From: Macrostomum lignano
Taxonomy: Eukaryota
Assembly (NCBI GenBank): GCA_002269645.1
Contig: NIVC01000455.1
Location: forward strand, 248,001 to 312,000
Length of the DNA stretch: 64,000 nt
Reading direction: 5' to 3'
In this document: positions 1 to 64,000 of the stretch, piece after piece
Position numbering within the stretch: the stretch's first letter is position 1
How the letters are laid out: each line of letters begins with the position of its first letter
Position numbers and translations under genes: made by a program
The notes under the pieces: model-generated
What the model saw: only the letters and a program-made list of their open reading frames with translations
What the model was told of the DNA's origin: nothing
Database searches by the model: none

Positions 1-54
1 ATTTTTATTGTCACAGTTAATGAGTGCATTGCAAGCATCATTATCTAAAGCAGA

Positions 55-1030
55 GAAGCACCGGTCAACCCCACATAATAACAGGACAGAGAATCCAAAT
101 TTACGCACCGTCCAACCCCACTCCACAAATAGGATATAAAATCCAGATGTACGCACCGGCCAACCCCACTCCACAAATAGGATATAAAATCCAGATGTAC
201 GCACCGGCCAACCCCACTCCACAAATAGGATAGAGAATCCATATGTACGCACTGGCCAACCCTACTCCACAAATAGAATAGAGAATCCAAATTTACGCAC
301 CGTCCAACCCCACTCCACAAATAGGATATAAAATCCAGATGTACGCACCGGCCAACCCCACTCCACAAATAGGATATAAAATCCAGATGTACGCACCGGC
401 CAACCCCACTCCACAAATAGGATAGAGAATCCATATGTACGCACTGGCCAACCCTACTCCACAAATAGAATAGAGAATCCAAATTTACGCACCGTCCAAC
501 CCCACTCCACAAATAGGATATAAAATCCAGATGTACGCACCGGCCAACCCCACTCCACAAATAGGATATAAAATCCAGATGTACGCACCGGCCAACCCCA
601 CTCCACAAATAGGATAGAGAATCCATATGTACGCACCGGCCAACCCTACTCCACAAATAGGATAGAGAATCCAGATGTACGCACCGGCCAACCCCACTCT
701 ACAAATAGGATATAAAATCCAGATGTACGCACCGGCCAACCCCATTCTCTAACAGGATAGAGAATCCAGATGTACGCACCGGCCAACCCCATTCTCTAAC
801 AGGATAGAGAATCCAGATGTACGCACCGGCCAACCCCACTCTACAAATAGGATATAAAATCCAGATGTACGCACCGGCCAACCCCATTCTCTAACAGGAT
901 AGAGAATCCAGATGTACGCACCGGCCAACCCCATTCTCTAACAGGATAGAGAATCCAGATGTACGCATTGGCCAACCCCACTCTCTAACAGGATAGAGAA
1001 TCCAGATGTACGCACCGGCCAACCCCACTC
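55..1030. repeat. Minisatellite, 48-bp unit CCAACCCCACTCCACAAATAGGATATAAAATCCAGATGTACGCACCGG, about 20 copies, with a 192-bp (4-unit) higher-order period in part
   Basis: Direct tandem repetition; ORF-track repeats recur at 192-bp spacing (262 vs 454). Confidence 0.95.
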
Positions 1031-1779
1031 CATATTTCTGGGAAATCTGAATGGGACACGTTGACCTCGAAAAACACACTGGTATAGGGGCCAGCTGCGG
1101 GGAGGGCAGCTGGGACAAGAGTTTATCACACACAAACACTGTCAGAGAGAGACACCGCGCCAGATTTGATTAACGATCTCTTAGCCAAGAAGAACCGATG
1201 CGGATGGAGAAATTCCTTATAGATATGAAAGCTCAGATACAGGCAGATGGGCTCTGTCAGCTCTGTCAGCGGGAGATGAAGGCTGGGGCGGCTGCAACTG
1301 GTATCACTGGGGACCGCCCGGCTGCCCACTGAGGTCGCATCATCATCTCTGCTCAGGCAGACAGGTTGGGGGGAGGCTGTTTGAGTCCAAATCCAGTCAG
1401 TATTAGCTGGCTGAGGGCCTTGTAAATAATGAATGCCCTGTGGAGCCCAGTGAGGATTCGGTCCCAGCCTGATGGGGAGCCGTGTGGGGAGCTGGTCTCT
1501 GTCATCCCACCGCAGCAGCTATATTTATCCACTGGGCTTTCATCCTGTCTGTCCCCCGACATCGAGGCTGTGAATAATTCTCTCAGCTCCATGTTAAAGA
1601 TAAAGATTAAACATAATTCAAGGATGTAAATGCCTGACTTGCGCTGATAACGGCTGCTGAAAACGAATGATGTGCATTTTCTAATGGATATTTTCTCGGT
1701 TACTGCTGACTATTTGTGTCCTGATATTGATAGCGCAGAATCCAGGTTTATCCTTCATCTTCATTCTATCTTACTTCAT

Positions 1780-2250
1780 ATTTATCTAATCATCTACTAG
1801 ATCTATCTAATCAGCTACTAGATATATCTAATCATCTACTAGATCTATCTAATCAGCTACTAGATATATCTAATCATCTACTAGATCTATCTAATCATCT
1901 ACGAAATAAAAAAATCTATATATTCATCTACTAGATCTAAATAATAATGTACTAGATCTATCTAATCATCTACTAGATATATCTAATCATCTACTAGATC
2001 TATCTAATCATCTAACTAGATCTATCTAATCAGGTACTACATCTATCTAATCAGGTACTACATCTATCTAATCAGGTACTACATCTATCTAATCATCTAC
2101 TAAATAATTATAAAATCTACTTGATCTATATATTCATCTACTAGATATATCTAATCTTCTACTAGAACTATCTAGTCATCTAATAGACCTATCTAACCAT
2201 CTACTAGATCTATATAATCATCTACTAGATCCATTCAAGATCTACTAGGT
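1780..2250. repeat. Degenerate 21-bp minisatellite ATCTATCTAATCATCTACTAG
   Basis: Direct tandem repetition. Confidence 0.9.
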
Positions 2251-3004
2251 CTATCAGTCGTTCGCAGCATTCATTCCACAAGAATCTCAAGGTATTTACA
2301 TTACGCCCATCACTTCAAGAATCCCATTTTGCTCTTCAACAAGCCGCCATAGCTTGGCTGTCTGCTTTCTTTTTTCCTCCGCCATCACCTCAGCCTCTTT
2401 GCAGATTTGCTCCCACACGCCCGGGGAGCCGCGGCGCCCTCAATTGCGTGATTGCTTTCCTAGAAATCGGGTGGTGGTGGTGGCGGTCCTGGAAGCCGCG
2501 GGTATTATGGACCCCTGAGCCAGCCGGCGCAGCGCGCCATCACGCAACGGCCGCTGGGGGGGGGGGGGCAGAAAAGTGAAAAAAACTGGGGAACCCTTTG
2601 CGTGTGGGAAAATGAGTGGGAAGAGACTAGGGGAGCAGTGCTGGGGGATTGGGGGTTGGGCGCGGTTTAGTTGAGGGGATATTTCTCCTCTGCTCCGTTT
2701 GGCAGCCACCGGATGGGAAGGGGGAACCGAAGAAGGCCTGCCTTCCGATTTTTCTAGCAGGAATGAAAGCAGAAAACTGAAGACCCGGTGGCAGCAAAGT
2801 TTCTGGCTGTCGAATTCGCCCGAGCGGAGTTCAATTGGGAAATAAGGATAATCCGTAGTTTAATCCCAACGCCCTGGCAACCGCTTGTTGGCAAACGAAA
2901 ACTCATTGACTCGCCTCGCATGGGATTTCTAATGGCTGGAGTCAAGCTAATGAGGAGCACCGTGTTACTGGGCGGGAGCTCGGAAACAGGTCGGGACTCT
3001 TGTA

Positions 3005-3215
<211 letters not shown>

Positions 3216-3685
3216 TTTTCCTCTCTTTTAATTCTCTTGGTTTTCAATTATGAGAGGATAATCTCGCACCGTGAATCCCAGTGACCCCAGGTGACCTCAG
3301 CCAAACCAGGCCGCAAGCAGCTGCCTCAGCAGCTCACGCAAGATTCAAAAGTGAAGCGCAACTCTCAGCTGGAGAAGCGCATCAAGAAAACTCAACTCCA
3401 TAGCAAACCGACACCCCAGCAGCGACTGAGCGTCTGAGAATCAATTTCTAGATGGGGATCAATTCGCTTCCATTGGGGATAAAATTGAACTGGAGTAGCA
3501 TATTAGCCGGAGCAAAGATTTTCCACGGCTCCCCAGCTTCCTCCTCCAGCCTCATCAATGATGCAGTGGTTTGCAAGCAAGCTGGATAAATTTAATTGAG
3601 TCAAAATTATCAACTATTAATGCGATTAAGTCCACCGCTTTGTTGGGACCAGCAGCCCGGTCGGGGAAAATTGGATCTCAACTCT

Positions 3686-4545
3686 TTATCTTCTCTCTCC
3701 CTTCATCTCCGCGTCTCTCTGCCTTCATCTCCGCGTCTCTCTGCCTTCATCTCCGCGTCTCTCTCTCTTCATCTCCGCGTCTCTCTCCCTTCATCTCCGC
3801 GTCTCTCTCCCTTCATCTCCGCGTCTCTCTCCCTTCATCTCCGCGTCTCTCTGCCTTCATCTCCGCGTCTCTCTCCCTTCATCTCCGCGTCTCTCTCTCT
3901 TCATCTCCGCGTCTCTCTCTCTTCATCTCCGCGTCTCTCTCCCTTCATCTCCGCGTCTCTCTCCCTTCATCTCCGCGTCTCTCTCCCTTCATCTCCGCGT
4001 CTCTCTGCCTTCATCTCCGCGTCTCTCTCCCTTCATCTCCGCGTCTCTCTCTTCATCTCCGCGTCTCTCTCTCTTCATCTCCGCGTCTCTCTCCCTTCAT
4101 CTCCGCGTCTCTCTCTTCATCTCCGCGTCTCTCTCCCTTCATCTCCGCGTCTCTCTGCCTTCATCTCCGCGTCTCTCTGCCTTCATCTCCGCGTCTCTCT
4201 GCCTTCATCTCCGCGTCTCTCTGCCTTCATCTCCGCGTCTCTCTGCCTTCATCTCCGCGTCTCTCTGCCTTCATCTCCGCGTCTCTCTCCCTTCATCTCC
4301 GCGTCTCTCTGCCTTCATCTCCGCGTGTCTCTCCCTTCATCTCCGCGTCTCTCTCCCTTCATCTCCGCGTATCTCTCCCTTCATCTCCGCTTCTCTATCC
4401 CTTCATCTCCGCATTTCTCTCCCTTCATCTCCGCGTCTCTCTCCCTTCATCTCCGCGTCTCTCTCTTCATCTCCGCGTCTCTCTCTCTTCATCTCCGCGT
4501 CTCTCTCCCTTCATCTCCGCGTCTCTCTCCCTTCATCCCGTGTCT
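3686..4545. repeat. 20-22-bp pyrimidine-rich minisatellite CTTCATCTCCGCGTCTCTCTCC, probably intronic
   Basis: Direct tandem repetition, just past the GTGAGC donor at 4641 (minus). Confidence 0.95.
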
Positions 4546-4641
4546 TCCTCTTCATCTCTGCATCTCTCACCGTCTGCTGTCCCTACACCCTCTTTCTACC
4601 CGCCACAGATCCGTCCCGGTCACCTCACAGCCTCCGCTCAC

Positions 4642-6618
4642 CTTATCATCCTTGAACAGCCGCACGGCAGTCAGCTGCTCGGCCGCCCCATCGCAGCGCA
4701 GCCAGCCCGGAAGGGCGCCGCTCTGCAGCTCCAGCCTCCGAGCTCCGGCGGCATCGCGGGTCTCCGAGTACAGAGCGGCTGCTGGACTCCGCTGGGATAC
4801 GAATGACAGGGAGGCCACTGGCGGCTCTGCAGAGGGAGATAAAATTGGTGTCTTCCTCTCCTCCCATCTCTAAGTTCCCCAAATCCCCAAATCCCATCTC
4901 AAAATTCGCAAATCCCATCTTAAGATCCCCAAATTCCACATCTAGATCCTCAAATCCCATCTCTAGATCCTCAAATCCCACCTCTAGATCCTCAAATCCC
5001 ACCTCTAGATCCTCAAATCCCACCTCTAGATCCTCAAATCCCACCTCTAGATCCTCAAATCATACCTCTAGATCCTCAAATCCCACCTCTAGATCCTCAA
5101 ATCCCACCTCTAGATCCTGAAATCCCACCTCTAGATCCTGAAATCCCACCTCTAGATCCTGAAATCCCACCTCTAGATCCTGAAATCCAACCTCTAGATC
5201 CTGAAATCCCACCTCTAGATCCTGAAATCCAACCTCTAGATCCTCAAATCCCACCTCTAGATCCTCAACTCCAACCTCTAGATCCTCAAATCCCACCTCT
5301 AGATCCTCAAATCCCACCTCTAGATCCTCAAATCCAACCTCTCGATCCTCAAATCCCACCTCTAGATCCCCAAATCCCAAGCCACCCACTGCGAATCCCC
5401 AATGCCGTCTTCTTGACCATCGAGTAGCTAAAGCTGCTGACTGTCTGGCCGCACACCGCGCACAGCCCGCCCGTCCTGTTGGTCACTGCCCGCACCCGCA
5501 GGCGGATCAACCCGACGCTGCTCCGAGCTTCATCGACTTCAACGAGACCGTCGCGGACCAGCGGATGCTGCGAGTTCACCTGCAGCGCTGGCGGCTGGCG
5601 GCCTTTGAGCACCCCGGAGTTCATTGAGTCGCTCAGGGCGGACACTTTGCCAAGCACGGCCGCCACCAGAGCTCGGGTGAACAGGCCGGGGTCCTGGAGC
5701 AGCTCCAGGGGCTGCTGGCAGTCCTGCACACTGGCGCCCAGCTCATGCAGCTCTTTGGGTGGGGCAAATTTGTGAGATTTTTTGTGTTAGGGTGTTCTTG
5801 TAGAAGTCAGAATGACAATCAGGTCTCATGATGGAGCTAAAAATGAGTCAGATGTCAGAATGGGGCTATAAAAATTGGTCAGATGTCACAATGGAGCTTC
5901 AAAATGAGTCAGGTCTCAGAATGGAGCTATAAAATGAGTCAGGTCTCAGAATGGAGCTATAAAATGAGTCAGGTTTTAGGATGGAGCTATAAAATGAGTC
6001 AGGTCTCAGGATGAAACCCTAAAATGAGTCAGGTCACAGGATGGGGCTATAAAATGAGTCAGGTTTTAGGATGGAGCTATAAAATGAGTCAGGTCTCAGA
6101 ATGGAGCTATAAAATGAGTCAGGTTTTAGGATGGAGCTATAAAATGAGTCAGGTCTCAGGATGGGGCTATAAAATGAGTCAGGTCTCAGGATGGGGCTAT
6201 AAAATGAGTCAGGTCTCAGGGTGGAGCTATAAAATGAGTCAGGTCTCAGGATGGGGCTATAAAATGAATCAGGTCTCAGGATGAAACCCTAAAATGAGTC
6301 AGGTCTCAGGATGGGGCTATAAAATGAGTCAGGTGTCAGGATGGGGCTCTGCAATGAATCAGTGGATTCTGGAAGAAAACAGTGAGATTACTAACGCGAG
6401 GGCGCCGCATTCAGAAACTCACTGGACTTGTCCAGGCCCTGATCGTACGGACAGTCGAACTTAATCCAGTCCCCTTCGAGCACATCTGCTGGCTCCGACG
6501 CTGCACCGCTGCCCGCCGGGCTGAGGCTGGCGCCGAGGCAGCTGGAGGCCGCCAAGGACAGAAGCAGCAGAAGTGGCAGCGACTGCCGGCTGCACGACCA
6601 GGCAGTTTCGGCGGACAT
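4642..6618 (-). CDS. Secreted or membrane protein, 5' part only: exons 6618-6396, 5752-5390, 4826-4642 (257 codons); signal peptide; possibly degenerate Ig-like domains
   Basis: ATG at 6618; hydrophobic LPLLLLLSLAASSCLG; GT-AG junctions with consistent phases (1,1,0); introns filled by 30-bp and 21-bp arrays. Ig suggestion rests only on WIKFDC, LRVRAVTNRTGGLCAVC and LRCDG..VRLFKDD patterns. 3' exons unresolved. Confidence 0.65.
4905..5375. repeat. 21-bp intronic minisatellite CCTCAAATCCCACCTCTAGAT
   Basis: Direct tandem repetition. Confidence 0.95.
5830..6345. repeat. 30-bp intronic minisatellite AAAATGAGTCAGGTCTCAGGATGGAGCTAT
   Basis: Direct tandem repetition. Confidence 0.95.
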
Positions 6619-7084
6619 TCCTCTTTTATTTGAATTATTAATGATAATTTGTTGTCTGCTCTGCTTGTAGTTGACTATGAGCCAAGCAAGGGATTAACGT
6701 GGATTTCTCCAAGAATGATTGAGCTGTCTGGGGGTCTGCTGCGCTTTTTGTAACAACAAATGGGGGGCTGCCTCCGGGGGCAGCTGGGGGGAGGATTTGT
6801 GGAGTGGCGCTGGCGCCGGAGTGGCTCAAAGAGTTCTGGCTCTCCGCCGTCTGATTGGCTGCCCCTCACAGTGGGGGGTCCGGGGCTTCTATTTAGAAAA
6901 TTGGCCCACTTGACTGCCAGTGCAGGGTTGGAGTGGGGGAGACAAGGAGATCTGAATGCTGGAATCTGGCGTGAAAACGGCTTCATTTCGCAAACTTATT
7001 GCAACTGCATTATCGACTACTGAAAACAGTTGGTTATTTGGTTTAACTGCGGGGTTTAAATACTTTTGAACTAGAATCGGTAGG

Positions 7085-7800
7085 CGCCAAATTAGAAACC
7101 GATTGGCATCTAATTACAAATGGATTTGTGCCAGATTAGAAATCGATTGGCGCCAGATTAGAAATCGATTGGCGCCAAATTAGAAATCGATTGGCGCCAG
7201 ATTAGAAATCGATTGGCTCCAAATTAGAAACCGATTGGCGCCACTTTAAAAATTGGTTAGCCCCAAAATAGAAATCGATTGGCGCTCAATTAGAAATCGA
7301 TTGGCGCCCGATTAGAAATCGATTGGCGCCAAATTAGAATTTGATTGGCGCCAGATTAGAAATCGATTGGCGCCAAATTAGAAATCGATTGGCTCCAAAT
7401 TAGAAACCGACTGGCGCCACTTTAGAAATTGATTGGCCCAAAAAAAGAAATCGATTGGCGCCCAATTAGAAATCGATTGTCGCCAAATTAGAAATCGATT
7501 GGCGCCAAATTAGAATTTGATTGGCGCCAGATTAGAAATCGATTGGCGCCAGATTAGAAATCGATTGGCGCCAAATTAGAAATCGATTGGCTCCAAATTA
7601 GAAACCGACTGGCGCCACTTTAGAAATTGATTGGCCCCAAAATAGAAATCGTTTGGCACCAAATTAGAAATCGATTGGCGCTCAATTAGAAACCGATTGG
7701 CATTAAATTAGAAATCAATTCGCGCCCAATTAGAAATCGATTGGCGTCAGATTAGAAATCGATTGGCGCCCAATTAGAAATCGATTGACGTTAGATTAGA
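7085..7800. repeat. 22-bp minisatellite ATTAGAAATCGATTGGCGCCAA
   Basis: Direct tandem repetition. Confidence 0.95.
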
Positions 7801-8294
7801 AATCAATTTCATTAAAACAGAAATGGAGGCCCAAGTCAAAAACGAGTTGAACCAACTCCAGATTGCAGGCCTCCAGAGCTCCATGACCGGTAGCTCAAAG
7901 TTCCGCGCAGACCCCCAGCATTGGGATTTCTGTGAGGCCATACACCGCCCCAATCCGTCGCTCAGGTGATTCACTCTCATCATCTGCTAGATGGCCTACT
8001 TATTGCGGCAATGATGGGCCAACTCTTTGAGTCTGACTGACACCAGCCAATGCAGTTTATTGATGCGGGCCACTCCGCAGCGCCATAATCAATCAATGCA
8101 GCCGCAATTGGCATTTCTGATGAAATCTCCAGCTGGCAAAGACTGCTCAGAGCGGTGGCAACCTTTGACCCGGGGGTTCTCTAACCCGACTATTGAGGAA
8201 GTTCTAAGGCGGATCTAAGGAGTTCTAAGGAGTAATGAACTGTAACTGAAATTTTATGCGAGACGGTGCTCTGTGATTCACCTGTGCTCAGATG

Positions 8295-8820
8295 AGAGGT
8301 GTAGGGAAGGGGTGAGAGAGTCAGAGGTGTAGGGAAGGGGTGAGAGAGTCAGAGGTGTAGGGGAGGGGTGAGAAAGTGAGGGGTGTCTGGCAGGGGTGAG
8401 AGAGTGAGGGGTGTGGGGCAGGGGTGAAGGATTGAGGGGTGTGGGGGAGAGTTGAGAGAGTGAGGGGTGTGAGGCAGGGGTGAGAGAGTGAGGGGTGTGA
8501 GGCAGGGGTGAGAGAGTGAGGGGTGTGGGGCAGGGGGAGGGATTGAGGGGTGTGGGGGAGAGTTGAGAGAGTGAGGGGTTTGGGGCAGGGGTGAGAGAGT
8601 GAGGGGTGTCTGGCAGGCATGACGGAGTGAGGGGTGTGGGGAAGGGGTGAGAGAGTGAGGGGTTTGGGGCAGGGGTGAGAGAGTGAGGGGTGTCTGGCAG
8701 GCATGACGGAGTGAGGGTGTGGGGAAGGGGTGAGAGAGTGAGGGGTGTGGGGGAGGGGTGAGAGAGTGAGGGTGTCTGGCAGGGGTGAGAGGGTGAGGGG
8801 TGTTGTTTAGGGGTGAGAGA
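8295..8820. repeat. G/A-rich degenerate minisatellite (GGGGTGAGAGAGTGAGGGGTGTG-type)
   Basis: Direct tandem repetition. Confidence 0.9.
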
Positions 8821-9244
8821 TTTTGCATTTTTATTAATTTATTTAAATAAAAAACACAAAACCGTCTGCACTTACTCTCCACATTTACTCAAAGAATCTG
8901 TTGCAGCTAAATACACAGGAAAATCCTATTAAAGGTAACATTGTCAGATAGAAATATTTGAATCTTTATTCTTCCTTTTTTCGCCAACAACAGCTTCTAA
9001 AACAGCAACAGGATTTGAACCCAAGCCGAGTTTCAAATTAGCATTTAGATTGAAATTTATATTTTTTCACTTTTTTTCATTTGAATTCCCACAGTTTCTC
9101 ATTTTCACATGATTTTCTGTTTTTTTTTCAGTGCCTTTTTTAATTCCAATGAGCTGTCTCACTTTAACTCCATCTACACTGCTAAGCGAAGTTGAACTTT
9201 TTATTTTTTCCTTAGCTCCACAAACCTCTATAATTGACATTGAC

Positions 9245-9690
9245 ACCCAACAATCCCTCAGACTGACTGAAACACAACCAACAACTCCTCAGACTGACTG
9301 AAACACAACCAACAATCCCTCAGACTGACTGAAACACAACCAACAACTCCTCAGACTGACTGAAACACAACCAACAATCCCTCAGACTGACTGAAACACA
9401 ACCAACAACTCCTCAGACTGACTGAAACACAACCTACAACTCCTCAGACTGACTGAAACACAACCTACAACTCCTCAGACTGACTGAAACACAACCAACA
9501 ACTCCTCAGACTGACTGAAACACAACCAACAACCCCTCAGACTGACTGAAACACAACCAACAACCCCTCAGACTGACTGAAACACAACCAACAACCCCTC
9601 AGACTGACTGAAACACAACTAACAACCCCTCAGACTGACTGAAACACAACCAACAACCCCTCAGACTGACTGAAACACAACCAACAACCC
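9245..9690. repeat. 31-bp minisatellite ACTGACTGAAACACAACCAACAACTCCTCAG
   Basis: Direct tandem repetition, no spacers. Confidence 0.95.
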
Positions 9691-9906
9691 CTCGGATTTG
9701 TAGACAGTGACACCCTATTTCGAGGAACCTCAAGTGTTTTCGCTAAGATCAGCAATAAGGCCTATTTGTCTATGGCCAAGAGCACACAGAACGTGAAATT
9801 TTCGATTTTGCTTATAATAAAAGTGCAACTCGAATTTAGCCTAACGTCAGCGACTCCTTGGCAATTGCGCTCGTATTTCATCCTAGTAAAATAAGGCAGC
9901 GGGGCA

Positions 9907-11802
9907 ATGAAGGCAAACCGGTCCACCAACAACAGCGCCACCCCAGTGATCCGGACCCGGCCGAAGAAGCTGCTCTCGAGTTTCAGAAAGAGCAGCAGGC
10001 CTCGGTTCCGCGTGTGCGAGCTGTACCTGCAGATGCAGCAGCAACGAGACTGGCGCCAGCAGTTCGAGGAGATGCTCGAGCTTGAGAACAGGCACTGCTG
10101 CTGCCGGACTCGGAACTCGAAAAAGGCCAGCGAAGGCTTCAGTTTCGAGTCGAACCGGTCGCTGGATGGCAAAGCCAGAGGGCGCCCCGGTGAGCAGGTC
10201 GAGTTTCTGGGTTCCTATAGGGTTTGCAGCCTAGTGGTCAGAGCGTTGGGCTCACGACTTAAAGGTCGAGGGTTCGATTCTTGACCCACTCGGAACAATT
10301 TGTGTCCTGTGAGCAAGGCACTCAACTCTGCACTGCCTCAGTTCACCCAGCCGTAAAATGGGTGCCAGGAGCTGGGGTAATTGAAGGTGTGTGGGCGACC
10401 CCCCCCCCAGTCCTTGGACTGAACAGCCGTACGCAGTCTTCAGATTATGTATCGAATTTTCATCAATTTGCGCACAAGAAATAAAATTATTGGCAATTAC
10501 AGAAAACGCAAAGATATTGCTTCTTTCTGAATGAACTTACTCCAATAATTGTTTCTCTGAAAAATGGTAAAACCAGATCGAAAGCCGGTTCTGGAGTATC
10601 AGCGGCTGTGCCGGCTCGCCGCGAACAGCCGTCTGCCGAGGATGCCATCCAATTATAGGAAATCATTTTCACCCAGAAAGCGACCGGAGCGGCACGGTGA
10701 GTTTTAAGCTTTGATTGAACCGTTTTGCACTACTCAAAGTAGAACAGAATGAACTATTTAGTGGCTTCATTATACACGCTGAATTTTAATATCGGCTCTT
10801 TTTGAACCTACTTTAAGTAGAATACAAAGAAAGCCAGTAGGCATAAACTGGGCTGTTGGGTAGAAGGCAGCGTGTTTCCACTAAGACTGGCCAACCCAAA
10901 ACCTCGGTTGCAGTGCTGCAGTCGCGGATGCGACTCTGGCACTACAGGAAGAACCCCTGCTGCGTGGCCGGGCCGCTGCCCGGCAGCGATGACGAGCTGC
11001 AGATGGCGGAGAAGCAACAACTGGTGAATGCCAGCAACACCGATACGGCCAGAGTCGACTCAGCTGCCTTCGCTGACAATTTCTTCATCCAGTCCGGCGG
11101 AGAGACCTGCAGTCAGGAGTGGCACTGCTGCCGCCACGAACAGGTCGACGTTGTTCGATGGAGCATCGCGCTCACCGGAGACCGACTGGAGGCTGAGGAA
11201 AAGGCGCTGTCGGTTCGAGTTCAGGTCCGGCAGTGTCAGAGTATCCTTGAGCTTTTGCGTCTTGGTGACTTTGTGCCTGTCTGCTTCAACTGCCTCGTCA
11301 CCGACCCACCCCGCAGCTGCAGCGGTCGCTGCTGGCCCGCAAAGTCCGCCAGCCGGAGGCAGCGGAGGCCTTCGGATTCGAGCCCAGGGCGCTCCATCGC
11401 CGTGGCGGCTGGGCGGCGACGGCAGCCGCCGTGGCTTCTTCGGTTGCGCGTCAACTGCCATCGGCGGCGGTATGCGAGCTGTCCTCGGAGTCGGAGGCCA
11501 CGGCGGTCATCTCGGCGGCGACCACCCTGACGGCAGCGACACCGAAGGCGGCTCGGGCGACCTCCGGCCAGCAGCCTGCAGCCGGCTCGCCAGACTACGC
11601 AGACCTGAGCAGCTGCAGCCGCTTCTCCTGCAGGACGCCGTCACCAAGTGACCAGACGTCGCTGCTGCTGCGCGGATCCGACATTGTTTCCATGGCAACG
11701 GAGACGCCGTTCCTGCCGCAGCTGATCCGCGTCAGCTGGATGGAGGAGGCCTCGGTGACGAGCTCATCGGCATCTGTCTCCAGCTGTGACATGCAGCTGT
11801 GA
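9907..11802 (+). CDS. Uncharacterised 359-aa protein; exons 9907-10189, 10914-11224, 11317-11802
   Basis: ATG with upstream in-frame stop; GTGAGC/GTCCGG donors and CAG acceptors with matching phases; total 1080 nt; strongly GC3-biased codons; no recognised domain. Confidence 0.6.
10222..10450 (+). mobile_element. tRNA-derived CORE-SINE (MIR-like) in intron 1 of the 9907 gene
   Basis: A box (TAGTGGTCAGAGC) and B box (GGTTCGATTC), then TGTGTCCTGTGAGCAAGGCACTCAACTCTGCACTGCCTCAGTTCACCCAGCCGTAAAATGGG, which aligns by eye with the MIR CORE; 3' end approximate. Confidence 0.75.
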
Positions 11803-12721
11803 ACTGGCTGTCCTGACACCTCCGGGCCAACTGGCACAGCCTGCACCAGGGACAGAGTATGCTTGCTAAACAGCAAATTTTACTGTATAAACAGGCACGC
11901 TTGTAACTTCGTGTCGGGCTCAAACGCACTTTTTCACCTGTCTGTAGAATACTCGAATATGCATACTTATTCGATGCTACATACACATCACCTATTGGCG
12001 ATGATAAACAATTGCTCGCTTCGAAGTACACACATCCGCTAACGACCTTTCTGTACTCTGTCAATGTATTAGCACTAGTAATTAGGCCTAATTTACATAT
12101 ACAGTACTCAAACACGAACTCTGTCTCTCTCTTAACTATTGCTCATCTGTTAAAATACCCAGAGTTACCCACTTCTAGCTACCAGCTTTAACTCATGAAT
12201 AGGGTCTGGAAATCTTGAGGCGCATCTCAAACGCGGGAGCAGCACTAGTCGCATTAGTCAGGAGAAAAGAAGGGAAAATGTTTCAGGAAGATTTTCTTTT
12301 ATTCCCAATCTTTCTTTACTGCTGGGAGCTGACAGAAATTTAGCCTTCAAAGGAGGAAGCATTCAATTGTTCTGAGCAGAGGTTTTCACTCTGCCTCAGT
12401 AGGATGTCGCAATGAGAAGAGTGCTCAAGCGGCGTTACGCTCCAGCAGGTTGGAGTTGCTCTGCGAAGAACTAGCAAGCTTCTTGCGTTTAGTTCGGGAA
12501 AGGCAGTAGCTAAGAACGCCTACGAGGAGTGTGGGAAAGCAGCGTCCCTCAGCAGCTGCCAGGCCGGAATCAGCATAAAAGAGCGCTAAGAAGCATACAG
12601 GCCGCAGCCAGGTGTATTTTGTGATCAAGATCAAATAATTTGTGAACTCAAATACTGCTAAAACGAGCGCCATGCCAGTTGCTAATGAACTGCACACAGG
12701 TGAGCACGCATGAATCTGTAA

Positions 12722-12811
12722 GATAGCTCAGCGGTACCAGGGTTCGATACCGCAGGCACGGCCACATAGTCGTTCACCTTGTATAATGGTGTGCCTGTAT
12801 AGCTTCTGTAT

Positions 12812-12852
<41 letters not shown>

Positions 12853-12911
12853 CTAAGGACCACTAGGAGTTAAGTAACCTAGTTGCCTAGAAGCAACTAC
12901 TAGTGGTCCTT
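12722..12911 (+). mobile_element. Degenerate SINE-like element: condensed tRNA head, (TG)n tract and terminal hairpin
   Basis: TAGCTCAGCGGTA directly followed by GGGTTCGATACC; (TG)n about 12815-12850; 12-bp inverted repeat 12855-12866/12900-12911. Confidence 0.4.
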
Positions 12912-13058
12912 GGCTTTCTAAGGGTTCAGCGGAAGATTGCTTGCCTCTTACTGACTTGAGCACTTAATTCAAAAATTTCCTAAACTAATTAAGCCCGCGA
13001 AAGGAAGTACACCATATGTATTTAAAGAGCAGTCAAAGTCACACACCTCGCACACCTC

Positions 13059-14081
13059 ATGGCAGGCTGCGCTCTGATTCTGCTCTGCTGCGTCGAGCTG
13101 ATCATTTGCGACAGCTCTGTTGTCCAGTGGCAGAATCTGGGACTGCCGCAGTGCCTGCCCGAGGCCCAAGCAGTGCGGGTGGCCGAAACTCCATTCGGCA
13201 TCTCCGACTGCGTCCTGCTCGCCATGTCCACGAAAGACTCGACCGGCCAGCTGGTGGCCCAGTTCGACTCGGACACTTGCCAGTGCTCGCTCTTCCAATA
13301 CACCGCAGTGTGCCACCTCATCGATGGACTCGCTGCTGCAGAGAGCTCACAGTCCCGCCGCTGTGCCGCATTCGCCAATGACAGAGCCGCCAAGTTCCTC
13401 ACCTTGAGCAGGAAGCTCATGCTGGGTGTGGGCTCGAAGCTGAGGGCCGCCTGGGTGATGAGCGACGATGCGGACGCCAGCAGGAGCAACTTGGTGTGCG
13501 GCCAGACGCAGCAGTGGATGTCGGAGAATGTGGAGTGGAGCAGCGAGGGAGCCAAGCTCGACGGAGTGTCGTCCAAGATGTGGCTGGAGAACGTGGAGTT
13601 CGCGAGCGTGCAGCAGGGACTCACGTGGCTGGTCAGGCTCAAGCGGGCGATCCAAGTAGCCCCACCTCTGATCGAGAGTTACAGCTGCGTCTCAGTTCTA
13701 ATAGGGGCCGCCTTCTGGGACGGACATCCTAATACGCGGGGTTTGTACTTCTTTAGGAAAGCTCCAAACTATTCTGTGTTCAGAACAGCTGCTTCAACAA
13801 ACTCCTTTAACCCGGATGAATTTGTTGAGGTCGGCATTACTTCTGCATCTCCGTCAAGCCGCGACTTCTTCTCCAACTCCGGGTTCGTGTCGCAGTCGAG
13901 TGTGGTTCAGATCAATAACCGTACTACAACTGAGATTCCAACATGCCGCTGCATCCGCTTGGGATTTCGACATGGCGACTCGCGAATGCTGAACGGCACG
14001 GTGCAGGCGGTGGCCGTCATGAACGACACGATGACGGAGGCTGAGATCAGCAGCTTCTTCGGTCTCGTGCGGTCGCCCTAA
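13059..14081 (+). CDS. Secreted PAN/apple-like + LamG/ConA-like (pentraxin-fold) protein, paralog P1, intronless, 340 aa
   Basis: Signal peptide; Cys-spaced N-terminal module (DCVLLA..AQFDSDTCQCSLF); LamG_3-like motifs LTWLVRLK, FVEVGITS and IRLGF..LNGTVQAVAVMNDTMTEAEI; TATTTAAA about 40 bp upstream. Confidence 0.75.
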   Translation: MAGCALILLCCVELIICDSSVVQWQNLGLPQCLPEAQAVRVAETPFGISDCVLLAMSTKDSTGQLVAQFDSDTCQCSLFQYTAVCHLIDGLAAAESSQSRRCAAFANDRAAKFLTLSRKLMLGVGSKLRAAWVMSDDADASRSNLVCGQTQQWMSENVEWSSEGAKLDGVSSKMWLENVEFASVQQGLTWLVRLKRAIQVAPPLIESYSCVSVLIGAAFWDGHPNTRGLYFFRKAPNYSVFRTAASTNSFNPDEFVEVGITSASPSSRDFFSNSGFVSQSSVVQINNRTTTEIPTCRCIRLGFRHGDSRMLNGTVQAVAVMNDTMTEAEISSFFGLVRSP

Positions 14082-14979
14082 AGTACTGAATTAATTGAAT
14101 CACTTTTAGTTGTTAGGGTGGGAATTAGCTGAATCACTGAGTTATTTTGATGTTGCAAAACATTTTCTATTCATGCGGCTTGTGTCGTTTCGGAATACTT
14201 TTAATCATTCATGTATCTTTAAAAGACTTACAGACAAAGAAACTTTTGGTTTCCAAAATACGACGTATTTGAGACTATCTGGTCTGGCAGTTTTGCATTT
14301 TCACCCTTGGCAACGCTCTGTGCCGAATTGGCAACTCAATTCAAAAGTGTTTGGTTCATTTTTGTAGCTCGTAGCAGATACCAGCATGAGGTACAGGTAC
14401 CTACAAACCAAGTTTACTAACAAGAAACTTAATATCGGAACTTGCTTTTCATGAGTACTTAAGTGGGATCATCGATGAATCATCACAAGAGGTTCCGATC
14501 GGACTTGCAAATGACCAATGTGCACCGCTTTAGATTTCATGCAACCATCTTCTAATTTAATGAATCGCGAGACTGAAGCGATGGCAATGAAACAGAATAC
14601 TGTATCGCAATAAAAGCCACGAATACTACTATAAAAAGTAGGTAGTAGGGACCAGCAGTAGTGAAAAGTACATGTAGACTTTTCAATCCCTGTATATGGC
14701 CTCAAAATCTGGCAGTTCAGCCTGGCCTCATCTTGCTGAGCTGAGAAGAATTGGTGACTCAATTTCAAGCAATACGAGCTAATTTTAGTTCCTAATTAAC
14801 TGTTTTCCAGTTTCCTATTCGGAATTCCTAGCACCGATTAATAACTGAAAGGAAACTGAACTGGCGTATATTGTTAAACTTCAATCAAATCAAAGCAGTT
14901 CGCTGTCATTTTGAGGCCTGGTATGTATTCGCAACCAAGATGTACACAAAATCGGCTGCCCGGAATGCATAAGGAGCAA

Positions 14980-15385
14980 AGGGAGCATAGGGAGCAGCAT
15001 AGTGAGCAGTATAGGGAGCAGTATAGGGAGCAGTATAGGGAGCAGTATAGTGAGCAGTATAGGGAGCAGTATAGTGAGCAGTATAGGGAGCAGTATAGGA
15101 AGCATAGTGAGCAGTATAGGGAGCAGTATTGTGAGCAGTATAGGAAGCAGTATTGTGAGCAGTATAGGGAGCAGTATTGTGAGCAGTATAGTGAGCAGTA
15201 TTGTGAGCAGTATAGTGAGCAGTATAGGGAGCAGTATTGTGAGCAGTATAGGAAGCAGCATAGTGAGCAGTATAGGGAGCAGTATTGTGAGCAGTATAGG
15301 GAGCAGTATAGTGAGCAGTATAGTGAGCAGTATAGTGAGCAGTATAGTGAGCAGTATAGGAAGCATAGGGAGCAGTATAGGGAGC
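14980..15385. repeat. 12-bp minisatellite GAGCAGTATAGG/GAGCAGTATAGT
   Basis: Direct tandem repetition. Confidence 0.95.
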
Positions 15386-16317
15386 AGTACATTAAAATAA
15401 CAAGAAACGTGGGAGCCTCAGAAAGAAGCAAGTCTGAAGCTAGGCTTGTCCCTGTTGCTGGCAGTGGCTTAAACTGACAAAAAATAGCTATTTTTATAGG
15501 CATTCGTGAATTTTTTACACTGCCAGGTAGAAATCACATGAGAAGAGTACTCAAGCGTTGCGCGCTGCAGCAGGTTGGAGCTGCTCACGTGGACTAATTG
15601 GCATCCCGCCCTGCAACTTTCAGTTTGAGTTTAGTTCTGAAAATGAAGAGTGCCTTTTTCCACTTACATCGATGGCATGAGAAGCACGCACCGGCATGAG
15701 GAGGTGGGAAAGTAGCATCTCCCCCTCCGCACTCTGCAGCTGCCAGCCCTCAGCATGAAAAAAGCGCTAAGAAGCCGCAGCCAGCAGGTGTCGTTTTGAA
15801 GCTTTTCACAAACCCAAAAACCCTTGCGTCAAACACCATGCAAGTAACTGACGAGTTCTACAAGGCACCACCTGGGTTCGCACGCAGCCACATTAATTGG
15901 GGTCTGCGCACAGAAACTCAAGCCCATTAAGGGCAGCCCTGAGGGTACGGAGCGCGCATGGGGTGGGTGTATCGCTGCATGCGTGTCAACTGTTGTTCTT
16001 GATGTTAAGCAGTGCCAAAAACTCTAGCCAGGTGCATGTGCGTTATACGTACTGACATGCATGTGCCAGGAATGTACAAGCCATGGAGAAGGTGAGGCAT
16101 TCCTGATGTCCCATCTTCTGCACTTCGGAGTTGCACATGAAGGAAGTGTGTTTTCTTGAGGCAAGGTATAGAATTCTGTAAAAGTACGTTGAGGGTCAGA
16201 TGAGGCGTAGAGTGAGATCGGACACCCTCAACGCCCGTCTGCGCGTGGAGGTACCAATGCACCATTTGTGCTATCTGACACTGCTCTTTGGCATCTACAT
16301 GTACTACGCTCGTACAG

Positions 16318-16615
16318 ATATCGCTCTACATTAGACAGCACTCTAGTACAACTATCGCTCTACATTAGACAGCACTCTAGTACAACTATCGCTCTACATT
16401 AGACAGCACTCTAGTACAACTATCGCTCTACATTAGACAGCACTCTAGTACAACTATCGCTCTACATTAGACAGCACTCTAGTACAACTATCGCTCTACA
16501 TTAGACAGCACTCTAGTACAACTATCGCTCTACATTAGACAGCACTCTAGTACAACTATCGCTCTACATTAGACAGTACTCTAGTACAACTATCGCTCTA
16601 CATTAGACAGCACTC
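16318..16615. repeat. 34-bp near-perfect minisatellite TATCGCTCTACATTAGACAGCACTCTAGTACAAC, about 9 copies
   Basis: Direct tandem repetition, no spacers. Confidence 0.95.
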
Positions 16616-18876
16616 TAGAAACTGTTTGGAAATGTTGATTACTAACCCTGTCAAAGCTCTGTACTGAATTTCCCTGCAAATTTTATGACTGGTGAATAAT
16701 TGTATTTGTTTATTTTACCGTAAAATTAGCGATCAACATGTGTTAGTATGTACACGCACTGACATGAAATAGACTAGCTAAATAAGTCAAGACCAGACTT
16801 TAATGATACTAAAATAAAATTTAAAAAAAAAATACATTCGAATTTAATTGTATCATGCATGTATCTGCATACATGTACCCATCTATCAATAGCTTGTACG
16901 CTTACAACACTATTCTTGTGTCTTGTTTTTAGGACGGGAACAGAAATCTACAGCTATCATGTCGCAAAGTTCATGTGTCTGTCGACGAAGAGTATTTATT
17001 GTAAACATGTAAATTCATTTGATCAATTCTTTCAGAGAAGCTTTGGGTGCAATTGTCGCACGTTCATTTGCTGTCGGTTGACAGACTCAAATATTACTAG
17101 CATTACCTCCCGACAGACATGTAGTTTTCTCCCGTAGTAGCAAAACTTTAAAATGAGTGCTTCGAATTTATGTAGCCAAGGATTGATAATATCGCTTGTA
17201 TGAAGCTTGAAGCATCATTTACCTTATGGAAATCCTTTATCGTATTTACTAGACATCAGTAGAGTTAAAAACATTTTCAAGTCCTTGATGATCAGTCCTG
17301 ATCAGTCCTTGAACGTGTTTACTATATCCATTATCAGTAGTTAACAGGATTACGAGCGACTGGTTCTATGAAAGTTTTTAGCCACACCTGAACGTAAGTA
17401 GATGTACATGTATACGTAAAGCTGAATATTCACTACTTTTAAATATCCTTCATCAGCACGCACACAGCGCCTCATCCATTTAAACCAGGAGTAAAAGCAG
17501 TGGTGCCACTGAGAAGCGGAATACCCTCCACCGCCTCATCAAATGCAACAGCAGCCACCTCTGCAGTTCAAAAAACTGCAGGCCTGAGTAGTGAATCTTG
17601 CTTTCAAGAAGTTAAGAGAAAAGTCCACACGGTTCCACGTCAGGTGACTAAGACGGGTGATGGGTCAACTTCATTCCCTGCGCCTACAAGTCCAAGAACT
17701 GCTTCCGTTGCCTCACGTTCTCCTGGTACACTGTCAGGCCTCAGACATCGGACTTTGGACGCTGTCCTGCTCAAGCTTCGAAAAAAACCTAGGCAAGCAG
17801 ACGCAGCTTAACAGCTAGCTGTGTACCACACTGACCGCTGTGTAGTCACTGTACGTTGTTTTTAGCAACCGCATAGTCGTTGCGTGACCCAAGAGACGAA
17901 AGAAGTCCAAATCTAGCTGAGACTGGCACTTGCGCTCGGGCTTATAGCAGAAGCATCCAAGTCTCATCACACGTCACGATAGCAACGACTGGCCTTTGGC
18001 ACCCGGTTGATGCACTTTTACAGCATCGATCTGGCGACACCAGTCCACTCACGAGTGACCTATTTCTGCAGGCTGCAGCAGTTAGGGCGCCCAACTACTC
18101 GTCAGCTTCCTCAGGCCAATGTGATCGTGCATGATCGAATCTTTTTGATCGATCTCCAGCGAATAGATAGGTTTTGCTTTAATCACTTTAATCTCACTAA
18201 GGTTTCAGGATTAAGGTTTCACTTTAATCTCTTTATCCGCCCTGTCCTCTTCTTTTGTCTGTCGTACACGAGCCATTGTCTCCAGTGTTGTGGCAGTAAT
18301 TAGTCGGCCTATCCACTCCTCGTCTTCCAGCGAGCCTCAGTGGGAGATAATAGTGAACGGTTGCTAAACGATGGATTGAACAGTATCGGATGAGATTCTT
18401 TATATGTATAAACCAACTGCATGTAGTTCTGGTGGAATAGCTGGCGTGTGTTCAGCTAACAGGACTGATTCTATACCCAACTGACAAAATACGCAAGCTA
18501 CTTATTTAGTCACGTCATCTATGCAGCGGTACACGATCAGGCCCAGCTAGAGCAGGTCAGGGCAGACTGATCCCAGACAAATGAATTAGCTAACAACCAG
18601 ATCAAACTTATTTTATTTATTTTATTTTTAGTTAGTGAAATGTTTTAAACGTTTTTTATACTAGTTTTTTTAAATATTTTATCATTGTTTATTGATTTCT
18701 GCTTTCTCGTTTAATTTGGTAGGAATTTGTTTTATATTTTTATTAATTTATAATTGATTTTTAAACATAATGTAAGTTGACATTTCCACGAATCGACAAC
18801 AAAATTGAGCTACTGACTGAACTGGATACTTTAACCAGAAGCTGCGGAGGCAGAAGAAAGGAAAACTAGTCGGAGA

Positions 18877-21800
18877 ATGAGTTCCGCAACAAGATTCATT
18901 AAATTCGCTTTGATTTATACGCTTTTGTTTTTAGTTGTTTTGGATGTATATTTCTTTGTTATTAAGCCACAGCTCTTAAAAAGTGTTAACCAATTTAGTG
19001 TTGACAGCCAGCAAATTCATGCACTCTCTGCAGCAAGCATACCAGGATTTACCGAAACTGATCATCTTAAAGCAAAGTCTAGAGTGATTCATGATAAGTC
19101 ATGCCAAAGACACCCGGGTGCAGGAGAATTACACTGTGATTCAGACTCAAATGTAAGAATTCTCAGAAGACAGTCATATGCAAGATATGCACAACAACGG
19201 ATCAAACATGCGTTTGCCTCAATATGGGATGGATTTTTTATTGCATTGGAAGAAGTTGAGCAGCTCTCAGTTGCATTTTTTGATATAGCATTGAACTGGA
19301 TATCTGAGGCTAAAATATATTTAAGAAGTTCTATGTTCTCTGATTCAGATGTGCTTATCAAGCCTGGTTTTGAAGATCAAAGAAGCCCTGAGTCACAGTC
19401 ACAATTATCAGTTACATCACCTAGTCATGTGTATTCTTCAGTTTTAGACACTGATGTGCAACAAGGCACTTTTGCATTGTCTGCAAAGATTCAAAGAAAT
19501 ATATTATCAAAGAATGTTATGATTCATAGGCCTGCCAATGAAGAAAATTTTATTAATATTACACAGTTCAGTCTGACAAAGAAAGCTAATCTTTCAATTG
19601 GTAATTTACTTGTCTTTTTTGTTATTTTTTAAGGTATATTTGTAATAGCCAATTTTTTATACTGAAAAATATAGAAAGGATAATGTCATTTGTCTTTAGA
19701 ATTAGAATAATTATGAAAGGAGCATAATAAAGTAAATTTACTTTTTTCTAATACTAGTATTCTCAACTTTTCAAATACAAACTTCTTAGTCTTAAAATTC
19801 TCTAATTATTTCCTTTTATTTATGAGATATAATATCAATATTTAACTCTTTTCAATTTTTTTCTTATACCAAAGCAACTATTTGGTATTTAGATTATCAA
19901 CTTCCTAATCCTGATTCAAACCAAATATTTGGTTGATTCAATTCAATCCAAATTTTCCTAATATTTTGCATATTTTGTATTTGTCTTATTATTACATCAA
20001 TCTATACCATATTATCAAAGATTGTTTATATATAATTTTCTTTGCTTTAAGATGGCTTTGATATACAAACTGGTATATATGATTGATTGATATTAATATA
20101 CAAATGCAATGTTTTTTATAGTAATAGAGTACTTGTTTTACAGAATATTCTTTTGTTGTATATTTTTTATGATTAAAACTTATTCTTTCTTAGAAAATAT
20201 TGCATTCAAATTTCCACCCTTAATTTTTGTTCAACTATAGTGTTTCCAAATAATATTCTACGAAAAGTTTTTTTTTAATTGACTTCACAGCCAGTATAAA
20301 TAAAAGCCCCAAAACTGAGAGAATAACAACTTTGTGTTTCTACCTGCTTATAAGCTTTATAGGCCTAATCAACTTCTAATTTCAAAATATACTAATGAAA
20401 TTTGCTATTTGCAGTTGTAACAAGCCTTTACTTATTTTATAAGAAACCCTAAATCCCAACATAATTCTAGGTATACCAATTAGGTTTTTTAATCTTTTAT
20501 TATCAAAATCAATTTAAAATGATTAAAATCTTGCTAATTTATTGCTAAAAAGTAGTATCATTTAGTCATGTTGAAAATCTAGGCTTATATTAAAACACTA
20601 TTAAGGGTTATGGTCAGATTGAGTACTGAGGCTTTAAGATAGGCAGATATAGAAATTCTTTGATAGGGACTCATATAAAACTTGCCTATTGTAGAAATAT
20701 ATTAGCATTAGTCTAAACCAAACCTATCTAAGATGCATATAACTAATAGGGATTCATGCCATTTGTGCCCTTTCCTCTAAATCTATTCTTGCTTTAAAAG
20801 GCTTTAAGGCATTAAGAATAGTGGAGCATTAATAATCAAGTTTATAAAACATGGATTCAAGCTGATACCCACAAATTTAGAAGGTTGGGGTTGGGGTCTA
20901 GGAATATTTTATTAGACAAGAAGATGCATGCTTATTAGGTTAAGGCTGCTAAAGGGAATGCATGTATCAGGGCTAGATATTGCATACCATGTGTTTCTAG
21001 CAGTGGATTTACTTGTAGCTAGACATTTTTACAAGTTTAATCATTGCAATTCATGGCTCCACTAAACTGCTTACCTATGTGGCAGTTTTCCTAAGAAAAA
21101 AACTATGATGTTAATCTATATCCATATTTATAATTGCTTTGATAGCAATTTATTTAAAATGAATTTATTTAGCTATCCATTTGGCCTACTAACAGGTGAC
21201 TGATAAGTAGCGAGGTATGCATATTATTGTAATGACTGAAATATTTGTATTTGGTATTCAAATTGGCTTTATTAGATATTGAAATTGAATTAAATTGGTT
21301 AAAAAAATCATTTCATTAAGTTATTAAAAACAAATTTTTTGTCAAATATAGAAAAAAATAGTGGCTTGGCTGATAGAGATCTTTTAATCTCTATTATAAG
21401 GATATATTCTACAATTGCTTGCTACAAGGGTATTTTGCAAATGCCAATCTGGTGCAATTAAAAGACTTGTTGGTACATCAATATGCTAAGGCTCAAGTGT
21501 GCTAAAAATAGAAGGCTAGCTATAGCTTTGTTTATTGCACTTTTGCATTTAATCTAGCATATTGAAAGAAGTGTCTAACACACCCTTGGCCATAATTGGA
21601 ACATAGTGAAACCTAAATGGTCTATCAGCTTCAGATATAGCAAAGCCATGCTGTATTAAATGGTTTATTTTCAAGACTAACACTATATAAAACACCATTA
21701 TGGCAGAAAGGCTTTTGAGATTACCTTTAATAGTCTACAGAAAATAGACTATGAAAAACAACTATTATCGTGTGACTTCAATATGTTTAGTAATTCAGAA

Positions 21801-24800
21801 AGATGCTTTGGTCTATGATTGAAGGCCCTCCTAAATACAGTGGGTATTTAGGGAGTTAGAATGGATTTGATTATCGATGGGATTTCAAATAGATTGGATT
21901 ATTGATGGGATTTCAGATGGATCGGATTATCGATAGAATTTCAGATGGATTGGATTATTGATGAGATTTCCAAGACAGATTGGATTATTGATGGGATTTC
22001 TATGATAGATTGGATTATCCTTGGGGTTTCAGATAGATTGGATTATTGATGAAATTCCAGATTGGATTATCAATGGGCCTTCAGATTGGATTATTGATGG
22101 GATTCCAGATTGGATTATCGATGGGCCTTCAGATTGGATTATTGATGGGATTCCAGATTGGATTATCGATGGGCCTTCAGATTGGATTATTGATGGGATT
22201 CCAGATTGGATTATCGATGGGCCTTCAGATTGGATTATTGATGGGATTCCAGATTGGATTATCGATGGGCCTTCAGATTGGATTATTGATAGGAGTTCAG
22301 ACTGATTGGATTATCGATGGGAGTTCAGACAGATTGGATTATTGATGGGAGTTCAGACAGATTGGATTTTCAATAGGATTTTCAGATAGATTGGATTATC
22401 AATGGGATTTTCAGATAGATTGGATTATCAATGAGATTTTCAGATAGATTGGATTATCAATGGGATTTTCAGATAGATTGGATTATCAATGGGATTTTCG
22501 GATAGATTGGATTATCAATGGGATTTTCAGACAGATTGGATTATCGATGGAATTTTCAGATAGATTGGATTATCAATGGTATTTTCAGATAGATTGGATT
22601 ATCAATGGGATTTTCAGATAGATTGGATTATCAATGGTATTTTCAGATAGATTGGATTATCAATGGTATTTTCAGATAGATTGGATTATCAATGGGATTT
22701 TCAGACAGATTGGATTATCAATGGTATTTTCAGATAGATTGGATTATCAATGGGATTTTCAGACAGATTGGATTATCAATGGTATTTTCAGATAGATTGG
22801 ATTATCAATGGTATTTTCAGATAGATTGGATTATCAATGGGATTTTCAGATAGATTGGATTATCAATGGTATTTTCAGATAGATTGGATTATCAATGGTA
22901 TTTTTAGATAGATTGGATTATCGATGGGATTTCAGATAGATTGGATTATCGATGGGATTTCAGATAGATTGGATTATCGATAGGATTTCAGATTGGATTA
23001 TCGATGGGATTTCCAAGACAAGTTGGATTATCGATAAGTGTTCAGAGAGATTGGAATCTGGATTATCAATGGGATTTCAGACTGGTTATTGGTGAGATTT
23101 CAGAATTCAGATAGATTGGATTATAAGATATCAGTGCATGTATCTGGGTACTAAGACTACAAACAAAGCAAAGGTACTCCTGTCCCAGTCAAAACAGCCA
23201 ATAATGCATAGACGCATATCAAAAATAATTCTAAGCTGCAACCCTCCGCCCAGACCTGGTCCGCGAGGCCAACAGCACTCTCAGGCTGGCCCGGGAGTTT
23301 CTCCGGACTGGCAACCTGGCCAAGGCCAAGCGGCTGCTTGAGCACGCCAGGCAGCTCAACCCGTACGATGCCGAGGCCATGGCTGCCTACGGGGAGGTGT
23401 TTGAGCACCACCGACCGCCCGATTATGTGAAAGCTGAGCACTACTACGGCAAAGCGCTGCTGACTGATCCCACCAATGAGAAGGTGAGTCTTGGCTTACC
23501 TGACATCCTGCTCGGAGCCAGACTGATATCCCAGATCGCGTGTCACTTCACATCCCCCAAATATCCTCACAGAATCCCATCGGTAATCCAATATCCCAAA
23601 TCTATCCCAAAATATCCCCAATTCCCAGGAATCCCATCGGTAATCCAATATCCCAAGCCCCCACGATCCAACGATAATCTGATATCCCAAATCCCCAGGA
23701 ATCCCATCGGCAATCCAATGTCCCAAGTAATCCAATATCTCAAATCCCCAGTAATCCAATGTCCCTAATCCCAAGTAATCCAATATCTCAAATCCCCAGT
23801 AATCCAATGTCCCTAATCCTCAGGAATGCCATCGGTAATCCCTGATCCCCAGAAAGAGCAATAATACCTAGATAGTCGTAATCCCAGCAGTAGCCTGCAC
23901 AGTGCACAATCTGTCCCACTTTCTCACCCTCCGCCGTCCCCAGGCCAAGGCCTCCCGCAAGCGAACTCTGCCCCTGGTTGAGCAGATCGACCAGGCCAGG
24001 TTCAACCGCATCGACCAGAAGGTGTACCAGTACTACCACATCCCGGAGACGCACCCGGGCCTCCGCCGGCTGAAGAAGGAGCACTACTTCCGCTACGTGT
24101 ACCACAGCAACGCCATCGAGGGCAACACGCTGGACCTGGCGCAGACCCGCGCCATCCTGGAGACCCGCATCGCAGTTGGCGGCAAGAGCCTGCTTGAGCA
24201 CAACGAAGTCCTGGGCCTCGACGCCGCTCTCATGTTTCTCAATAGCAGCCTGCTGAGAAAGCCGGGACCCCTGCTGCTCAGCGACCTGCTGGAGATCCAC
24301 CGCAGAGTTCTGGGCTATGTGGACCTGCAGGAGGCTGGGCGGCTCAGGAATACTCAGGTGAGGTCCCTGTTTCAAATCAATCAGTCCCAGTTGCAAACCA
24401 ATCAGTCCCAGTTTCAAACCAATCAGTCCCAGTTTCAAACCAATCAGTCCCAGTTGCAAACCAATCAGTCCCAGTTGCAAACCAATCAGTCCCAGTTTCA
24501 CACCAATCAGTCCCAGTTTCAAACCAATCAGTCCCAGTTGCAAACCAATCAGTCCCAGTTTCACACCAATCAGTCCCAGTTTCAAACCAATCAGTCCCAG
24601 TTTCAAACCAATCAGTCCCAGTTTCACACCAATCAGTCCCAGTTTCAAACCAATCAGTCCCAGTTTCAAACCAATCAGTCCCAGTTTCAAACCAATCAGT
24701 CCCAGTTTCACACCAATCAGTCCCAGTTTCAAACCAATCAGTCCCAGTTTCAAACCAATCAGTCCCAGTTGCAAACCAATCAGTCCCAGTTTCAAACCAA

Positions 24801-26608
24801 TCAGTCCCAGTTTCAAACCAATCAGTCCCAGTTTCAAACCAATCAGTCCCAGTTTCAAACCAATCAGTCCCAGTTTCACACCAATCAGTACCAGTTTCAA
24901 ACCAATCAGTCCCAGTTTCAAACCAATCAGTCCCAGTTTCACACCAATCAGTCCCAGTTTCACACCAATCAGTCCCAGTTTCACACCAATCAGTCCCAGT
25001 TTCACACCAATCAGTCCCAGTTTCAAACCAATCAGTCCCAGTTTCAAACCAATCAGTCCCAGTTTCAAACCAATCAGTCCCAGTTTCACACCAATCAGTC
25101 CCAGTTTCACACCAATCAGTCCCAGTTTCAAACCACCCCCTCCCGCCCAGGTGTTCATCGCGGACTTCGAACCCCCGCCCGCCAACCTTGTGCCCAGCCT
25201 GATGGCGGACTTCCTCAACTGGCTGAACTCTGAGGACACCGCCGAGCTGCACCCGGTGGAGGTGGCCGCCCTGGCGCACTGGAAGCTGGTGTACATTCAC
25301 CCATTCTACGATGGCAACGGCCGCACCGCCAGGTCTGTGATGGGGATGCGCGGATATTTTAATGCGAACTGTTTTCTAAATGGCATCCGGAGTTTGGTGA
25401 ATTTTTTCATTTCGGTACCATTTTAGCATTTCAGGGCCTTTTTTAGTCTTTGGTGTCGTTTTAAGAATTCCGGGTGCCATTTTCAGGATTCCTTGGTGCC
25501 ATTTTCAGGATTTCTTGGTGCCATTTTCAGGATTCCTTGGTGCCATTTTCAGGATTCCTTGGTGCCATTTTCAGGATTCCTTGGTGACATTTCAGGATTT
25601 TTTGGTGCCATTTTCAGGATTCCTTGGTGCCATTTTTAGGATTCCTTGATGCCATTTTCAGGATTCCTTGGTGCCATTTTCAGGATTCCTTGGTGCCATT
25701 TTCAGGATTCCTTGGTGCCATTTTCAGGATTCCTTGGTGACATTTCAGGATTTTTTGGTGCCATTTTCAGGATTCCTTGGTGCCATTTTCAGGATTCCTT
25801 GGTGCCATTTTCAGGATTCCTTGGTGCCATTTTCAGGATTCCTTGGTGCCATTTTCAGGATTCCTTGGTGACATTTTCAGGATTCCTTGGTGCCATTTTC
25901 AGGATTCCTTGGTGCCATTTTCAGGATTCCTTGGTGACATTTTCAGGATTCCTTGGTGCCATTTTCAGGATTCCTTGGTGCCATTTTCAGGATTCCTTGG
26001 TGCCATTTTCAGGATTCCTTGGTGCCATTTTCAGGATTCCTTGGTGACATTTTCATGATTTTGGGTGCCATTTTCAGGATTTCTTGGTGCCATTTTCAGG
26101 ATTCCTTGGTGCCATTTTCAGGATTTCTTGGTGCCATTTTCAGGATTTCTTGGTGCCATTTTCAGGATTCCTTGGTGCCATTTTCAGGATTCCTTGGTGC
26201 CATTTTTCAGGATTTTTTGGTGCCATTTTCAGGATTCCTTGGTGCCATTTTCAGGATTTTACTGTAAGATTATGAATTTTAGTGTCATTTTTTCTCTTCG
26301 GTGCGAAACTCGAACCCCAACCCCCTCGCCGCAGGCTGCTGATGAACCTGATCCTCATGCGATCCGGCTACCCACCGGCCATTGTCCGGGTGGAGGAGCG
26401 GGCCATCTACTACCAGCTCATCAAGGAGGCCAACGAAGGCGACGTCCGGCCTTTCATCCGCTTCATCGGGCACTGCACGGAGGCCACCATCGATGAGTTC
26501 CTGCTCACCGCACAGCGGGTGTCCGACTTTGAGGCGGCGGAGTCCGGCGCCTCGCTGTCGCTTGCCAAGCAGTCAGAGGACTGCAAGCCGAGGGTCATCA
26601 ACCTGTGA
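18877..26608 (+). CDS. FICD: FIC domain-containing AMPylase (HYPE), 607 aa; exons 18877-19600, 23254-23483, 23944-24357, 25151-25332, 26335-26608
   Basis: TPR region (AKRLLEHARQLNP..KAEHYYGKAL), RTLPLVEQIDQ, inhibitory SNAIEGN, catalytic HPFYDGNGRTAR, RLLMNLILMRSGYPP, ANEGDVRPFIRFI; all phases consistent (1824 nt). Exon 1 link inferred from its N-terminal TM anchor and phase-1 donor G|GTAAT. Confidence 0.93.
21865..23100. repeat. GATTGGATTAT-based minisatellite (24-bp then 29-bp units) in FICD intron 1
   Basis: Direct tandem repetition. Confidence 0.95.
24362..25133. repeat. 21-bp minisatellite AACCAATCAGTCCCAGTTTCA filling FICD intron 3
   Basis: Direct tandem repetition between donor 24358 and acceptor 25150. 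Confidence 0.97.
25470..26260. repeat. 22-bp minisatellite CCATTTTCAGGATTCCTTGGTG in FICD intron 4
   Basis: Direct tandem repetition. Confidence 0.95.
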
Positions 26609-27529
26609 CGCCTGGGCTGGCGGCTGCAAGCGTTGACATTGATGTTTTTATCTGGGGCCAACAACATCATTTCACGTTGTAGTCCTCAATCCCGGATTAT
26701 ATGAACTTCAAACATTATAATCCCCTAAATTCATAATCCCCAATGCATAATCCTCACAAATTCATACCATTGAATTCACAATCCCCCAATTCATACTTCC
26801 CCAATTCATAATCCCCCAATTCATAATTCCGTCGAATTCATAATCCCTTAAATTCATAATCCCTACTAAATTCACAATCCCCAAAATTCCATAATCCTCT
26901 CATTTGACGACATAAAAAGAGTAATAATTATTTGAGTTGTAAAAGCACCTTAAAAATCCTATTAAGCTACTAAATAAGTAGCTTAAAGCATCATCTTTAT
27001 CTCATTTGGTGCTGCAGTGCCCATCATCATTAATAAAATTCCAGCTGTTAAATTTGCATTGAGTTTATTTTGTTTTTTTCTTGTTTGCTTTTCTGGAAAA
27101 AAAGGTTTTGCCAAAAATTCGTCTTGTACTTCTTATATATGCTTATGTAGTCAGTAATATAGCGTGCGCATCTTCTGTATAAATTGAATTTTCTGTATAA
27201 AGAATGGGCAATAATATAAATTATCGACACTGCAGAGCAATGTGATATTCCTGAGCTGCCAAACCCATTGTGATTCTGTGCATGATAAAATATTTGCTGC
27301 ATCTGCCACCCACTGTGCACCCATTTGTTTATTCTAAAGAGAGTTTGTTTGATTCTGTTTCAGTGCTGCCGGTACTATCAGTAGCTAACACGCGTATATT
27401 TATTATTTTCAGATTGAAATTATTTTTGTTGCAAGTTTTATTAGTCTGTTGTTTCTGCCCTCCCCTCCTGCTTTGAGATTTGAAATAAAAATATATGTAT
27501 GAAAGTATCCGTAAAAATGTCTTTTTAGA

Positions 27530-28190
27530 CGGTTTAGGTCTGTCCATTCTCAGGTTTAGGTCTGTCCATTCTCAGGTTTAGGTCTGTCCATTCTTAGGTT
27601 TAGATCTGTCCATTTCTATGTTTAGGTCTGTCCATTCTCAGGTTTAGGTCTGTCCATTCCTATGTTTAGGTCCGTCCATTCTCAGGTTTAGGTCTGTCCA
27701 TTCTTAGGTTTAGATCTGTCCATTTCTATGTTTAGGTCTGTCCATTCTCAGGTTTAGGTCTGTCCATTCCTATGTTTAGGTCCGTCCATTCTCAGGTTTA
27801 GGTCTGTCCATTCTTAGGTTTAGATCTGTCCATTTCTATGTTTAGGTCTGTCCATTCTCAGGTTTAGGTCTGTCCATTCTTAGGTTTAGATCTGTCCATT
27901 CTTAGGTTTAGGTCTGTCCATTCTCAGGTTTAGGTCTGTCCATTCTTAGGTTTAGATCTGTCCATTCTTAGGTTTAGGTCTGTCCATTCTCAGGTTTAGG
28001 TCTGTTCATTTTCAGGTTTAGGTCTGTCCATTCTCAGGTTTAGGTTTGTCCATTCTTAGGTTTAGGTCTGTCCATTCTCAGGTTTAGGTCTGTCCATTCT
28101 CAGGTTTAGGTCTGTTCATTCTCAGGTTTAGGTCTGTCCATTCTCAGGTTTAGGTCTGTCCATTCTTAGGTTTAAGGCTGTCCATTCTTA
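27530..28190. repeat. 22-bp minisatellite GGTTTAGGTCTGTCCATTCTCA
   Basis: Direct tandem repetition. Confidence 0.95.
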
Positions 28191-28298
28191 GTTTTGGACA
28201 ATTTCTATTAGATTTATTTTAGCTGCCCACTTTAGGTTTGCGGCGCTGATTTATTACTGGGCTGCTGATTGTCACATCTCTTAACTGTCCGCTCGCAG

Positions 28299-31200
28299 CT
28301 GCTTTTTAAGCGAAGCCGCCCTCCACCGCCTTCGCCATCCGTGGCGCTGGCCGCCTCCGCCGCCGTCCTGCAGCCTCGCCAGCTGCTCCAGGCCTGCCCG
28401 GTGTCCACCAGCTGCCGCCGGCCCTTCCTCCAGAGCATCATCTCCGTTCGCGCCACCGACCGGGAGCGCAAAGTGGAGGAGCGGCGCCAGCTGGAGCGGC
28501 GGCGCCGGCTGGAGGACCTCACCAGACAGGCCGCCGTGGCCGCCCCGGCGCCGGCCAGACTGCGGCAGCCGGAGGCGGCCTTCAGCCCGGAGGTCTTGGC
28601 TGATAAAGAGCGGCGCCGGCAGGAATTCCACGACTCCATCTTCCTGTACATGCAGCGGTACGGCCGCACCAGGCGGGGCCACGTTGAGTTCATCGAGGCC
28701 ATGCGGAGCCGCCTGCAGGAGCTGGGCGTGCACAAGGATCTGCAGGTAGGGTTCGTTGGGTAGGGTGGGGTTTCGTTGGGTAGGGTGGGGTTTCGTTGGG
28801 TAGGGTGGGGTTTGGTTGGGTAGGGTGGGGTTTCGTTGGGTAGGGTGGGGTTTCGTTGGGTAGGGTGGGGTTTCGTTGGGTAGGGTGGGGTTTCGTTGGG
28901 TAGGGTGGGGTTTGGTTGGGTAGGGTTTGGTTGGGTAGGGTTTGGTTGGGTAGGGTTGGGTTTGGTTGGGTAGGGTTGGGTTTGGTTGGGTAGGGTTGGG
29001 TTTGGTTGGGTAGGGTGGGGTTTGGTTGGGTTTGGTTGGGTAGGGTTATGTTTTGTTGGGTAGGGTTGGGTTTGGTTGGGTAGGGTGGGGTTTGGTTGGG
29101 TAGGGTGGGGTTCGGTTGGGTAGGGTTTGGTTGGGTAGGGTTTGGTTGGGTAGGGTTGGGTTTGGTTGGGTAGGGTAGGGTTTGGTAGGGTAGGGTTTAG
29201 TTGGGTAGGGTTTGGTTGGGTAGGGTTGGGTTTGGTTGGGTAGGGTGGGGTTTGGTAGGGTAGGGTTTGGTTGGGTAGGGTTTGGTTGGGTAGGGTTGGG
29301 TTTGGTTGGGTAGGGTGGGGTTTGGTTGTGTAGGGTTTGGTTGGGTAGGGTTTGGTTGGGTAGGGTTGGGTTTGGTTGGGTAGGGTGGGGTTTGGTTGTG
29401 TAGGGTGGGTTTGGTTGGGTAGGGTTGGGTTTGGTTGGGTAGGGTGGGGTTTGGTTGGGTTTGGTTGGGTAGGGTGGGGTTTGGTAGGGTAGGGTAGGGT
29501 GGGGTTTGGTTGTGTAGGGTGGGGTTTGGTTGGGTAGGGTTGGGTTTGGTTGGGTAGGGTGGGGTTTGGTTGGGTAGGGTGGGGTTTGGTTGGGTAGGGT
29601 GGGGTTCGGTTGGGTAGGGTGGGGTTGAGCAGAGTGGGGTTCAGCAGGGTCTGTTTGAGTAGGGCGGGCATACTGCAGTTACATAAGCCATCAGGGCACT
29701 GAGTACCAACCAGGCCTTCATAGCAGCAGCTTCCCCCGCCCCTCAGAGCTACAAGGCCCTGCTAGACGTGTTCCCCAAGGAGGTGATGCGGGTGCGCACG
29801 ATGTGGCAGAGCGAGTTCAGGCACTACCCCAGACAGCAGGACACGGCCATCGCTCTGCTGGACACGATGAACGAGCACGGAGTGATGCCGGACACGGACA
29901 TGGGCCTGCAGATCAGTCGGATATTCGGCACCGAGTCCTACGTGATGACCAAGTTCCAGCGCATGATGTACTGGATGCCCAAGCTGCGGCACGCTGACCC
30001 GTGGCCGGCTGTGAGGCTCACCAGCTCCGGCCTGCAGTATCTGCCCGCGCCCGAGAGCTTCAGGTTGGCTGGCTGTGAATATATTATTTTATCCGGCAAA
30101 GTACTAACATCGACTAATGGTGAACACCAGTGCTTAAATATTTAGCATTCATAAAGGTTTTAGATGAATGAGTCACGGATGCATGAGTCAGGAATGAATG
30201 AGTCACGAAGGAATGAGTCACGGATGTATGAGTCACGGAGGAATGAGTCTCGGATGTATGAGTCACGGAGGAATGAGTCTCGGATGTATGAGTCACAGAG
30301 GAATGAGTCATGGATGTGTGAGTCACGGATGTATGTGTCACGTACGCCAGTGCAGATGGCACAATTCTAAAAATAGTCCAAAGTGTACGCATAACACAAC
30401 CTATACTCCAACGCTGCACAGGCTTAGAGCGGAAGTACATTATGCAATAAATAATGTACTCAAATATTAGTTTTAAAGATTTTGTCCCCCTACTGGCAAA
30501 GCGTTACTTCAGTACTATTATTGTATTAGCACGATTCGAGACTAGAAAATACTGTGCTGTCGTCCTACATAGATTCTGAATACTGGTTATTGCCTATGGA
30601 ACGAGACAATGCGTTACGTTGCGTTCTTGCTTGCGCATTGCTTCTTTATTTAGATTGTTTTGTGTTTCGCATCGCAAATACTTTGCTTTTCACTGCAATC
30701 ACTTCCCAATCGATTCGTCAGGTTTCGCTTAGGACTTTTTCGGATATTGCATTTACAAAGCGCAGCTAAACAAACTGGCTTATTGCTTGGATGCCAACCG
30801 TTTTAAGTTGATTCTGAGTTACTAGCGAGACTGTGCTCACATCTGGGTCGATAGTTGACGTCCACAAAATCTGTTCGTTCTCCAAATGCCTTCTGGACGA
30901 TTCTCAGGATTGTTCATTGTGAATCGCTTTGTAAAATCTGCACGTTCTCCAAATGCCTTCTGGACGATCGATTCTCAGGATTGAGCATTGTGAATCGCTT
31001 TGTAAAATCTGCAGGTTCTCCAAATGCCTTCTGGACGATCGATTCTCAGAATTGTTCATTGTGAATCGCTTTGTAAAATCTGCACGTTCTCCAAATGCCG
31101 TCTGGACGATTCTCAGGATTGTTCATTGTGAATCGCTTTGTAAAATCTGCACGCTCTCCAAATGCCTTACGGACGATTCTCAGGATTGTTCATTGTGAAT

Positions 31201-34200
31201 CGCTTTGTAAAATCTGCACGTTCTCCAAATGCCGTCTGGACGATTCTCAGGATTGTTCATTGTGAATCGCTTTGTAAAATCTGCACGCTCTCCAAATGCC
31301 TTACGGACGATTCTCAGGATTGTTCATTGTGAATCGCTTTGTAAAATCTGCACGTTCTCCAAATGCCGTCTGGACGATTCTCAGGATTGAGCATTGTGAA
31401 TCGCTTTGTAAAATTTGCACGCTCTCCAAATGCCTTACGGACGATTCTCAGGATTGTTTATTGTGAATCGCTTTGTAAAATCTGCACGTTCTCCAAATGC
31501 CGTCTGGACGATTCTCAGGATTGAGCATTGTGAATCGCTTTGTAAAATCTGCACGTTCTCCAAATGCCGTCTGGACGATTCTCAGGATTGTTCATTGTGA
31601 ATCGCTTTGTAAAATCTGCACGTTCTCCAAATGCCGTCTGGACGATTCTCAGGATTGAGCATTGTGAATCGCTTTGTAAAATCTGCACGTTCTCCAAATG
31701 CCGTCTGGACGATTCTCAGGATTGAGCATTGTGAATCGCTTTGTAAAATCTGCACGCTCTCCAAATGCCGTCTGGACGATTCTCAGGATTGAGCATTGTG
31801 AATCGCTTTGTAAAATCTGCACGTTCTCCAAATGCCGTCTGGACGATTCTCAGGATTGAGCATTGTGAATCGCTTTGTAAAATCTGCACGTTCTCCAAAT
31901 GCCGTCTGGACGATTCTCAGGATTGTTCATTGTGAATCGCTTTGTAAAATCTGCACGTTCTCCAAATGCCGTCTGGACGATTCTCAGGATTGAGCATTGT
32001 GAATCGCTTTGTAAAATCTGCACGTTCTCCAAATGCCGTCTGGACGATTCTCAGGATTGTTCATTGTGAATCGCTTTGTAAAATCTGCACGTTCTCCAAA
32101 TGCCGTCTGGACGATTCTCAGGATTGAGCATTGTGAATCGCTTTGTAAAATCTGCACGTTCTCCAAATGCCGTCTGGACGATTCTCAGGATTGAGCATTG
32201 TGAATCGCTTTGTAAAATCTGCACGCTCTCCAAATGCCGTCTGGACGATTCTCAGGATTGAGCATTGTGAATCGCTTTGTAAAATCTGCACGTTCTCCAA
32301 ATGCCGTCTGGACGATTCTCAGGATTGAGCATTGTGAATCGCTTTGTAAAATCTGCACGTTCTCCAAATGCCGTCTGGACGATTCTCAGGATTGAGCATT
32401 GTGAATCGCTTTGTAGCTGATTCGCCTTCGCGGTCTTGGAGATTCGTGGACTTCTTAGAGATTGGACCTGTTGCTCTCCAGTCATGATTGCACACTCCTT
32501 CTTGGATGACTCTCGCGTAGCTGGTACTCTTGGCAGTGACCGCGGCATCTCGAAAGTTTCTTTCAACGCGACATTCTTTTAATATCCGAGTTATTTTTTT
32601 TCTTTTCTGTCAGGCCATGCAGATTGTCAACAATTTTTTAGTAGTCTCGACCCTGAGGGCAGTCCGCAGTTTGCAGAGTTGCAGTCGTTTCTTTTGTGTG
32701 CTATTGAGCACAAATTTGTGTCGGCCAAGCTCGAGATGATGGAGGTCAGATGGCGCTGCGTCTCTAGGTCGAATATCAGTCTTAGACTTCCCCTTCCGCT
32801 GCAAGGCTTGCACTTCTTGAAGTGGAAGATGGTGTGAAGCTCCATCTCCCGCGTCGCAACGCCATGTTGCATATAGAAAAAGAAAGTTATGGAAAAAGCC
32901 ATAGACAGGAATGACTCTGACCGCTGAGGTCGAAAAAAAACTTATTAATACGCAACTTTAATCATATCATCATGAATAGAGGGCAGGGCAGCTCAGTTGT
33001 AAACGCGTCTGACTCTTGCGCCATGGACCTCTGGTCATGCCTGGACAAAGAGTGTACATGCCTGGCGATTAGAAATCCAGGCCGGCTGTGCACCCTGTGA
33101 GCGTGTGTGAGAGTGTGCGCCTGCGTACAGTATTGGTGCAGTTGCATGTGCTCACGGGTCAGCGGACTGGGTAGAATTGCCTTCGGCTCTGGCTGTGGGA
33201 CAGTCGCCGAAGGCTTTCTACCAGGATTCCCGCAGCCGTTTGCGAATCCAAAACAAGGTCCAGATAGATCCCGTAAAACCGCACCTGATCAATCTAAACG
33301 AAACCGGTGAACCGGAACTCCAACAGGGACCTGGCGGTCAGAGCGCTGCGCCGCATGTGTCCGGACCCGGAGACCCGGGTAACCACTTACAGCATGGACG
33401 GCCCGCCCGGCAGCGACCTGTTTGTGGCCAGTGCTCAGGCGCCCGCCCAGCAACAGCTGCTGACCGACATGGCTGCCGGGGCGCACGTGTATTTGGACGG
33501 GCCCAACTGGGTCTGGTTCGGGGAGCACCGGCTCAGCTACTATGCTCTGTCAGCTGATCCCACCCCGCTGGCCAGGGAGATGTGAGTTCTTATTTATTAA
33601 CTACCTTATTAAGGTGTATCGAAATGTTAGTTTATATCCTGCAATTTACTAATGCAGCTAGCTCAGATACCCTCTGCCGATATGTATCGAAATGTTTGTT
33701 TAAATCCTGCAACTTACAAATTCAGTTAGCTCAGATATCATCCGCCGATATGTATCGAAATGTTTGTTTAAATCAAAACAATTTACTAATGCAGTTAGCT
33801 CAGATACTCTCTACCGATATGTGTCGAAATGTTTGTTTAAATCCTGCCATTTACTAATGAAATTAGCTCTGATACCCTCTGCCGATATGTATCGAAATGT
33901 TTTTTTTAAATCCTGCAATTTACCAATGCAGTTAGCTGGGATATCCCTTGCCGATATATATCGAAAATAAATTAAAAGCGCACCAAATCTTCCTTCTCTA
34001 ATGCAGCGCTGCCCGCAAAGAAGCGACGGCGGCCGCTGCTGCTGAAACTCCGCAGAAACTTCGACCTCGCCTGATGGAAGAGGATTTCACCTGGTGGCGG
34101 CGACTTCGCTGCGCAGACGACGACGATGGCGATGGCGACCGCGGCGATGAGGATCAGCCGGATGGCGAGTTGGCGAGGGCGCCCAGCGAGCACGAGCTGC

Positions 34201-34430
34201 CCGACTGCACCGTGCTGTCCTTGGCCATCGCCAGCAGCTCAGGCGGCGCCGACCTGCTGCTCCGCTGGGTCCGCCTGCTGGCCGCCGAGCCCGGCAACGA
34301 GGCGCTGCAGCGGGCCGCCGTGGTGCTGCGGCTGCGGCCAAGTGACGGAGACGGCGATGCAGCTGATGGATCGGATGCTGCGGCATCCGGACAGGGTGGG
34401 GATAGCAGCCAGTCTGATGCGCGTGAATGA
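28299..34430 (+). CDS. ECSIT: ECSIT (complex I assembly / Toll pathway adaptor); exons 28299-28745, 29747-30063, 33327-33581, 34007-34430 (480 aa plus an unresolved 5' exon)
   Basis: RRGHVEFI..ELGVHKDL, YKALLDVFPK, HYPRQQ..NEHGVMPD, and C-terminal SEHELPDCTVLSLAI..LLRWVRLL motifs; phases consistent; Arg/Ser-rich presequence-like N-terminus. Confidence 0.9.
28746..29630. repeat. G-rich 15-20-bp minisatellite GTAGGGTGGGGTTTGGTTGG in the ECSIT intron starting at 28746
   Basis: Direct tandem repetition starting at the splice donor. Confidence 0.95.
30165..30335. repeat. Short ATGAGTCACGG-type minisatellite
   Basis: Direct tandem repetition. Confidence 0.85.
30870..32415. repeat. 67-bp minisatellite, about 23 copies, in an ECSIT intron
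   Basis: Direct repetition; ORF track recurs every 67 bp. Confidence 0.97.
32980..33260 (+). mobile_element. Degenerate tRNA-derived SINE related to the 44445 element
   Basis: tRNA-like head AGCTCAGTTGTAAACGCGTCTGACTCTT; shares AGTGTACATGCCT and GAGTGTGCGCCTGCGTAC with 44445-44808. Confidence 0.45.
33610..33965. repeat. Degenerate repeat of about 70 bp (GCAGTTAGCTCAGATA..GCCGATATGTATCGAAATG) in the last ECSIT intron
   Basis: About 5 imperfect copies. Confidence 0.8.
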
Positions 34431-34550
34431 AATCAGTGAGATGCGCGTGAATGGGGTCAGTGTGATGCGCGTGAATGAGGTTAGTGTGATGCGCGTGAAT
34501 GAGGTCAGTGTGATGCGCGTGAATGAGGTCAGTGTGATGCGCGTGAATCG
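34418..34550. repeat. 24-bp minisatellite GATGCGCGTGAATGAGGTCAGTGT overlapping the ECSIT stop codon
   Basis: About 5 copies; the first copy is the last codons D-A-R-E-stop. Confidence 0.9.
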
Positions 34551-35004
34551 GGTAACCGTGTGAGGTGTCACCGAGTTCTGTAGATGAGGTGCCGCTCAGT
34601 CACTGAGCATAGATAGGTTTGTTTCCAAAGCATTTTTGACTTTTTACTTGCTGTCCACCAATAAAGTTTGCTGCTAGCCTCAACAACACTAAAATTATGA
34701 TGTTTAACAAAGTACGAGTGTTTTCAAGGTAGCTCTTTGCCTGTAGAATATATTATGCATTGAGAAATTTTAAATAAATATTTTGCATTCGTTTTCGTTA
34801 GCACTGTTAAGGCAAAGCCACAAACCTAACACGAACCGATGGCTTGCATAGTTGAGTTTACACGCTCTTTAAACGATTTTGTAGTCTGTAAAGAAGTCCT
34901 GCTTGATGCAGTGCTTTAACAAAAATATCTGCAGATCAAATCACAGAACGGTTTTGCCAAATTTATGGGCCATTGGTTATGAGAGTTTGTGCTATAAATA
35001 ATTC

Positions 35005-35400
35005 ATGCAGCTGGGGAGTGGTGGGGTTGGTGCAGCTGGGGAGTGGTCGGGTTGGTGCAGCTTGGGAGTAGTGGGGTTGGTGCAGCTGGGGAGTAGTGGG
35101 GTTGGTGCAGCTGGGGAGTGGTGGGGTTGTTGCAGCTGGGGAGTAGTGGGGTTGGTGCAGCTGGGGAGTAGTGGGGTTGGTGCAGCTGGGGAGTAGTGGG
35201 GTTGGTGCAGCTGGGGAGTGGTGGGGTTGGTGCAGCTGGGGAGTAGTGGGGTTGTTGCAGCTGGGGAGTGGTGGGGTTGGTGCAGCTGGGGAGTGGTGGG
35301 GTTGGTGCAGCTGGGGAGTAGTGGGGTTGTTGCAGCTGGGGAGTGGTGGGGTTGGTGCAGCTTGGGATTAGTGGGGTTGGTGCAGCTGGGGAGTGGTAAT
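35005..35400. repeat. 25-bp G-rich minisatellite GCAGCTGGGGAGTAGTGGGGTTGGT
   Basis: Direct tandem repetition. Confidence 0.95.
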
Positions 35401-35432
35401 CTGCTTGAATGAGTTTACCTGCGTTCGTTGTA

Positions 35433-36569
35433 CACCATTTTACCTCTTATTTTGAACAAAGTCTTGTTCAAAAGAAACAAGCAGAACTTCAATTCTAACA
35501 CTTACAGAAGAACTCCAATTCAGACTGTCTGTGGCCAAAATTGTCCCCGAGTGACGCGCATGCGCAGATTTGAATTTCAAAAGAAACAAAGTCACAACAA
35601 ACACAGCATATCGACGAACATAAGAGTAAAATGAAAAAACAGGAACAAGACGGTGTCAGTTGGCCAACTGACCATCAATTGCCTGTCCACCAACGCAGCG
35701 AGGTACGTATGTAAACACACGGTTAAACCACTCAATGCATTTGTCCACAGAGATGCAGCCAATGGTTCTGTCCACCATGTTGTACAGAATGTCTCGCCGA
35801 TAGGCCGCCATTGACTGATTCCCGTGCTGCTCAGCTATCGGAGTGATGAAATTTTGCTGGTCTGCTGCCAGTTTTCTCTTCAGAGTGTCTTTCCAACAGG
35901 AGATTGAGTTCTCCACAGGACTCAAAAATGGACTGTATGATGGAAGCCGCTTGACCTGAATGGTGTCCGGAATCTCGTAGGCTGCTTTTCCGCTCTCCCT
36001 GACCTCACAGTCGTGTTCGCTGTTGACCTCTTGACTCCAAGTTGGCGCGCCAGTTCCACAAGTCATCCCAACAATCAGCAGCCCTGATGATACGGTCTCT
36101 GTCACTGTTGCTTAAACAATAGCGCACTGCCGAGGCTGCTTTTCCATGATATCTTTATCGAATTCTGCTTCAAATTCATCGATTCCATCTTCTTCCAGCA
36201 ATTCATCGTTTTCTTCAATCTGATCTTCAGCATTCATATCGTTTCTTATTGCGCAACGATTGTACAGTATGCAGTACAGGAAAAACAAAAAGTTAGATTA
36301 ATGTACTAAAATGTACTTGTACCTATCTGCAAAAATCTCTGTCGAAATAGAAGGTGACTTTGTTTATTTTGAATTTCAATTCTGCGCATGCGCGTCACTC
36401 GGGGACAATTTTGGCCACAGACAGTCTGAATTGAAGTTCTGTTTCAATAGAAAGGGACTTTGTTTGAATTGAACTTCCGCAAGGGCTGATATTTCTTAAA
36501 GTGTTTGAATTGAAGTTCTGCTTGTTTCTTTTGAACAAGACTTTGTTCAAAATATGAGGTAAAATGGTG
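35433..36569 (-). mobile_element. Internally deleted IS630-Tc1-mariner DNA transposon with long composite TIRs and TA target duplication
   Basis: TA|CACCATTTTACCTC.TATTTTGAACAAAGTCTTGTTCAAAAGAAACAAGCAGAACTTCAATTC mirrored at 36569|TA; second inverted block (CAGACTGTCTGTGGCCAAAATTGTCCCCGAGTGACGCGCATGCGCAG); ORF 35656-36105 has RLPSYSPFLSPVE..WK (DDE_3 C-terminus). Confidence 0.9.
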
Positions 36570-36734
36570 TAATCCTGTCAACTCTAGCCTCTCAAGATCT
36601 TAGATAACTTGCAGCAAGAAAAATGCCTATCTGATGGAAGCTTCGCTTATTCACCAGAAGCTTTCCTATCTGCAACGCCCTGCTTATTCCAGAAGACCTT
36701 TCTGCAGCTTGTTTACAGAAAAAAGAAGGCGTGT

Positions 36735-37410
36735 AGTACTCAAACAAGGATGAAGCTACCCTGAAGAAGTACAGGCCCCATCCACCAGTCCAGCCGTTCC
36801 AGAACGCCGCACCCCGATTCCCCGTGGAGTCGCAGTTGTAGGATTCGAGCAGCGTTTTCTCTCTTCCGGACACTCCGCTTGAGCCTGACCAGCCACGTGA
36901 GTCTCTGCTGCACGCTCGCGAGCTCCACGTTCTCCAGCCACATCTTGGACGACACTCCGTCTAGCTTGGCTCCTTCGCTGCTCCACTCAGTTGCTCCTGC
37001 TGGCGTCCGCATCGTCGCTCATCACCCAGGCGGCCCTCAGCTTCGAGCCCACACCCAGAATGAGCTTCCTGCTCAAGGTGAGGAACTTGGCGGCTCTGGC
37101 ATTGGCGAATGCGGCACAGCGGCGGGACTTCGAGCTCTCTGCAGCAGCGAGTCCATCGGTGAGGTGGCACACTGCGGTGTATTGGAAGAGCGAGCACTGG
37201 CGAGTGTCCGAGTCGAACTGGACTACCTGCAGGCCGCTCGAGCGCTCGGCTTTGAGCACGCAGTCAAGTTCGGAGTCGGACGGTCTCATCAGCAGCGCCA
37301 GCGAGTCGCTCAGGCAGCTCTTCGTCTCCAGACGGCGCCAACGTCGTTGGCAGTCGCAGCGGGCGGGCCGGGCAGCCAGGCAGACGAAGAGGACGGCGAG
37401 TAGAGCGCGG
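36735..37410 (-). pseudogene. PAN/LamG paralog P2, pseudogene
   Basis: Lacks exon 1 and the intron; 41-nt deletion of the LVCGQTQQWMSENV segment gives an early TGA; further +1 shift after RK; 3' end truncated after FEYYT. Confidence 0.85.
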
Positions 37411-38879
37411 GCTGGTTCTTCTGTAGGTCGTCTTGCATCTCTGAGCTGTTCGTTTTAACTTGCTGTCTCGGGATGCAGCAGGCGAGCGGGTTGGCAGTTT
37501 GTCTCTGCACCAATCGGCGCTTACATTGCTGGGAGTAGCACATGAAAGGTCAAAAAGCAAAAGTTTCCGCGCAGACGAGGAAGCCTTTGCCAGAGTCCAG
37601 TCGGTCTCCATCAGGCGGCTCTGAGAGCTCGACAGTTCAGTGTCCCGACCCTAATTAAGTGTGCCATGTGGTTCGGCTGGGGCTCGATGTGATTGAGCCT
37701 CGCAGTCCCTGGCGCCACCCAGAGAATCCGCATGGACAGCAGCAGCACTGAAGCGCTTCGGCTCACCGTCTTGAACACTTGGAGGTCGCGGAATTTACTT
37801 TTACCAATGTACAGATAAATTAAGATTATTATGGAGACATGCATGTTGTCTGCATGTTTGTCTCAATTGTCCACAGACACCACGGTCACCGCTGACACCT
37901 GGCAGCAGTGAAGGCTCCCACAGCCTCAAAAAAAGCTTAACAATGAAGAATCGTTTTGCAATTCAAAAGCCGAGCGCCGTCTTTCTCTTTTTCTAGTTTT
38001 AGGGTGCTAATGGAAAGTTACTAAGAAATACTTCCTATTATGAAGTTTATGAATTGACTCATATTTTGCACCATTTCCGAGTACAAAATTCGTCTATTGA
38101 AGAAGTCCCTCGATTCCATTTTTTAAGCTTAAAACACCAACTGCACTGAAGACTTAAAACTAGAGGCAGATCGATCCGTGACGCAAATGTCGCATCCACC
38201 GCTGGTTTTGGGATCGAGTGCCGATCTATTAGTAGCGGTGCTCACTGGACTATGAAGTCTTTTCTACTTTTAAGTAAATTCCATTAGATGTAACTGTTTT
38301 GCTCAAGCGATTCTGCAACTGTGTTTGATCCGATGCATCACCCATGAAGCACTGAGTATCAGTAATTATGTATCCTATGTTTACCTGCAATTTTTGTGTT
38401 TGATCCGATGCATCACCCATGAAGCACTGAGTATCAGTTATTATGTATCCTGTTTTTACCTTCAATTTTTTTCTAAATTTTTTACTGGCATCAGCTCTAG
38501 CAACGCAGCTTCGCTAATGCAGGGCCTTATTTAGCTAACATCAGGACACGCAAGGTTATGGCCATGAGTCAGGGTCTCCCTGCAAGATGAGGCCGGTTTT
38601 TTACAGGGGCACAGCGAAGAGATGTACCAACTTTGATGCATCGGCGAGGTCGTCGGCGTAGCCAAGCTCATTCAGACGCTTTTCGCCGTGGCGGCGACCG
38701 ATGCGTCTGCGCAGCAGGAAGCCGTCGTCAGCCAGGGAGCGCGGTCTGGAGCACCCAGTCCAGCCGCAGCACAAAGAGGAACGGTGCTAGCGTGTCGTGT
38801 CGCCCTGCAAAATTCCCGATTAATTTTCAAACAGGTCAGACTGGCCGCTCGCCATCACCACAGCAGTTCGAGTATCGCT

Positions 38880-40650
38880 TTGATTAGCTGCCTTCGACCC
38901 GGTAGGCTCGAAGGACGAAGGGAAGCGCGGCTCTCAGCACCGAGTCAAACGCCTTTCGAAAGTCAACGAAGACAATGATCAGCATAGACTGGCGGATGCG
39001 CGCTTCCTCGATGACACGGCGGAGTGCGATGATCTGTGTCACTGTACCGCGTTGCGGCCGGAATCCGTTCTGCTCGTACCGAAGGTACGGGTCTAGCACC
39101 GACTGCAGACGATCCAGCAGCAGCCGGTTGAAGAGCTTCGCGAGGCAGGACAGCGAGATCCATCCGTGGTGGTCTTCTTTCCACGTTGTTCCTGCCTTCT
39201 TCGGGATCGGCACGATGTGCGCGACGGTCCACTCGGTGGGCGAAGAGGCGCGGGCGAGCACGCTGGTTCACGACGCCTGTGACCTAGGAGGCCACACAGC
39301 GGAGCGGCAGCTCTTCGACCGAAACTTTCTTGGGGCCGAGCGCCTTGCCGCCTAGTGTTTCCCGAGCGAACAGCACAACGTCCTCCATGGTAACTAGGCT
39401 AATGCAGATGTCCTCCTCAGCTGGGAGCGGCATGTCCAGTGGGAGCGCAAAACTGACAAACAGTGACGACGATGGCGCGTTCACTCCTGCATTCACTCCC
39501 GCAATTCATTCCTGCGCTCCTCCGAGGTATCACCGGCCATATTCAGCGCCACGCGCTTTTTGCGTCCCGTCAGAGTCCGGACGGCCGTCCACACTGCGCG
39601 GCTCCTCACTTCAGGCCGGCTGCAGTAATGGTCCGGACGGCGTCGTCGACAGCGGCCTGCTGCCGCTCATCTAGAAGGCGCTCAAACGCGTCTTCAGCGT
39701 CGCCTGTCGGCCGCCGGTTTCTGCGGAGTCGCTCGATGCTGAGCCACGCTTGCCTGATGGTCGGGTCGCTCTGCCAGAAAGCCAGCGATTTCTGCGCCGG
39801 TTGCATCAGCGGGACTGTCTGCTCCGCAGCAGCCCTAACGGTGGTGCTGATGTCGGAATACTCCGCCTCACGTTGGTCTCCTAGCGCGCCGACGAAAGGG
39901 GCCCACGAATTTGACGATTCACGCGGATGTCCGACAGAGCGCGATAGTAGCGCCGTGGCCGCTGCTTTGGAGGTCGGTAGAGCTGGTCGTGGAGCCGCAA
40001 GTCGCAGAGCAGGAGTCTGTGGTCTGACCGGAGAGCTAGCGGAGCCATGGTGTCGCAGTTGGTGACGCGGCGGCGCTCGCGAGTGCGAACCAGCGCATGG
40101 TCGAGTTGTGCCAGTCTCCTCGTGGCGTTCTGCCCGCGTGCGTTCCGCCGCCTTCTCTTGCAGCCGGCAAAGGTGACCAGACGGCAGGGGGCTTGGGTGT
40201 TCGCAGACACCAGGTCTAGCCGGTCAAGCAGGTCCTCCAGCGCATCGGTGTTGGCGTTCTCGCGTCCCGCGACAAAGGGTGAGCGCTCGGACCTCCGCGG
40301 GACTGCGTTCAGGTCTCCGAGCACCGCCAGCGTGTCGCGGTTTTGCACCTCTTCCAGCTGCCTAGCCAGAAAGTCGAAGAAGGAACGAGCCTCCTCAGGG
40401 TGAGCAGCAGTGGGTGCATACGTGCACAACATCCGGATGCAGCGGGCGCGCTGGTCGACCCCTATCAGTCGGGTCGACCTCCTCCTGCAGCATGATGAAG
40501 TCCAGCTGTAGGTCGGGGGCAGGTGGACGAGAATGATGCGACGCCAGGGGCCTTCAGAGTTCGGCAGTTAATCGTGCGGCCAACTGGTACAGCTGGGGCC
40601 AGATTGAGATTGGCCTCGTGGTCCCCGGCGCCACCCGGTGGATCCATAGT
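38880..40650 (-). mobile_element. Degenerate APE-RT non-LTR retrotransposon (RTE-like), endonuclease plus N-terminal RT
   Basis: TINCRTLK, YAPT, LGDLNA, QLDHALV, SDHRLL endonuclease motifs; IVPIPKK, YEQNGFRPQRGT, FVDFRKAFDSV RT motifs; frameshifts. Confidence 0.9.
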
Positions 40651-40892
40651 TGGAATAGCAGGGACGGGGGGCAACAGGCGCCTGGCCGCGCCACGGAGTC
40701 GCCCTCGCCGGTTGCGCTCACGTCGCCGCTCAGTGCGACATTGCGCGCTGGGCCGACCTCTGAGTGTCCCTGGTGCGCTGAGCTTTGCTACCGCAGCCGA
40801 GGCGCGGCCGTTCGAGCCAACCGAGGTCATGCGCGATCTGTTGATCTGGCCGCGATGCCAGGAGGTGGCAGCACTATTTGCACGGGCGTCCA

Positions 40893-41167
40893 AATATAAT
40901 GGCTCTGCAAATATAATGGCTCTGCAAATATAATGGCTCTGCAAATATAATGGCTCTGCAAATATAATGGCTCTGCAAATATAATGGCTCTGCAAATATA
41001 ATGGCTCTGCAAATATAATGGCTCTGCAAATATAATGGCTCTGCAAATATAATGGCTCTGCAAATATAATGGCTCTGCAAATATAATGGCTCTGCAAATA
41101 TAATGGCTCTGCAAATATAATGGCTCTGCAAATATAATGGCTCTGCAAATATAATGGCTCTGCAAAT
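40893..41167. repeat. 17-bp perfect minisatellite AAATATAATGGCTCTGC
   Basis: Direct tandem repetition. Confidence 0.97.
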
Positions 41168-41741
41168 AACCTCTGCTTTTTTTCTATTAACCTCTATTAA
41201 CTTTCTATTAATTTATAAATATTTCTATTAACTTAAACCTGAAACTTTGGCTCGCTATAGCCGATTGTGTCACCGAGCCCGAACTCAGAAGCGCGCTCTC
41301 CGTCGCCCACCGCCAGCTCATTTATATACGTATGTTTCATTGAAAAACACCTCAAATCTCTAGGCTCAAAGATTAGCGCTTAACAAATTTCTTGCGACTG
41401 CCGATTGGCTGACACCAATCGCGCGTACATGCTAGCCTATCCAACTTGGCACGAAGGCTAGAGGTAATGCGGAGGGGAGTCCGGCCAATCAGAGCTGGGT
41501 ATGCAATAAACCCACCCTATTCAGACGATTGGGGTTGGAATACGCAAACGAGGCAGAGGGTTAGTTAGAGTGCAATGCCCGGCCGACGACCAATGGCCAG
41601 AGATTGCTCATCGGTGTAGATGCAGCCGTTCACAACAGAAGAAAGGAAACTTTTCAGTGCTACAAGGACGTCATTTCTTAAAAAAACATGGTGTGTTGAA
41701 GTTTTGAGTTTTTGAGTTGCAGTGGCCGAGCGGCTCGCAGG

Positions 41742-42850
41742 TCAGCGCACCAAGCCGAAGAAGCTGTTGATCTCAGCCTCCGTCATTGTGTCGTTCATGA
41801 AAGCCACCGCATGCACCGTGCCGTTCAGCATTCGCGAGTCGCCAGGTCGAAATCCCAAGCGGATGCAGCGGCATGTCGACACGGTTGCGTTACGCTCATC
41901 ACCATGATTCAAACTGGATTGCGGCACGAACGCGGAGTTGGAGAAGAAGTCGAGGCTTGACGGAGACGCCGAAGTGACGCCGACCTCAACAAATCCGTTC
42001 GGGTCAAACGAGTTCGTGGCAGATGGTGTAAAGTACTCAAAGTAAGATAAAGCGACTCTGAAGAAGTACAGGCCCCATCCGCCTGTCCAGCCGTCCCAAA
42101 ACGCCGCGCCTCGATCCCCCGTGGAGTCGCAGTTGTAGGATTCGAGCAGCGTTGCCGCGACTCGGACAGTCCGCTTGAGCCTGACCAGCCACGTGAGTCC
42201 CTGCTGCACGCTCGCGAGCTTTACGTTCTCCAGCCACATCTTGGACGACACTCCGTCGAGCTTGGCTCCCTCGCTGCTCCACTCCACATTCTCCGACATC
42301 CACTGCTGCGTCTGGCCGCACACCAAGTTGCTCCTGCTGGCGTCCGCATCGTCGCTCATCACCCAAGCGGCCCTCAGCTTCGAGCCCACACCCAGCATGA
42401 GCTTCCTGCTCAAGGTGAGGAACTTGGCAGCTCTGGCATTGGCGAATGCGGCACAGCGACGGGACTTCGAGCTCTCTGCAGCAGCGAGTCCATCGATGAG
42501 GTGGCACACTGCGGTGTATTGGAAGAGCGAGCACTGGCGAGTGTCCGAGTCGAACTGGGCCACCAGAAGGCCGCTCGAGCGCTCGGCTTCGAGCACGCAG
42601 TCGAGGACGGAGCCCGATGGTCTCGTCCACAACACCAGCGAGTCGCTCAGGCAGCTCTTCGTCTCCAGGCGGCGCCAACCTCGCTGGCAGTCGCAGCGGG
42701 CGGGCCGAGGAGCCAGGCAGACGAGGAGGACGGTGAGCAGAGCGTGGGCTGGAAAGTGACCGGCTGAGCTGAGCGAGCTGGAATTGCGATAATTGCATGA
42801 AAAATGACATGAGACAATGTTTCAGGATTCTGCTCACCTGAATATTGCAT
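41742..42850 (-). CDS. Secreted PAN/apple-like + LamG-like protein, paralog P3, intact, 339 aa; exons 42850-42838 and 42748-41742
   Basis: ATGCAATATTCAG|GTGAGC, 89-nt intron, TTTCCAG|; gives signal peptide MQYSAHALLTVLLVCLAPRPARC; 1020 nt in frame to TGA. Confidence 0.8.
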
Positions 42851-44444
42851 TTTTACACCTAAATATGTGATTTTTTATCAAGTTGAGTTAAGTTAACTCG
42901 CATTGTGTATCTGCGAAGGCTTTGCCTCCTAGGCCGTCTTGCATCTCTGAGCTGCTCGTTTTACTTGCTTTCTGACTTAAGCGTAGTAGGTGATTGGGTT
43001 GGCAGTTTGTCTCTGCACCAATAGGCGCTTACATCGTGGGCAGTCTGGCGTGAAAGGTAAAGAATGCAATATGGTTTTACGAAGACGAAGAAGCCTTTGC
43101 CAGAGCCCAGGCGGCCTCCGTCAGGCAGTTCAGCGTCCCGACCCTTAGTGTGTCCTGTGGTACGGCTGGGGCTCGATTCGACCGAGTCCTTGGCGTCACC
43201 CCGAAGATCCACATGGGCCACAGCAGCACTGAAGCGCTTCGGCTCACCGTCTTGAACACTTGGAGGTCGTGGCATCTAACTTGTACCAATGAACAGATTA
43301 ATTATGACTGCATGTATGTCTGACTTGTCCACAGTCGCTGCTGACGCCACAGTAACCGCTGACACCACAGTCATCCGGCAATCCCAAACAATGAAGAATC
43401 CTTTTGCAATCCAGAAGCCTAGCTCCATTTTTTTCTTTAGCAGGATGCTCATGGAAAGTTACTGAGAAACACTTCCCATCAAGAAGATTTTCAATTGATT
43501 CATATTTTTGCACCATTTCTGAGTGCAGAATTAGTCTAGCCAAGAAGTCCCTCGTCGATGTTTTCTTTAGCTTGAAAGAAACCAACTGCACTGAAGACTT
43601 TCTCTTCAGGTGGTAGAACAAACTAGTGGCAGATCGATCCAGCAAGGCATTCGTGACGCAAATATCGCATCCACCGCAGGTTCTGGGATCGAGTGTCGAT
43701 CAAATGCATTATAGTGACGGTGCTCACTGGATTGTGGATTCCTTTCTACTTTTTAAAATAAACTCCATTAGCTGTTTCGCTCAAGCGATTCTGCAACTCA
43801 TCTCACGGCTGATTCTCCGGTGCCAAGTCTGCTAAAAAAGTAGTGAAGACAACTTAGCAATTCAAGCGCGTTTGATGGTGTTTGCATCCGATGCATCACC
43901 CACGAAGCATTGGGCGTCAGTTTTATGCGTTCTATGTTTACCCGCATTTTTTTCTAAGATATTTACACTGGCATCAACCCCAGCAATGCAGCTTCGCTAA
44001 TGCAAGACCTTCTTTAGCTAGCATCGAGACACAAGGTAAACGGCCATGAGTCACGGTTTCCGTGCAGGATGAGGCAGGGGCATAGAGGAAATGCACAAAC
44101 TGCTTGCTTGCTTTTATACTTCGTGTGATACAAGGAGCCGGAGCTTCTTTTGGAGTTGTCAAACTCCATTCACTTATGCACATGTGAATGCATCAATCAT
44201 TCACAGAGTTATTAATTAGACTTAGCTCGTATATTCGTACACGCGTACTTTGATGTTTCTCAATTTTCATTTTTTTGCAATTCAAAGACCACAAAGATGC
44301 TGGATAGATGATGTTTCTTATACTGATCAAGCAAAACTGCAGTGCCATTATAATTGTTATTAAAATGTACTGAAATTTGCACACCTGCTCTGGTATGTAA
44401 ACTTTTTATCTATTATTTTTATTTATTATTATGTGCCTCCAGCA

Positions 44445-44808
44445 GGGGGGGCCGTAGCCCAGCGGTAGCGCAGCTGCTCTGGTTTGCCAGCGACCCAGGC
44501 TCGATTCCAAGTGCAGTCACATTAATTTGGGGCTGAATTGGAATCTCGGCTTGGCTCTGCTCGTGCAATTAACGGCCTTGAGAGCCAACCCCCCAAGGGC
44601 GCAGTGAAGTGTACATGCCTAACGATAAAATAAAGTTTGGGCCGCTGTACACTCCTGTGTGAGTGTGCGCCTGCGTACGTATCCGCGCGCTTGTATGCCT
44701 GCTCAGGGGAGTGGGCGGAATGGGCAGTAATGCCTCTCGCCGGTTGTGTGCCTATGTCGCTTAAAGTGCGCCAGGGTGCACACAACCCCCCTGCCTCTAA
44801 TAAAAAAA
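44445..44808 (+). mobile_element. Full-length tRNA-derived SINE (364 bp) with A-rich tail and 14-bp TSD
   Basis: A box TAGCCCAGCGGTAG, B box GGCTCGATTCC, tail AATAAAAAAAA; ATGTGCCTCCAGCA at 44431-44444 and 44809-44822. Confidence 0.88.
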
Positions 44809-46161
44809 ATGTGCCTCCAGCACGCAGAAGCATCAGCCTGCAGGCGTCACTGCCAATCAGAGATTTTGCTCGCCACGTCTGTCGTATCGCGTGACTCAGC
44901 GGGTGTACATTGAGTACACTCGCTGTTTTATTTTATCGATTGACTGACAATGCTTCATTGAGCGTGACTAGTGTGTGCGTTCTTTTAAAACCCTTGTGCT
45001 TTTATGCATCAATTATTCTTACGTTCGCTTGTACCAAAAATATAAAAGTCGTCTAGTGAGCTCAGAGCTCAATACTTTTGGTTTCTCGCACTAACCACTA
45101 TAGAGTTGTTTTAACGTCGTACTGTGCGTTACCCTCGCCATGCTGAATTTGTTAAACTGGCTACTTGGTGAAATTGATCCAACTCACTACTCACATTTTG
45201 CCCTTCAAAATTGCTATTCAGCGGGAGAGTAGCACCACAACTCAACGGTCATTAAATTCAGCATTGCAGCTACCTTTACTCTTAGTAGTAGTTAAGTGTG
45301 TTTGCGTCTGAGTTCAACATTCACTCCATACTTCTTTACCCAGATTTGTCATCTTTGCCGAGTGCTGCGCATGCATGCTATAAATCAAAGGAAATAAACA
45401 CGAGTAAAAGGCGGGACATGTCATTTCTGATCGATCAATCCTGATTAGTTTGACCTTTTAAACACAGTCAAAGTAAGTAAAGAATCCGAAATCTCCCAAG
45501 CACAGACTAGCTGCAAATTGGCCTTGAACACGAAGCATTAAGTCTTCACATGCGCCCTAAGGACTTCGAAAGTAACTTATCGCACAATTAGTCGTTGATG
45601 AGCATAAGCCCAAAATACTGAACGCAAGAAAAGTCACGCAGAATTATCGAAGTGTTGCGGCACGGCCTGATCGAAACTAACTGGTTGGACTCTTCAGCCG
45701 ACGGGCCCGAGATCGCCTCAGTCCGCTGGCCGGACTGACTTCGATTACTGAGCGTAAGGTCATGTCTAGGGACTTGATCAGCCCGTCCCTAATCCCATCA
45801 GATTCAGTGTCCAGAGTGGCAGCGTCTCCCACGGAAGGAACAGAGAATACTCAATAATTGTTCTTCTTTGATACTTCGGCCAAAAATCTAGGTAGAGCGA
45901 GGCATAGCCCATTGTGTCGCCGAGTCCGAACTCAGCAGCACGCTCTCCCTCGCCCACCGCCAGCTCATTTATATACGTATACGATCGTATTTCATCAAAT
46001 AACCCCTCAAATCTCTAGGCTCATAGATTTCTTCCGACTGACGACTGGCTGACAACAAGCGCGTACATACTAGCCTATCCAACTTGGCACGGAGGCTAGT
46101 AATTGGGAATGGGAGCGCGTGTCGGGCAGTCCGGCCAATCAGAGCTGGATATCAAATAAAC

Positions 46162-47262
46162 AATTGGTGCATGAATAGCCGTTCTTTACCGATATTGTAT
46201 GATTTTGAAGGCGTTTGGACCATTGATATTTAAAGCGTGAAACTATCAGTTTGGGCAATGATGCATTGTTGCACGCTCAAAATACTTGGTCTTATCTATC
46301 TATGGTAGTGTCTATGGTCCAAAATAGAAAGTGTAAACATGAAGTTGTAAGTCAAATATGTAGCAGAAGGTTCATAGCTTAGCTATAGCTCAACGCGCGA
46401 CTGCAACCAAAGGCAAATGGCTTAAATTTTGGATTCAACAACCGGCACTTGTATCGGACTATTGCACGCGTCGCAAGGTGACGTTGTTGGAGCTTCGAGT
46501 TCCCAGTTGGGCGAAAGAGTTGAGCGAGAGTCCGCAATGCAATGCACGCTTGAGGATCTCATTCAATTGGACGCCGATGAAGTTGAAGCTCCTCCGCTGA
46601 GATCAATGAAATGGATATTATGCAATTGGGCAATACGCCGGTCTGTTCTAGTCCGAGAAAATTGGTACTTCGTAAGTTTAGCGAGGTTCTCCTAAGCAAC
46701 AGCTACTCCTGCGATCCGGCGACAGCCGATTTTCAACATCCAGGTTTGCGCATCTTCTACGCTTACGCAAGATTGATGGCGGATTTTATGCGCCTGCTTC
46801 ATTGATTACCGCTTGAGCTGGTCTATTCCGCTATCTACCTTCGTGTCTGTGGAATCACTATCATCGAGGATCAACGTTTCGGAAGGGCCAATTTTTAATT
46901 CAAAGCCACCACCGCCAACGTTCAAGTCAGGTGGCTCCGTGAAACCGTTCTGTGCTTTGGAGACAGGATTTGGAAAAGTAACGCCGCTACTTTGACCGAA
47001 TTGATCCCTTCTGGACCCGAAATTGACCAAATGGACCGAATAGACCGAATGGACCAAATGGACCAAAATGATCCATTCTTCAACAGGTGTCCTACGTGCT
47101 TGCTATCTTTTGTTCGCAGGCCTATTGACTGAGTTGAGATTCTGGCTCGCTTAGATTTTTGCTGAAGTGATTTCTCAGTGTGGTTTGGCCATAGAAGTTT
47201 TAGGCGTGCAGCAATTTGGCTTCATTGGTGGACCCCCCCTAAAAACCCCTCCAAAATGATAC
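46162..47262. mobile_element. Unclassified 1.1-kb insertion with 7-bp direct repeat AATAAAC
   Basis: Interrupts a flank that is contiguous in the paralogous unit (GCAATAAACCCACC near 41505); AATAAAC at 46155-46161 and 47263-47269. Confidence 0.55.
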
Positions 47263-47501
47263 AATAAACCCAACCCCAATCCAGACGATTAGGGGTGGGA
47301 TATGCAAACGCGGCAGGAGTGGTTAGAGCGCAATCCCCGGCCCAACTGACCAAAAGACAAAGATTGCTCATCGGTGTAGATAGATGCAGCCGGGCACAAC
47401 AGAAGGAAACTCTTCAGTGCTAAAAGACGTCGTTTTTTAGAAAACATCGGTGCATTGAATTGTTTAGTTGGTAAGTTTGCATTGACCGAGCGGCTGGCAG
47501 G

Positions 47502-48615
47502 TCAGCGTACCAGGCCGAAGAAGCTGCGGATCTCAGCCTCCGTCATCGTGTCGTTCATGATGGCCACCGCCTGCACTGTGCCGTTCAACATTCGCGAGTC
47601 GGCAGGTCTAAATCCCAAGCGGATGCAGCGGCATGTTGACACGGCTGCGTTACGCTGAGGACCAGCGCTCACAACAGACTGCGGCACGAACGCGAAGTTA
47701 GAGAAGAAGTCGCGGCTTGACGGAGACGCCGAACTGATGCCGACCCTTAACGAATCCATTCGCGTCAAACGAGTTCGTTACAGATGGTGTGAAGTACTCA
47801 AAGTAAGATGAAGATACCCTGAAGAAGTACAGGCCCCATCCGCCAGTCCAGCCGTCCCAAAAGGCTGCGTTCAAAGCCGTGGAGTCGCAGTTGTAGGATT
47901 CGAGCAGCGTTGCCTCCTTCCGGACAGTCCGCTTGAGCCTGACCAGCCACGTGAGTCCCTTCTGCACGCTCGCGAGCTCCACGTTCTCCAGCCACATCTT
48001 GGACGACACTCCGTCGAGCTTGGCTCCCTCGCTGCTCCACTCCACATTCTCCGACATCCACTGCTGCGTCTGGCCGCACACCAAGTTGCTCCTGCTGGCG
48101 TCCGCATGGTCGCTCATCACCCAAGCGGCCCTCAGCTTCGAGCCCACATCCAGCATGAGCTTCCTGCTCAAGGTGAGGAACTTGGTGGATCTGTCATTGG
48201 CGAATGCGGCACAGCGGCGGGGCTGCGAGCTCTCTGCAGCAGCGAGTCCATCGATGAGGTGGCACACTGCGGTGTATTGGAAGAGCGAGCACTGGCGAGT
48301 GTCCGAGTCGAACTGGGCCACCAGAAGGCCGCTCGAGCGCTCGGCTTCGAGCACGCAGTCGAGGACGGAGCCGGAGGGTCTCGTCCACAGCGCCAGCGAG
48401 TCGCTCAGACAGCTCTTCGTCTGCAGACGGCGCCAACCTCGCTGGCAGTCGCAGCGGGTCGGCCGAGGAGACAGCCAGACGAGGAGGACGGTGAGTAAAG
48501 CGCGGGCTGGAAAGTTAGGAATGATTGGCTTAGCTGAGGGAGCTGGCTTTGCGATAATTGCGTGAAAAATGACATGAGACAATGTTTCAGGATTGTGCTC
48601 ACCTGAATATTGCAT
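47502..48615 (-). pseudogene. PAN/LamG paralog P4 with a +1 frameshift near 47745 (pseudogene or assembly error); exons 48615-48603 and 48506-47502
   Basis: Same two-exon structure as P3; GTTAAGGGTC versus GTTGAGGTC in P1/P3; the C-terminus continues in the adjacent frame (47502-47768). Confidence 0.75.
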
Positions 48616-49299
48616 TTTTACACTGAATTATGTGATTTTTTATCAAGTTGAGCTCAGCGCTCTGACTCGTGTTGTGTATTTGCGAAGGCTTTGCCTATTT
48701 AGGCCGTTTAGCATCTCTGAGCTGTTCGTTTTACGTACCATCCTGGGTTGCAGCAGGCAGTTGAGTTGGCAGTTTGTCTCTGCACCAATAGACGCTTACA
48801 TTGGTGGCAGTAGGACGTGGGTGGTAAAAATTCTATTCAAAAAGTTTCTGCGCAGACAAAGAAATATAAAAGACAATCCGAGAACTGCTAGAATTCTTCT
48901 TTTTTTCTTTTTCAAAGGCGCTTGAGCTTTCACTTGTAGCGTGGGACGGCAAAAGTCCCGACGACTGTTCACCCCCCCCCACCCCCCGATGCGTCTAGTA
49001 GCTATGAGTCGCAACCCTGCGTGGGCTTAAGCTTCACGCTTCGATGACTCTTTTGCCTCTAACTTTGCTGCCTACCTGTCAATTGTCTTCTACGATTGGG
49101 TAGGGTGTGTTGGAGAAAAGTTTCTCCGCCATGCGCTGTCTGTGTCTTCCCAGCTCGTGTCCGCCTGGCTTGAGCCTAAGCCTTGCAGTTTCTTCCTGCC
49201 GATTTGACTTTGCCAACGACGAACAACAAAATACGCTGTCAGAGTCTTTAGAAGGCAGCGTCACAGGGCGCGCTTCTGGGCCAGGTCGCGAATGCAGGC

Positions 49300-50730
49300 C
49301 ACGCCGCCGACCAAATCCGAGACGCCGGCGTCAGCCAGCACCAGCAGGCTGTGAACGAAAAGCCAAGTGCGCGCCTGTTCCCGCCGGTAGGGAGGGTGCA
49401 CCTGCTGCTTCAGCAGCAGGACTTCCCCGCACCGGCTGTGGGCAGTGCGACTCAGCGCAGATGAAGCGCTCTGCGTCCAGGTCTCAGTGATGTATAACAA
49501 GATAGTCTCGACCACCACCTGGAGCAGGGCCATCCACTGGCAGTTAGGTAGGCTATTGGCAAGCCTGCAGCGACGCTGCAGATTCTCGCGGATGTCGGAA
49601 GCCAGACCGCCAAGGTGATAGATGAACTGCTGACAACACAGAAGCTCTGTCGCCTGTCCATCTGCACAAAATTGCAGACACAATGTCGTCCGGCCAGCAG
49701 AGCACGATGGTCTTTTGCATGTTGACCAACAGGCCGACACTCGACGCAACCAGCTTATCCAGTTGTCGCTGGGCGACTTCAACAGTTAATGACCGCAGGG
49801 CGAGATCATCGGCGAAGCCAACACGCTGAGCCGCCTCTCCGGTTGTCGCTGACCGAAGCAGAAAGCCGTGCAGTAGCAGAAAGCCGTCGTCGTTGGTATG
49901 AAGAGCAATCCGCAGCGGCGCGAGTCTCTCTGGAGCAGTCAGATAGACCTTCCGGTGTTGAAACAACAGCTTTTGTATCACGGTACACATTGCCGTGATG
50001 GCGTAGACAAGCTACTCTGACACTGTGTTCGCACGGAGCACCTCTGGGAGTATGGACCTGACGAGCGAGTCGAATACCTTTTTGAAATCTATGAAGATAA
50101 CAATCAGGATCGTCTGGCATATCTGCGTCTCCTCGATGACTCGACGAAGAGCTAGGATCTGCGTCACAGTGCCGCGATGGAGCCGGAAGCTGACCTGCTC
50201 AAGACGTAGGTACGGATCCAGCACCTGCAGCAACCGCGATAGCAGCAGCCGATTAAACAGCTTCGCAGCGAAAGACTGAAGGCAGATGCCTCAGTGCTTC
50301 TCTAGCCCTGTGGTGCCTGGCTTCTTTGGAATAGCGAAAATGTGTGCCGTGGTCCACTCTTTAGGTGCCTTCTCAATGGCCAGGGTTGTATGAGCAATGC
50401 CTCAATGCAACTTGTCCGGTCACAGCTTTTTCCCGCCCGGTGACTGTTGGTGGAGCCACACAGCGTCGGCTGTGTTGACTGGTGCAACGCTGAAGCTCTC
50501 CTCTTCCAGCAACGGCATCTCCGGCGGCAGCGTCAGATCGTCTGGCAGAGAAGTGGCGGTGCGTTAACATTGGCGTCGAAAAACTCATGCAGCTCATTGC
50601 TGCGCTCGTCCTTAGAGTCGCCTGCCAGATTTAGCAGAATGCGCCGCTTTCGCCCAAGTAAGCGCTGATGGCAGACCAGGCCACGCGACCCAAGACCTCC
50701 TCTGCTTCGCAGGTTGGTCGCCTTCTCAAA
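49300..50730 (-). mobile_element. Degenerate RTE-like LINE RT fragment, same family as 38880-40650
   Basis: LDPYLRLEQVSFR..GTVTQILALRR, FIDFKKVFDS, GFADDLAL, VNMQKT, ILLYITETWT; stops and frameshifts. Confidence 0.85.
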
Positions 50731-51229
50731 CGAAGTCTCTCCAGCTCTTTAATTTAATTTAATAACTCGTTCCTAACTATACTTAGTATACCATTAATAC
50801 CCATGTGAATGTTACAGTTACTATATTTTTTACGTTTTAAGTACAAAGTTTAGCCTTTCAACAACGACGCCCCACGCTGTTTTGCATACTTGTCCTGTCT
50901 TGCATTTACAATGATGAACGATTCTATCTGCTTATATCAATCTGATTTGGGTGTCCTCTGAAACGAAAGGGTTGATATTTTTAGCAAATGTATAGTTTCA
51001 CATTACACTGTGAGTTAGAAACTTACAAACATGACAAACTTCATTAAAATTTACACCCACACTAAATTCACTATGGAAAAGACTTAAGGTTACCTTAAAA
51101 CTTCCTAAATTCAAGTCTTCAAACCTTCAACCAATCCTATTCAAATTTTACACTAACACCTTCAACTATTTCCTAACATTACCTATAAATTTTCAAGTTT
51201 CAAAGTCAAAAAAGTCAAAGAAAAAGCGG

Positions 51230-51500
51230 TAGACAAGGCAGAGAGAGAGAGCAGCAGAGGACAGATGGAAGGGAGGCAGGGCAGAGGCAAGAGAGGGATG
51301 ATGGAGAGAGGGTACAGCAGAAGAGGAAGACAGGGATAACAGAGTGAAAGTAGACAGATAGAAGGGAGGGAGGGAGGACAGAATGAACAAAGGGAGAGAG
51401 GGAGAGTAGACAGATGGAAGGGAGTGTGAGGAATAGTTAATAGATGGATGGAGAGAGGACAGATGAAAGAGAAGTAGAGAAAAGTAGAGAAAAGTAGAGG
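51230..51500. repeat. GA-rich low-complexity tract
   Basis: Purine-biased degenerate repeats. Confidence 0.75.
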
Positions 51501-51987
51501 CGATACAATCCTGCTGAAATAAACCAAAGGAATAGAAATGGTAATCCTAATTTGGTTTTTACTAACTTCTATCATCACTATTTAAATAAGTTTTTGTTCG
51601 ATTTCTTTAAATCTAAGAAGCAAAATAGATACAGGGTTCCAAATTCTGCGGGTTTAAATTCCAGGTTAAAACAGCGTTGCCAAAACAAAATATCTAAAAA
51701 ATCAGTAACTAGTTTTGCTCTGCTTAGAAATATCCCAGCTGCACAGCGCCATCCAGTTATAAAAATTCTTCTGTTATTCTAGTGGACACCAACTCAAAGC
51801 TGTAACAGTTGCTGCAGCATTTTTCAGATCGATCATGGGTTTCTGGCCAACAGCATGAGGTCGAGCATTGCAGACATTAGTTTCACCCAGTGAGGAGTCC
51901 GTAACTCTACTTCTAAGGGGCATTTTAAGCCAGCAGGTTGAGCAGAAATTCAAAATAGATGGCAAAGCAAGACAAAGCTTATAGAAG

Positions 51988-52818
51988 TGTTGTGATGGGG
52001 CTCACGGGCTCGGTCCCTTCGTGCCCCTTTCCAGACCCGGGTTCGCGTACTGACCCTGGCTGCGGTCCTCCACTGACACGCGTACGACGCGGTGTCCGTC
52101 GGGACCAGGCTGCACGAGCGTGCGACGCACGATAGCCTACAGTCTCGCGTACGACGCAAAGCTGCTTGGGGTGGGACCGGCGTACGACGCACTTAATCCC
52201 TCTAAGGTGCCTAGTACAGATGCAGACCCCAAATGACTTGCAAGGTGGAAGGCTTACCAGCCGCGATTTCGGTCGTTCGACCCGGAAACAGCGCCGACAG
52301 AGCAGTGGGAGTCTTCTTGGTATTCTTTATTTGTATTTCTATTCATTTAGAACAATTAAGGACAATTTAGTGTAATAGCAACCAACGCTGGCACAAATCA
52401 CCGGGGAGCGACGAGAACGACGGAAATGGGGTCTCACGGGGTCTGAATATACATGTATAGGCAGCAAACTGGGGTCGAGGGCGCGGGATGAAGGCGGCAA
52501 CTGGGAGTTTAGACAACGACATGGGACCAAAATGAGAAGTGCCAGCCTATCGCCGAGAGCGCAGCACGGCAGACTGGGACTGGCAGCCAATCACAAACTA
52601 CAGGGGCGGGGCAGCAATGCTTACAAAAGAATGGGGTGGGGTCGCAAGCAAAGAATGGGGGTGAATAAACAGACAAGGCCTAGGCAGAGAGGGGGGTTGG
52701 GGGGGGGGGGTTACGCACGCGCAGAAGTTAAGGTGGGTGAGTCAGAAAATATCTGAGGAGGGGGAGAGGCCGGCCAGACTGGCCGGCGTAGAATAGCGCA
52801 CTCAAGTCACAATAACAC
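51988..52818 (-). mobile_element. Possible solo LTR
   Basis: TGTTGTGA...TCACAATAACA imperfect inverted ends, minus-strand AATAAA near 52326; no convincing TSD. Confidence 0.3.
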
Positions 52819-53179
52819 ATTCATGACAGAAGCGCAAATATTTCATATTATTGTCAATTTGATGTTTCTAATCTTCTTTCGACTGCCAACACAAAAAGTT
52901 GGGCTCCGGGGCTTTGAGCTCTACTCCAACCTAACCTAATATTGGGATAAAAATGGTTCTCCCGCTAAGCTGAACAAGCAGAGCTATTAAATTAAGCTGC
53001 TTGAACATAAAACATGCCAAAGTTAAATTGCCGGACGATCACCGGGCGGCCTCGATTGGGATGGAAGAATGGTTCTTATTAAGGCTAAATAAAGTATTAC
53101 GAATACTGAATCACATTTTTAATAAAAAAATCAGGTCATAATTCATTGTAAATTGAAAATAAAAATATTTACCGACTGC

Positions 53180-54970
53180 TCTCAACAGGCAGTCGCAAGT
53201 GTGCACACCGCCCACTGAACGCCCCACTTAGTTGTCCCACTGGGTCGCTTTCCGAGTGCCGGGTTGTCCTGCCATACTGGCGGCTCGCACTGGGCCGGTC
53301 GCATCAGCGTGACTGCTTGTCGTGACCAGATAAACATCGATCCTATTAACAATCGCTCGTTTTGCAAGCTTTTGAAGCAGTCTCAAACTGATTTGGTTGA
53401 AAGTTTGATAGAAGACAAGGTCTTAACAACGGCCTGGCTGTCAGAGTAGAAATTAATGTCAAAGTTGCTGATGCCAGCTTGATGCAGATGCTCAGCACAC
53501 TGGTTGATGGCCATGATGTCGGATTGAAAAACCGAGACATTCTCATCAAGATTAAGGCTCTCTTGCACGATCGCCGCACCCTTGTGGAAAAAAAACTATG
53601 CCAGCAGTAACTAGGCGTCGCACAGGAATCCATCAGTGAAGCAGTGAATGCCCTGACTTCTCTGGTTGACGCCCTGCACGTAGTGGGTGGCTCCCTCGCG
53701 GTGGAAGGGTACACTTGATGAGTGAGGGGGTTTACAATCCACCTCGTTTAAATTGAAGTGAATGTGTTGAAGGTCGCGACGGATATATAATCCAGGTGTA
53801 GAATAGGTGCTGTTGTTTGTGTTGCGACAGAGGCGCCGAGCCAGCCTAAAAGGACCGCCTCGCCAGCGCCAGCACCCTCGCGGGGGCGGCCGTCAGGGTC
53901 TCGAGAGGTACATCGTCGTCATCAAAAATGTCCAGCCTAGCTTGACGGAGGGCTGGGCACGAGAGCCAGTGAACCAGGTCTTCAGGCCCGTCCTGGCAAC
54001 GTGGGCAAGTCGGGTCGGCCTCGCGGTTGACCAGGGCTTCGTATGCTTTAAGGAGACTACAGTGCCCGGAGCGGAGACGAGCGAGAAAAACGGCGTCTTG
54101 GCGGCAGGAGATCTCGGCTCGGTCGCGCTGGCGGTCCAGGGCGCGGTAGACCGAGGCGGTTCTCGAGTGGCTGATGGGGGGTCACAGATGGCCCGGCAGA
54201 TGTAGGCTTTGGCGCACAGAAAGGAGATGGCAGCCGGGAGGTCCGAGCGGGAAGCCGCTTCCTTAGCGGCTTCGTCGGCAAGTTCATTGCCAGCCAGACC
54301 GCAGTGGGCCGGGACCCACTGGAGGGACAGGCCCGGAAGAGAAGACAGATCGGGCAGTGGGTAGCTGTGCTGGGCATGGCCAGCCAAGGCGGAGAGGAGC
54401 GACCTGCTGTCGGAGCAAATGAGGACCCTGCCCATCGGGTGGGAGTGTCGGATCCAGGACAGGGCCAACTGAAGCGCGCGTCGCTCCTCATCGAAGCTAC
54501 TGGTCACGGGCACACCGCGGCACGCGATCGTCTCGATGACGGCTGGAGACGCCGGGTCGCCCCTCGTGATGACGCATGCCGCAACGCCGTGGGCGAAGCC
54601 GAGGGCGTCCAGGAGCCGCCGGTGTGGCAGGCAGAATGGGTGTCCTATCAGGTATGAAACCCTAGGGAGAGTTGGTAACGAATATATCACAAATTAAACG
54701 CGTGGTACCTTTCATCGCCTCAGCTCTGATAACCAGGTGCAGTGGAAGCATGTTGAGGATGGTGTTGAGTAAGGGGTGGAAGGGTACGCACCGGTGATGG
54801 CCCGGCAGATGCTACCCTGCAATTGATACAGCCGGTCCCGCACTGTTTTCAGCTTCAACGCACTGGACCAGATAAAACACGCGTAGTGGTGATGCTGGGT
54901 TTGATGATTCCCGTGTAGATCCACCGGACCGTCTTGGTAGAGAGCCCCCAGGTTGGCCTGATGGCCCACT
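53180..54970 (-). mobile_element. RNase H-bearing non-LTR fragment (R1/LOA-like), interrupted by a nested element
   Basis: LQGSICRAITGAYPSTP and SVFQSDIMAI..FYSDSQAVV RNase H motifs. Confidence 0.65.
53810..54650 (-). mobile_element. Nested 3' fragment of an I-group/Ingi-like LINE (RNase H plus C-terminal zinc knuckle)
   Basis: ICSDSRSLL, LQWVPAHCGLAGNELADEAAK; downstream LARLRSGH..CPRC..EDL.HW; AAC-like tail near 53810. Confidence 0.75.
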
Positions 54971-55129
54971 TCTTGACTTACTTTGACTTAGCTGCAGGGT
55001 GGTCCGTAGACACAGCGGGGAGGCGAGGGTCGCCCATTCCGCTAGCCCCTGAAGACTCGCAGACCGGTCAGGGCCGGTCAGGGTGGTCCGCCGGTCCGTC
55101 CTGCAGCGTGATCTTCCGTGGGAAAGAAA

Positions 55130-55870
55130 GCGGCTCGTCTTGTCACCCGAAGAAACTGGATGAGGCGTGGGATGCCGTCGGGCTGGCAAACCTCGTCAAT
55201 GGACGGGTTTGGCCCGAGGTAGCGTAGCCGGTCTCTGGTAAAGAAAGGGTAGTGACAAACGCCAAATTTCACTCTCAAAATCGCTTCGGAATAAGCAGTG
55301 CCTGGCGAGGTAGCCATGACCGGTAAATGTCATGACAAGGGCTCGAATATCCTACAATTTTGGTTCAGAAGGACATTTCTGAGCCTGCGGGAGGGGCACA
55401 GAACCGCGGCACGAGATTGCCGGCAGTTTTGGGTGCCCGCCCATCTGTCCCTGTGGAGGGAATCAGCCCAGTCATCGAGCTGACGATTGATGACCGTCGA
55501 AGGGATAGGGACCAGGGAAACAGGGCCACAGAAAGAGCCAGAGCCGCCCCTCTTGGCGAGCTAGGGTGTCTGCTGTCTGCCAACTCGTTTCCCGGAAACC
55601 CTGCGTGCCTTGGGATCCACTTCAGCCTGACAGTATTGCCACTGGCCAGGAGGTTGAGCTGCCGGGCGCAGTCGGCGACTGTCTGGGAGTTCGTTGTGGT
55701 GTGGCAAATGGCCTGTAAGGCCGCTTGGCTATCAGAGTGGATGACGATAGTCTCTCTTCTCGTACCCTTAGCATTCAGCTCTGCGGCGCAGGAGCTGATG
55801 GCAAGGACTTTGTTCTGGAAGACTGTGAAGAGTCTGCCAGTGTGCTGGGCATGCGTGGCAATGACGCAGC
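55130..55870 (-). mobile_element. Third RNase H-bearing LINE 3' fragment (R1/LOA-like)
   Basis: IHSDSQAAL, WIPRHAGFPGNELAD, TGHGYLARH, RLRYLG motifs. Confidence 0.7.
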
Positions 55871-56231
55871 TGTTGATGATGATGCGTGGTATATATGATT
55901 ATAATATGTGTTGTATATGATTAAAATATATAGAACCAATTAAGCATCGGTTTATGCTATTGGAGTTGTCTTTCGCCCACCAAAAAGTTGACAAAGTTAA
56001 AGTAAATGCTTTCAGTGTACGAAATACAAGGAGGCTTGAACTATTTCGAAGTCATTAGAAAATTTTTTGCATTAAACTTATAATAGTTTTACAATTCAAA
56101 ATAAATAAAAGACGCAATTTTGCGTTTCTACGAGCCTGATAAACACAGAACCTGCTCAGCTACTCAACAACTTTTTAATATGTCCGCCAGTTCTAAGAAG
56201 GGTTTGAAACATGATGCCTCGAATTCCAACA

Positions 56232-57348
56232 TCAGCGCAGAAGGCCGAAGAGGCTGCGGATCTCAGCCTCCGTCATCGTGTCGTTCATGATGGCCACCGC
56301 CCTCACTGTGCCGTTCAGCATTCTCGAGTCGGCAGGTCGAAATCCCAAGCGGATGCAGCGGCATGTCGAAATCTCAGTTGTAGTACGGTTATTGATCTGA
56401 AGCACACTCGACTGCGACACGAACCCGGAGTTGGAGAAGAAGTTGCGGCTTGACGGAGACGCCGAAGTGACGCCGACCTCTACGAATCCATTCGGGTCAA
56501 ACGAGTTCGTGGTAGATGGTGTGGAGTACTCAAAGTAATATGAAGCCACCCTGAAGAAGTACAGGCCCCATCCACCAGTCCAGCCATCCCAAAACGCCGC
56601 GCCCAGAGCCGCGGAGTCGCAGTTGTAGGATTCGAGCAGCGTCGCCTCCTTCCGGACACTCCGCTTGAGCCTGACGAGCCACGTGAGTCCTTGCTGCACG
56701 CTCGCGAGCTCCACGTTCTCCAGCCACATCTTGGACGACACTCCGTCGAGCTTGGCTCCCTCGCTGCTCCACTCCACATTCTCCGACATCCACTGCTGCG
56801 TCTGGCCGCACACCAAGTTGCTCCTGCTGGCGTCCGCATGGTCGCTCATCACCCAAGCGGCCCTCAGCTTCGAGCCCACACCCAGCATGAGCTTCCTGCT
56901 CAAGGTGAGGAACTTGGCGGCTCTGTCGTTGGCGAATGCGGCACAGCGGCGGGACTGCGAGCTCTCTGCAGCAGCGAGTCCATCGATGAGGTGGCACACT
57001 GCGGTGTATTGGAAGAGCGAGCACTGGCGAGTGTCCGAGTCGAACTGGGCCACCTGCAGACCGGTCGAGCGCTCAGCTTCGAGCACGCAGTCGAGGACGG
57101 AGCCGGAGGGTCTCGTCCACAGCGCCAGCGAGTCGCTCAGACAGCTCTGCGTCTGCAGACGGCGCCAACCTCGTTGGCAGTTGCAGCGGGCGGGCCGAGC
57201 AGCCAGGCAGACGAAGAGAGGACGGTGAGCAGAACGCGGGCTGGAAAGTGGCCGGCTGAGCTGAGCGAGCTGGCGAGGCGAAAAGCGTGAAAATGTAATG
57301 AACGAGGTAAAACAATGTTTCAGGATTATACTCACCAAAATTTTGCAT
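56232..57348 (-). pseudogene. PAN/LamG paralog P5; mature region intact but +2 (TC) shift in the signal-peptide codons near 57215 (pseudogene or assembly error)
   Basis: ATGCAAAATTTTG|GTGAGT exon 1, acceptor at 57241; ACCGTCCTCTCTTCGTC versus GTCCTCCTCGTC / GTCCTCTTCGTC in paralogs. Confidence 0.7.
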
Positions 57349-57857
57349 TTTCATACTCGTACTGAATTATGTAATTTTTCCTGAAGTTAAGTTCAGCGCT
57401 GTTGTGTATTGCGAAGTCTTTGCCACTTTAGGCCGTCTTGCATCTCTGATCTGTTCGTTTTACTTGCTGTTTCGGATGTACACTTAGCGTAGAATGCGAG
57501 CTGGTTGGCTGTTTGTCGCTGCACCAATGGGCGCTTTCATTAGTGGTTGCAGGACATGAAAGGTAAAATGCAAAAAAGTTTCTGTGCTGACGAAGAAGCC
57601 TTTGCCAGGGTCCAGGCGGCCTCCGTCAGGCAGCTTTGAGAGCTCGGCAGTTCAGCATCCCCTGTGGTGCGACTGGTGCTCGATGCGATTGCGCTTCGCA
57701 GTCCCTGGCGCCACCCAGAAGATCCACATGGGCCACAGCAGCAGTGAAGCGCGACTCACCGTCTTGAATGCTTGAAGGTCGCAGCATTTACTTGTAACCA
57801 TGTGCAGATAAATTATGACTGCATGTCTTTCTGACTCTTTCACTGACAATCAGTCAT

Positions 57858-57980
57858 CGCTGACACCACAGTCACTGCTGACACCACAGTCACTGCTGAC
57901 ACCACAGACACTGCTGACACCACAGTCACTGCTGACACCACAGTCACTGCTGACACCACAGTCACTGCTGACACCACAGT
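57858..57980. repeat. 18-bp minisatellite CTGACACCACAGTCACTG
   Basis: About 6 copies. Confidence 0.9.
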
Positions 57981-59419
57981 CATCCCTGACTTTCGGTAAC
58001 AGTGAAAGTTCCACAGCGACTAAAAAAGCAAAACAATGAAGAATGTTTTTGCAATTCAAAAGCTGAGCTCCGCCTTTTTTCTTTTTCTAGATTCAGTGTG
58101 GCTTACCTAAAGTTACTGAGCAACACTTTCCATCAAGAAGCTTTTGAATTGACCCATGCTTGCATTTTTGCACGATTTTCGAGTACAGAATTAGTCCAGT
58201 CTAGAAGTCCCTCGTGTCTATTTCCTCAAGATTACAAGAAACCAACTGCACTTGAGAATTTCTCTTCAGGTGTTAAAAGCAAAACCGTTGGCAGATTGAT
58301 CCAGCAAAACATCAGCGACGCAAATGTCGCGTCAGCTGTGTTTCTGGGATCGAGTCCGGATCCATTAGTGACGGTGCTCATGCTCACTGGATTGCGAAGT
58401 TTTTCCTACTTTTTAAAACAAACTCCATCAGCGGCTTTGCTCAAGCGATTTCGCAACAAATTATACAGTTAATTCTCCAATGCTAATTTGGCAAAAGACA
58501 AATAGTGAGTAACAATTAGCGATTCAAGTGCATTTGATGGTGTTTTACCGGATGCATCATCCATTAAGCATCAAGCGTCAGTTTTTATGCATCTTATTTT
58601 TACCTGCAAATTTTTCTAAACTATTTGCACTGGCATCATTGCTCCAGACATGCAGCTTCGTTATTTCCTCCAGCGCACAGAAGCATCAGGCTGCAGGCGT
58701 CACTGCCGTCACTATGATGCACGTCACGTCTGCCTGTGTTGACTTTGTTAATATCGCTAGTTGGTGGAATTGATCGAGATCAATACTCAAATTTGTCCCT
58801 TCGAAATTGCTATTCAGCGGAATTAACACCGCAACTCAACGGCTACTGGTCAGCATCGCAGCTACCTTCACTCATAGGTGTGCTTTGTGGGCGGATGCTA
58901 GCTTTTAAACCCCCAACTTGTGCTCTGCTCGCGGTGTCGCAATAGTTTACGGTTATTACCCCCGTGAAGGCAGACGCACACCCTCTGCAGGCCAAGAATC
59001 ACATCTGTTATTTACTATTTCTTCTCAACGCCCTTGTTGTTCCTTGTTGGCATGCGTCAATTATCTTCAGCTCAGTTCAGTTATGCCACTCAGATGGCAA
59101 GGCTGAAAATCCGACTGAGAGTCAGTTTCTATAATTTTCGTACACTCCTTGAGAGACGCAGTTTTTCTATCCTCTCTTTTTCAAATCGATTTTTTGGCCT
59201 GTAGCTTTGACTGACTCTCGCCTGTTTGTATATCTGGATTCTTGCGATTACGTTCGCATAACTACTGTTGTAAAGTAACTCTGCCCTCTAATTTCTGCCA
59301 GCTGCTGCCAGAACTTCTCTCCCAGCTTCTGCAAGAAGGTTGCTGGTCCTGTTCACGGATGAGGCCCGCTTACCCGGATGTTTGATTCTCCAAGGGAGTC
59401 TGACAGAATCTGTTCTTGC

Positions 59420-59680
59420 TGTCAGGATAGATGAGCTGTCAGGATAAATTGAGACAGGGAGATAAGATTGATGAGCTGATACACAATGAGACAGCTGGGG
59501 AGATGAGATAGATGAGCTGATACTGGGGAGATGAGATAGATGAGCTGATACTGGGGAGATGAGATAGATGAGCTGATACTGGGGAGATGAGATAGATGAG
59601 CTGATACTGGGGAGATGAGATAGATGAGCTGATACTGGGGAGATGAGATGGATGAGCTGTTACACAATGAGACAGCTTGG
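59420..59680. repeat. 28-bp minisatellite GATGAGCTGATACTGGGGAGATGAGATA
   Basis: Direct tandem repetition. Confidence 0.9.
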
Positions 59681-59706
59681 TAAAATAGTTAAAATTTAAA
59701 GGGGAT

Positions 59707-60298
59707 GTCAACTTAAGCACCAGAATGGAGCCCGAAGTTCAGCTCCGGACCAAACCGACTGCAATCGATAACTTGTCGGCCCAGACGACTAGAATCGCCG
59801 AGACATCCCATCCGGCTCCCTTCCTTGGGGTCCCAGGGGATAAAGGGGATAAAATGGGGATCTCATGTCAACTTAAGGCTCTGGAATGGAGCCCGAAGTT
59901 CAGCTCCGGACCAAACCGACTGCAATCGATAACTTGTCGGCCCAGACGACTAGAATCGCCGAGACATCCCATCCGGCTCCCTTCCTTGGGGTCCCAGGGG
60001 ATAAAGGGGATAAAATGGGGATCTCATGTCAACTTAAGGCTCTGGAATGGAGCCCGAAGTTAAGCTCCGGCCCAAACCGACTGCAATCGATAACTTGTCG
60101 GCCCAGACGACTAGAATCGCCGAGACATCCCATCCGGCTCCCTTCCTTGGGGTCCCAGGGGATAAAGGGGATAAAATGGGGATCTCATGTCAACTTAAGG
60201 CTCTGGAATGGAGCCCGAAGTTCAGCTCCGGACCAAACCGACTGCAATCGATAAGTTGTCGGCCCAGACGACTAGAATCGCCGAGACATCCCATCCGG
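59707..60298. repeat. 161-bp near-perfect tandem repeat, about 3.7 copies
   Basis: ORF track starts recur at 59725, 59886 and 60047. Confidence 0.95.
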
Positions 60299-60982
60299 TT
60301 TCAAGTGACGAAGCTCTATTCAATTCGAATATCGCATTAGCGGGTGTATTTTATTTCAGCTATTATACATTGATTGTTAAGTAATAAAAATGATTTGCTC
60401 GTATCGAAACCTGTTAAAAATGCTGATCTGGAAACTCAGTTTGAAAAAATTAACTTGTAAATTCGTTTGGTTATTAGTAAGCAGAACTTTTGACGATAAA
60501 CCGAAACCATGTATATTGGTAAAATAAAGAATATCACGCAAGGCTGTACAAGTTATGACGTAATGGATACAAAGCATATCATGCAAAGCTGTACAAGTTA
60601 TCAAAGTAATAAAAACAAAGCATGTCATGCAAAGCAGCACACGTTTTTAAGCAAATAAAGTAACGCCTCTCACGCAAAGCTTAGTAAAATCATAATTGCA
60701 AAAGTTTCTCAGTCCTAAGAAACGGTTTTTGGGTTTAAGTTCTTTGCTTCAGTAAAAAATACTTCCAATTTTTAGTTAATTGTGAGTCTAAAAGAAATTG
60801 AAACAACTAATTCAAAGCTTTTGTTATTTGATGTCAGTCTGAATTATCTTCACATGTAACCTATGGTACGTAAAGAATGCGTGAGATGACATTGTTTCTT
60901 AATCTGCATGTCCTTTAAAATCTGCAATACAAAACGTACAGTACACTCGCTTAAAACAATTGTATTTTCGCTAAAAATGCTT

Positions 60983-63919
60983 TTACGAGTTTAAAAGTGC
61001 AACGAGCACGATGCACTCAGGCTCACGTACGAACGGGTTATAGTCTGACGTAACTTTCATGTCGTCAATTCTCGTCCACACACAGCTCAGTACGCTTGCT
61101 GTGAAATGTCCCGATTTCAGTCGGTTTCCATGGTGTGATATTGTGGCCACTGGCTTACCAAGTGTAGAAACACCCCCTGACCTTGAAGAAAAGCTTACAG
61201 GAGTTTGAAGCTTAAGGTGGCCATCCATACTAGCACGATCAAGATATATCAGGGTAAACTTTCCAGGTGTTACTACGATCTCTTGATTACAATCGCCCAG
61301 GCAATTGGCGTCCGAACATTTCACTACCTGAGGAGCGACAAAAGCGCAGAAGATTTTGTCTAAACTGACAATTGAGCGCTCAAATTGACAGAGAGGAATG
61401 CAAATCACTCTGTTATCGATTGTGCCAACAGGAACTTCAGCACTTGTGCGCTGGCAATCCCGACAAGTTTGAATGAGTGAAAATTCTGTGAAAGCATCTG
61501 ATGACAGAAATTCCAGATGTATTAGAAGCGTTTGAACAAATTCGTTGACGCAATGGTGCTGATTTGTTTGAAATGAATCTGGATGTTGCAACCGAACTGC
61601 CGTTAACAGTGGAGTGACTGTTGCAGACCGCTGTTGCATCTCCGTCAGAAGACGAAGCAGCTCTCGATGGACTTGGTCGTTGCTAGTCTCTTTTAAAATG
61701 CATCCATTAGAATGCAGGCAGAGAAACAATTGCACTGCTGCATTTGCGTAGCACTGCAGGCCATTATTTGGCAACCCAAATAACTTCTTCGGCGAATTCA
61801 ATGAACCAGTAGCATTTGAACTGTGCCTCTGTTCATCTTGCTGCGATTCAGCACTGTCTCTGCGAGGTGCATTTGGAGCTGGATGACCACCAGATTGATC
61901 ATTGTAAAGATTGGCAATCAGTGCTTTTGGCAAAGCACTGTCAATAAATCGGAAGCTGCTGCCGCACATGTTGTAGCTTTCGGGGTGATATGCATAACAG
62001 CCTAGCATTCTAACCACAGCCATAACATGACTGTCACACCCTGCTGTCCTGCTTCCGGCCTTTGAGGATGAAAAGTAGCCATGCAGACGCAGCAGCCCCG
62101 AGTCACGAAATCCGAATCGGTTACCACTTGCAGTTTCGCAAATACGAAGGACAACTCGGTAAGTTTTTGACCGATGACGGGAATGAAGAACGGCTAAATA
62201 TATCCAAGATGGCCTCCATTCTCCAAACTTACTGCTCCACCCCTTTGGTGGCGCTCGCTGATGAAACTTCCAGCATTTTAAATGGCTTGGCAGTTCAGAA
62301 ATCAACAATTCGAAATCGCGCCACGAGTCTCCAGCGTAGCTACTGAGCACCTCATGAACTCTGACGTTTTCGATGTAGCGTTTTGACTGAAGAACGTGGT
62401 ATGGGCCGATGCTAAGCTCTTCCAGATTTCTTTCGTCAACGCTGGGGAACCCTGAACTTTCAGGGTCCAGGGGATCCACTGCTGTCCATTTTCGGGTAGA
62501 ACTCGTTGGTATTCGAGTCAAATCGCAATTGTACTCAAGTTGCTCAATTTCGTCTAGCTCATTCGCAATGAAAAGACGTTTAGCAAAGTTCCGTCCGTAT
62601 TCGAACATGGAGCAATCTGACCATGACGGCGGCAGACTCCTTGTAGCTTGAAATCCTGGATGCGAATGGTTGAATTTTGCCATGGAGTTTTCAATAACAA
62701 CATCGAGCCGGCTGCGTTCGGTAAACTCTGGGGCATGTAGCCATTGGTACGGCTCCTGTCGCTCATTTATGCATTTGTCCTGCTTGATTGCAGCAAAGCT
62801 ACATTCTACGAGATAACGGAAAAGCGTAGCGCAGCGACTTGTATTTGCTTCGATTGATGTATGCTTTCCTGGTATTGATCGGTCACCAACAGGAGCCTCA
62901 TTATTTACAAATTCAAACTGCTCGTTTAGAACTCGGTCACCTGGACTGGTCGGAAATAGAAGCGTCGTGCAGCCTTTACTATTAGTCTCTATAAAGTCGC
63001 GGAAGTTAACCGAAGTTGGTGAACAAAGTTGGTGGCTGTAACCTTTGTCGAAAATGCCAATAACGTGATAATCTTTCTGTACAGAGCATAGAATGCGCAA
63101 CAAAATGGGCTCTATTAGTCCTTCAGCCTCCATGTCAACTTGCATTGCAGTCAAATTCCCATCGCCCATTGTTGGCGAGATAGCGGCGGTAAGGGGAGCG
63201 GTGTAGATAATTTTTCCTCTACTGTTGACAACCGCCATTTTTTTGTTCACATTCATTTTCTTGCCGGAAAAGTAAGTTCGAATTTGCGTGTGGTGTGAGC
63301 TGCTCTTAGGGAGATAAAAGTAAGTATGATCACCCACTAGAAGAACAAGCTTCTTGCCTTTGAGTAGTGTGTGAAATACACCGAGAATAAATTGATCGCG
63401 TACTACATTTTCCTCAAGCAGAGTCTGAATCGGAGTCGACGCTATCGACCTCGGTTGATATGGATCCCGTAGGTACTGCTCCTTGGCAATCTCCCAAAAA
63501 ATGTCGCATGCTCTTTGGGCAGAAATGTTGAAATCGAAAGCTAATGATTGAAAGCTGCAACCTTGGCGAAGCTTCTTCAGGTACAAAAATATTCGAGATG
63601 GCTTTGTCAAAATACGAAGGCGAGATACTTCTGGTAACATTTCTGAGAAGCTATCGAAATCACTATAGCTAAGACCGCAAATACGTTTGAACTCCTTCTC
63701 ATTTGCGGTTCGTGGAAAAAGGTTTGGGTTCAAAAAAACTTTCACATACTTACCACCGACCGCAAGAAACTGAAGCGCCTCTCGTGCGTTTCTCGGAGGC
63801 GCGAAGGCTCCAGACGATTCAGATGAGCAGCGACCACATCTAGTCGTTTCGAGATGTCGGTTCAAATTGGCTGCTTTGCTGAATTGATGACCACATTGAG
63901 AGCAAGTAAAATCGGACAT
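60983..63919 (-). CDS. 978-aa transposase-deubiquitinase fusion: C2H2 finger, HTH, PIF/Harbinger-ISL2EU-type DDE core, degenerate SWIM, USP/peptidase C19 domain
   Basis: CSQC..F...NL.RH; LYLKKLRQGCSFQSLAFDFNIS (HTH); VGDHTY, MGDGNL, FDKGY, RYLVECSFAAIK (DDE); FGLPNNGLQCYANAAVQ Cys box (Cys codon 61753-61751); QHHCVNEF; CRDC and CSDANC zinc ribbon; HHGNRLKSGHFTA (His 61108-61106) and WTRIDD; first ATG at 63919. Confidence 0.85.
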   Translation of the reverse strand: MSDFTCSQCGHQFSKAANLNRHLETTRCGRCSSESSGAFAPPRNAREALQFLAVGGKYVKVFLNPNLFPRTANEKEFKRICGLSYSDFDSFSEMLPEVSRLRILTKPSRIFLYLKKLRQGCSFQSLAFDFNISAQRACDIFWEIAKEQYLRDPYQPRSIASTPIQTLLEENVVRDQFILGVFHTLLKGKKLVLLVGDHTYFYLPKSSSHHTQIRTYFSGKKMNVNKKMAVVNSRGKIIYTAPLTAAISPTMGDGNLTAMQVDMEAEGLIEPILLRILCSVQKDYHVIGIFDKGYSHQLCSPTSVNFRDFIETNSKGCTTLLFPTSPGDRVLNEQFEFVNNEAPVGDRSIPGKHTSIEANTSRCATLFRYLVECSFAAIKQDKCINERQEPYQWLHAPEFTERSRLDVVIENSMAKFNHSHPGFQATRSLPPSWSDCSMFEYGRNFAKRLFIANELDEIEQLEYNCDLTRIPTSSTRKWTAVDPLDPESSGFPSVDERNLEELSIGPYHVLQSKRYIENVRVHEVLSSYAGDSWRDFELLISELPSHLKCWKFHQRAPPKGWSSKFGEWRPSWIYLAVLHSRHRSKTYRVVLRICETASGNRFGFRDSGLLRLHGYFSSSKAGSRTAGCDSHVMAVVRMLGCYAYHPESYNMCGSSFRFIDSALPKALIANLYNDQSGGHPAPNAPRRDSAESQQDEQRHSSNATGSLNSPKKLFGLPNNGLQCYANAAVQLFLCLHSNGCILKETSNDQVHRELLRLLTEMQQRSATVTPLLTAVRLQHPDSFQTNQHHCVNEFVQTLLIHLEFLSSDAFTEFSLIQTCRDCQRTSAEVPVGTIDNRVICIPLCQFERSIVSLDKIFCAFVAPQVVKCSDANCLGDCNQEIVVTPGKFTLIYLDRASMDGHLKLQTPVSFSSRSGGVSTLGKPVATISHHGNRLKSGHFTASVLSCVWTRIDDMKVTSDYNPFVREPECIVLVALLNS

Positions 63920-64000
63920 TACTAGCAAGTATAAAACGCAATCTGCAACAAATCTGCACCTGTCATAAAACTAAGTAAGAAAAACTGACCAAAACCTTAA

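What the first reader, a model, noticed from the sequence alone, without database searches (positions are those of the whole stretch)
60983..63919. PIF/Harbinger-ISL2EU-type transposase fused to a complete USP (C19) deubiquitinase
A single intact, intronless 978-aa ORF joins a C2H2 finger, HTH and DDE core (D in VGDHTY, D in MGDGN, E in RYLVECSF) to a C-terminal domain of about 270 aa. That domain shows the USP boxes in order: Cys box GLPNNGLQCYANAAVQ, QHHCVNEF (QxDxxEF-like), CxxC...CxxxxC finger, PGKFTLIYLDR, His box HHG...SGHFTA and W..IDD..V, so the Cys-His-Asp triad looks intact. Capture of Ulp1/SENP and OTU proteases by Mutator, Zisupton, Ginger and Helitron elements is established; I know of no described USP/C19 fusion on a Harbinger/ISL2EU transposase. 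Possible roles (inference): self-stabilisation against proteasomal degradation, or removal of repressive histone ubiquitin as an anti-silencing device. It could alternatively be a domesticated chromatin enzyme.
Basis: partly seen in the sequence, partly recalled or inferred. Interest (0 to 1): 0.9.

Follow-up and report, generated by a model that had tools for sequence, protein, structure and literature searches.

The report
Transposase fused to a deubiquitinase
A flatworm-like genome carries one intact 978-residue gene that joins a cut-and-paste (Harbinger/IS5-type) transposase to a complete ubiquitin-removing USP protease, and the same fusion recurs in at least eight distant marine eukaryote lineages, so it is a real, old and apparently undescribed transposon family rather than an assembly accident.

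Summary
Window 60983-63919 (minus strand) is one stop-free 978-codon ORF. Shuffles of the region give at most 192 codons.

- **USP domain:** the C-terminal ~270 aa passes Pfam UCH, models confidently (pLDDT 90) and matches solved USP2/12/18/46 folds. Cys723, His938 and Asp952 are conserved.
- **Transposase:** residues 56-680 model as one compact unit (pLDDT 91) and are homologous to DDE_Tnp_4 transposases (hhalign 100%).
- **Triad correction:** the catalytic residues are D197, D291 (IFDKGY) and E372.
- **Subgroup label:** "ISL2EU" is not supported. There is no THAP domain, no YqaJ ORF was seen, and TIR/TSD could not be tested because only 81 bp lie upstream before the window ends.
- **Recurrence:** the fusion occurs in at least 8 lineages below 50% identity (TARA/ENA, Logan, JGI). 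Transposase and USP trees are congruent within clades. Some copies are broken, which is transposon-like.
- **Host:** probably Macrostomum lignano.
- **Prior art:** Ulp1/OTU on Ginger and Mutator-like elements, VTD/OTU/UCH on Helentrons, and a one-line note of a transposase_11-Peptidase_C19 protein in Trichomonas.

Verdict: a new variant of a known kind. The role of the protease is inferred only.

The parts
60983..63919 (-). Complete intronless ORF of 978 codons plus stop; transposase-USP fusion protein
   Evidence: Homologues align collinearly from aa 4 to aa 976.
63836..63910 (-). N-terminal C2H2-like (C-x2-C-x12-H-x5-C) zinc finger, aa 4-28; presumed DNA-binding module
   Evidence: Pfam zf-C2H2 scores 18.6-24.1 bits, just under the gathering score of 25.2. 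The same finger is conserved in P0001 and in the N-terminal extensions or upstream ORFs of relatives.
63494..63610 (-). HTH_Tnp_4-type helix-turn-helix, aa 104-142
   Evidence: Pfam PF13613 scores 22.7-24.2 bits against a gathering score of 27. The region is helical in the AF2 model. It aligns to the HTH_Tnp_4 region of DDE_Tnp_4 proteins in hhalign.
62765..63352 (-). RNase-H-like DDE catalytic core, aa 190-385. Catalytic residues are D197 (nt 63329-63331), D291 (nt 63047-63049) and E372 (nt 62804-62806).
   Evidence: Alignment columns DxTY, DKGY/DRGF and R-x3-E are shared with DDE_Tnp_4-positive proteins. AF2 secondary structure puts D197 in strand 1, D291 just after strand 4, E372 in a long helix and D253 at the start of helix 1. 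D197, D253, D291 and E372 are invariant in 8 fusion proteins.
61880..62764 (-). Transposase C-terminal region, aa 386-680, folded together with the core. It contains a SWIM-like CxC...CxH module at aa 614-640 (nt 62000-62080) that has lost its first two cysteines here (SSSKAGSRTAGCDSHV).
   Evidence: The AF2 model of aa 56-700 has pLDDT 91 and pTM 0.89 as one unit. The motif CxCKxGxRxxGCCSHV is nearly invariant in the family. The Ser replacements are shared by the window and L001. One relative gives a weak Pfam SWIM hit.
61799..61879 (-). Low-confidence Ser/Gln/Pro-rich linker, aa 681-707, between the transposase and the USP domain
   Evidence: pLDDT is below 50 at aa 678-700 in model 2 and at aa 690-707 in model 1. 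The region varies in length and is unalignable among homologues.
60986..61798 (-). Compact USP (peptidase C19) deubiquitinase domain, aa 708-978. Catalytic residues are Cys723 (nt 61751-61753), His938 (nt 61106-61108) and Asp952/953 (nt 61061-61066). The zinc-ribbon cysteines are C819, C822, C868 and C873.
   Evidence: Pfam UCH scores 41.3 bits against a gathering score of 23.9. AF2 gives pLDDT 90.4 and pTM 0.87. Foldseek against PDB gives E about 1e-16 and TM about 0.7 to USP46, USP2, USP12, USP18 and USP8. A profile search of PDB sequences gives E 3e-37 to USP2. Invariant C, H, G-H and Zn cysteines are shown.

Best explanation
This is the transposase gene of a cut-and-paste DNA transposon that is active or only recently inactivated. 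It belongs to an undescribed lineage of the IS5-related PHIS (PIF/Harbinger-ISL2EU-Spy) superfamily.

The protein is built in this order: C2H2-like finger, HTH, DDE core (D197/D291/E372), a large C-terminal region with a SWIM-like module, a flexible linker, and a compact USP-class deubiquitinase.

Shown here:
- the architecture;
- confident folds for both halves;
- conservation of both catalytic triads;
- recurrence and co-divergence of the two halves in many lineages;
- broken copies in several lineages.

Inferred:
- The finger and HTH recognise the element ends, and the DDE core excises and reinserts the element.
- The tethered USP removes ubiquitin from proteins at the transpososome.
- The most likely target is the transposase itself or its partners, which would protect them from ubiquitin-dependent proteasomal removal. 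This role was proposed for Helentron-encoded DUBs.
- A second candidate target is the ubiquitin marks laid down on chromatin or repair factors at the excision break.
For: **ORF and motifs.**

**USP domain.** It passes Pfam UCH. AF2 gives pLDDT 90.4. Foldseek matches solved USP catalytic domains at E about 1e-16. The profile scores E 3e-37 against USP2. The catalytic Cys and His are invariant and Asp952 is nearly invariant (>=90%) in 17 USP sequences; N718, C723, H929, G937 and H938 are invariant in 8 fusions.

**Transposase.** AF2 gives pLDDT 91.0 with RNase-H topology. hhalign against a set of DDE_Tnp_4-positive proteins gives 100% probability and E 2.7e-56 over 458 columns. Relatives P0006, P0008, P0051, P0055 and P0065 pass Pfam DDE_Tnp_4.

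**Recurrence of the fusion.** It is seen in P0010 (1048 aa), P0021 (955), P0032 (1119), P0047 (1639), P0179/P0177/P0181 (1057-1380), P0195 (1010) and the JGI pair L001+L010. These come from independent TARA/ENA, Logan and JGI assemblies.

**Co-divergence.** The clade (P0021,(P0081/P0179,(P0047,P0069/P0195))) is recovered in both the transposase tree and the USP tree. So is the pairing of the window with its JGI relative.

**Transposon-like decay.**
- L001 has an in-frame stop and a frameshift.
- L001 and L010 are 89-95% identical to each other, and both are broken.
- L013 is 99% identical to the intact L014 but is split into three ORFs.
- Macrostomum lignano proteins P0011 and P0018 hold decayed fragments 42-56% identical to the window protein.

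**Precedent.** Helentron VTD DUBs are enzymatically active and were proposed to protect transposition proteins from the proteasome (PMC9741609).
Against: - No terminal inverted repeats or target-site duplication could be shown. Only 81 bp lie upstream of the ATG before the window ends. Candidate repeats in relatives are no better than chance.
- There is no second copy in the 64-kb window.
- No protein above 65% identity was found in the large databases, so the copy number in the host may be low.
- The SWIM-like finger, nearly invariant elsewhere, has lost two or three zinc ligands in this clade.
- Pfam DDE_Tnp_4 does not recognise this protein, because the core carries insertions. The spacings are D197-93-D291-80-E372.
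- Six TARA contigs carry the identical ORF, so they may be a single-copy locus.
- No enzymatic or transposition data exist.
Confidence: 0.6

Rival explanations
1. Domesticated gene. A transposase-USP fusion was captured by the host and is now kept as a single-copy cellular gene. It would act as a DNA- or chromatin-targeted deubiquitinase, and the DDE part would serve only as a DNA-binding or scaffold module.
For: - The ORF is intact, while the only other family members seen in the probable host species are old, decayed and 42-56% identical.
- There is no close paralogue in the window or in the databases.
- The SWIM-like zinc ligands are lost, and this is shared with the 50%-identical JGI relative, so the altered form has persisted.
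- No TIRs were found.
- Transposon-borne DUBs have been domesticated repeatedly (PMC9741609).
Against: - All three DDE residues and the conserved D253 are retained.
- The nearest relative lineage (L001/L010) consists of broken, mutually divergent copies, which is not what a conserved host gene looks like.
- The locus sits in a minisatellite-rich, gene-poor stretch.
- The gene has no introns.
Confidence: 0.22
2. The transposon is real, but the USP module is a pseudo-enzyme or ubiquitin-binding adaptor. It would recruit the transposase to ubiquitinated chromatin, for example at damaged or replicating DNA, rather than hydrolyse ubiquitin.
For: - The domain is unusually compact, about 260 aa against about 340 in USP2.
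- It is divergent, scoring only 37-47 bits against Pfam UCH in the fusions but 113-132 bits in free-standing USP hits.
- The QQDAxEF box reads QHHCVNEF in this clade.
Against: The catalytic Cys, the oxyanion Asn, the His-box His and the Asp/Asn are conserved across lineages that share only 15-35% identity. Conservation of this kind is the signature of retained catalysis. The zinc ribbon is intact.
Confidence: 0.1
3. Assembly misjoin or chance read-through joins an unrelated USP gene to a transposase.
For: None was found. The hypothesis was considered only because the window is highly repetitive.
Against: - The same collinear architecture occurs in at least 8 independently assembled lineages.
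- P0007 and L010 span the junction in a second organism.
- The transposase and USP trees are congruent.
Confidence: 0.02

Closest known systems
PHIS superfamily transposases (PIF/Harbinger, ISL2EU, Spy, Pangu, Nuwa; IS5-related, Pfam DDE_Tnp_4 + HTH_Tnp_4)
   Same: - The HTH + DDE core is homologous (hhalign 100%).
- The conserved D...K...D...D...P...R-x3-E pattern is present (PMC4122938).
- It shares a C-terminal CxC...CCSH SWIM-like module with a set of DDE_Tnp_4 proteins from springtails and metagenomes.
   Different: - Insertions in the core are large enough that Pfam DDE_Tnp_4 misses it. D291-P323 is 31 residues and P323-R368 is 44, against 11-19 and 18-28 in the published signature.
- It has an N-terminal C2H2-like finger instead of THAP (ISL2EU) or no finger (Harbinger, Spy).
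- No Myb/SANT or YqaJ partner ORF was seen.
- It has a C-terminal USP domain.
- The TSD, which defines PHIS groups, is unknown.
- In an NJ tree the family separates on a long branch from the DDE_Tnp_4-positive proteins, which were used to root the tree, so this separation is not an independent test.
Trichomonas vaginalis XP_001314237.1, transposase_11 (pfam01609) + Peptidase C19, mentioned by Bao, Kapitonov & Jurka 2010 citing Gladyshev & Arkhipova 2009
   Same: It is an IS4/IS5-clan DDE transposase joined to a C19 ubiquitin hydrolase (PMC2836005). This is the only prior mention I found of a USP on a DDE transposase.
   Different: - It is a one-sentence note, with no family description, structure or distribution.
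- The protist protein hits pfam01609, whereas the window family does not.
- I could not obtain the sequence or the cited paper, so homology to the present family is untested.
Ginger1 transposases with C-terminal OTU or Ulp1 domains; Mutator-like elements with Ulp1
   Same: A DDE transposase carries a C-terminal papain-fold ubiquitin/SUMO protease in the same ORF. A role in transposition or repair has been proposed (PMC2836005).
   Different: The transposase superfamily differs (retroviral-integrase-like or MULE). The protease families differ (C85 OTU and C48 Ulp1 rather than C19 USP).
Helentron/HLE2 rolling-circle elements carrying OTU, VTD and UCH domains
   Same: These are transposon-borne deubiquitinases. 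UCH (PF00443) is reported as stable cargo (PMC11417382). The VTD domains were shown to be active DUBs (PMC9741609). One USP hit here (P0127) follows a helicase C-terminal fragment.
   Different: Transposition is by rolling circle with RepHel, not by DDE cut-and-paste. The DUB is not fused to a DDE transposase.
Cellular USP catalytic domains (USP2, USP8, USP15, USP21, USP36, USP12/46, USP18)
   Same: The fold, catalytic triad, zinc-ribbon fingers and box order are the same.
   Different: - It is about 80 residues shorter.
- It shares 15-20% identity with these domains.
- It has no clear orthology to any one cellular USP.
- The second zinc pair is CxxxxC.

Membership tests
PHIS superfamily (PIF/Harbinger-ISL2EU-Spy; IS5-like DDE) | Transposase alignable over the whole catalytic region with known members (criterion E<1e-4 in PMC4482050) | tested here: met
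   phmmer hits to proteins that pass Pfam DDE_Tnp_4 (P0051, P0055, P0065 and others) at whole-library E 1e-7 to 1e-10. hhalign of the family against these proteins gives 100% and E 2.7e-56 over 458 columns.
PHIS superfamily (PIF/Harbinger-ISL2EU-Spy; IS5-like DDE) | Conserved D-K-D-D-P-R(3)E pattern with DDE on an RNase-H fold | tested here: met
   D197, K220/K226, D253, D291, P323 and R368-x3-E372 are present. The AF2 topology fits. The D291-P323 and P323-R368 spacings (31 and 44) exceed the published ranges; the others lie within about three residues of them.
PHIS superfamily (PIF/Harbinger-ISL2EU-Spy; IS5-like DDE) | Pfam DDE_Tnp_4 (PF13359) hit on the protein itself | tested here: not met
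   No hit even at E<=10 on aa 75-426. Relatives P0006 and P0008 pass.
PHIS superfamily (PIF/Harbinger-ISL2EU-Spy; IS5-like DDE) | Terminal inverted repeats and a group-specific target-site duplication | not testable with these tools
   The 5' flank lies beyond the window end. No significant TIR was found in the window or in relatives' contigs.
ISL2EU group | N-terminal THAP domain on the transposase | tested here: not met
   There is no THAP hit on the window protein or on about 35 relatives. The N-terminus is a C2H2-like finger.
ISL2EU group | Second ORF encoding a YqaJ exonuclease | tested here: inconclusive
   Upstream ORFs in relatives (L002 454 aa, L009 580 aa) are C2H2 proteins with no YqaJ. 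Nothing lies downstream in L011/L012. The upstream region of the window copy is not in the window.
ISL2EU group | AT target-site duplication within A|AT|T; TIRs starting GG | not testable with these tools
   The element ends are not defined.
PIF/Harbinger group | Second ORF with a Myb/SANT domain; TWA target-site duplication | tested here: inconclusive
   No Myb/SANT ORF was found in relatives' contigs. The TSD is unknown.
USP / peptidase C19 (Pfam UCH PF00443) | Profile match above the curated threshold | tested here: met
   37.5 bits for the whole protein and 41.3 bits for the domain, against a gathering score of 23.9.
USP / peptidase C19 (Pfam UCH PF00443) | Cys box with catalytic Cys and oxyanion Asn; His box with catalytic His; downstream Asp/Asn | tested here: met
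   N718, C723, H938 and D952/953 align with the invariant columns of 17 USP sequences and 8 fusions.
USP / peptidase C19 (Pfam UCH PF00443) | USP fold (thumb-palm-fingers) | tested here: met
   AF2 gives pLDDT 90.4 and pTM 0.87. The Foldseek top 50 are all USP catalytic domains, with E 1e-14 to 1e-17 and TM about 0.7.
USP / peptidase C19 (Pfam UCH PF00443) | Isopeptidase activity on ubiquitin or a ubiquitin-like modifier | not testable with these tools
   This needs a biochemical assay.

The most novel reading that the evidence does not exclude
An ancient, widespread and so far undescribed clade of PHIS-type cut-and-paste transposons (C2H2 finger - HTH - DDE - SWIM-like - USP) occurs in marine eukaryotes and flatworms. 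In it, a USP-class deubiquitinase has co-evolved with the transposase and is functionally required for transposition or for escaping host control. It could do this by stripping ubiquitin from the transposase, or from chromatin or repair factors at the break. This would make ubiquitin removal a general, convergently acquired requirement of eukaryotic DNA transposons (Ulp1, OTU, VTD, USP).
Probability: 0.3. Interest if true: 0.75.

Novelty: new variant of a known kind. Interest (0 to 1): 0.58.

Why it matters
Transposons have repeatedly picked up ubiquitin or SUMO proteases: Ulp1 on Mutator-like elements and Ginger, and OTU, VTD and UCH on Helentrons. Nobody knows why.

This case puts a fourth protease class (USP) in a different transposase superfamily, in one intronless ORF. 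Both halves have high-confidence models. At least eight divergent natural versions exist, plus natural USP-less sister lineages (P0003-5).

That makes a clean experimental system for three comparisons:
- wild type against C723A;
- wild type against a USP deletion;
- USP-bearing against naturally USP-less relatives.

These can test whether deubiquitination stabilises the transposase, steers break repair or counters silencing. The finding also adds a PHIS lineage that Pfam DDE_Tnp_4 fails to detect, which is relevant to repeat annotation of flatworm and plankton genomes.

Tried and rejected
1. **Pfam DDE_Tnp_4 on the core at E<=10:** no hit. Homology had to be shown through intermediates and hhalign.
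2. **PDB sequence search with the whole protein:** only weak zinc-finger hits.
3. **Foldseek of the transposase model against PDB:** the best match is Tn5 transposase at E 0.03, prob 0.84, TM 0.24-0.32. No solved PHIS structure exists, so this only weakly supports an IS4/IS5-like fold.
4. **TIR/TSD search:** nothing beyond chance in the window, the TARA contigs, or L008, L009, L011 and L012. L013 has an 18-nt 15/18 candidate (GGGTGAGTGGCGTGGACC), but it is no better than shuffles and has no matching TSD.
5. **Collection scans:** two scans of metagenome contigs (one search failed because no conserved stretch was available) and two of viral contigs found no relatives.
6. **The search for homologous proteins:** both the single protein and the fusion alignment returned only P0001. 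The exhaustive representative search was what found the family.
7. **dN/dS across TARA contigs:** impossible, because the six ORFs are nucleotide-identical.
8. **Single versus multiple capture of the USP:** deep nodes are unsupported in both NJ trees. USP-less P0003-5 sit near USP-bearing P0010, so either loss or repeated gain is possible.
9. **Gladyshev & Arkhipova 2009:** could not be read, to check the Trichomonas protein.
10. **Other copies or a partner ORF in the window:** none found.


Full report
**1. The observation**

The region holds one ORF on the minus strand, 60983..63928. The first ATG is at 63919, it encodes 978 codons, and the stop is at 60983-60985. It is about twice as long as any other ORF in the 64-kb window. 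The other long ORFs lie inside minisatellite arrays.

From the local composition, ln P of 978 stop-free codons is about -54. In 200 shuffles of the region the longest open run was 192 codons. Only 81 bp lie between the ATG and the window end.

**2. The C-terminal domain is a USP**

- Pfam UCH (PF00443) matches aa 715-958 at 37.5 bits. The isolated domain scores 41.3 bits. The gathering score is 23.9.
- I built a 17-sequence alignment of the domain with its relatives. It shows the canonical boxes, in order:
  - G-L-x-N-x-G-N-x-C-Y-x-N (Cys723, oxyanion Asn718);
  - the QQDAxEF box (QHHCVNEF here);
  - CxxC...CxxxxC (C819, C822, C868, C873);
  - the P-G-x-x-x-x-x-L-x-R strand;
  - H-x-G-x(4,5)-G-H-[YFW] (His938);
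  - W-x-x-x-D-D (Asp952/953).
- In that alignment C, H and G-H are invariant.
- AlphaFold2 on this alignment gives mean pLDDT 90.4 and pTM 0.87. Only the first 18 residues, the linker, are disordered.
- Foldseek against the PDB returns only USP catalytic domains at the top (USP46, USP2, USP12, USP18, USP8, USP4, USP21, USP35), with E 1e-15 to 1e-17, probability 1.00 and TM about 0.7.
- A profile search of PDB sequences gives USP2 at E 2.8e-37.

The domain is compact, about 260 aa, and is not an obvious orthologue of any one cellular USP.

**3. The N-terminal two-thirds is a DDE transposase of the IS5/PHIS kind**

Pfam sees only HTH_Tnp_4 (aa 104-142, 22.7-24.2 bits, threshold 27) and a C2H2-like finger (aa 4-25, up to 24.1 bits, threshold 25.2). 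It finds no DDE model, even at E<=10.

The exhaustive search of 1.84 billion representatives found 129 relatives. The nearer ones include P0006 and P0008, which pass Pfam DDE_Tnp_4. The more distant ones are full HTH_Tnp_4 + DDE_Tnp_4 proteins such as P0051, P0055, P0065, P0066, P0068, P0072 and P0077. Those that carry a name come from springtail genomes. hhalign of the near family against these proteins gives 100% probability and E 2.7e-56 over 458 columns, spanning the HTH, the core and the C-terminal module.

The alignment columns are unambiguous:

| Window motif | Aligns with | Residue |
|---|---|---|
| VGDHTY | DGTY | D197 |
| IFDKGY | DRGF | D291 |
| RYLVE | R-x-x-V-E | E372 |
| MGDGN | N-D-A | D253 |

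AlphaFold2 of aa 56-700 with a 46-sequence alignment gives pLDDT 91.0 and pTM 0.89 as one compact body. Its secondary structure places D197 in the first core strand, D291 immediately after the fourth strand, and E372 inside a long helix. D253 is at the start of the first core helix. This is the standard RNase-H arrangement.

It also fits the published PHIS pattern D...K...D...D...P...R(3)E, in which the DDE triad is the first D, the third D and the E. I infer this assignment from the Spy D(79-80)D(44-62)E spacing in PMC4122938.

The spacings here, D197-93-D291-80-E372, are inflated by insertions. That explains why Pfam misses the core. Foldseek of the transposase model finds nothing solid in the PDB. 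The best match is Tn5 transposase at E 0.03.

**4. The SWIM-like module**

The family and its DDE_Tnp_4 relatives share a nearly invariant C-x-C-K-x-G-x-R-x-x-G-C-C-S-H-V motif near the C-terminus. One relative gives a weak Pfam SWIM hit.

In the window the motif reads S-S-S-K-A-G-S-R-T-A-G-C-D-S-H-V. The 50%-identical relative L001 reads Y-S-S-S-K-A-G-S-R-T-A-G-C-D-C-H-V. So two to three zinc ligands were lost in the common ancestor of this clade, not by decay of this one copy.

**5. The fusion is not an artefact and not unique**

Transposase plus C-terminal UCH in one ORF occurs in:

| Protein | Length | Source |
|---|---|---|
| P0010/P0138 | 1048 aa | ENA, L009 |
| P0021 | 955 aa | Logan SRR25158262, L008 |
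| P0032 | 1119 aa | TARA, L002-L007 |
| P0047 | 1639 aa | ENA |
| P0177/P0179/P0181 | 1057-1380 aa | ENA, L013/L014 |
| P0195 | 1010 aa | ENA |

It also occurs in the JGI metagenome 3300040801, where L001 (transposase part) and L010 (junction plus USP) overlap.

In an alignment of eight fusions, these columns are invariant: D197, D253, D291, E372, H631, N718, C723, C819, C868, H929, G937 and H938.

P0003, P0004 and P0005 (1043-1075 aa) have the transposase with a long C2H2-bearing N-terminal extension. They have no USP in the ORF or in the 700-800 bp downstream of it.

Bootstrapped NJ trees give these results:
- The transposase family separates on a long branch from the DDE_Tnp_4 proteins. The tree was rooted on one of those proteins and the node carries no bootstrap support above 50%.
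- One clade with 100% support holds P0032, P0179, P0195, P0047 and P0021, plus P0053 and P0039. Every member whose full length is known carries the USP.
- A second clade joins the window with P0001 at 98% support.
- P0003-5 group with USP-bearing P0010, but this grouping is unsupported.

The USP tree recovers (P0021,(P0081,(P0047,P0069))) at 94/69/88% and (window, P0007, P0013) at 91%. This matches the transposase tree, because P0081 and P0069 are the representatives of the P0179 and P0195 clusters. The two halves have therefore been inherited together for a long time within clades. Whether the USP was captured once, with later losses, or several times is unresolved.

**6. Transposon or host gene?**

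Evidence for a transposon:
- L001 carries an in-frame stop and a frameshift.
- L001 and L010 are only 89-95% identical where they overlap, with a 137-bp indel, and both are broken.
- L013 is 99% identical to L014, but its reading frame is split into three ORFs while L014 is intact.
- Clusters around P0069 and P0081 contain many fragments of different length.
- Two Macrostomum lignano proteins (P0018 = UniRef A0A1I8IYQ6, and P0011) contain decayed pieces 42-56% identical to the window protein.

Evidence against, or neutral:
- No TIR or TSD could be established anywhere.
- There is no other copy in the window.
- No protein above 65% identity exists in the databases searched.
- The six TARA contigs with P0032 have identical ORFs and look like one locus sampled many times.

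I rate a transposon-encoded, recently functional gene at about 0.6. I rate domestication of this copy at about 0.2.

**7. Host**

P0011 and P0018 also contain, at 94-100% amino-acid identity over up to 86 residues, the translation of the 161-bp tandem repeat that lies at window 59705-60298. P0018 is annotated as Macrostomum lignano (taxonomy). The window therefore most likely comes from M. lignano or a very close relative. Its dense minisatellite content is what the sequence shows directly.

**8. Mechanism**

Shown: the domain order, both folds, both catalytic sets, and a disordered 25-30-residue linker between them.

Inferred from established knowledge of DDE transposases: the finger and HTH bind the element ends, and D197/D291/E372 coordinate the metal ions for cleavage and strand transfer.

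For the USP I commit to the following as most likely, at roughly one chance in three among the alternatives. It acts in cis or locally at the transpososome to remove ubiquitin from the transposase or its partners, and so protects them from proteasomal or segregase removal. This is the role proposed for the enzymatically validated VTD deubiquitinases of Helentrons (PMC9741609).

Alternatives:
- editing of damage-induced ubiquitin on histones or repair factors at the excision break, as suggested for Ulp1/OTU in PMC2836005;
- removal of repressive histone ubiquitin;
- a non-catalytic ubiquitin-binding role.

None of these is tested.

**9. Comparison with what is known**

By homology it is a PHIS-superfamily transposase. 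It fails the tested defining features of ISL2EU: it has no THAP domain, and no YqaJ ORF was seen in relatives. The remaining defining features, TSD and TIR, could not be tested (PMC4482050).

Protease-bearing transposases are an established theme:
- Ginger1 with OTU or Ulp1;
- Mutator-like elements with Ulp1;
- Helitron-type elements with OTU, VTD and UCH.

Bao et al. 2010 also mention in one sentence a Trichomonas protein with transposase_11 plus Peptidase C19. Full-text searches for UCH/USP together with DDE_Tnp_4, Harbinger or ISL2EU found no description of the present architecture. Repbase and InterPro could not be queried.

**10. Verdict**

It is wrong or unproven on "ISL2EU", and it overstates the lack of precedent.

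The finding is a new variant of a known kind. It is a recurrent, long-lived USP fusion in a divergent PHIS lineage, and it offers good experimental handles.

Noticed in passing
window 59705-60298: A 161-bp tandem repeat (3.7 copies, 97% matches) lies about 700 bp beyond the 3' end of the ORF. Its translation occurs at 94-100% identity inside two Macrostomum lignano protein models (P0018, P0011). In both it sits directly next to decayed fragments of the same transposase family, but in the opposite relative orientation to the window.
   Followed up: partly
window 58-41168: About 25 separate minisatellite arrays (periods 4-137 bp, many of 20-30 bp, up to 1.5 kb each) fill much of the first 41 kb. 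Several 'long ORFs' (for example 3571-4873, 23788-25296, 28232-29671) are just open frames through these arrays.
   Followed up: partly
window 28755-29626: A strongly strand-asymmetric G-rich array (unit GTTGGGTAGGGTGGGGTTTG, GC skew +0.4, AT skew -0.4). It is prone to forming G-quadruplexes and resembles degenerate telomere-like repeats.
   Followed up: no
window 53893-54690 (minus strand): An ORF with an RNase H match (Pfam PF00075, 26 bits, motif LQWVPAHCGLAGNELADEAAK). It is probably a fragment of a retrotransposon.
   Followed up: no
window 13059-14081 (+), 41742-42635 (-): Two ORFs with weak, sub-threshold Laminin_G_3 / ConA-like lectin similarity (about 19 bits). They may be members of one gene family or exons of larger genes.
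   Followed up: no
L009 202-5154: In the P0010/P0138 lineage, a 580-aa C2H2-finger ORF and the 1048-aa transposase-USP ORF are in the same frame, separated by a single TAG. Homology to the window protein starts right after that stop. In P0003-5 the homologous N-terminal part is fused. This could be stop-codon read-through, a conserved nonsense mutation or a non-standard code.
   Followed up: partly
window 62000-62080 (aa 614-640); L001 2746-2931: The SWIM-like CxC...CCSH motif is nearly invariant in the family and in DDE_Tnp_4 relatives. It has Ser in place of the first two Cys, and Asp in place of one of the CC pair, in both the window and its 50%-identical relative.
   Followed up: yes
P0127 (455 aa): This USP hit has an N-terminus with weak helicase C-terminal matches (Herpes_Helicase, UvrD_C_2). 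That is reminiscent of Helentron RepHel-UCH proteins, and it hints that transposon-borne USPs of different element classes may be related.
   Followed up: no
L013 1046-5180 versus L014 894-5036: These two ENA contigs are 99% identical. L014 encodes an intact 1380-aa C2H2-transposase-USP protein. In L013 the same gene is broken into three ORFs (718, 193 and 288 aa).
   Followed up: partly
L002 1568-2932 and equivalents in L003-L007: The TARA element has a 454-aa upstream ORF on the same strand, with C2H2-type fingers and an acidic tail. No YqaJ or Myb/SANT domain was found. It may be the DNA-binding partner, or a 5' exon of the transposase gene.
   Followed up: partly
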